Assembly (NCBI RefSeq): GCF_003044035.1
Contig: NZ_NVQC01000038.1
Coordinates: 1-32,000 of the forward strand
From: Candidatus Methylomirabilis limnetica
GTDB lineage: Bacteria > Methylomirabilota > Methylomirabilia > Methylomirabilales > Methylomirabilaceae
Direction of reading: 5' to 3'
DNA: 32,000 bases
A program made the translations under genes and the position numbers. Below are positions 1 through 32,000 of the stretch, piece by piece. Under the pieces are notes generated by a model that was not told the origin of the DNA, did no database searches, and saw only the letters and a list, made by a program, of their open reading frames with translations. Each line of letters begins with the position of its first letter. Position 1 is the first letter of the stretch.

Positions 1-541
1 AGGCTCGGGTGTGGCCATCGAAGAACATCTCCTGTCGCTCGTACGGATAGGCCCGCACAAAGGGCATGCCCGAATAGCGCGATCGCATACAGAAGAGCTT
101 GACCTGCCGCTCCTCTCCTGCCATGCGGACCCAGGCAGCTCCCCAGTCGACTTCCGCCTCCTGCGCGAGCTCCGGGTCTAAGGGGATGACCGCTGTGACT
201 GTCGGCCATCCCAGCCGAGCCTTCTGCTCCCGCACCCATCGTCTAACTGTCGACTCCGCACCCGGAAAGGCATACTCTTCGACCAGTCGGGTCCAGATCC
301 GGTGCGCCGTGTGGCGATGCTTCTTGGGGGTCTCCTGATCCGTGCGGAGCCAGCCCTCGATGATGGCGGCGACCGAGTCCATCACCCGGGAGGCCGGTTC
401 GTGCCTCCTCCGGTACTTAGGCTCCCAGCCAGCTAGAACCTTGCGGATCGTTTTGCGTGTATGCCCAGTCTCCCGCGCGATCTGACGAATACTCTTCTGA
501 TACACCCGAGCGGCCGTCCTGATGAGCTCGTACTGATCCAT
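1..541 (-). CDS. istA: IS21-family transposase IstA, N-terminal part (continues beyond window start)
   Basis: Absent from the ORF track because its stop lies left of position 1. My translation of the minus strand from the ATG at 541..539 gives MDQYELIRTAARVYQKSIRQIARETGHTRKTIRKVLAGWEPKYRRRHEPASRVMDSVAAIIEGWLRTDQETPKKHRHTAHRIWTRLVEEYAFPGAESTVRRWVREQKARLG...KLFCMRSRYSGMPFVRAYPYERQEMFFDGH. This is open to the window edge and matches the HTH plus the start of the catalytic core typical of IstA. Confidence 0.85.
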   Translation of the reverse strand, partial: MDQYELIRTAARVYQKSIRQIARETGHTRKTIRKVLAGWEPKYRRRHEPASRVMDSVAAIIEGWLRTDQETPKKHRHTAHRIWTRLVEEYAFPGAESTVRRWVREQKARLGWPTVTAVIPLDPELAQEAEVDWGAAWVRMAGEERQVKLFCMRSRYSGMPFVRAYPYERQEMFFDGHTRA

Positions 542-677
542 CCCTAGCACTCCTCTCCCTCCCTGTCTCTGGTGTGGTCTTGCTCGAACACACGAGAAAC
601 AGCGAGCGTATCAGAGTGGGCTCCTTTTGCTCGATCATTGCCGTGTTAGGTGGGTCCCTTTTACTCTAGCGAAATCA
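1..677 (-). mobile_element. IS21-family insertion sequence, istA-proximal end (rest outside window)
   Basis: About 135 nt of non-coding leader lies upstream of istA. The minus-strand sequence starting at 677 reads TGATTTCGCTAGAG..., and a 5'-TG terminus is usual for IS21 ends. The adjacent GT2 reading frame loses family similarity exactly at this point. The exact terminus is inferred. Confidence 0.55.
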
Positions 678-963
678 TATTAAGAGCAACCGGGGTAATT
701 TTTTTCGGATTATTCAACAGCCTGATAAATGCATAGTCATGAGCATAGCTCTGCACAGTCATCCGGGTCTCGTCCTCACTTATCCCATCGACCACCAGTA
801 CCTCAAGGCGATCCTTAGGGTAATCATTGGCAACGATGGAATCGAGGCATTTGCCGATCAACTGTCCCTCGTTCCGGCAAGGAATGACGATAGAGACTTT
901 GGGAAGATCACTCAAAGACCAGTATCCTACACTGTTGGAAGTTCGACGAAACCATCTACCCAA
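661..963 (-). pseudogene. Family-2 glycosyltransferase, only the N-terminal ~95 aa, truncated by the IS21 insertion
   Basis: The 100-aa ORF carries the GT2 N-terminal signature KVSIVIPCRNEGQLIGKCLDSIVANDYPKDRLEVLVVDGISEDETR...NPKKITPVALN and then runs into IS-derived codons (MISLE-stop). Normal GT2 enzymes are about 250-330 aa. Confidence 0.7.
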
Positions 964-2191
964 TCCCGCCGAAGCCTTCCATGAGTGTTACGAGCCGCTC
1001 AGCCACCGTTCGGATATTGAAATCGGCTGAAACCCTAGCGAATCCAGTTTCAACTAAGCTTTCCGAATAGGCGGAGTCCTCCATAACTAACTGGATAGCG
1101 TCGGCCAGAGCCCCCGCGTCGGCCGGCTTGACAAGGACTCCAGCGCCGTCGCCAAGCAGCTCAGGAATTTCCCCGGTGGTCGTTGAGATCGTCGGCACTC
1201 TATGCGCCAAAGCCTCCACCAACACATTTGGAATCCCTTCGCGCTCGCCGTTCATCGTGTGTATGCTGGGAAGGACAACTAGATCGATCTCTCGGCGTCG
1301 GAGCATACGAATGACCTCGTCGTGCGGGATGGCGCCCCATAACCGTACACATTCGTGCAGTCCATACTCGCGCACTAAGGCTTCGAGGCTTTCCCGGAGG
1401 GGTCCATCACCCACGATGTGACAGATGAAACGCCAGCCCCGCTGCTGGAGCAATCGACAGGCCTCAATTAAGTAACAGTGCCCCTTCTTTTCTACAAGGT
1501 TTGCCATGCATCCAATCGAGAACTCCCGATCGCTCCTGAGACATAGTGCGCCTCCATCCTCCAGTACTTCAGTGCCCGTGTGGATGGTGAAAAGAGTCTG
1601 GCACTCCCTTACCCCAGTAATGTCAAGAATCTCGTTCTGACCACCAAGCGAAGCGACGCGAGCGAAGCTAGCAGATAGGAGCTTAGCGCGGAGGAGGTTA
1701 TCCTCGGCAATATCCCAACGGTAGGCAGTAAAGCTCCATGACACTCCTGTAAGACGAGAGACTACGAGGGCCATGGTGGCGGGCACCGATGCCCAATGGG
1801 CGTGGATATGATGAGCCCCGAATTGCCGAATGAGTCTGGCGACGTACACAGCTTTAGGAAACACTGCAAGGTTTTTCATCAATACGCGAAAGCTTGTTGC
1901 GCCCTTGATGATTTCCGCGAACGCCTGCCCCACACGTCTTGGCGACCAGAGGGTCGCGGCGGCCACGTAGCCCAGAATCATGGGGTTGATCACCGGTAGC
2001 CGAATCGTATACTGACCTATCCTACGGGCCAACTCGCCATGAAAAAGTGCAGAACCTGGCCGGACCGGAATTACAAGGACGGCCTCGACCAGGCGCCGAA
2101 GCTCGGCGATCTCCGTCAACACGAACGACTCGCTCTTCCCCCATGGGGCCTGAGAGGTGAACACAGCAACTCGAAGCTGAGAGATGGCCAT
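956..2191 (-). CDS. Glycosyltransferase, GT4 family (WcaL-like)
   Basis: 411-aa ORF with ATG at 2191. It has the C-terminal GT-B motif region EREGIPNVLVEALAHRVPTISTTTGEIPELLGDGAGVLVKP. Confidence 0.85.
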   Translation of the reverse strand: MAISQLRVAVFTSQAPWGKSESFVLTEIAELRRLVEAVLVIPVRPGSALFHGELARRIGQYTIRLPVINPMILGYVAAATLWSPRRVGQAFAEIIKGATSFRVLMKNLAVFPKAVYVARLIRQFGAHHIHAHWASVPATMALVVSRLTGVSWSFTAYRWDIAEDNLLRAKLLSASFARVASLGGQNEILDITGVRECQTLFTIHTGTEVLEDGGALCLRSDREFSIGCMANLVEKKGHCYLIEACRLLQQRGWRFICHIVGDGPLRESLEALVREYGLHECVRLWGAIPHDEVIRMLRRREIDLVVLPSIHTMNGEREGIPNVLVEALAHRVPTISTTTGEIPELLGDGAGVLVKPADAGALADAIQLVMEDSAYSESLVETGFARVSADFNIRTVAERLVTLMEGFGGIG

Positions 2192-2205
2192 CCCCGGTGC
2201 TCCAA

Positions 2206-3339
2206 CTAGCCAGGCCGAAGGTCGGGAAGACCCCGACTCCGCAATACTGAGTTGTAGAGGGCAACGGTCTGGTCAATCATCACGGAGATCGAAAAGCGAG
2301 ATTGGACGTACTCGCGTCCGTGCCTCCCACACTGGCCTTGAAAATCCCTATCGCTTAGCATGCGAATAACGCGGTCAACGAGCGTTGGCACATCACGCGG
2401 CGGTACTATGTATCCCGTAACCCCATCCGCGAGCAACTCACCAACGCCTCCCACATTGGTGGCTACAGTGGGAACGCCTGCCGCGAACGCCTCGAGAATG
2501 ACGTTGGGGAGGCCCTCCCAGTCCGATGTCAGGACCAGGAGGTCGATCACACCAAGGATACGAGGCACGTCGTTCCGAACTCCAGCAAATCGGACAGATT
2601 TGTCGATTTCAAGATTGCGAGCCTGCTCGCCAAGTGTTGCCCGCAACGGTCCGTCCCCAACCAATAAGAACCCGCACCTGAGACCGCTGCGGAGAACGGC
2701 CTGAGCCATCTCAAGAAACAATCCAGGGTTCTTCTGGGGAACAAGACGACCGATGAACCCCACCACATATTCGAACTCCCCTAATCCGAGTTCCCGGCGC
2801 ATCGTGTGCATTTCGGGCCCCAGAAGCGCATGAGAGGCCGGGACCCCGTTATAGATGACGTCGATCTTCAGTGGATCCAACCCTTCAGTATGGATAAGGT
2901 AGTCTCGAATGGCATCGGCGTTCACGACTACTCGATCCGTCACCCATGACAGTATTCGGTCTAACACATTTGCAAAGCTGCCTCGTTCAATTTCAATATT
3001 CCGTTCGCTAGATATACGGATTGGGACGCCGGCTAGGTATGCAGCCACTCGCCCCCAGTAACCCGCCGTCCTGAGATACGTATGCACAATGACTGGACGC
3101 TCACGCCGAAACAAGGTCACAAGGCGCGGGATGAGCAAGGTGTCTATCCCTGGGCGCTTGGGACAGAGAACGGTTTGCACTCCAACCAGACGCTCGAACT
3201 CCGGCTGCAATCCAATGTCGGACTCGGAAAGAGAGACTACGGTCACGTCCGCAAGCCGGGCGATGCTTTCAGCCAGATAAAGGAGCTGTCGCTCTGCACC
3301 TCCCATACCTAGGCCGCCGATGATATACAGGATCTTCAT
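2206..3339 (-). CDS. Glycosyltransferase, GT4 family
   Basis: 377 aa. It has MKILYIIGGLGMGGAERQ at the N-terminus and SDWEGLPNVILEAFAAGVPTVATNVGGVGELLADGVTGYIVPP in the C-terminal half. Its start overlaps the upstream stop as ATGA (3336-3339). Confidence 0.9.
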   Translation of the reverse strand: MKILYIIGGLGMGGAERQLLYLAESIARLADVTVVSLSESDIGLQPEFERLVGVQTVLCPKRPGIDTLLIPRLVTLFRRERPVIVHTYLRTAGYWGRVAAYLAGVPIRISSERNIEIERGSFANVLDRILSWVTDRVVVNADAIRDYLIHTEGLDPLKIDVIYNGVPASHALLGPEMHTMRRELGLGEFEYVVGFIGRLVPQKNPGLFLEMAQAVLRSGLRCGFLLVGDGPLRATLGEQARNLEIDKSVRFAGVRNDVPRILGVIDLLVLTSDWEGLPNVILEAFAAGVPTVATNVGGVGELLADGVTGYIVPPRDVPTLVDRVIRMLSDRDFQGQCGRHGREYVQSRFSISVMIDQTVALYNSVLRSRGLPDLRPG

Positions 3340-4694
3340 CCAAGTACCACGTCCTCACTGTTATCAGGTTTCCGTACCGCCGCGGCAAGCGCTAACAGTA
3401 TCCAGAGAACCTTTGAGTACTCCAAGCTCGCGAACAGTCCACCGAACAGGAGAGCCGTATTCCCTAACTCCGCACTGTTGGCAAAGGCTGTCCCGAATCT
3501 TGTCCCCAACAAGCTCAGTCGTTGGCGACCTCTGACCGCCACAAAGCTCGTGGCGAGAAATCCTAGGAATGCGATAAGACCGATTATACCCGTCTCGGCG
3601 AACACCGAGACGTACATATTATGCGCCCCGCGGGCTTCCACCGTACGCAGATTGGCGTAAGTCGCAATATGGCGGTTGAATTGTCCAAGGCCAACACCAG
3701 TTAAGGGATGATCCAGACCCATCTGGACGCCCGCTCTGTAGTAAAGAAGCCGCGTCGGAATTGACCCCTCCCGTAGCTGTGTCCCGGATAGGGCGATCCG
3801 GATAGTGTCGATGCGATCGTAGAAACCCTCTGGCGCCAACACGAAAGCCGCAAGGATGACCACAACCAGAGCCACTTTGGGCCGAACTCCGCCAGATCGC
3901 AAGAACAGTAAGTAGTACAAAAGTACAGCCACAGCGGCGACGAAAGCCCCACGCGAGAATGAGAGTAAGATACTGTAGGCAATCGGGCCCAAGGCAAGCC
4001 ACATAGCAAACCTCAGCCAGCCTGCTGATAATGATCCGAAAACAGGTGCGATCAGGCAGAGCAGGACGAGTTGGATGATACCAAATCGGTTCGCATTTCC
4101 AATCGTGCCTCCGACTCGCGCCATGTTCTCGAAGTGAAATTGATATATCGCGAACCCTGCGTTCACCAAGCTACTGAGAACGAACACCATGAGAAGATAC
4201 TTGAATTCTCCCTCGCCGCGCACAAAATCAATGACGAGAAAGAACATAATTAGAAGCTGTACATAGGTAAATAAAACTGTCAAGCTTTCGGAAATATCTT
4301 GTGAGGCGAAGATCGAAACGCCAAGTGAAAGCATAAATAGGAAAGCCCAGACCAGCATGGGAGCCTTCGCCATCTTCAAGGGCATTCCACGAAAAGCCAG
4401 ATCAATCAATCGCCGAAAGACAATCACAAGTCCCAGAATTCTCACCGGAGTCAATTGAGACGCATCTTCAAAAGTGAGCTCGCCGATTAGATTCAGAAAG
4501 ATAAATTGGAGCACGCCGAAGGGGTAGAAGATAAAGCTCAACACTAGATCCAGTCCAGCTAGAAACCAATAAATCCCATCTTGACGAGAGAGGCTGCTCA
4601 TCAGCCATAACCCAACGGTGGCAGCGCCAATGGTTGCACCCAGCCACACGGCAGTACGATTAGGGCGCCCCAACACTTCTGTCCTTTGAAACAT
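3336..4694 (-). CDS. O-antigen ligase / Wzy-like polysaccharide polymerase family membrane protein
   Basis: 452 aa with many hydrophobic segments. It contains a Wzy_C-like region (SFSRGAFVAAVAVLLYYLL) followed by a long loop and GLDHPLTGVGLGQF. The start shares one nucleotide with the upstream stop (TGATG at 4692-4696). Confidence 0.8.
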   Translation of the reverse strand: MFQRTEVLGRPNRTAVWLGATIGAATVGLWLMSSLSRQDGIYWFLAGLDLVLSFIFYPFGVLQFIFLNLIGELTFEDASQLTPVRILGLVIVFRRLIDLAFRGMPLKMAKAPMLVWAFLFMLSLGVSIFASQDISESLTVLFTYVQLLIMFFLVIDFVRGEGEFKYLLMVFVLSSLVNAGFAIYQFHFENMARVGGTIGNANRFGIIQLVLLCLIAPVFGSLSAGWLRFAMWLALGPIAYSILLSFSRGAFVAAVAVLLYYLLFLRSGGVRPKVALVVVILAAFVLAPEGFYDRIDTIRIALSGTQLREGSIPTRLLYYRAGVQMGLDHPLTGVGLGQFNRHIATYANLRTVEARGAHNMYVSVFAETGIIGLIAFLGFLATSFVAVRGRQRLSLLGTRFGTAFANSAELGNTALLFGGLFASLEYSKVLWILLALAAAVRKPDNSEDVVLG

Positions 4695-6004
4695 CAGATA
4701 CTCCCGGTCGTCAACCCATCCCCCGTCACTGTGTTCAGGATAGCTGCAAACTTCCTAGCCATCTCCAGATGGGTGTAGCGTGAAATCGCAGTTTCATCCC
4801 CCGCGTAGGAGACGCACCCCAACTGCTGATACTCTTTGTAGGCTTTAATCAGAACCGCCTGCAAATCTGCCCTCGACCTGACATGAACTCCGGCGCTGGT
4901 TTCACGCAAGAGATCGGACACCACTCCGACTGGACCTCCTAGGGCGATAATCGGTCTTCTCGAACCCAGATACTCAAATGCCTTCGCGGGGTAATGACCA
5001 ACGAGTTCTGGGGCGTCGGGACCGATCAACAACAGAAGTAGCTGGGACTCTTGCTGACGCACAAGTGCATCGGCTCGCGGTATCAGCCCGCAGATCTCCA
5101 CAACGTCGCTCAGCCCGCAGCGCTCGACTAAGGCAGGTAACCACCAAGACCCCGGTGGACCATAAAACCGTATCCGCGTCTCCGATCGAGAAATAACCCC
5201 TGCCCTTATCAGATCTGCAATCACCTCCAGGAGTAAAGTGGGGTCTCGCTTGCCTTGGTAAAGTTCCCCGGTATGCGAGATAGAAAAGGTCGTTGTGAGC
5301 TTGTGCGCTCTCGGCGCGAATTCGTCAGGGTCAAAACCGTTGGTGATCCAGTGGATAGGCTGCTCTCTGAACTTCTGTCTGAGGAGTTCTGCCCACGGAG
5401 CAGAGACAGTGACAAGGGCATCCGCAGGACTAACAGTCTTTCTCTCTAAACGCCCCTCTACCGCGCGGCGGATCCGCCCGCCAGCATAGTAATGGTGTTG
5501 CGTCCAGAGATCTCGGAAGTCTGCGACCCACGGGCATTTGAGGGTATCCTTGGCTCTTCGGCCAATCAGGTGACAAGAGGGAGGATACGCTGAACTCAGG
5601 ATCGCATCCACCTTTTCACTTCGACCAAAGTTTTGGATTGCCTCGACCGCGAAGGGAATCCACCCCTTCTTTGGATCAGGATAGGCAATAACTGCCTCCA
5701 TCCAGTTAAGAACTCGATTGTGAAGGCGCTTGGATTCTGAAATAGAGGAGACGTGGAGCTTAAGCTGCTCATGGAGTCCGCGAGAGACATCCAGTCCAAG
5801 TCTTGCCTTCCACGCTCCCACGACATCTCGATACTCTGTCTGGATGACTCTCGCTGAGGGCCGCGGACCATCGGGGAGCCTCGGGGTCACGATAATGGGT
5901 TCCCAGCCAAATTGAGGGAGGTACTTGGCAAGCCCGCCAAGTCGCACAGACCCGATCGCGGGGCGTGGAGGGTAAGCGTAGCTGATTAACAGAACCCGCC
6001 TCAT
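4694..6004 (-). CDS. Glycosyltransferase (GT4-like)
   Basis: 436 aa. The N-terminus MRRVLLISYAYPPRPAIGSVRLGGLAKYLPQFGWEPIIVTP matches a GT4 N-domain, and the C-terminal half contains YPAKAFEYLGSRRPIIALG. Confidence 0.75.
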   Translation of the reverse strand: MRRVLLISYAYPPRPAIGSVRLGGLAKYLPQFGWEPIIVTPRLPDGPRPSARVIQTEYRDVVGAWKARLGLDVSRGLHEQLKLHVSSISESKRLHNRVLNWMEAVIAYPDPKKGWIPFAVEAIQNFGRSEKVDAILSSAYPPSCHLIGRRAKDTLKCPWVADFRDLWTQHHYYAGGRIRRAVEGRLERKTVSPADALVTVSAPWAELLRQKFREQPIHWITNGFDPDEFAPRAHKLTTTFSISHTGELYQGKRDPTLLLEVIADLIRAGVISRSETRIRFYGPPGSWWLPALVERCGLSDVVEICGLIPRADALVRQQESQLLLLLIGPDAPELVGHYPAKAFEYLGSRRPIIALGGPVGVVSDLLRETSAGVHVRSRADLQAVLIKAYKEYQQLGCVSYAGDETAISRYTHLEMARKFAAILNTVTGDGLTTGSI

Positions 6005-6158
6005 GAAACCTTTCCGCCGTCAAGACCCGGACCGGACTGAACTAACGCCAGGCAGAGATCTTCGACTCGGCCGACCGAAGGGGAAGCCATGCGGTGCCGA
6101 AAAAAGTCATCACATTACATCCTTACTTTTGCATGCGACATGAAAATCGACTGGACGA

Positions 6159-7088
6159 TTACGCTATGCCTCTTAGAATCTTATAATATTTCTCAGCTTC
6201 CACATTAGTATGGCAAACATGAATCTCCTCTCTTTCTAAGAGAGAATCAAGAACTTCCCGCCAGAACCCCATCGCTTGATTAGAAAAATTACCGATATGA
6301 GTCATATAGCTATGAATAGGCGGCGACATGAACTTTCTTCGATGTCTTAAATTGTAGTAAAGACTTCTAGGATATATTGCCTTTTTTGCCGAATCCGCAT
6401 TAATAAGAACAAGCCTTCCATCACTTCTCCTTCTCATAACTCCTTTATCAAGATTGATATCAGCATGATAAATTTCCATCACAGATGTTCGTGGAAGGAA
6501 GGAAAGAAATTGAGAATCCATCCACCGATATGATCTCTCGTTAAATTTTAGTTCGGAAACAGAAATGAGGTACTTTATTCCATATTCACTAAGTATTTTA
6601 TCAGTAACACCCAGCTGCCAAGCATGACCAGGCGGAACAAAAACCTCCGGTTTAGAAAGGAATAACGATTCAATTATTTGGAAACTTGTCTGGATATGAA
6701 ACCGTTGAATATTATACGGCACATTTGAATTTGTATATGTATCGAAGAATTCAATTGGTTTGTTTTTATACTCATGAGTCAGTCCGTGATAACCGAATTC
6801 AATGCACTCTGTATTTTCCTTAAGCAAAGCTATAAGCTCTTCCGCATAGGGCAGAGGGGAAGACTCTGGCGCAATATGATTCACGTCCAAATACTTCATA
6901 GTAAAACACAGAGGGATTCGCATCTTATATTGCTTGGCGAGACTCAACACATTGCAGTAAAAGTCCATAGTAATTTTCGCACTATCTCTCTCTGGGTTTA
7001 CGCATGGAAATCCTGCATCATCTACTATGATGAAAAATGGCCATTTTTTTCCGAATAAAATATTCAATAAGCATCTCCCTATTCTCAA
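6159..7088 (-). CDS. Hypothetical protein, possibly deacetylase-superfamily (DUF2334/CE4-like); AT-rich gene
   Basis: 309-aa ORF in a visibly AT-rich block. The motifs FFIIVDDAGF, GYHGLTHE and VPPGHAW resemble the metal-binding and catalytic motifs of polysaccharide deacetylase-like folds. The start in the track is a TTG, so the start is uncertain, and the functional call is weak. Confidence 0.5.
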   Translation of the reverse strand: MRIGRCLLNILFGKKWPFFIIVDDAGFPCVNPERDSAKITMDFYCNVLSLAKQYKMRIPLCFTMKYLDVNHIAPESSPLPYAEELIALLKENTECIEFGYHGLTHEYKNKPIEFFDTYTNSNVPYNIQRFHIQTSFQIIESLFLSKPEVFVPPGHAWQLGVTDKILSEYGIKYLISVSELKFNERSYRWMDSQFLSFLPRTSVMEIYHADINLDKGVMRRRSDGRLVLINADSAKKAIYPRSLYYNLRHRRKFMSPPIHSYMTHIGNFSNQAMGFWREVLDSLLEREEIHVCHTNVEAEKYYKILRGIA

Positions 7089-7137
7089 TACTTATAAGGA
7101 TTTGCCCCACAACATCTCTACGCCGTCAACCCCGGTC

Positions 7138-8244
7138 TCACGACCTCGCCAGCGCCCGATATAGCTCTTCCATCTTGCGCATGTTGGTAATATGGTCTGC
7201 CCTCTCTACCGCGATCTTTTCACTTCGAGCGCCAAACTCCTGACGAGCAACCTGGTCCTTGATAAGGCGAAGCAAGGCGTTCGCTAGAGCCTCCGCGTCA
7301 CCTCGAGGAACAACCCAGCCGTTCCACCCATCCTTGATCCACTCGAGGTTTGACGGCGCATCACTTACCACGGCGGGTAGAGCTGCAGCCATAGCCTCCA
7401 ACAAGGAGACAGAAGTGGTATCAGATTGAGGCACAGATACATACACTTGTGCCCCTCCGTAGCATTCCTCCAACTCTTCGTGGGCCAAGTCACCGATGAA
7501 ACGAACATGCTTCTCCACGTCGAGATTCCTCGCCAGCGATTCGAACTGAGCCTGAAGGCTGCCGCCTCCGATGAACACAAAATACACATCCCGCCGGATT
7601 CTAGAAAGAATCTTCGGGATAGCTCGTATAACCGTGTCTAGGTTATAGATCGGCTCAAAGCGCCGCGTACTCAGCACCACCAGCGCATCCCGCGGTACTC
7701 CCGCGAGTTGACGTAAGCAGCCGCTTCCCCGTAGCGAGTGGATGCGTTCCACGTTGACTCCCCACTGAATCAATGCAACGCGGTCTTCCGAAACGCCGAG
7801 TGCCACCACCGCTCGCTTCAGGTCCTCTGAGTCCACAGTCACGAGATCGCAACGGCGCAGCCGCCAGCGCGTCACCCACCAGCGGAAGCGGGATTTGGTG
7901 GGACCCACCAGGATATCAGACCCCCATGATGTCAGCACGAGTGGGTGCCTGCGAAAGTAGGCTGCGTACCCTCCTGACCAGGAAACACAGTGGCCATGCA
8001 CTATATCCGGATTGACTACGCGTAGGATTTCTCGCACCTTCTTCCAACGCCGAATGAACCTCACAGGCCCTGGAATCATCCCCTTGACGTTCATGTCGTG
8101 AACCACTACGCCCGGAATCGCACGCCCAGCGTCTACATCCGTCGTGGCCAAATGGACATCATGGCCCATGCGTACAAATGCCGATAGCCACCGAATAGTA
8201 TGAATGCTCTTTGGGGGCGCAAAGTAGAAGAGGCGAAGCTTCAT
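7138..8244 (-). CDS. Glycosyltransferase, GT4 family
   Basis: 368 aa. It has MKLRLFYFAPPKSIHTIRWLSAFVRMGHDVHLAT at the N-terminus and VSVPQSDTTSVSLLEAMAAALPAVVSDAPSNLEWIKDGWNGWVVP in the C-terminal half. Confidence 0.85.
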   Translation of the reverse strand: MKLRLFYFAPPKSIHTIRWLSAFVRMGHDVHLATTDVDAGRAIPGVVVHDMNVKGMIPGPVRFIRRWKKVREILRVVNPDIVHGHCVSWSGGYAAYFRRHPLVLTSWGSDILVGPTKSRFRWWVTRWRLRRCDLVTVDSEDLKRAVVALGVSEDRVALIQWGVNVERIHSLRGSGCLRQLAGVPRDALVVLSTRRFEPIYNLDTVIRAIPKILSRIRRDVYFVFIGGGSLQAQFESLARNLDVEKHVRFIGDLAHEELEECYGGAQVYVSVPQSDTTSVSLLEAMAAALPAVVSDAPSNLEWIKDGWNGWVVPRGDAEALANALLRLIKDQVARQEFGARSEKIAVERADHITNMRKMEELYRALARS

Positions 8245-8294
8245 AGCTCACCCTGGTGCAGCAGAGACATCTTCAATGGCACATCCGTCATTAC

Positions 8295-9718
8295 GAGTCA
8301 ATCCCATTCTTAGTTGACAATGCGAAGCGGCCTCCCATGTCTCTTACGCCACATGCTCTTGCCGTTGGGTGCTCGAGGCAATCTCCCGTTGAAGCGCAGC
8401 GCGCAGCGGTGGCAGGTGCCGGTAGCCCTTGATCCGGTGCAGACGCGGCTCGATGGTCAGCAGCGCAGAGGCCACCCAGCGGTGCTTCTGCTCGGAGTTG
8501 CGCCACCGATCACCCTTATCGGTGTAGGCCCCGAGCTGCGCATTGAGCGACTCGATGCCGTTCGTCGTCTTCAGGCTGATGCCCAGGGAGCGGAACAGGC
8601 CCAGATGATGCAGGGTGAGCGTCTCATCCAAGCCTTCGTCGAGGCTTGTGACCGCCGAGGCGTTCAGGAGCCGCAGTTCGGTCCGAAGGCTGAGCAGCGC
8701 CGCCTTCGCCAGGACAGAGGTCGGTTGCTCGTAGGCCGCCTGGAGCGTGCGGCGCCAGAGCGTGCGCTGGCTCTTCGGGAGGTACGCCACACTGTTCTCT
8801 CGCGTATGCCATTGACACCGCTGCACGAGGGCCTGAGACCCGAAGACCGTCAGCAATCGCTGTGCGCAGCCCCTTGGGTCGATGACGCAGAGCAGACCTT
8901 GCTCGATCTGCAGGCCCCGCTCGATCAGCGCCCGGAGCAAGGCTGCGCAGACCCGTTCGTTCTCGGTCGCGGTTTGCACAAAGCCGAGGATGACCTTCTC
9001 CCCGGTCACCGTAATCCCCAGGGCGATGACGATCTCGTCCTCCGCGAAGGTCTTGCCATCGAGCAGCAGGGCAATGACGTCATAGCCGTCCAGCGTGCGC
9101 TCACGGAAGGGCCTGCAGATGCTTGGCGCTCTATCGGATGACCCTCCGGGAGACGGTCGAGGGACTGAGGCCAAATGCCTCGGGCACCGCCTCTGCGCAG
9201 ATCTCATACTGGCGACAGGACAGGCCGTGCAGGATCGTCCGAAAGAGCCCGGCATCCGCGGCCCGTGGCTGCTCGCAACTGCTGGGAGGTACGCAGCGGG
9301 ATCTCTGTGCGCCGCAGCCGATCCCGGACTCGCTGATAGGTGATCGGGAGTGTCTGATCGAGCAGGGAGACCGACCCGCGCTGGTGGGAGCACCGGACGG
9401 CCCCTGGGAGGCTGCGGCTGCGCTGGTACCACTCGCCTGTCAGCGCAGTGACCTCAGCCTTCAAGGTCTCTGCTACGGCCTGAAGCCCCAGGGGGATGAG
9501 CGCTTGGATCAGCGCAATCTTGGCATTCAGATCCTCGAGTGCGGGCACCTTGCTCAGCGCTTGCAGGCCCACGTCTTTGACCTTGCCTTGTCCCTGAATT
9601 CGCATGACTCTTTCATGGAGCGGCTCCTTTTGTCGTGCGGTTGTGGGGTGTCTTTGCCAACACCACTTCATCACGCAGGAGCCACTTCGTCAATTCTCAA
9701 CTAAGAATAGCACACCTT
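8295..9718 (-). mobile_element. Decayed IS256 (Mutator)-family insertion sequence
   Basis: Imperfect inverted repeats are present: 8306-8340 ATTCTTAGTTGAcAATgcGAAGcGGCcTCC against the reverse complement of 9675-9708 ATTCTTAGTTGAgAATtgacGAAGtGGCTCC. A 9-bp direct repeat CGTCATTAC sits at 8286-8294 and 9719-9727. The interior is a broken transposase gene. Confidence 0.75.
8344..9674 (-). pseudogene. IS256-family transposase, disrupted by frameshifts and an in-frame stop
   Basis: Family-like sequence is split over three frames. The first frame gives ALIQALIPLGLQAVAETLKAEVTALTGEWYQR...TEIPLRTSQQL. The second gives DAGLFRTILHGLSCRQYEICAEAVPEAFGLSPSTVSRRVIR, then TAG at 9131-9133, then SAKHLQA. 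The third gives FRERTLDGYDVIALLLDGKTFAEDEIVIALGITVTGEKVILGFVQTATENE...QRCQWH...TTNGIESLN. There is also a local double frameshift around 8845-8880, where KGLRTAIAD is readable only out of frame. Confidence 0.8.
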
Positions 9719-9762
9719 CGTCATTACAGACTAACCAGGCGTACCGTAAGCCCCGTTATCTT

Positions 9763-10330
9763 TCATGGCACCGACGCTTGCAATGGCGTCGCCTCCCTTG
9801 CAGATCGGCTGATAGCAAGGTAACAGATAATGGCTATAAGGAATTGCCCCGTATAGGCAATGCTGGAGGCCAAGGCAGCACCTATCACACCGTATCGAGG
9901 GATGAGGACCAAGTCCAAAACCACTGTGAGAGCCACTACAACGCCCGCGTTAATGGAGTTATAGGCAGGGCGCCCCCCCTCTCCCGGTAATGTCGCTGCT
10001 GAACACCTTGACACCGCCCAGGAGCACAACGCCCGCCAACAGCACCAGCATTGGCATATAAGCACTCACAAATGCCGACGCGTAGATAACAGGTATCGAG
10101 GCAGCTCCCCACCTCTACAGCAGATCCATCCGAGCCCTCACCACATAGATCCACCCCACAGTCATCACCACGGACTGAAGTAGTCCAACGATGGACAGGA
10201 CCTACACGATCGAAATCGTGGGTGCCCACTTCGGGCCGCGCACACAAAGCAGCCCGAGAATTAGGGGAACGTCACCGTAGCCATCGCCAAGAGCGCCCTA
10301 AGATCCGCAGCGCTAACCCGCGGCAAATCG
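9763..10330 (-). pseudogene. Remnant of a second Wzx/MOP-type flippase (C-terminal part only)
   Basis: My minus-strand translation gives GYGDVPLILGLLCVRGPKWAPTISIV(TAG 10202-10204)VLSIVGLLQSVVMTVGWIYVVRARMDLL(TAG 10115-10117)RWGAASIPVIYASAFVSAYMPMLVLLAGVVLLGGVKVFSSDITG. A frameshift near the C-run at about 9975-9990 then leads into RPAYNSINAGVVVALTVVLDLVLIPRYGVIGAALASSIAYTGQFLIAIICYLAI. This parallels FGPKWGEAIRLVQILAFLGVLKSF... of the intact flippase at 12211..13638. Confidence 0.6.
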
Positions 10331-10358
10331 TCCGCTATCTCTGACAGCGCCGAAAACA

Positions 10359-12194
10359 TCACACGGCTTCCAATCCCGATAATGTCATTGATGGGCTTTC
10401 TCGATATCTCTTTTCGAACACTTGCTGCAACCAAATTTCGAGTGTTAGATACCGACACAGCATCTCGGCGTAGTTAATTCCATTCATATAGTCCAGGCCC
10501 CCCACAAGAAAAGCATCAAGAGCCTCGATCACTCGCCATCGTGGGTAGAATTCTGGATATAATGCGGCCGGATTCTCAAGAATTTGGGAAAAAAAGGAGC
10601 GAGCTGGCTCTTGGCGGATCCAATTTGGATAATCGGTGTAATTCGCATCTGATTTCCAATTAATTCCTATCTTGGCCAGGCGCCAACTAGCGGCGCGATG
10701 GAGCCGACGCCTAAACTTTCCAGCCCGTTCTGCGACTGACGGCCAGTTAATGGGAACCCCGGTTTTTTGCCACGGAACTCCTTTATAGAACAATGGGAAG
10801 TTCTGGAGAAGCATCCGCTTGTAGATGAAACTTTTGTACCTTAATTCATTGGGAAGAGAATACACATATTCAAAAAGTTTGTTATCATAAAATGGCGTGC
10901 GAAACACGACTGCTGTTTGCGCATACTTGATCCCAGTAAACGCGAATCTTCGGAGGCGATTTTGCAGAAAATAGAAATCAGACGTATGAAGTGCCGAATA
11001 TTCCTTGAAACTTGTCAGGAGATCAGGATTACATCGCATAGCCTGGGCAACAAGTTCGCGGCTTGCTGGCCGATGAACCAGTTCCTGTGTCAAAAAACTG
11101 CCACCCAGAATGACATCGCCGGCATGTCCGTGCACAACAATGTCAAACCATTCGCGATACAGATTAAGCCCCTCAATGCCGTGCATGTGCAAAAGGGCCA
11201 GTTCGCCATCCGTCCACCAGACACCGCCAAGCCGGGGAAGCAACCAATTCTGAGCTGTCAACTCGACAATGTGGTGTGTGGCCCTTTTAAGTTTTGCGAC
11301 CCTTGCAGCAATCCGAATATCGTCGCAGCCCGGTTTGCCGAACGTGACAGTTTGGAGTGACGTACCCTGCTGGGGCATCGCTGCCAAGATTGCGCGTGAA
11401 TCTAGACCTCCGCTTAGCTCGATGCCGAACCGATGCTGGCTACTGGACCGTCGCAGCACCGCTTGTATGAATAGTCGACCAAGCTCTTCGGCGATTTCGG
11501 TGTTGTCAAATGGCCCCCTCAGAGGTTCTATGTCTGCCCACCACCAATAACGCTGCTTCTGCACAGAAGAGGTAGAGAGATTAACGGTTAATACGCTGCC
11601 AGGTGAAAGGAGGTGAACACCCAAAAACCAGGTTCGGTCCTCGAGCAAATAACCGATCTCGAGGAATTCGGTGATTGCCTCGGGATCAATACGAGGAGCA
11701 AAGAGGGGGAATGCGAGGAACGCCTTTAACTCGGAGGCCCAGACCACAGAGTCACCGACGATTGTCCAATAGAGCTGACGCATGGCGTAACGATCGGTGA
11801 TCAAATGCAGTGCTTGTCGCGGGCGGTCATAAATGACTGCAGAGTAATCCCCATCAATCCGTCGCAGAAACGAGAAGCTGCCATGATTTTGGATGAAGAG
11901 TTCGCCCAATAGGGCGGCGTCACTTGATATGCTCGCGTGCCGTCCGTTAGATAATTCGTCGCGGTTATAAAGCTCGCCATCCAGCCACACCAAAACCTCA
12001 CCTTCTTTGTGTGGCTGCGACTGAGATGGCAGGACGTTAATGTGAGATCTGGAAACAGCCACTAGGGAATCAGTAAACAGTTGATCCCCTTTATAAAATG
12101 ATTGGTGCGCAATCATGGCACGCATTTTTTCTAAGATGCGTCCCTCATCCTGTGCGAGCGCAGGACCAAGAGTGAATCCGACTAAGCCAGGCAT
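10359..12194 (-). CDS. Asparagine synthase (AsnB)-family amidoligase lacking the N-terminal Cys nucleophile
   Basis: The PP-loop ELSGGLDSRAILAAM is present, together with GATase-II-like remnants (DGELYNRDEL, IDGDYSAVIYDRPRQALHLITDRYAMRQLYW). The first ATG is at 12194, giving MPGLVGF where the family has MCGIxG. The track start at 12206 is a TTG. Confidence 0.8.
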   Translation of the reverse strand: MPGLVGFTLGPALAQDEGRILEKMRAMIAHQSFYKGDQLFTDSLVAVSRSHINVLPSQSQPHKEGEVLVWLDGELYNRDELSNGRHASISSDAALLGELFIQNHGSFSFLRRIDGDYSAVIYDRPRQALHLITDRYAMRQLYWTIVGDSVVWASELKAFLAFPLFAPRIDPEAITEFLEIGYLLEDRTWFLGVHLLSPGSVLTVNLSTSSVQKQRYWWWADIEPLRGPFDNTEIAEELGRLFIQAVLRRSSSQHRFGIELSGGLDSRAILAAMPQQGTSLQTVTFGKPGCDDIRIAARVAKLKRATHHIVELTAQNWLLPRLGGVWWTDGELALLHMHGIEGLNLYREWFDIVVHGHAGDVILGGSFLTQELVHRPASRELVAQAMRCNPDLLTSFKEYSALHTSDFYFLQNRLRRFAFTGIKYAQTAVVFRTPFYDNKLFEYVYSLPNELRYKSFIYKRMLLQNFPLFYKGVPWQKTGVPINWPSVAERAGKFRRRLHRAASWRLAKIGINWKSDANYTDYPNWIRQEPARSFFSQILENPAALYPEFYPRWRVIEALDAFLVGGLDYMNGINYAEMLCRYLTLEIWLQQVFEKRYRESPSMTLSGLEAV

Positions 12195-12210
12195 GGGAAC
12201 CCCCAAGCAA

Positions 12211-13638
12211 TTAGTTCGCTAAAAGCCGCCACAGATCTTTAATGTACTGCCGCTCAAAGTAACTGATTTGTAAAACAAAGATCGTGCTTCCAATGAGGCA
12301 CAGAGAAAGAAGGAGCACAATATGGTTTCCAATTAAGACAGTCAGGATATTATTACTCAAAAGCACGGCGCTTGCCATAACGGTCACAAACGTCGCAGGG
12401 CGCACAAAAACAAGTAGGTACTGTCGCAATGGCAAATCTATCAGGCGGCAAACAATCCATACGAAAGGAAGGAAATACAGACCGACAAGGATCACATGTG
12501 AAATCGCCACAGCGGCGACACCATAATGCACAACTGCCGCGAACGTAATGGCGTTCAGGGTAGCACTAAAGCACTCCCACTTGAAATCGATGTCCACGCG
12601 ACCCTTTGCCAGCAAGACGGAGCCAGACGGGTTAGCAAAAGACTTCAACACGCCGAGAAAGGCAAGGATTTGAACCAAGCGGATGGCTTCCCCCCACTTT
12701 GGGCCGAATACGAGAGGTACCAAAACCGGTGCGGTCAGACCTGCTCCAATTAGCACTGGTAGTGTCGTGAAGGCCAGGAATTTGGCAATGGCGAGATACC
12801 CGCGGCGCAAGGCTGCATTATCAGACTGAACCTTCGCGAACAAGGGGAAGGCAACGCTGGTCAGAATCGGGTTGATCGTAGTCAAAGGAAGAACGACTAA
12901 TTGATAAGCGAGAGTGTAACTGCCTAAGGCGTGGGGCCCGAGAGCGCGGCCGATAACAAGATAGTCGATGTTAGCGGAAATGTAATTGACGAAGCGCTCA
13001 CCCATCTGATAAAGACCGAAGTTGATGTAGCCCCTGAGATCGCGAAGGTCAAAGTGCCATGTCGGGTGCCAAGAGTGTCGGCCAAAAGCGACATACAGTG
13101 TCGCCGTAGTGGCTGCCGTGGCTAATTGCGCTAAAATGAGAGAGAAAACACCATGACCACGGAATGCGAAAATGACCGCTACGGCAGAGCCGATGGTTAC
13201 AGCGATCATCTGGATGCGGGCGAGCAAAGCAAAATTGAGGTCTCTTTGCATGACATTGCGAAAAACGAAGCCGATAGCGTTAATTAAGAATAGGGGGGCA
13301 CACCAGGGTAGCAACATTCTCAGTTGAGGTTCAGCATAGAAGGTCGAGAATAGTGGAGTCGAGGCGATGATGAAGGTGGAGACCGCGGTTGCAAAGGTAA
13401 GATTGAGCCAATATAGGCTGGCCAACTGGTGAGAGGTAGTATCACGGCGTTGAATGATCGCATTACCTGTTCCTAGATCCATGAAGGCATCAATCAAGCC
13501 GAGCAGAATGGAAATCATTGCCATTAGACCGAAATCGACGGGTGTCAAAAGGCGGCTAAGGATCGCAATCCTGAGCGTCTGAAGACCCACACGGAAGATG
13601 GCAGAAACAGTCGTCCACTTGACCCCATGTACAGCCAC
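12211..13638 (-). CDS. wzx: Wzx-type polysaccharide flippase (MOP superfamily)
   Basis: 475 aa and polytopic. It has the family-typical N-terminus LRIAILSRLLTPVDFGLMAMI and the motif LVFGPKWGEAIRLVQILAFLGVLKSF. The start codon is GTG, so the start is uncertain. Confidence 0.8.
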   Translation of the reverse strand: MAVHGVKWTTVSAIFRVGLQTLRIAILSRLLTPVDFGLMAMISILLGLIDAFMDLGTGNAIIQRRDTTSHQLASLYWLNLTFATAVSTFIIASTPLFSTFYAEPQLRMLLPWCAPLFLINAIGFVFRNVMQRDLNFALLARIQMIAVTIGSAVAVIFAFRGHGVFSLILAQLATAATTATLYVAFGRHSWHPTWHFDLRDLRGYINFGLYQMGERFVNYISANIDYLVIGRALGPHALGSYTLAYQLVVLPLTTINPILTSVAFPLFAKVQSDNAALRRGYLAIAKFLAFTTLPVLIGAGLTAPVLVPLVFGPKWGEAIRLVQILAFLGVLKSFANPSGSVLLAKGRVDIDFKWECFSATLNAITFAAVVHYGVAAVAISHVILVGLYFLPFVWIVCRLIDLPLRQYLLVFVRPATFVTVMASAVLLSNNILTVLIGNHIVLLLSLCLIGSTIFVLQISYFERQYIKDLWRLLAN

Positions 13639-13963
13639 TTCTCGGTGCTGGTCTTTTGATGGAGAACATTGGAGTCGGATATCAGCGTGTCCATTGGATT
13701 AAGAAGTAAAGTTGTACCAAGAATAACCAGTAGTCAGACCGCATGGTACTGAGTCTGGGCGACGCCGGAAATGTACAGTATGTCCACAACCACCACGAAT
13801 CTCCTCATGTTGGCTTCCAGACGGTACGATCGACCTCTTGCCCTTGACCCCTTACACGGAAAACGAACTGTCCTGTCGTGAGTATGTAACAAGGTCTCGC
13901 TGAGATCGGCTATTTTTGACCTGCTCATTTAATTCTCACATCCGGCTAACAGCCGTTTAACCC

Positions 13964-14938
13964 TCACCGAATCAACCTTCTCAGGCGCCTATAAACGTGG
14001 TACATCGGATTCTCCCAACGCGATACCTTTACCCGCATTCGGGCGGCTCCAAAGGACTCCTTGAACGCCACAACGCCCGCATGTCCTCCGCTCGGATTAA
14101 AGTCGTACCACCGGTATCCGCACCCGTGAGCATCCCTGATAATCTCGGATTGCAAGAGGTTCGTCGGGCTATACGAGAAATACGATTCTAGCCCGGCACC
14201 ATGCCACCAGACCGCGTGCCAGCCATTCCAGTAAAAAACCAAAGCGCCCGCCACCACCAGACCACGCACTTCGGCAATCCACAGCCGGCACGCTTCACTT
14301 GACTGAGCGTACTCTCTTATGGCTTCGAAAAGTTGCCATGGGTATCTGCTCGTAACACTTCCCCCCCACCGTCGGAGGCTGTCATGGTAGACTGCATAGT
14401 AGGCTTTGAAATCCTCCAGTGATTCCGCGATTCGGACTTTCACGCCCATCTTCACCGCCTTTTTTACACTATACCGATTACCATGGCTGGTTCCTCGAAG
14501 CACCTGATCAATCCCGGCGGAGAGGTCGAGAACGTGCGTGAAGTCGTTACTTGCAAGGAACGGCCTGGGCAGCTCGAACGGCGCATACGGATTCTCAACA
14601 ATCGTCAGTTCGATTGTACGAGGGCCGGTCAGCCTTGAAAGGATAGATTCGATCTCCCATTGAGCGAGACGACGCGTCGAAATAACACCACCGTAAACAT
14701 TTGCTGCAGTCATCGCGTACCCATGCATAAGCCCGCCCAGATGGATTGAAGTTTCGACGGCAGGCACGATCGCCACGCGCTGGTCGTCCAGCAAGAAACC
14801 TCGTGCACATCGACGAACTGCTAGTCCGGCCGTTTCGAAGAGTCTGCCCCATGCCGGCGTGTGGAAAAACGTCGCGTATTCGCAATTTCGCGCGACGTCC
14901 TCCCACAGCGTGTCCGATACCCATCCAAGCTCACGCAT
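13964..14938 (-). CDS. FemAB-like / GNAT-fold acyl(aminoacyl)transferase
   Basis: 324 aa. It contains FFHTPAWGRLFE near the N-terminus and WWHGAGLESYFSYSPTNLLQSEIIRDAHGCGYRWYDFNPSGGHAGVVAFKESFGA, as in FemAB / Acetyltransf_6 proteins found in EPS loci. Confidence 0.7.
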   Translation of the reverse strand: MRELGWVSDTLWEDVARNCEYATFFHTPAWGRLFETAGLAVRRCARGFLLDDQRVAIVPAVETSIHLGGLMHGYAMTAANVYGGVISTRRLAQWEIESILSRLTGPRTIELTIVENPYAPFELPRPFLASNDFTHVLDLSAGIDQVLRGTSHGNRYSVKKAVKMGVKVRIAESLEDFKAYYAVYHDSLRRWGGSVTSRYPWQLFEAIREYAQSSEACRLWIAEVRGLVVAGALVFYWNGWHAVWWHGAGLESYFSYSPTNLLQSEIIRDAHGCGYRWYDFNPSGGHAGVVAFKESFGAARMRVKVSRWENPMYHVYRRLRRLIR

Positions 14939-15012
14939 CGCGGGATCCCAGGAAGGCGAGATACCTCAGTATCGCCGAGAGCACTTCAATCCGCGGATAT
15001 GTTTTCATCGGA

Positions 15013-15651
15013 TTACGCCTCGATCAGGATGTCATAATACGGGACGTTAAGAAGATAGCTCTCATCTGCACGTTGAGCGAGAAACATTTCCCTTCGGGCC
15101 AGCCAGTTCAGAGAGCAAACGAATAGCCCCGGTAGACAATTAGCCATACGGATGAAAATAGTGGATAGCTTGGAATTTTGCCTACTGCGAATTCGCCGTA
15201 CAGTTTTGACACGAAAGTCTTTCGACAGCTCGGGAATATAATCGGACTCCATGCTCGCTCGGGCCACGCTTCCTGAGGAACGACCAGAGAGGCTGGCCTG
15301 TTCGATGAGAATCTGACGTCCGCTTAGCACGAGAACGCGACGTATTTCGGACACAATTCGTGGGAAATCTGAACCTCCCACGAGGTATTGCATGACCCAA
15401 CATGATAGGCACGTATCAAAAACCACATCCGGACCAGCGAGAACTAGATCCAAGGAGTCGGCACACCTTACCGAAGGATGCTCGGCCCAGAGCTGCTGTC
15501 GCCGCTCTGGGCTCGATTCACAAATCCAGGAAAGGACGCCAAGGTCGGCGAAGTTTCGAACCAGGTTTTTTCCCTAGTAGCCAGCGCCGATACAGGCGAT
15601 CACGGCCTTAGGCGGTGATTTCTCGCGTCCATCGCAGTTATCATTGGGCAT
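15013..15651 (-). pseudogene. Chimeric pseudogene: Gfo/Idh/MocA-type oxidoreductase N-terminus (with premature TAG) joined to the C-terminal half of a class-I methyltransferase-like protein
   Basis: Translation from the ATG at 15651..15649 gives MPNDNCDGREKSPPKAVIACIGAGY(TAG 15574-15576)GKNLVRNFADLGVLSWICESSPERRQQLWAEHPSVRCADSLDLVLAGPDV, a Rossmann GAGYWGKN motif with the Trp codon mutated to a stop. The same frame continues as VFDTCLSCWVMQYLVGGSDFPRIVSEIRRVLVLSGRQILIEQ, which looks like methyltransferase post-I/II motifs. Confidence 0.6.
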
Positions 15652-15654
15652 CCA

Positions 15655-16015
15655 GTGTCTCCCCTCACCCCCCCATCCTCACCTTCCCCCTCGTAGGGGG
15701 GAAGGGACAAATCCACCCACAGCTTCGACCTCTTTCCCCCTTAAAGGGAGATCACACTTTAGACCTCCTCCCCCCTTGAACGGGCCCACAACTGAATAAA
15801 GGCTCATGGTATGAAACTGTGGGTTACAGTTTCGACCTCCTCTTACCCCCCCATCCTCACCTTCCCCCTCGTGGGGGGGAAGGGAAGTGCGGTGGTACCT
15901 TCACCCGGTGGGGGGAAGGGATAAATCACCCACAGTTTCGACCTCTTTCCCCCTTGAAGGGAGATCACACTTTAAGCCTCCTCCCCCCTTGAGGGGGAGG
16001 ATTGAGGTGGGGGGG
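15655..16015 (+). repeat. Composite GC-rich hairpin repeat array (two direct copies of modules A + C)
   Basis: Copy 1 spans about 15668-15780 and copy 2 about 15846-16013. They share CCCCCCATCCTCACCTTCCCCCTCGTrGGGGGGAAGGGA ... CACCCACAGyTTCGACCTCTTTCCCCCTTrAAGGGAGATCACACTTTA..CCTCCTCCCCCCTTGA. Copy 2 carries an extra 36 nt (AGTGCGGTGGTACCTTCACCCGGTGGGGGGAAGGGA). Confidence 0.85.
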
Positions 16016-16051
16016 AGAGCCGAATAAAATAACACCATACGATGCGTAACT

Positions 16052-18922
16052 TCAGGCGCTCCGCCTTAATATCGCTGCAATCCTGGCCTGAAGTTCATCC
16101 AATCGGAACGGCTTTGTGATGTAATCATCTGCGCCGGCCCTGAGTCCGGTGACGACATCGTCTTTGTCGCCGTATCCTGTCATCATGATAATTGGGATGT
16201 TTCGATACTGGGGGTGGTCACGCAACGCCTGGCACACCTGGAGACCATTTTGGTCCGGCAGCTTTACATCGAGAAGGATGAGATGGGGGCGCTGACGCTG
16301 GATTCGATCGAATCCGTCGCGGGCGCTACAGGCTGTTGCCACCTCATACGTACCGTTCACGGCCTCTTTCACCAAATCGCAGAGGGTCTTATCATCATCA
16401 ATGACCAGGATGCGATACTTTTCACCAACCTCAGGAACCGAGAATGCAGACTCCTTGAGAGAAGGAGCATAACTCGGGATCATGTCATGTATCTGTCGCA
16501 GAAGGGCGGGCACGTCGCCAACCATCGCCAGAGTTTCGAGGCGGTTAAGACGCTCCTCCATATCCCCGAAGGAGGCCTGCGGCTGCCGCACCGCGAAGAT
16601 CCGGTCATATTCTGACACCAGAACTTCGTCGTCGTCCCAAAGGCTCTCGTGCAACTTCTCCCCTGGGCGCAATCCTGTGTATCGCTTTGTGACTCGCGAT
16701 GGGTTCAGACCTGACGTCAGGGCGAGGTTATTCACCAGTTCGTCGATCTTGACCGGCTCTCCCATGTTCAGGATAAACACGTCCTCCTCGCAGTCCATCG
16801 TACTGCTCTGCAACACCAGTCCAACCGCTTCGGGTATCGTCATGAAGAAGCGTGTCATCTGTGGGTCTGTGATAGTAATGGGCTCTCCATTCTCGATCTG
16901 CTTCTGGAAGAGGGGCACCACACTTCCGGCGCTGCCGAGCACGTTACCAAATCTCACGACAAAGAAATGAGGCGTCCCGCTTAACCCGTGTGACTGTCGG
17001 AGGACTCGATTGAGGGCTATAATGTACATCTCGCTCACCTTCTTCGTCGCCCCCATCAAGCTTTTCGGCCTCACGGCCTTATCGGTTGAGATGAAGACGA
17101 AGGTGTTTACGTCAAACTTCTGCGCAACTTCAGCCAGACGTTTCGTCCCGATGATATTGTTGAGAACCGCCTCTCCCGGATGGTCCTCCAGGATCGGCAC
17201 GTGTTTATAGGCTGCGGCGTGGAACACAACCTGCGGCCTCGTGCGTTCGAATATCTCCGACATGCGTGGAATATGCTTGATGTCCGCAAGGGCTGCCGTT
17301 ACGTTGGCCTCGGGGGAATGTTGTCGGATCTCCAATGAGATGTGGTGCAGGGCATTCTCGGCGCGTTCGACCATGATGAGCGATTCAACACCACAACTGA
17401 TAAGTTGCCGACATAGTTCTGAACCAATGGATCCCCCCGCTCCGGTCACCATGACCCGCTTTCCGCGGAAAAACTCGGTAATCGCCTCTCGGTTGATGGC
17501 CACCGGTTCTCGCCCAAGCAATTCATCAACGTTCACCTTTCGAAGATACCGCAGGTTTCCATCCCCCCGCACGAGCTGGGTAAAAGACGGGAGGGTCTTG
17601 AATTCCAGACCAGCCCCGGCGCAGATGCTGCCGATGCGGCGTAGCCCGTTACCAGTCGCGGTCGAAATCGCGATGATCGCTTCCTGAATCGCATACGTCT
17701 TCGCGATGTCAGGAAGCCTGTCGATTGTGCCGAGCACAGGCCGGCCATGAATGGTCGCCCCCTGCTTTTTGGGATCGTCGTCGACGAATCCGATGAGTCC
17801 GTAACCCGACAACGGATTGCCAAGGATTTCCCTTGCGATCAATTCACCGGTTTCCCCTGCCCCGATAATGACAACCTTGCGGCTATTGGTTGGGGATGTG
17901 TCACTACTCAGGTGTTTAGGCTGAAGGCTGAAGCTCGACCGCACGAGGAGCCGCATCCCTCCTGTAAGCAGGACCGTCAAAGGCATGGTCAATATGAGAA
18001 TCGATCTCGGATAGCCATGCCATCCCATAAGGACCACGGCGAAACCGTGCAGACCTCCTCCTATAGCTGATGCCTTGATAATCTGCCACAGGTCCTCTAC
18101 GCCTGCAAACTTCCAGATGCTCCTATGGGTCCGGAGCGTTACGAAGGATACGAGATAGGCCGCGCAGACAATGGGAAGGCCGTAAAGGAGATGCTGCGTC
18201 TCCTTCTCAGGAAGTGCCCAATCAAACCTGACCATGAAAGCCGATAGGTTTGCCGCAATAACAGCGAGGCAGTCCAGCGTCAACCTCGCATATTTTTGTA
18301 TGTGGGGGGGCGGATTCAGTGTTGTGAGGATCCTTTCCCCTATCGCTATAGGCGTTCGGATTACGTACCAGAGATCACCGGCAAGCGAGCGCGTACGGAC
18401 GTACTCTCGGTCGCTCTCGAGTTTCTCCTGCATGAACTGCTTGGTATAGTGTTCATAGACATCAACTCCAGGAGGAAACGTATCCGACTCACCTACCCAG
18501 GCAAGTTGCGTTGGACCAGTGATTCCCGGTTTGACTTCCAAGATCGCGCGTTGTTCTGGCGTGTACTGTTCAACTATTGCAGGAATCTCCGGACGAGGCC
18601 CGACAAGGCTCATGTCGCCTTTCAGGACATTGATGATCTGGGGGAGCTCGTCGATCTTCAGCAGCCTGAGCAATCTGCCCACCCGAGTGACACGCGGGTC
18701 GGCGTTCCCTGTCAGATGAGGGCCAACTTGGTCAGCATCGACAACCATAGATCTGAATTTCAGAATCCTGAAGGTCTTCCCGCGCCTCCCGACGCGCTCC
18801 TGAGCATAGAAGACTAAACCTGGGGAATCCAGCTTAATGGCGATGGCCACGAGGAGAAAGATGGGCAACAGCAGCACAAGCGCCACCAGGGAGAATATGA
18901 GATCTATCGCCCGCTTCAGCAT
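16052..18922 (-). CDS. Tri-domain fusion: PglC-type phosphoglycosyltransferase + PglF/CapD/WbpM-type membrane UDP-sugar 4,6-dehydratase + C-terminal response-regulator receiver domain
   Basis: This is one uninterrupted 956-aa ORF. Residues 1-200 (18323-18922) have a re-entrant helix, KIDELPQ (Asp-Glu dyad) and LVGPRPE. Residues ~210-785 (16568-18295) have four hydrophobic segments, VVIIGAGETGE, VMVTGAGGSIGSEL, ISTDKAV and GATKKVSE. Residues ~836-956 (16055-16417) have ILVIDDD, LILLDVKLPD (Asp885 at 16268-16270), IIMMTGY and YITKPF. The Shine-Dalgarno GGAGAAGG precedes the ATG. Confidence 0.85.
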   Translation of the reverse strand: MLKRAIDLIFSLVALVLLLPIFLLVAIAIKLDSPGLVFYAQERVGRRGKTFRILKFRSMVVDADQVGPHLTGNADPRVTRVGRLLRLLKIDELPQIINVLKGDMSLVGPRPEIPAIVEQYTPEQRAILEVKPGITGPTQLAWVGESDTFPPGVDVYEHYTKQFMQEKLESDREYVRTRSLAGDLWYVIRTPIAIGERILTTLNPPPHIQKYARLTLDCLAVIAANLSAFMVRFDWALPEKETQHLLYGLPIVCAAYLVSFVTLRTHRSIWKFAGVEDLWQIIKASAIGGGLHGFAVVLMGWHGYPRSILILTMPLTVLLTGGMRLLVRSSFSLQPKHLSSDTSPTNSRKVVIIGAGETGELIAREILGNPLSGYGLIGFVDDDPKKQGATIHGRPVLGTIDRLPDIAKTYAIQEAIIAISTATGNGLRRIGSICAGAGLEFKTLPSFTQLVRGDGNLRYLRKVNVDELLGREPVAINREAITEFFRGKRVMVTGAGGSIGSELCRQLISCGVESLIMVERAENALHHISLEIRQHSPEANVTAALADIKHIPRMSEIFERTRPQVVFHAAAYKHVPILEDHPGEAVLNNIIGTKRLAEVAQKFDVNTFVFISTDKAVRPKSLMGATKKVSEMYIIALNRVLRQSHGLSGTPHFFVVRFGNVLGSAGSVVPLFQKQIENGEPITITDPQMTRFFMTIPEAVGLVLQSSTMDCEEDVFILNMGEPVKIDELVNNLALTSGLNPSRVTKRYTGLRPGEKLHESLWDDDEVLVSEYDRIFAVRQPQASFGDMEERLNRLETLAMVGDVPALLRQIHDMIPSYAPSLKESAFSVPEVGEKYRILVIDDDKTLCDLVKEAVNGTYEVATACSARDGFDRIQRQRPHLILLDVKLPDQNGLQVCQALRDHPQYRNIPIIMMTGYGDKDDVVTGLRAGADDYITKPFRLDELQARIAAILRRSA

Positions 18923-18943
18923 CGCCTTCTCCGGCTCAACCCT

Positions 18944-19225
18944 TTACCCCCCATCCTCACCTTCCCCCTCAAGGGGGGAAGGGATTTCTGAGGGATGGAG
19001 AGCCCACTGCCGCCTCCGCCTTCCGCTAACAAGAGTGGCCCGCAAGGGGGGAAGGGACACCCATTTCGGAATCCTCCCCCCTTGTGGGGGGGGTAATGCC
19101 TCTACTCGCAGGGGAGAACTCCAGACCTCCCGACAGACGGGCGGGGATAAACCCCGCCCCTACACCCCCCATCCTATCCTTCCCCCGCCAGGGGGGAAGG
19201 GAAGTGCGGCGGGACCTGTCCGGAT
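18944..19225 (+). repeat. Mosaic of GC-rich hairpin repeats (modules A, C, P-A)
   Basis: Module A is at 18947-18984 and a C-like hairpin at about 19070-19092. P-A is at 19137-19225 (GGGCGGGGATAAACCCCGCCCCTACACCCCCCATCCTATCCTTCCCCCGCCAGGGGGGAAGGGAAGTGCGG). Confidence 0.85.
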
Positions 19226-19308
19226 AATGACAAAGCCCACCTGCCGCAATGGAGCGTAGCGGAATAGCGATCAGGTGCAGCACCTTGTTAGGCAAAGATT
19301 TCATCAAC

Positions 19309-19509
19309 TTATACGGTCTCAAATTGCAAACTCTTTAGCATTTGCACTGGGACGCGCTTGCTTAAGCCCAGTATCTCAACCCCGACTACGTTGTCATTTG
19401 CATCATAGTCGAGAATTACGCCTGGTTTAACCTCCTCGGACTCGACAATGGCTGACTCATCGAGCCGAAAATATAACGCGTCATTCTTGTGATCCACCTT
19501 TAATCTCAT
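19309..19509 (-). CDS. DUF2283-family small protein (putative antitoxin-like partner)
   Basis: 66 aa: MRLKVDHKNDALYFRLDESAIVESEEVKPGVILDYDANDNVVGVEILGLSKR. Its start overlaps the upstream gene's stop as ATGA. Confidence 0.8.
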   Translation of the reverse strand: MRLKVDHKNDALYFRLDESAIVESEEVKPGVILDYDANDNVVGVEILGLSKRVPVQMLKSLQFETV

Positions 19510-19754
19510 TGCGGCCTCCTTACTCTACGGTCAAAGAAGACAGTGACGATTCTCTGAGGCCGGGCATCCGGATTCACAACAACCCGTAAATATCGTCCAC
19601 CGTGCTGCTCAATAGATCGAATATAGTGAAGCATTCCATCATCCTTTGGTTGCTTCTTCTCGGGATCTTCTAAAGCCAACTCTACCCAAGCTTCTTGAAT
19701 GTTCCGCTCCCTTAGCATATCATAAGCATGTTCAGAGAACTCATACTCGATCAT
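19506..19754 (-). CDS. DUF4258-family small protein (putative toxin-like)
   Basis: 82 aa: FSEHAYDMLRERNIQEAWVELALEDP...GGRYLRVVVNPDARPQRIVTVFF. Confidence 0.75.
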   Translation of the reverse strand: MIEYEFSEHAYDMLRERNIQEAWVELALEDPEKKQPKDDGMLHYIRSIEQHGGRYLRVVVNPDARPQRIVTVFFDRRVRRPQ

Positions 19755-19764
19755 GCCTGCCTAT

Positions 19765-19865
19765 GTGCCGCAGGCGCCGGACCTCCATCCCCCCCACCCA
19801 GAGGGTACCCGGGAGAAGGGATAGGAGAGGGAGAGCCTTCCCTCCATCGGCACCGTTCGGTCACA
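19765..19865 (+). repeat. Degenerate copy of the GC-rich repeat family
   Basis: CCATCCCCCCCACCCAGAGGGTACCCGGGAGAAGGGATAGGAGAGGGAGAGCCTTCCCTCC resembles modules A/ext but has diverged. Confidence 0.4.
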
Positions 19866-19945
19866 TCGTGAGGCGTGAGGAGGAGCCCCTTATGCCTTCC
19901 GATTGAAGAACCACGTAACTTGCTCATCCTCGCTTTCACTCTCCG

Positions 19946-20257
19946 CTATGTCGTAAGGCGGCTAGACCTGTGATTGAGCCATTTCTTGAAAGAGGCCTGA
20001 CTTTCGCCTGAGGGTTTCCCAGCCAATAGACCCTCAACGCTCACATCCTCATCGATGTCTTCCCAGTGGATACCCTGCCCCTCACCAATCAGCCTCCAGT
20101 GACTTCGTTCTTGTTGGGTCGCATGCACAAGGCGAGGGAACCACGCAAGTGGGACTGAGATCGTCCGCCCGTCGCTCAAATCCACGCTCAGCGTATCGTC
20201 GGTTACCGTAATGCTTTCAGCATTTGGAACCTCAATCTCAACTGCCGAAGTAGTCAT
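19946..20257 (-). CDS. DUF2442-family small protein (putative antitoxin-like)
   Basis: It contains ITVTDDTLSVDLSDGRTISVPLAWFPRLVHATQQERSHWRLIGEGQGIHWEDIDEDVSVEGLLAG. The start could be the ATG at 20257, 20284 or 20290. Confidence 0.8.
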   Translation of the reverse strand: MTTSAVEIEVPNAESITVTDDTLSVDLSDGRTISVPLAWFPRLVHATQQERSHWRLIGEGQGIHWEDIDEDVSVEGLLAGKPSGESQASFKKWLNHRSSRLTT

Positions 20258-20474
20258 TCCACGCCTCCATGAATCTTGGGTCATGCTCATTCACGAGTTG
20301 CTGAATTCGACCGATTTCTGCTCGAGTAAATCTACCACTCTTTTGTAGCCGTATCGGATCCAGCCAGAACTTTGCAATTTTGCTGTTCCGTTCCACATGA
20401 ATGTGCGGCGGTTCATCTCGATCGCCGGCGTAGAAGAAGAACCGATACGGGCCAACTTTCAGTACCGTCGGCAT
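20238..20474 (-). CDS. DUF4160-family small protein (putative toxin-like)
   Basis: 78 aa: MPTVLKVGPYRFFFYAGDRDEPPHIHVERNSKIAKFWLDPIRLQKSGRF. It begins 6 nt after the aminotransferase stop. Confidence 0.8.
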   Translation of the reverse strand: MPTVLKVGPYRFFFYAGDRDEPPHIHVERNSKIAKFWLDPIRLQKSGRFTRAEIGRIQQLVNEHDPRFMEAWNDYFGS

Positions 20475-20479
20475 GAGCC

Positions 20480-21673
20480 CTATCTCCGAAGGGTGTGGAG
20501 TGTGTCGTGTACGGACTCGATCACTCGCCCTATGTCGGCATTCGTCATCGCCGGATAGATTGGGAGCGAGACCGCACGCTCGAAGATATGTTCGGCGTTC
20601 GGAAACGCTCCCTGATGGTAGCCAAATGACCGCTGATAGACGGGGTGCAGATGAAGGGGAATGAAGTGAACGGAGGTCCCAATGCCCTTCTCTCCAAGGG
20701 AGCGAATGACCTCGTCTCGCCCACTAGCCAAGGCGGGAAGATTGAGTTGTAAGATGTACAGGTGCCAGGCGTGTGTGCCGTAGTCGGCCTCTTGAGGGAT
20801 CACGCACGTCTCCAGACCTGAGAAGCTCTCGCTATACATCCGAGCAATCTCTCGCCGTCGCTTGTAAAAGTCATCCGACCTTCTGAGTTGCTGGATTCCC
20901 AACGCCGCAGCCAGATCGGTCAGGTTGTATTTAAATCCGAAATCGAGGATCTCGTAATACCAGTGTCCCTTATCGGAGTACCGGTTCCAGGCATCACCAC
21001 TCAGACCATGGAGGCTCATCCGCTTCATTCTGGCGGCATGGTCGTCGCGCATCGTCGCGATCATCCCGCCCTCTCCAGTGGTTATCGGCTTGGTGGCATA
21101 AAAGCTGAAGGCCGTGAGATCACCAATAGCCCCGATCATCTTTCCTTTGTAGGTGGCATGAAGGGCATGAGCGGCATCCTCAATGACGTGAAGGTGATGC
21201 TCCCTGGCAAGTTCCATGATCGGATCCATGTCACATGCCTGCCCGGCGATGTGAACGGGGATGATGGCCTTGGTCTTCGGCGTGATCAGCGGTGCTACCG
21301 TAGCCGCATCAATATTGAAGGTGTCAGGCCGGCAGTCGGCCAGGACAGGACGAGCCCCGAGGTAAGTCACCACTTCTCCGGTGGCGGCAAACGTATAGGT
21401 GGGGAGGATCACCTCGTCGCCTGCCCCGACGCCAACTGCATCGAGAGCCAGATGGAGCGCGGCGGTGCAGGAGTTGACGGCAATGGCATGCTTGGCGCCA
21501 ACGTAGGCGGCAAAGGCCTCCTCGAATTGTCTGACCTTCGGACCAGTCGTCAGCCAGCCGGAGCGAAGCACTTCGACGACTTCGGCGATCTCTTCTTCGC
21601 CAATCGAGGGGAGATGGAAGGGAATCTTTTGTTGTTGTCCGTTCTGCATGTTGTTCACAGTAACAAGCGGCAT
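20480..21673 (-). CDS. DegT/DnrJ/EryC1/StrS-family PLP aminotransferase (PglE-like nucleotide-sugar 4-aminotransferase)
   Basis: 397 aa. It contains AVNSCTAALHLALDAVGVGAGDEVILPTYTFAATGE, VIEDAAHAL and the Schiff-base Lys motif FSFYATKPITTGEGG. Confidence 0.9.
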   Translation of the reverse strand: MPLVTVNNMQNGQQQKIPFHLPSIGEEEIAEVVEVLRSGWLTTGPKVRQFEEAFAAYVGAKHAIAVNSCTAALHLALDAVGVGAGDEVILPTYTFAATGEVVTYLGARPVLADCRPDTFNIDAATVAPLITPKTKAIIPVHIAGQACDMDPIMELAREHHLHVIEDAAHALHATYKGKMIGAIGDLTAFSFYATKPITTGEGGMIATMRDDHAARMKRMSLHGLSGDAWNRYSDKGHWYYEILDFGFKYNLTDLAAALGIQQLRRSDDFYKRRREIARMYSESFSGLETCVIPQEADYGTHAWHLYILQLNLPALASGRDEVIRSLGEKGIGTSVHFIPLHLHPVYQRSFGYHQGAFPNAEHIFERAVSLPIYPAMTNADIGRVIESVHDTLHTLRR

Positions 21674-21742
21674 TTGCTATCTCTTGCCATCCATCACGCT
21701 CTTCTTCTTCTTCCTAGTGTAGTATATCCAACGATTCTTTTC

Positions 21743-21827
21743 AATCCGTTCGCCCTGAGCCTGTCGAAGGGTGAAGTATTTCAATTGGTTCCGTTCATGG
21801 GTTCGACAAGCTCACCACGAACGGATT
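21743..21827. repeat. ~85-bp imperfect palindrome (SLSKGE/FDKLTTNG-type repeat)
   Basis: The outer arms AATCCGTTCG (21743-21752) and CGAACGGATT (21818-21827) match perfectly. The inner arms GAGCCTGTCGAA (21757-21768) and TTCGACAAGCTC (21802-21813) match at 11 of 12 positions. Confidence 0.8.
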
Positions 21828-21875
21828 GTAAAGGTATTTGTGAGGCACTACACTAGAGTCTTGGGCTCATGGCAC

Positions 21876-21985
21876 GTGGGATGGGCGGGGATAAACCCCG
21901 CCCCTACATCCCCCCCATCCTCACCTTCCCCCGCCAGGGGAGAAGGGAAGTGCGGCGGTACCTTCACCCGGTGGGGGGAGGGAAG
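21876..21985 (+). repeat. P-A composite repeat copy
   Basis: GTGGGATGGGCGGGGATAAACCCCGCCCCTACATCCCCCCCATCCTCACCTTCCCCCGCCAGGGGAGAAGGGAAGTGCGGCGGTACCTTCACCCGGTGGGGGGAGGGAAG. Confidence 0.9.
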
Positions 21986-21993
21986 TATGATTG

Positions 21994-22212
21994 TTAGCCC
22001 TTGATAACTTGCTCCTCTATCGGGACCTTGCTTATGAGGAGCTCTTTCATGTCTACTTTCTTGCTAGCATTATCAATGTCGATACCCACGATATTCCCAT
22101 CAACATCATAATCGAGGATCACTCCTTCCGATATCTCTTTGCTGTCAGCGCTGACCTTGCCCGACAAATCTATGTAGAGAGAATCAGTGTCTGGATAGTA
22201 GTTCAACCTCAT
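21994..22212 (-). CDS. DUF2283-family small protein (no DUF4258 partner adjacent)
   Basis: 72 aa: MRLNYYPDTDSLYIDLSGKVSADSKEISEGVILDYDVDGNIVGIDIDNASKK. Confidence 0.8.
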   Translation of the reverse strand: MRLNYYPDTDSLYIDLSGKVSADSKEISEGVILDYDVDGNIVGIDIDNASKKVDMKELLISKVPIEEQVIKG

Positions 22213-22236
22213 GGCTTATACCCCCGATGTCGCAGG

Positions 22237-22373
22237 GGAAGGCTTTACGCTCTCCCGTGGGATGGGCGGGGATAAACCCCGCCCCTACATCCCCTCATCC
22301 TGTCCTTCCCCCACAAGTAGGGAAGGGAGGTGCGGTGGTACCTTCACCCGGGGAGGGGAAGGGAAAGAATCGC
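22237..22373 (+). repeat. P-A composite repeat copy (with GGAAGGCTTTACGCTCTCCCGTGG leader)
   Basis: GGAAGGCTTTACGCTCTCCCGTGGGATGGGCGGGGATAAACCCCGCCCCTACATCCCCTCATCCTGTCCTTCCCCCACAAGTAGGGAAGGGAGGTGCGGTGGTACCTTCACCCGGGGAGGGGAAGGGA. Confidence 0.9.
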
Positions 22374-22424
22374 TTGCCCCGCCGTGCTCATTCCAGCTTG
22401 CGAGAGGAGTCCAGATACGAGCGG

Positions 22425-22724
22425 TTAGGCTCTCTTTGGCTTCGCTGTATGCTTTTTGGGGAGTAGTGGGATTAAACACCGCAAAGCCCTATTTACAGAC
22501 TCTGAGTTTGGGAAATATGCTCGAGTATCCGGCTCTAGAACCACTATGCCCTCTTTAGGCATCACGTCCTTAACAACAGTTGTACCATCTGCCTTACGGA
22601 TAGTCATCGTATACCCAGCTTGCATAGTCCTATAATGTTTACCACGCACTCCACACCTAAAATCATATTCGGTACGCATATCGTTGTCTTCCACCTGTAC
22701 CATTTTAGTCGCCACCTTCTTCAT
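22425..22724 (-). CDS. Small hypothetical protein with antitoxin-like signature
   Basis: 99 aa. It shows the pattern EYDFRCGVRGKHY ... VVLEPDTRAYFPNSESVNRALRCLI, which I recognise from small antitoxin-type proteins but cannot assign to a family without a search. The start could be a later Met, and GGAG lies 12 nt upstream of the ATG at 22724. Confidence 0.55.
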   Translation of the reverse strand: MKKVATKMVQVEDNDMRTEYDFRCGVRGKHYRTMQAGYTMTIRKADGTTVVKDVMPKEGIVVLEPDTRAYFPNSESVNRALRCLIPLLPKKHTAKPKRA

Positions 22725-22742
22725 AAAGTTCCCGCTCCGATG

Positions 22743-22882
22743 AGGTGGAGGGTATACTGGGAAGGCTTACGCTCTCCCGTGGGATGGGCGGGGATAAACC
22801 CCGCCCCCACATCCCCCCCATCCTCACCTTCCCCCGCCACGGGGGAAGGGAAGCGCGGTGGTACCTTCACCAGGTGGTGGGA
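22743..22882 (+). repeat. P-A composite repeat copy (full-length form)
   Basis: AGGTGGAGGGTATACTGGGAAGGCTTACGCTCTCCCGTGGGATGGGCGGGGATAAACCCCGCCCCCACATCCCCCCCATCCTCACCTTCCCCCGCCACGGGGGAAGGGAAGCGCGGTGGTACCTTCACCAGGTGGTGGGAGAGAGGG. Confidence 0.9.
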
Positions 22883-22962
22883 GAGAGGGTCCGATGGCGT
22901 GTAGTGAGCGAAACAGACCGCAAACACACTGTTATCCGAAGTTGCCCGGCTTGTTCCTACGA

Positions 22963-23208
22963 TCAGGCAAAGGCTTTTGCCGGCATCTCAATGTAGCGAT
23001 CTGGTTCTTCTACCTTACCATGAATGGCAAAGAACTGCCGCTCGATTTCCTTGAGAACAACCGCATCGTAGTAGACCATGCCACAATTCAGGCATACTTC
23101 AACAGGGGTATTCGGCACCAGCAAGTATTTCCCCTCGTGGCTATAGAGATACTCAATCCTTCGTTCCTCATGGCGGTCACTGCCGCAGAAATTACACTCT
23201 ATTGCCAT
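22963..23208 (-). CDS. YgiT/MqsA-type zinc-finger protein (putative antitoxin)
   Basis: It reads MAIECNFCGSDRHEERRIEYLYSHEGKYLLVPNTPVEVCLNCGMVYYD, with two CxxC pairs. The likely ATG is at 23208; the track ORF starts further upstream at 23232. Confidence 0.75.
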   Translation of the reverse strand: MAIECNFCGSDRHEERRIEYLYSHEGKYLLVPNTPVEVCLNCGMVYYDAVVLKEIERQFFAIHGKVEEPDRYIEMPAKAFA

Positions 23209-23516
23209 CCTCGTCTTTCTCCTCGCGTCCAAGGGTCAATGAACTTCGGCGGGCGTGGAATGTATACGGTGATAAGTACTACCTTTTCCCCACGCCAGCC
23301 GCATACGACGTGAATAGGTATCTTCCCAGCAAAACCTACGACCAGACAACTCTCACCGCGTCCAATATCAGGATACTGCTCAAGGATCTTACTATTCAAT
23401 AGAGCCTCTTCTACTTGAGCGAAGGTTAATCCGTCCGCTCTCCGCTCAATCTCGGCATGATGGCTGTAAACATACCTGTTGTCGCGAACCCTCGCCTTTA
23501 TCTCTTCAATGTCCAT
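23199..23516 (-). CDS. DUF4258-family small protein (putative toxin-like)
   Basis: 105 aa: RYVYSHHAEIERRADGLTFAQVEEALLNSKILEQYPDIGRGESCLVVGFAGKIPIHVVCGWRGEKVVLITVYIP. Confidence 0.75.
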   Translation of the reverse strand: MDIEEIKARVRDNRYVYSHHAEIERRADGLTFAQVEEALLNSKILEQYPDIGRGESCLVVGFAGKIPIHVVCGWRGEKVVLITVYIPRPPKFIDPWTRGERRGWQ

Positions 23517-23573
23517 CTCTGCTCATAACGATACCCACTACTACTGACGGCTCCCACGTCATGCGTCGCTCCT

Positions 23574-23858
23574 CCTCCCCCCATCCCAGCCTTCCGCCGC
23601 CAAGGGGGAAGGGAAGTGCGGTGGTGCCTTCACCTGGTGGGGGGAAGGGATGCCCATGGTGGATTTTTCCCCCTCACGCCTGACGCCCATCTCCCTTCCG
23701 AGGGGAGGATTCCCTCTCCGACCTCCTCCCCCCTTGTGGGGGAGGATTGAGGTGGGGGGTATACTGGGAAGGCTTACGCTCTCCCGTGGGATGGGCGGGG
23801 ATAAACCCCGCCCCTACATCCCCCCCATCCTCACCTTCCCCCGCCAGAGGGGAAGGGA
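23574..23858 (+). repeat. Mosaic of GC-rich hairpin repeats (A-ext, C, full P-A)
   Basis: The A-ext module is at 23574-23650 and the C hairpin CCTCCTCCCCCCTTGTGGGGGAGGATTGAGGTGGGGGG at 23720-23759. The P-A copy at 23747-23858 is nearly identical to 22743-22850. Confidence 0.9.
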
Positions 23859-23870
23859 TCGGCATCACAG

Positions 23871-25151
23871 TCAGTGGATCTTCTTGAGGGACACCTGGTC
23901 GATCCAGGCGGTTCCGCCGATGAGATTATCGAGTTTCTGGCTGGTCTCTCGCCGGATCTTGATGACAATGGCCTGAGATCGCGGAGAGGTTTCAAACGGT
24001 ACGCGCACCTCGGACCACGGGTGGTCGCCGATGTAGCTCTCGCTCGTGGCATGGCGTCTGCCATCGAGAAAATCTATTACCTCCAGATAGGGGCCGTTTG
24101 AGGTCGTGATGCCTGTGGTCTTGATGGAACCGCTCAGTAGGTAGCGAGTCCCCGGCATCACCGGAACCACCTGAGAGGCAGCGGTCAGATCTAGATTTCG
24201 AGTGCCATCAAAGGCGATCTTGAGCGATCGCGTCCCCTCCGCGGAGCTCGACGCACCAACCCCAATCTCTACCCCAGCGCTCCGTCCAACCCGCCAATCG
24301 AATCCGGCCCCCCACGTCTCGTCTCGCTCGAACCCGCCATTCCACATTAGATTGTCAAGGTCACCGCCTCCCCTGCCAATCCCCCGTAATCGCAACAGCA
24401 GGTTCCAGGCAGACGTAGCCTCTGACAGGTCCTTGTGTTCAAGCATGAAATCGACATACGCTGAAGCGAGGCGGGGATCCACGCTGACAGCAGGGAGAGC
24501 GGTAAGCCGCTGCCACACCACCCTTCCGTTCTCAGCCTCCCCCTGCCTGATCAGGTAGTCCAGGTAGTCCGACAAGACCCCCGGCTCGGCGGGTAAGGTC
24601 GTGTCGATGAAATCGGCGGGCTGCATGAGGGTGTGGATAAGGGTGAAATAGGTCTGGCGCTGGCTTGGCTCGGTCATCACCAGATGTCGCAGGTTGGCGA
24701 TGGCGGCCTCGTAGTCCTCAAGCTGGATCTGAAACAGTGCGGCCTCCCAACGCAGCCTCGCATTGCTAGGATTGAACCACAACGCAAGCCTGAGGGCGGG
24801 CTTGGCCTCCTGGACCTGACCTAACCACCAGTGGGTCCTCGCCACATCGAACCACGTGCGGCTGGAAAGGGGATTCTCCCAAAGGGCCAGTCGATAGTGA
24901 CGCAACGCCTCCTGATAGTCCTGGAAGCTCACGCTGTATTGGCGAATCTTTCCCAGGTGCTGATGCTGGTACTGGGGGTGTTCTGGATGCGACCGCCAGG
25001 CACGGAGCAGTTCAGGGTCGTGGGGAAGAGCGGGGATCGCGAAGCTGGCCGCCCAGGGACGGACGATCATCCAGGAGGCCAAGGTGGTAAGGCAGGCGAG
25101 CAGTAGGAGGGAAGCGGCCTTGCTTGACGACGTCCTGAACTCGAGGACCAT
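23871..25151 (-). CDS. Membrane-anchored TPR-repeat protein with C-terminal carbohydrate-binding-module-like domain
   Basis: 426 aa with an N-terminal hydrophobic anchor (AASLLLLACLTTLASWMIV). TPR-like helices follow (YQEALRHYRLALWENP, WWLGQVQEAKPALRLALWFNPSN, DYEAAIANLRHL). The C-terminus NGGFERDETWGAGFDW...GTRYLLSGSIKT...AWIDQVSL resembles CBM4_9. Confidence 0.7.
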   Translation of the reverse strand: MVLEFRTSSSKAASLLLLACLTTLASWMIVRPWAASFAIPALPHDPELLRAWRSHPEHPQYQHQHLGKIRQYSVSFQDYQEALRHYRLALWENPLSSRTWFDVARTHWWLGQVQEAKPALRLALWFNPSNARLRWEAALFQIQLEDYEAAIANLRHLVMTEPSQRQTYFTLIHTLMQPADFIDTTLPAEPGVLSDYLDYLIRQGEAENGRVVWQRLTALPAVSVDPRLASAYVDFMLEHKDLSEATSAWNLLLRLRGIGRGGGDLDNLMWNGGFERDETWGAGFDWRVGRSAGVEIGVGASSSAEGTRSLKIAFDGTRNLDLTAASQVVPVMPGTRYLLSGSIKTTGITTSNGPYLEVIDFLDGRRHATSESYIGDHPWSEVRVPFETSPRSQAIVIKIRRETSQKLDNLIGGTAWIDQVSLKKIH

Positions 25152-25204
25152 GCGATCTCATCTCCCATCCTAAAACTAGCGCGGGAAAACTATTCCATAG
25201 TCAT

Positions 25205-25592
25205 TTTGTTGAGGGTCGATACCCCGCGGCTTGCCGCGAGTTCGTCATACCGGCGGAAGCCGGTATCCAGAGGGCCGACTGGATTCCGTGTCAAGCACGG
25301 AATGACGGGCCAGAACAGAAGACGATACCCCGCAGCTTGCCGCGGGGCAGTTCATTGGTTTTAAGGTCCCCCCCACCCGTCCCCTCCCCCTCGGAGGGGG
25401 GAGGGTAAGAGGGAGAGTGCGGCCTTTCATGCCCATTGGCGAGTCAAGGCTCATGAGGTACTGCCCCGAAAGTCCCCCTCAACTACCTGATCCGTAGGGG
25501 CGGGGTTTATCCCCGCCCGGTAAGCGGGAGGGCATAAAGCCCTCCCCTACATCCCCCCATCCTATCCTTCCCCCGCAAGGGGGGAAGGGATA
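25205..25592. repeat. Mosaic of at least four small hairpin-repeat types
   Basis: The block contains the hairpins ATACCGGCggaaGCCGGTAT, ATTCCGTGtcaagCACGGAAT and CCCCGCAGCttGCCGCGGGG. It also has CCCCTCCCCCTCGGAGGGGGGAGGG, an inverted P hairpin GGGGCGGGGTTTATCCCCGCCC (25497-25518), the P-like GGGAGGGCATAAAGCCCTCCC, and an A module at 25553-25590. Confidence 0.85.
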
Positions 25593-27961
25593 TCGGCGGG
25601 AGAGTCCGGACTTTCATGCTCATGGGCGTGGGGGGCTCCTGGGGTATTGCTTCGATCATGGTGCCCCCTCGCGACGATACCGTGCCGTTCGGATTTCCGA
25701 TGATAATAGTCGTGATAGTCCTGATAGTACGAATACCCGTGGCTATGCAGATCTATGTTGTTCAGGACGACGCCCAAGATTTTCGCGTTGACTGCGTTGA
25801 GCGTTCTCACCGCTCTTTGAGCGGCATCTCGAACCGTTTTGCCTGCACGGATAACAAACACGGTGCCCTCGGCGAATGTGGATAGCAGGACGCTATCGGT
25901 AAACCCAAGCACCGGCGGCGCATCGATAATCACATACTTGAACTGCTGACAGAGCAGTTCCAAGGCATCCCTCATCCGCTCGGAGCCAAGTAACTCTGCC
26001 GGGTTCAGTGGGGATTGTCCCGCCGGCAGTAGAGAGAGGTTGGAGGTTGCCGTTGGTTTGATGACGGCGCTAAGCTCTGCGTCTCCCACAAGGAAGTTCG
26101 ACAGCCCTGGCGTTCGATCCTGCCCCAGGATCCGGTGACAATCGGGATAGCGCATATCCGCATCGATGAGCAGAACGTCACCGCCAAGTTGCGACAGCGC
26201 GACAGAGAGATTGATCGACACGCCTGTTTTACCGTCGCCCGGTTCCGCACTGGTCACGAGGAGCAGCTTAGGAGGGTTCTCCGGGAGAGAGAAGAGGAGC
26301 GAGGTCCGGATGTTCCGGATGGCCTCACCAACCAACGAGGACTGATCCTGGAGCATGACCAGTTCAAACGACTTCGCGTCCTGGCCGTTGTTGGTCGTTC
26401 CTTTCAGCCGCCTCCTTCGTTCGACGGAGGCTAATGCCGGCACGGCCCCCAGAATCGGCAATGCGAACGTCGATTCTACCTCTTCGATCTTATTGACAGT
26501 GTTGTCAAGGTAGTCGGAGAAGAACGCCAGGCCGATCCCCAGGCCGAGACCGAGGACGATCCCGAGCGTCAGGTTGAGCAGTTTCTTAGGGCGATCGGGC
26601 CAGAGCGGAATTTTCGCCAGGTCAGTGATCATAATATTCGTGGAATCGAGTCCCGCAGAGACAGCCGTCTCTTTCATGCGCTGCAACAGGCCGGAATACA
26701 GTTCGCGGTTGATGTCAACCTCTCGCTTCAGGATGTTGTACTGAATGGAATCCTCGTTGGTCTTGAGGGTCACCGTTTTCTGCTTATCCACCGCTGATTG
26801 GAGCAGATGTTCCGATTTCAGGCCTGCCTCATAACTCGACCGGAGGCCATCGACAACCCTTTGGACCTCACCATCAAGCTTTATCTTCACTTCGTCGATA
26901 TTACTCTTCAGCGCCACCATCCTGGGATAGTCCGACAGGAACGTCTCAGACAGCTTCCTGTATTCGGCCTGAAGGCGGAAATACTCTGTCTTCAAGCTAG
27001 AGATCAGCGGATTTTCCAACACCGATGGGATCGACTGAAAATCCTGTCCCTGAGTCTGCCGATGCAGCGCCTCCTTCGCCAGCCGCTCGCTGCGCGCTTT
27101 CATCAGGGCATCAGTGAGCAGTGAGAGCTGCTTGGTGGTCTGTTCCTGTTTTTCATCTAGCACGAGGTATTGCTTCTGCTTGGCAAATCGCTGAAGCAGT
27201 TCATCAGAGCTCTCGAGCTTGATCCTCACCTCTTGAATCTGTTTCGCCAGGAAGTCGCCGGCATATTTCATCGCGCCCAGCCTCTGCTCGATGCTCTGTT
27301 CGATAAAGTTCTCTGCCATCGCGTTGGCAATTTGGGCGGACAGTTCCGGCGAGGGGCTGAGGAAGGCGATCTTCACCAGGCGGGTATTCTTGACGGGTTC
27401 AATCTCCAGCTTTTTCAGGAAACTCTGCACCACGGGCGATTCGGTGATTGACGCCTCGCCGGAAGCCTGCTGCGTAGACGGCTGAGGGCGTATGAGGTCC
27501 ACAAGATTGGTGAGCCAAGTCCATGTTGGAGAGGCCGGACCTTGCATTCCAGAGCCCAAGAATTCCGGGTTTGCGTCGAGGTTGAAGCGTTTGACGACCC
27601 GCTCCGCAAGCGAATAGCTTGTCAGCAGCTTGTATTGCGTCTGATAATAATCATCGGTCTCTTTGTTGGCAGACGGCGAGACGTCATCGAACTTCAGGAT
27701 CTTGAGTTCTGCCCTGTCGATCTTGATGGTGGCGGTGGCCTTATACACCGGCCGCTGAACAAACGTCGCAGTGGCAACGGTAACCACCGTGACAAGAAAA
27801 CAGGTGAGGACGATCCAGCGATGCTTGAGGAGCACCTGCCAGTAATCCCTGAGATGCGGATCTTTCTTTTGCTCGGGAAACGCCTGGACAGGCCATAGCT
27901 GAGGCTTCGCCAAGCCTCCGCTGCCCCCCTTCACCTTTACGAGCGCATTATCGGGGTCCAT
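25562..27961 (-). CDS. wzc: Wzc/GumC-like polysaccharide co-polymerase with C-terminal BY-kinase domain
   Basis: 799 aa. It has an N-terminal TM segment, a long coiled periplasmic region and a second TM segment (LLNLTLGIVLGLGLGIGLAFF). The kinase domain shows Walker A SAEPGDGKTGVSINLS, LLIDADMRYP and Walker B YVIIDAPPVL, followed by the Tyr cluster GYSYYQDYHDYYH. The last ~10 codons and the stop lie in a repeat. Confidence 0.9.
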   Translation of the reverse strand: MDPDNALVKVKGGSGGLAKPQLWPVQAFPEQKKDPHLRDYWQVLLKHRWIVLTCFLVTVVTVATATFVQRPVYKATATIKIDRAELKILKFDDVSPSANKETDDYYQTQYKLLTSYSLAERVVKRFNLDANPEFLGSGMQGPASPTWTWLTNLVDLIRPQPSTQQASGEASITESPVVQSFLKKLEIEPVKNTRLVKIAFLSPSPELSAQIANAMAENFIEQSIEQRLGAMKYAGDFLAKQIQEVRIKLESSDELLQRFAKQKQYLVLDEKQEQTTKQLSLLTDALMKARSERLAKEALHRQTQGQDFQSIPSVLENPLISSLKTEYFRLQAEYRKLSETFLSDYPRMVALKSNIDEVKIKLDGEVQRVVDGLRSSYEAGLKSEHLLQSAVDKQKTVTLKTNEDSIQYNILKREVDINRELYSGLLQRMKETAVSAGLDSTNIMITDLAKIPLWPDRPKKLLNLTLGIVLGLGLGIGLAFFSDYLDNTVNKIEEVESTFALPILGAVPALASVERRRRLKGTTNNGQDAKSFELVMLQDQSSLVGEAIRNIRTSLLFSLPENPPKLLLVTSAEPGDGKTGVSINLSVALSQLGGDVLLIDADMRYPDCHRILGQDRTPGLSNFLVGDAELSAVIKPTATSNLSLLPAGQSPLNPAELLGSERMRDALELLCQQFKYVIIDAPPVLGFTDSVLLSTFAEGTVFVIRAGKTVRDAAQRAVRTLNAVNAKILGVVLNNIDLHSHGYSYYQDYHDYYHRKSERHGIVARGHHDRSNTPGAPHAHEHESPDSPADIPSPLAGEG

Positions 27962-27982
27962 CTATCTCTATCCTTGACTGAG

Positions 27983-28057
27983 AAAATCTCCCCTCGCCCC
28001 TCTTTTCCAAAGAGGGGTAAATCCTCCCTTTGGCAAAGGGAGGTGAGGAGGGATTGT
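27983..28057 (+). repeat. K-type double-hairpin repeat, copy 1
   Basis: AAAATCTCCCCTCGCCCCTCTTTTCCAAAGAGGGGTAAATCCTCCCTTTGGCAAAGGGAGGTGAGGAGGGATTG. It contains the palindromes CCCCTCTTTtccAAAGAGGGG and CCTCCCTTTGgCAAAGGGAGG. Confidence 0.9.
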
Positions 28058-28060
28058 TCA

Positions 28061-29152
28061 TCATAAAGACGCGCCGACGCCGAACCGGATGAACTCAAGA
28101 AAACCGAACCAAGCCGACTTAAACCCATTGCTGTTGACCAGGATCACGTCGTTCTTCATCACAAGGGGGCCTTTCTGGCCCTGCTCGATTTCGTTGAGAC
28201 TGACCTCAATGATCTGCTTCTGTTGTCCTTTAATCTCGCGGAAGATCTTGACGCTTTCAAAATCTGCGACCTTCGTGACACCGCCGGCTTCGATGATCGC
28301 TTGATCAACCGTAACATCCCTGCCCTTCAAGACATACGAACCAGGTTTCTGGACCGATCCCCCCACAAAGTAGCTGCCCGCCTTTGGAACGTGGACGACG
28401 TCTCCGGACTGCAGGGGCGCGTTCAACTCATCCTTCCCATCGACCAGCATCTCCTCCAGGTTGATTTCGAGAACCGCCTCCTGAGCGGATTTGCCATCCG
28501 ATGCGGTCTGGGGCTGAGAGCCAAGCGGTCCTGGCGCTGCTGACGACTTCACAACTTTACGAATCAGGTAGACGATCTGGTCAGATTGCTCTGTGAGCCC
28601 CTCGGCCATTGCCAGCATATCGACTACCGAGCGCGGGCCACTGACCTCAAAGACGCCGGGCTTTTTCACGGCGCCGAGGACACTAATTCGGTGACTGTGA
28701 TGCTCGAGCACGAAGACGCTGACCTGAGGATCCCTGATGTACCTGGAGCCGAGCGCCGCCTTCACGATCGCTTCAAGCTCCATAGCGGTCTTTCCGCCGG
28801 CGGCTACCGTTCCCGCCAGCGGGAGCGTCATGAGCCCTTCTGCGCCGACTCTGGCCTTGATCTTGCTGAGTTCCGCGATGTCGAAGACGGAGATCTCTAG
28901 CAGATCGCCTGTCCCCAACCGATAATCACCAGACAGACTGTCGGAATTCGCCATGGCAAGGATCCTGCTGTTGAGGGCCATAGTGCCACGGCTCTCGTCA
29001 CGGGTCGCGTTGGCGATCAAGGCTTCGGTCTTTGAAATCCCGGACCTTGTCGCGCAACCGGAAGCGAAGAGAGCGAGCACCGCCACAAACAACAGGATAT
29101 AGCTATTAACCGCATCAAATTTGAATTGACATCGATTAAGAAAATCTCCCAT
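28061..29152 (-). CDS. wza: Wza-like outer-membrane polysaccharide export lipoprotein
   Basis: It has a Poly_export-like region (YRLGTGDLLEISVF) and SLBB-like repeats (GAVKKPGVFEV, GSVQKPGSYVL). A lipobox follows the hydrophobic stretch ILLFVAVLALFASGC. I place the start at the ATG at 29152 (MGDFLNRCQFKF...). The track ORF extends to 29329 only by reading through a repeat. Confidence 0.85.
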   Translation of the reverse strand: MGDFLNRCQFKFDAVNSYILLFVAVLALFASGCATRSGISKTEALIANATRDESRGTMALNSRILAMANSDSLSGDYRLGTGDLLEISVFDIAELSKIKARVGAEGLMTLPLAGTVAAGGKTAMELEAIVKAALGSRYIRDPQVSVFVLEHHSHRISVLGAVKKPGVFEVSGPRSVVDMLAMAEGLTEQSDQIVYLIRKVVKSSAAPGPLGSQPQTASDGKSAQEAVLEINLEEMLVDGKDELNAPLQSGDVVHVPKAGSYFVGGSVQKPGSYVLKGRDVTVDQAIIEAGGVTKVADFESVKIFREIKGQQKQIIEVSLNEIEQGQKGPLVMKNDVILVNSNGFKSAWFGFLEFIRFGVGASL

Positions 29153-29215
29153 CGCCCCTCTTTTCCAAAGAGAGGTACATCCTCCCTTTGGCAAAGGGAG
29201 GTCAGGAGGGATTCT
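29141..29215 (+). repeat. K-type double-hairpin repeat, copy 2
   Basis: AAAATCTCCCATCGCCCCTCTTTTCCAAAGAGAGGTACATCCTCCCTTTGGCAAAGGGAGGTCAGGAGGGATTC. It has the same orientation as copy 1 and differs at a few positions. Confidence 0.9.
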
Positions 29216-29395
29216 TCGATACGGTAAAGTCACTATTTTTAGATAGTTAATCGCTGTTTCCCTATCCGATCCTATCCTCTGTTTTAACATCTCTCGGTCT
29301 TTCGTCTTCTCCTGTTTTCCACAGTACACAGGAGGGCATCGATCGCGTAAATCCCCTCTCCCATCAGAACAAGACGGAGCGGTGTAGGCTATTGC

Positions 29396-30715
29396 CTATT
29401 TAAGGGCCACGTCACTGGCAACGGAGTTATTTCCATTGCTGTGTAATGCCAATGAACCACCTGCGGTAGCTCCTGCCGTGCCCCCAGTCACTGCCGCAGC
29501 GAGCCCCCACCCAGCCGCTGGGACAAAGAACGCTGCTGCGAGACCGCATTCCTCAACGACTACCCATCGCTCTTCAGGTTTTTCTTCCCACGCCCACGTA
29601 AAGCCGTCGTACAGATCCTGGGTCGGTCGCGGCGGTTCGGCATTCGGAGAGCCAAGTTGCACCTCCTGCCACCCACCCGACACCTGTGGCGGGTTCGACG
29701 GATGCCAGGCCCATACATGCTCCGACTTGGCAGCTTGGGATGGCGGACTGACCGGCGGCGGGAGCTTGGCAGCCTCCCCGCTGGAAGCCCGGCGGAACGC
29801 TGCAAATTGACCGCACTCTCTCTGGGCAACCACCCATTGATCCTTCCACGCCCACGCAAAGCCTTGACGCAGATCCTGGTCCGGCGCCGGAGGCGTCACT
29901 GGTGGCACGCCAAGCCTCATCTCCTGCCACCCGCCCTGAACCGCTTGGGGGTGAGAGGGGTGCCATGTCCAGACATGTTCAGGCTTTGCCGCCTGGCTAG
30001 GAGGATCGGACGGCGGAGGGGTTCGCTGGCCTCCAGGCTGAGCAGCCGCGTACTGTTTGAATCCCCCAAACGATTGAGCGAGCATGGTCCGTACCTGTCC
30101 TTCTCTCAGCCGTTCTGTGACGGAGCCGTTCTGCGAGACGAGGACCGCCTCACCAGACAGCAGGCGGACTCGAGGAATCCCCCCCTTCTGAGCTGTGATC
30201 ACACCCAGCGTGTCTCGCTGAGCCTGTGCATCCGTGCTGACGCGGGTCGCTATGGGGTTGTGATCAGAGCGCCCCATGCCGGCCACCGCAGTCTGAATCA
30301 TCCCCCCCGGCATCCAAAGCCGAACAGACGAGGAGGGGCGCAATCGAAACAACATGTTGCCCTCTGCCATGCGTACCGTCGTGGAAGGCCCCATCACAGC
30401 GATGGCAAGCTCTGTCGTGGGACTGGCTTCCAGTCGGCTTCCGTCGGACAGGGTCAAGGCAACGATCCCGGATCGGGCCCTGACCAGCATCTTGTCGAAC
30501 ACTGGAAGCGTCCCTGAGCCCAACGAAATCCAGCTCTTCCCGTCGAAGGAAACCTGCGCGGGCGACGTCCCGCGGATTTCACCGAGCGGTCGATTGAACA
30601 GAGGTGCTCCCGCGATCGCCACCGGCGTGATCGCTGACAAGGCGACCATAAGGAGCACCGCAACCGTACAACCAATACGACTTCCACGATCTACCCAAGA
30701 GGCGAACATTACCAT
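29396..30715 (-). CDS. Secreted FecR-like-domain protein with tandem Trp/Pro-rich ~78-aa repeat and hydrophobic Gly/Ala C-terminus
   Basis: 439 aa with a signal-like N-terminus (CTVAVLLMVALSAITPVAIAGA). It has a FecR-like pattern (VSFDGKSWISLGSGTLPVFDKMLVRARSGIVALTLSDGSRLEASPTTELAI). Two repeat units, residues 233-307 (29795-30019) and 319-396 (29528-29761), share PPSQAAKxEHVWxWHPSxPxxVxGGWQExxLG...DLxxGFxWAW...WVVxxECGxxAAF. Confidence 0.7.
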   Translation of the reverse strand: MVMFASWVDRGSRIGCTVAVLLMVALSAITPVAIAGAPLFNRPLGEIRGTSPAQVSFDGKSWISLGSGTLPVFDKMLVRARSGIVALTLSDGSRLEASPTTELAIAVMGPSTTVRMAEGNMLFRLRPSSSVRLWMPGGMIQTAVAGMGRSDHNPIATRVSTDAQAQRDTLGVITAQKGGIPRVRLLSGEAVLVSQNGSVTERLREGQVRTMLAQSFGGFKQYAAAQPGGQRTPPPSDPPSQAAKPEHVWTWHPSHPQAVQGGWQEMRLGVPPVTPPAPDQDLRQGFAWAWKDQWVVAQRECGQFAAFRRASSGEAAKLPPPVSPPSQAAKSEHVWAWHPSNPPQVSGGWQEVQLGSPNAEPPRPTQDLYDGFTWAWEEKPEERWVVVEECGLAAAFFVPAAGWGLAAAVTGGTAGATAGGSLALHSNGNNSVASDVALK

Positions 30716-30756
30716 TACCCCCTCTCTACGCCATCGGACGGTTATTGAGAAATAGA

Positions 30757-31245
30757 TTAGATAAATACAGGCTCAGAGGGCGACGGTTCGCCCTCAGCCC
30801 TCTGAAACGTGCGGCCGACGAGACCAACGAGCTGATCGAATATGCGAGCCAACACTCGCCGCCGGGCCCACACCTCTCCGCGCTGCACTGCTCGGATCGC
30901 CTTTTCCAGGTTAGTTCCATCGCCCTTGACAAGGTACCCCATGGCCCCGAGTTCAAGCGCCTCCAGAATGGTCGTCTCCTCATCGTGGCCCGAGAGGACG
31001 ATCACCTTTGTTTTCGGGCTACACCATCTTACCACTGGGAGGACCTCCAGGCCACTGATTCCCGGCAAGTCTATGTCCAGGGTCAGGATGTCTGGATCTA
31101 GCCGTTCCACAGTGGCAATCGCCTCCCGCCCACTGTGCGCCTCTCCGACAACTTCAAAGCCCGGCACCAAGTTGAGTTGTTCACGGAACAACTCGCAAAG
31201 CCCTGGGTCATCCTCAGCGATAACAATACGAATCATAGATGACAT
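30757..31245 (-). CDS. Stand-alone receiver-domain protein (NarL-type REC without HTH)
   Basis: 162 aa. It contains IVIAEDDPGL, ILTLDIDLPGISG, VIVLSGH and GYLVKG. The linker GEVWARRRVLARIFDQL is paralogous to GEIWAGRKVLAEALESL of the next gene, but no LuxR HTH follows. Confidence 0.85.
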   Translation of the reverse strand: MSSMIRIVIAEDDPGLCELFREQLNLVPGFEVVGEAHSGREAIATVERLDPDILTLDIDLPGISGLEVLPVVRWCSPKTKVIVLSGHDEETTILEALELGAMGYLVKGDGTNLEKAIRAVQRGEVWARRRVLARIFDQLVGLVGRTFQRAEGEPSPSEPVFI

Positions 31246-31404
31246 GCTGTCAGTTCTCCCCGCTCTTGGTTTCTACATGTTCCTATGTATACAAGATACG
31301 CTCAAGAGATCCTTTTCGTCCATAGGCCATGTGGCGTATTTTCTAGAAAAAAGAGGGCTGAGGGTTTTAGGGGTGTGTAGGGTTTAATCACGGCAGACAT
31401 GAGG

Positions 31405-32000
31405 TCAGTCCGGTTGTTCTACGATCCGGTAAAGGGTGAGCTGTAACCGCCGACTGATCTTTAACTTATTGAATACATTGCTCACATGGGTCTTAACGGT
31501 CTTATAGCTGATCCCGAGCCGGGCGGCAATCTCTTTATTTGTCATACCCTGAATGACCCACCTCACGATCTCTTGCTCCCGATCCGTCAGGGCCTCTTGC
31601 ATCTCTGAGAGGGGGAGATTCATCTCTTGCGTCTTCTGACGCAAGCTTTCCAGCGCCTCGGCCAGGACCTTGCGCCCCGCCCAGATCTCTCCAATATAGG
31701 TGACCCGGATGGCCCTGATGAGATCCTTGTGGTTGAGTGGTTTCGATAAATATCCTTTGGCACCCAGTTGTAAAGCCTGGCTCACGAACTCATCTTCAGG
31801 CAATCCGGAGAGGATCAACACATGTGTTCGGGAGGATTTCTCGCGGATCATGGGGAGCGCCTCAAGCCCACCCATCTCCGGCATGCTCACATCCAAGAGC
31901 AGAATATCCGGCTGAAGGACTTCCGCTAGCCTTATGGCTTGGAGACCATCCGCCGCCTCGCCGACCACGGAAATGTCGGGCTCTTGCGCCAACAGCGTCC
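31405..32000 (-). CDS. NarL/FixJ-family response regulator (REC + LuxR-type HTH), N-terminus beyond window end
   Basis: It contains ILLLDVSMPEMGG, VLILSGL and GYLSKP, followed by the HTH LTDREQEIVRWVIQGMTNKEIAARLGISYKTVKTHVSNVFNKLKI. The frame stays open to position 32000 (..TLLAQEPDISVVGEA), and the track start at 31992 is just an internal TTG. Confidence 0.9.
   Translation of the reverse strand, partial: TLLAQEPDISVVGEAADGLQAIRLAEVLQPDILLLDVSMPEMGGLEALPMIREKSSRTHVLILSGLPEDEFVSQALQLGAKGYLSKPLNHKDLIRAIRVTYIGEIWAGRKVLAEALESLRQKTQEMNLPLSEMQEALTDREQEIVRWVIQGMTNKEIAARLGISYKTVKTHVSNVFNKLKISRRLQLTLYRIVEQPD

Follow-up and report, generated by a model that had tools for sequence, protein, structure and literature searches.

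We found that a single gene of Candidatus Methylomirabilis limnetica encodes a 956-aa protein in which a small phosphoglycosyl transferase, four transmembrane (TM) helices, a nucleotide-binding domain, a dehydratase, and a receiver follow one another in this order (Table 1). The gene lies in a stretch of 32,000 nucleotides that was analyzed as a whole (the window). As far as the sequence allows us to judge, this three-part combination suggests that polysaccharide synthesis is controlled directly and after translation. With a probability of roughly 0.55, the protein is a bifunctional (PglC-like plus PglF-like) initiation enzyme of a Wzx/Wzy pathway, in which a receiver phosphorylated on Asp885 throttles sugar supply and initiation post-translationally. 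No catalytic or phospho-acceptor residue of the protein is missing, and all are under purifying selection.

The open reading frame (ORF) begins with an ATG codon, has a ribosome-binding site (GGAGAAGG) 5 to 12 nt upstream of it, and shows a level GC content along its whole length. A Pfam profile search of the protein detected four families (Bac_transf, CoA_binding_3, Polysacc_synt_2, and Response_reg), each above its own curated cut-off, thus placing in one chain the three units that the original prediction had assigned to a continuous ORF; every motif listed there was found at its position. The AlphaFold2 model of the protein had a mean pLDDT of 86. The uninterrupted three-part architecture was shared by 35 of the 120 homologue clusters listed, which come from independent assemblies and show 36 to 91% identity, and we therefore conclude that the fusion is genuine. 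In the alignment of relatives, conservation continues across both fusion junctions (near 18320 and 16420), and the identical protein occurs on three contigs; the junctions are real and the three-part ORF is not an assembly artefact. Although metagenome-assembled genomes can carry a collapsed stop or a frameshift, and other taxa have transferase and dehydratase as separate genes, no positive evidence was found that such an error had joined separate genes here, and this extremely improbable reading is effectively refuted by the 35 unbroken clusters, the conserved junctions, the three contigs, and the uniform composition.

Bac_transf (PF02397) matched aa 3 to 192 of the N-terminal domain (E = 9e-60; 201.6 bits versus a cut-off of 27), spanning profile positions 1 to 175 of 179, and a PDB sequence search returned WbaP (1e-29) and PglC (5e-24). 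The domain carries KFRSM, KIDELPQ at position 89 with the dyad Asp91-Glu92, and PRP at 109 to 111 (P109-R110-P111), as well as a predicted N-terminal membrane helix (residues 2 to 32, AlphaFold2) containing LLLP20 with its helix-breaking proline. Profile, dyad, PRP, and proline-containing helix together identify a monotopic phosphoglycosyl transferase, and D91, E92, and the PRP motif are retained in 33 to 34 of 34 transferase-bearing relatives. A GLLLP loop motif and a C-terminal aromatic box mark the UDP-diNAcBac-specific PglC enzymes (PMC10186338). Direct reading of aa 1 to 200 showed no GLLLP string, the stretch before the dyad being VGPHLTGNADP; the protein thus falls outside this subgroup, a point that counts against our preferred explanation.

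The four predicted TM helices (206 to 232, 239 to 262, 275 to 298, and 306 to 332; AlphaFold2) are followed by a CoA_binding_3 match (PF13727) at aa 340 to 430 (E = 5e-9), where PglD_N also matches in Pfam, and by Polysacc_synt_2 (PF02719) at aa 490 to 778 (E = 2e-104; 349 bits). The dehydratase has TGAGGSIG at 493 (the NAD site), STDKAV at 612 (T613-D614-K615), and GATKK at 624, and Met623...Lys627 replaces the Tyr...Lys of short-chain dehydrogenases/reductases (SDR); these residues are conserved in relatives. The AlphaFold2 model displays a Rossmann-like domain and then the SDR fold; two C-terminal helices follow the catalytic part. PglF (5bju) was matched in the PDB at E = 1e-75, and Foldseek superimposed the dehydratase on PglF with a TM score of 0.92, an rmsd of 2.1 A, and 37 to 38% identity. 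PglF variant structures named T395V, D396N/K397A, and M405Y confirm which residues matter. With the profile, NAD motif, Thr-Asp-Lys, Met...Lys, and the 4TM plus nucleotide-binding module of the PglF/WbpM/CapD type all in place, the domain is, by its predicted activity, a PglF-type UDP-GlcNAc 4,6-dehydratase.

The order of the parts had been described as the reverse of that in WbaP-type large transferases, a description that we replace with a simpler one. The 4TM and Rossmann part of PglF is homologous to that of WbaP-type large transferases (PMC10942596), and TIGR03025 (EPS_sugtrans) indeed matched our protein at 325.9 versus a cut-off of 295.55, via two stretches in permuted order. The core (aa 1 to 193) aligned with profile positions 256 to 437, so that the domain order is not that of WbaP. 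More simply, a small PglC-type transferase gene and a full PglF-type gene have been fused head to tail; the core comes first because the 4TM and nucleotide-binding part, PglF's own N-terminal module, was contributed by the dehydratase gene. Transferase and dehydratase are separate genes in one NC10 relative at 38% identity.

Response_reg (PF00072) matched aa 838 to 948 (E = 5e-28; 97.9 bits versus a cut-off of 30.2), and the AlphaFold2 model shows a complete (beta-alpha)5 receiver at 836 to 955 with five strands and five helices (pLDDT 79 to 95). The motifs are VIDDD at 840, LLDVKLP at 883 (with Asp885, codon 16268-16270), MMTGY at 913 (Thr915), and ITKPF at 935 (Lys937). Alignment to CheY and PhoB equated D842/D843, D885, T915, Y934, and K937 with CheY D12/D13, D57, T87, Y106, and K109. 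In the 42 relatives that bear a receiver, whose identity in this domain goes down to 25%, D843, D885, and K937 are invariant, and D842, T915, and P938 are almost so. Fold, acidic pocket, Asp, Thr/Ser, aromatic switch residue, and Lys are therefore all those of a receiver, and the full phospho-acceptor set that had been predicted is borne out by alignment and relatives alike. The top NCBIfam and PDB matches were of the PhoB/MtrA/RpaB type. D932, D933, E943, A946, R947, R953, and R954, retained in 40 to 41 of the 42 relatives, lie in a segment that aligns with GADDY...ARI...RR of PhoB, the alpha4-beta5-alpha5 signature, which in OmpR/PhoB receivers is the phospho-dependent dimer face.

The three-part architecture is rare, not unique, and recurs in dozens of uncultured bacteria. 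When GTDB species genomes were scanned with this one protein, most matches were transferase-dehydratase fusions or separate genes, the only receiver-related ones being L001 (87% identity, ending at a contig edge) and L007 (a dehydratase-receiver protein of NC10). A census of 1.84 billion representatives, queried with the dehydratase tail plus receiver, was swamped by multi-receiver proteins; about 8 representatives among the best 150 matches were true dehydratase-receiver proteins, a lower bound. In a tree of the nucleotide-binding plus dehydratase region, most receiver-bearing proteins formed one clade, and three divergent ones were placed among receiver-less proteins. Transferase-dehydratase fusions lacking a receiver made up 69 of the 120 relatives listed. 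As these function without one, receiver control would be an add-on, which again counts against our preferred explanation. Dehydratase-receiver proteins without a transferase also exist, in loci with no room for one. Since such proteins occur and many fusions have no receiver, the receiver seems, on the available sequences, to track the dehydratase module and not the transferase. A 2021 network analysis, as cited in PMC12802240, had noted receivers fused to small transferases on bioinformatic grounds, and in the literature searched, which represents that analysis through papers citing it, we found no description of the three-part chain.

Table 1. The fusion gene, its parts, and neighboring genes in the window
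Feature	Position	Strand	Identifier or basis
Fusion gene, 956 aa	16052..18922	-	PTL34909.1 / WP_107564021.1, Ca. Methylomirabilis limnetica
Small monotopic phosphoglycosyl transferase, aa 1-195	18338..18922	-	Pfam Bac_transf, PDB matches, motifs
Four TM helices, aa 206-332, N-terminal bundle of PglF-type module	17927..18307	-	AlphaFold2
Rossmann-like 'DUF'/CoA_binding_3 domain, aa 340-450	17573..17905	-	Pfam PF13727, PglD_N, TIGR03025
PglF-type UDP-GlcNAc 4,6-dehydratase (predicted), aa 485-815	16478..17470	-	Pfam, PDB, Foldseek
Flexible linker dehydratase-receiver, aa 816-835 (~20 residues)	16418..16477	-	pLDDT <50 at 824-833 (AlphaFold2)
OmpR/PhoB-type receiver, aa 836-956	16055..16417	-	Pfam, NCBIfam, PDB, conservation
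FemAB/GNAT-type (Acetyltransf_6), candidate N-acyl transferase for amino sugar	13964..14938	-	Same family downstream in L084
DegT/PseC-like sugar aminotransferase	20480..21673	-	PseC 389 bits, below 423.5 cut-off; synteny
Wzc-like co-polymerase/tyrosine autokinase, same Wzx/Wzy export cluster	25562..27961	-	
Single-domain response regulator, cluster head, candidate partner in the receiver's signaling pathway	30757..31245	-	Position kept in L084; ~30% identity to fused receiver
LuxR/GerE-type response regulator	31405..31992	-	Cut by window end; 217 aa in L087

The fusion gene sits in a polysaccharide-export cluster of a methane-oxidizing bacterium. The cluster is a generic Wzx/Wzy/Wza/Wzc one; assignment to an XrtA/PEP-CTERM/exosortase locus was rejected, the FemAB, amidotransferase, tyrosine-kinase, chain-length, and export models all scoring far below their NCBIfam cut-offs. 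Six of the seven related loci whose context could be read (L081, L082/L083, L084, L085, L090/L091, and L092), like the window itself, have a DegT gene beside or close to the fusion gene, and in related loci the two abut. The fusion would therefore unite the opening and the closing step of a sugar pathway that has several steps. That initiation and sugar production are physically coupled, as had been proposed, thus holds insofar as both reside in one chain, but the two catalytic steps are not consecutive, DegT and probably an N-acyltransferase acting between them; the coupling would hence amount to co-localization and stoichiometry, not direct channeling.

We propose that the dehydratase would generate UDP-4-keto-6-deoxy-GlcNAc, which the separate DegT aminotransferase, probably with an acyltransferase, would convert to a 4-amino- or 4-acylamino-4,6-dideoxy-HexNAc, the N-terminal domain then transferring that sugar-1-phosphate to undecaprenyl phosphate; the exact sugar is inferred. 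Asp885 would receive its phosphate from acetyl phosphate or from a kinase whose gene lies elsewhere, and the receiver would then, most likely, dimerize via its alpha4-beta5-alpha5 face, so that the 4TM/nucleotide-binding/dehydratase module would change in activity or quaternary state. Throttling would then take place after translation, at the supply of the committed sugar and, through it, at initiation. We infer the phosphorylation itself, the activity that it alters, and the way in which it does so.

As originally predicted, the window holds no histidine kinase: a scan of its minus-strand genes of at least 100 aa for a kinase domain and a tblastn search with the kinase-like neighbor from a related locus both came back empty, and none was present in the 7 kb beyond the window end. 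Related loci carry a kinase-like gene at the place of a 2.2-kb gap (21674-23870); a decayed kinase there was considered and dropped, as tblastn found nothing. The gap contains toxin-antitoxin-like genes and repeats. The neighbor in question, a GAF-GAF-ATPase protein, is the only recurrent one with a kinase ATP-binding domain. It adjoins the relative's gene in L081, L085, L090/L091, and L092, but its gene also lies beside that of a large transferase lacking a receiver (L093) or of an amidotransferase (L094). The family has no conserved phospho-histidine and no HisKA match, and no orthologue named from M. limnetica was found. A PAS-HisKA hybrid kinase lies 3 kb away in one relative. With no kinase nearby and no conserved histidine in the GAF-ATPase protein, control by phosphorylation is therefore plausible, though unproven. 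Of the predicted two-component gating, the post-translational reading stands as reasonable given the intact receiver and a 2025 precedent in trans (PMC12802240), whereas the phosphodonor has not been found.

It appears doubtful that the receiver has no effect on catalysis and serves instead as a phosphate sink, as a localization or assembly tag for Wzx/Wzy/Wzc, or as a reporter binding the GAF-ATPase protein in the manner of NifL or DivL. The lack of a conserved phospho-histidine in the kinase-like neighbors, with NifL among their weak matches, would fit such a role, and two more response regulators at the cluster head make a branched pathway with sinks conceivable. However, the kinase-like gene is missing from both the window and its closest syntenic relative, and the full active site and the residues of the dimer face show the conservation seen in receivers that control an output. 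Receivers covalently tethered to an enzyme, such as those of CheB and PleD, moreover, typically control it.

An action of the receiver on the transferase step, with the dehydratase left unregulated, is rather improbable. Once phosphorylated, the receiver would then dock in cis or across a dimer on the 4TM/nucleotide-binding module and assemble an active transferase dimer, in the way that EpsW~P binds a transferase containing this module and activates it (PMC12802240). The AlphaFold2 model has no beta-hairpin after the nucleotide-binding domain, an absence that correlates with EpsW dependence in myxobacteria. Small PglC-type transferases, however, function as monomers (PMC12802240, PMC10942596), the module belongs here to the dehydratase, and dehydratase-receiver proteins exist with no transferase attached. 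An EpsZ-style correlation between hairpin loss and receiver was also rejected, since in that region every architecture class, with or without a receiver, has the same segment lengths.

Returning to receiver control of sugar supply, a more far-reaching version, which we regard as unlikely, casts the protein as a checkpoint enzyme. Dimerization upon phosphorylation of Asp885 would switch the membrane-bound dehydratase/transferase assembly, one signal setting both precursor and lipid-carrier commitment; the three divergent receiver-bearing proteins in the tree may reflect more than one acquisition of the receiver, and its partner in some lineages would be the GAF-GAF-ATPase protein without a fixed phospho-histidine. 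If true, this partner would represent a non-canonical signaling link to polysaccharide initiation.

It is still poorly understood how bacterial glycan pathways that compete for undecaprenyl phosphate and nucleotide sugars are each allotted a share. Direct activation of an initiating transferase by a response regulator was first published as recently as 2025: EpsW~P activates EpsZ post-translationally and in trans (PMC12802240). A receiver, an initiating transferase, and a committing dehydratase in one chain constitute 'Rosetta-stone' evidence for a wider occurrence of such control, and offer a convenient single-protein system for studying it. The arrangement also suggests that the 4TM plus nucleotide-binding module, conserved yet puzzling in PglF-type dehydratases, serves as a platform for regulation.

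Among known systems, PglF (WlaL of Campylobacter jejuni, PDB 5BJU) shares the 4TM, nucleotide-binding, and SDR parts, the Thr-Asp-Lys triad, the Met in place of the SDR Tyr, and a DegT aminotransferase as the next enzyme of the pathway, but has neither a transferase in front nor a receiver behind. Transferases fused to sugar-modifying enzymes were catalogued as 'bifunctional' by O'Toole et al. in 2021, as cited in PMC12802240, PMC10942596, and PMC11626204. Small and bifunctional PglC-type enzymes have in common with our protein the membrane helix, the Asp-Glu dyad, PRP, and the class of extra C-terminal catalytic domains, whereas the fusion adds a whole membrane-anchored dehydratase and a receiver and lacks the diNAcBac GLLLP marker. 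The WbaP/EpsZ-type large transferases contain the same 4TM, nucleotide-binding domain, and transferase core; in the fusion, by contrast, the core comes first and a dehydratase and a receiver are added. The Myxococcus xanthus EpsW-EpsZ pair (PMC12802240) likewise places a receiver at the first step of a Wzx/Wzy exopolysaccharide pathway, its control being proposed in our case, and a single-domain regulator gene is also found in this cluster. Unlike EpsW, the receiver here is covalently attached, at the dehydratase end, and no Dif-like kinase is known. CheB, PleD/WspR, and RpfG are response regulators with enzymatic output whose activity depends on Asp phosphorylation. They too have a receiver on a flexible linker to an enzyme, and PleD was among the closest receivers in the PDB search; here, in contrast, the receiver is C-terminal, not N-terminal, and the output is a membrane-bound two-enzyme module for glycan initiation.

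Four Pfam domains, all scoring far above their respective cut-offs, were found in the fusion protein of Candidatus Methylomirabilis limnetica (NC10 phylum; exact protein PTL34909.1/WP_107564021.1, named in databases "hypothetical protein," "Response regulatory domain-containing protein," or "SDR family oxidoreductase"). This bears out the original prediction that a PglC-like transferase, a PglF-type unit, and a phospho-receiver share one chain, and each motif it quoted lies at the predicted residue. The ORF is preceded by a plausible ribosome-binding site, and the N-terminus is common to its homologues. In an AlphaFold2 model built from 88 homologues (mean pLDDT, 86; pTM, 0.55), an N-terminal membrane helix is followed by four transmembrane helices, a Rossmann-like domain, an SDR domain with two additional C-terminal helices, a low-confidence linker, and a complete receiver of five strands and five helices. 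Foldseek matched the SDR part to C. jejuni PglF (TM-score, 0.92; rmsd, 2.1 A; 37-38% identity), in agreement with the sequence search against PglF 5BJU (E, 1e-75). The catalytic signature of PglF is found at T613-D614-K615 and M623...K627, of which T613-D614-K615 and M623 are equivalent to T395/D396/K397 and M405, residues named in PglF variant structures. The nearest kin of the fused receiver are OmpR/PhoB-family receivers, and every phospho-chemistry residue is in place.

Coordinates of the fusion gene, its domains, and other features of the window and of related loci
Feature	Location	Remark
Fusion gene	16052-18922 (-)	956 aa
Bac_transf	aa 3-192	Pfam
CoA_binding_3	aa 340-430	Pfam
Polysacc_synt_2	aa 490-778	Pfam
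Linker	aa 824-833	AlphaFold2, low confidence
Response_reg	aa 838-948	Pfam
Mutator-family transposase ORF	8344-10250 region	profile positions 167-363 of 379
Intergenic repeat copies	15659-15997, 18937-19203, 21838-21985, 22219-22365, 22741-22888, 23567-23858, 25359-25591	
Toxin-antitoxin-like genes, first group	19309-20290	
DUF2283	19309-19509	with DUF4258
DUF4258	19506-19754	with DUF2283
DUF2442	19946-20290	
Toxin-antitoxin-like genes, second group	21994-23516	
DUF2283	21994-22212	
Unknown 99-aa ORF	22425-22724	
YokU/MqsA-like	22963-23232	with DUF4258
DUF4258	23199-23516	with YokU/MqsA-like
84-nt direct repeat	27976-28059, 29134-29217	either end of Wza gene
Head of cluster	29396-32000, and L087	two regulators and 439-aa protein
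GAF-GAF-HATPase_c genes	L081:7098-8825, L085:7074-8810, L090:8277-9992, L092:6001-7743, L093:6001-7737, L094:6001-7710	
Group II intron reverse transcriptase/maturase and integrase-core gene	L007:7314-9209	between transferase/DegT and dehydratase-receiver genes

Of the 120 top-ranking homologue clusters in a set of about 5.8 billion proteins clustered at 90% identity, 35 shared the order transferase, 4TM/nucleotide-binding, dehydratase, receiver; 69 had this order without the receiver, 9 were dehydratase-receiver proteins without the transferase, and 7 were plain PglF-like. Full-length relatives at 36 to 91% identity came from many independent assemblies, thus excluding a collapsed stop or frameshift, the artifact considered with the original prediction. 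The phospho-acceptor Asp885, Asp843, and Lys937 were found in all 42 receiver-bearing proteins, even at only 25% receiver identity, and Thr915 and Asp842 in 41 of them; the predicted set of phosphorylation residues is present. The transferase Asp-Glu dyad and PRP and the dehydratase Thr-Asp-Lys were also conserved among relatives. The three-part architecture is rare. When the dehydratase tail and receiver were used to query 1.84 billion representatives at 50% identity, at least about eight true dehydratase-receiver representatives were retrieved, a lower bound, with generic multi-receiver proteins dominating the matches beyond these. Scanning 185,579 species genomes with the fusion protein gave, again as a lower bound, at least one truncated but close relative plus one dehydratase-receiver protein from NC10. 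Homologues came mostly from metagenome contigs; two proteins 87% identical to the Methylomirabilis enzyme, on contig L001 (DATMXF010000044.1) and as protein P0013, lie in bins labeled "Patescibacteria group" and "Verrucomicrobiae," which probably represent mis-binned NC10 contigs.

Genuine transferase-free dehydratase-receiver proteins exist. At the related loci L090/L091 and L092, the gaps between the end of the preceding gene and the dehydratase-receiver start are 8 and 53 nt, respectively, leaving no space for a transferase, and in another NC10 genome (L007) a separate 203-aa small transferase gene and a 798-aa dehydratase-receiver gene are 9 kb apart. The 4TM and nucleotide-binding module at the PglF N-terminus is homologous to that of WbaP (PMC10942596). 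The transferase core does come first, as predicted, but since transferase-free dehydratase-receiver proteins and the separate genes of L007 exist, the best reading of the "reversed WbaP order" is that a small-transferase gene was joined to the front of a PglF-type gene. A neighbor-joining tree of the nucleotide-binding and dehydratase region places most proteins that carry the receiver, whether or not they also have the transferase, in a single clade adjoining a large clade of receiver-less transferase-dehydratase proteins. Four receiver-bearing proteins fall outside the main clade (P0085, P0104, P0107, and P0031), the first three being divergent and placed among receiver-less sequences. Because the tree carries no support values, this is weak evidence that the receiver may have been gained repeatedly or lost repeatedly.

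The fusion gene lies in a Wzx/Wzy exopolysaccharide cluster, all on one strand. Along the minus strand, a LuxR-type response regulator, a single-domain response regulator, and a 439-aa protein without family match are followed by Wza, a Wzc-like kinase, a TPR protein, small toxin-antitoxin-like genes, a DegT aminotransferase, more toxin-antitoxin-like genes (DUF2442, DUF4258, and DUF2283), the fusion gene, a FemAB/GNAT-type acyltransferase, the Wzx flippase, an AsnB-like amidotransferase, a Mutator-family transposase, glycosyltransferases, a DUF2334 protein, and Wzy. A relative 66% identical (L084) has the same gene order, the two head regulators included. DegT lies directly ahead of the fusion gene in L081, L082/L083, L084, and L085, abutting it in L081, L084, and L085, and directly after the dehydratase-receiver gene in L090/L091 and L092; L086 is uninformative on neighbors, its fusion gene beginning 285 nt from the contig end. 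This placement of DegT across related loci indicates that the pathway follows the logic of Campylobacter Pgl. The dehydratase would catalyze the opening step, the aminotransferase and probably an acyltransferase would come next, and the transferase would pass the completed sugar-phosphate to the lipid carrier. Initiation and sugar production are joined in one chain as predicted, but the fusion unites the first and last pathway steps, not consecutive ones. The window DegT is PseC/ArnB-like with a score below the cut-off, and the fusion transferase, unlike diNAcBac-specific enzymes, is without their marker GLLLP (PMC10186338).

At the cluster head, the LuxR-type regulator is cut by the window end; the trio also heads the syntenic locus L084, and the 162-aa free single-domain receiver shares only about 30% identity with the fused receiver. 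The Wza gene is bordered by an 84-nt direct repeat (92% identity), and the long ORF at 28061-29329 is probably a Wza overcall, since same-contig gene calls give 363 aa. An intergenic repeat of 50 to 150 nt (at least 11 copies; C-run/G-run hairpins; core CCCCCCCATCCTCACCTTCCCCC...GGGGGGAAGGGA) flanks the fusion gene on both sides and each small toxin-antitoxin-like gene, and looks like a REP/MITE-type element. The toxin-antitoxin-like genes interrupt what relatives keep as a tight operon. The match of the transposase ORF to its profile is limited to the C-terminal half, and the ORF lies in a GC 0.60 island within the glycosyltransferase block and is therefore probably a decayed insertion sequence; GC falls to 0.40 at the adjacent 6001-7000 (DUF2334 gene).

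As predicted, no histidine kinase is present in the window, and no phosphodonor was found there or within 7 kb past the window end. A 570- to 580-aa GAF-GAF-HATPase_c gene lies directly upstream of the receiver-bearing gene or its DegT in L081, L085, L090/L091, and L092. Several observations speak against its product as the cognate kinase: HisKA is absent throughout the family (about 54 clusters), matches to kinase models are restricted to the ATP-binding domain, and no histidine is conserved between the second GAF and the ATPase in 48 members (best candidate column: His, 23; Ser, 16; other, 9). Moreover, the gene stands ahead of a large transferase lacking a receiver in L093 and of an amidotransferase in L094, and it is missing from the window and from L084. 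The protein may be a pseudo-kinase or an atypical kinase. The family is discrete and soluble, and its gene is invariably just 3' of a Wzy_C-TPR gene in related polysaccharide loci. In a distant relative (L082), a PAS-HisKA hybrid kinase lies 3 kb off.

In OmpR/PhoB receivers, the GADDY...ARI...RR segment is the alpha4-beta5-alpha5 face for phosphorylation-dependent dimerization. The fused receiver, tethered by approximately 20 disordered residues, keeps the GADDY-ITKPF...ARI...RR segment common to PhoB, with D932, D933, E943, A946, R947, R953, and R954 each present in 40 to 41 of the 42 receiver-bearing relatives. We infer, as the preferred reading, that Asp885 phosphorylation would cause the receivers to dimerize, that the dimer would change the dehydratase module in its quaternary state or its activity, and that flux into the initiating sugar would thereby be controlled; the single-chain AlphaFold2 model carries no receiver-docking information. 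The observation behind the original prediction is confirmed and its interpretation partly supported. For EpsZ/EpsW-type receiver dependence, loss of the dimerizing hairpin is a correlate (PMC12802240), whereas hairpin loss and receiver presence were not correlated among the fusion relatives.

Activation of a large transferase by a free receiver protein in its phosphorylated form has been shown experimentally (PMC12802240), and receiver fusions to small transferases appear in a 2021 network analysis, as discussed in that paper. Neither the three-part chain nor any receiver-PglF fusion was found in the literature searched, which covers the 2021 analysis through that discussion. Rare and uncharacterized, the three-part fusion would serve well as a handle for experiments; rather than being new in category, it combines two known kinds, the bifunctional transferases and the response regulators whose outputs are enzymes.
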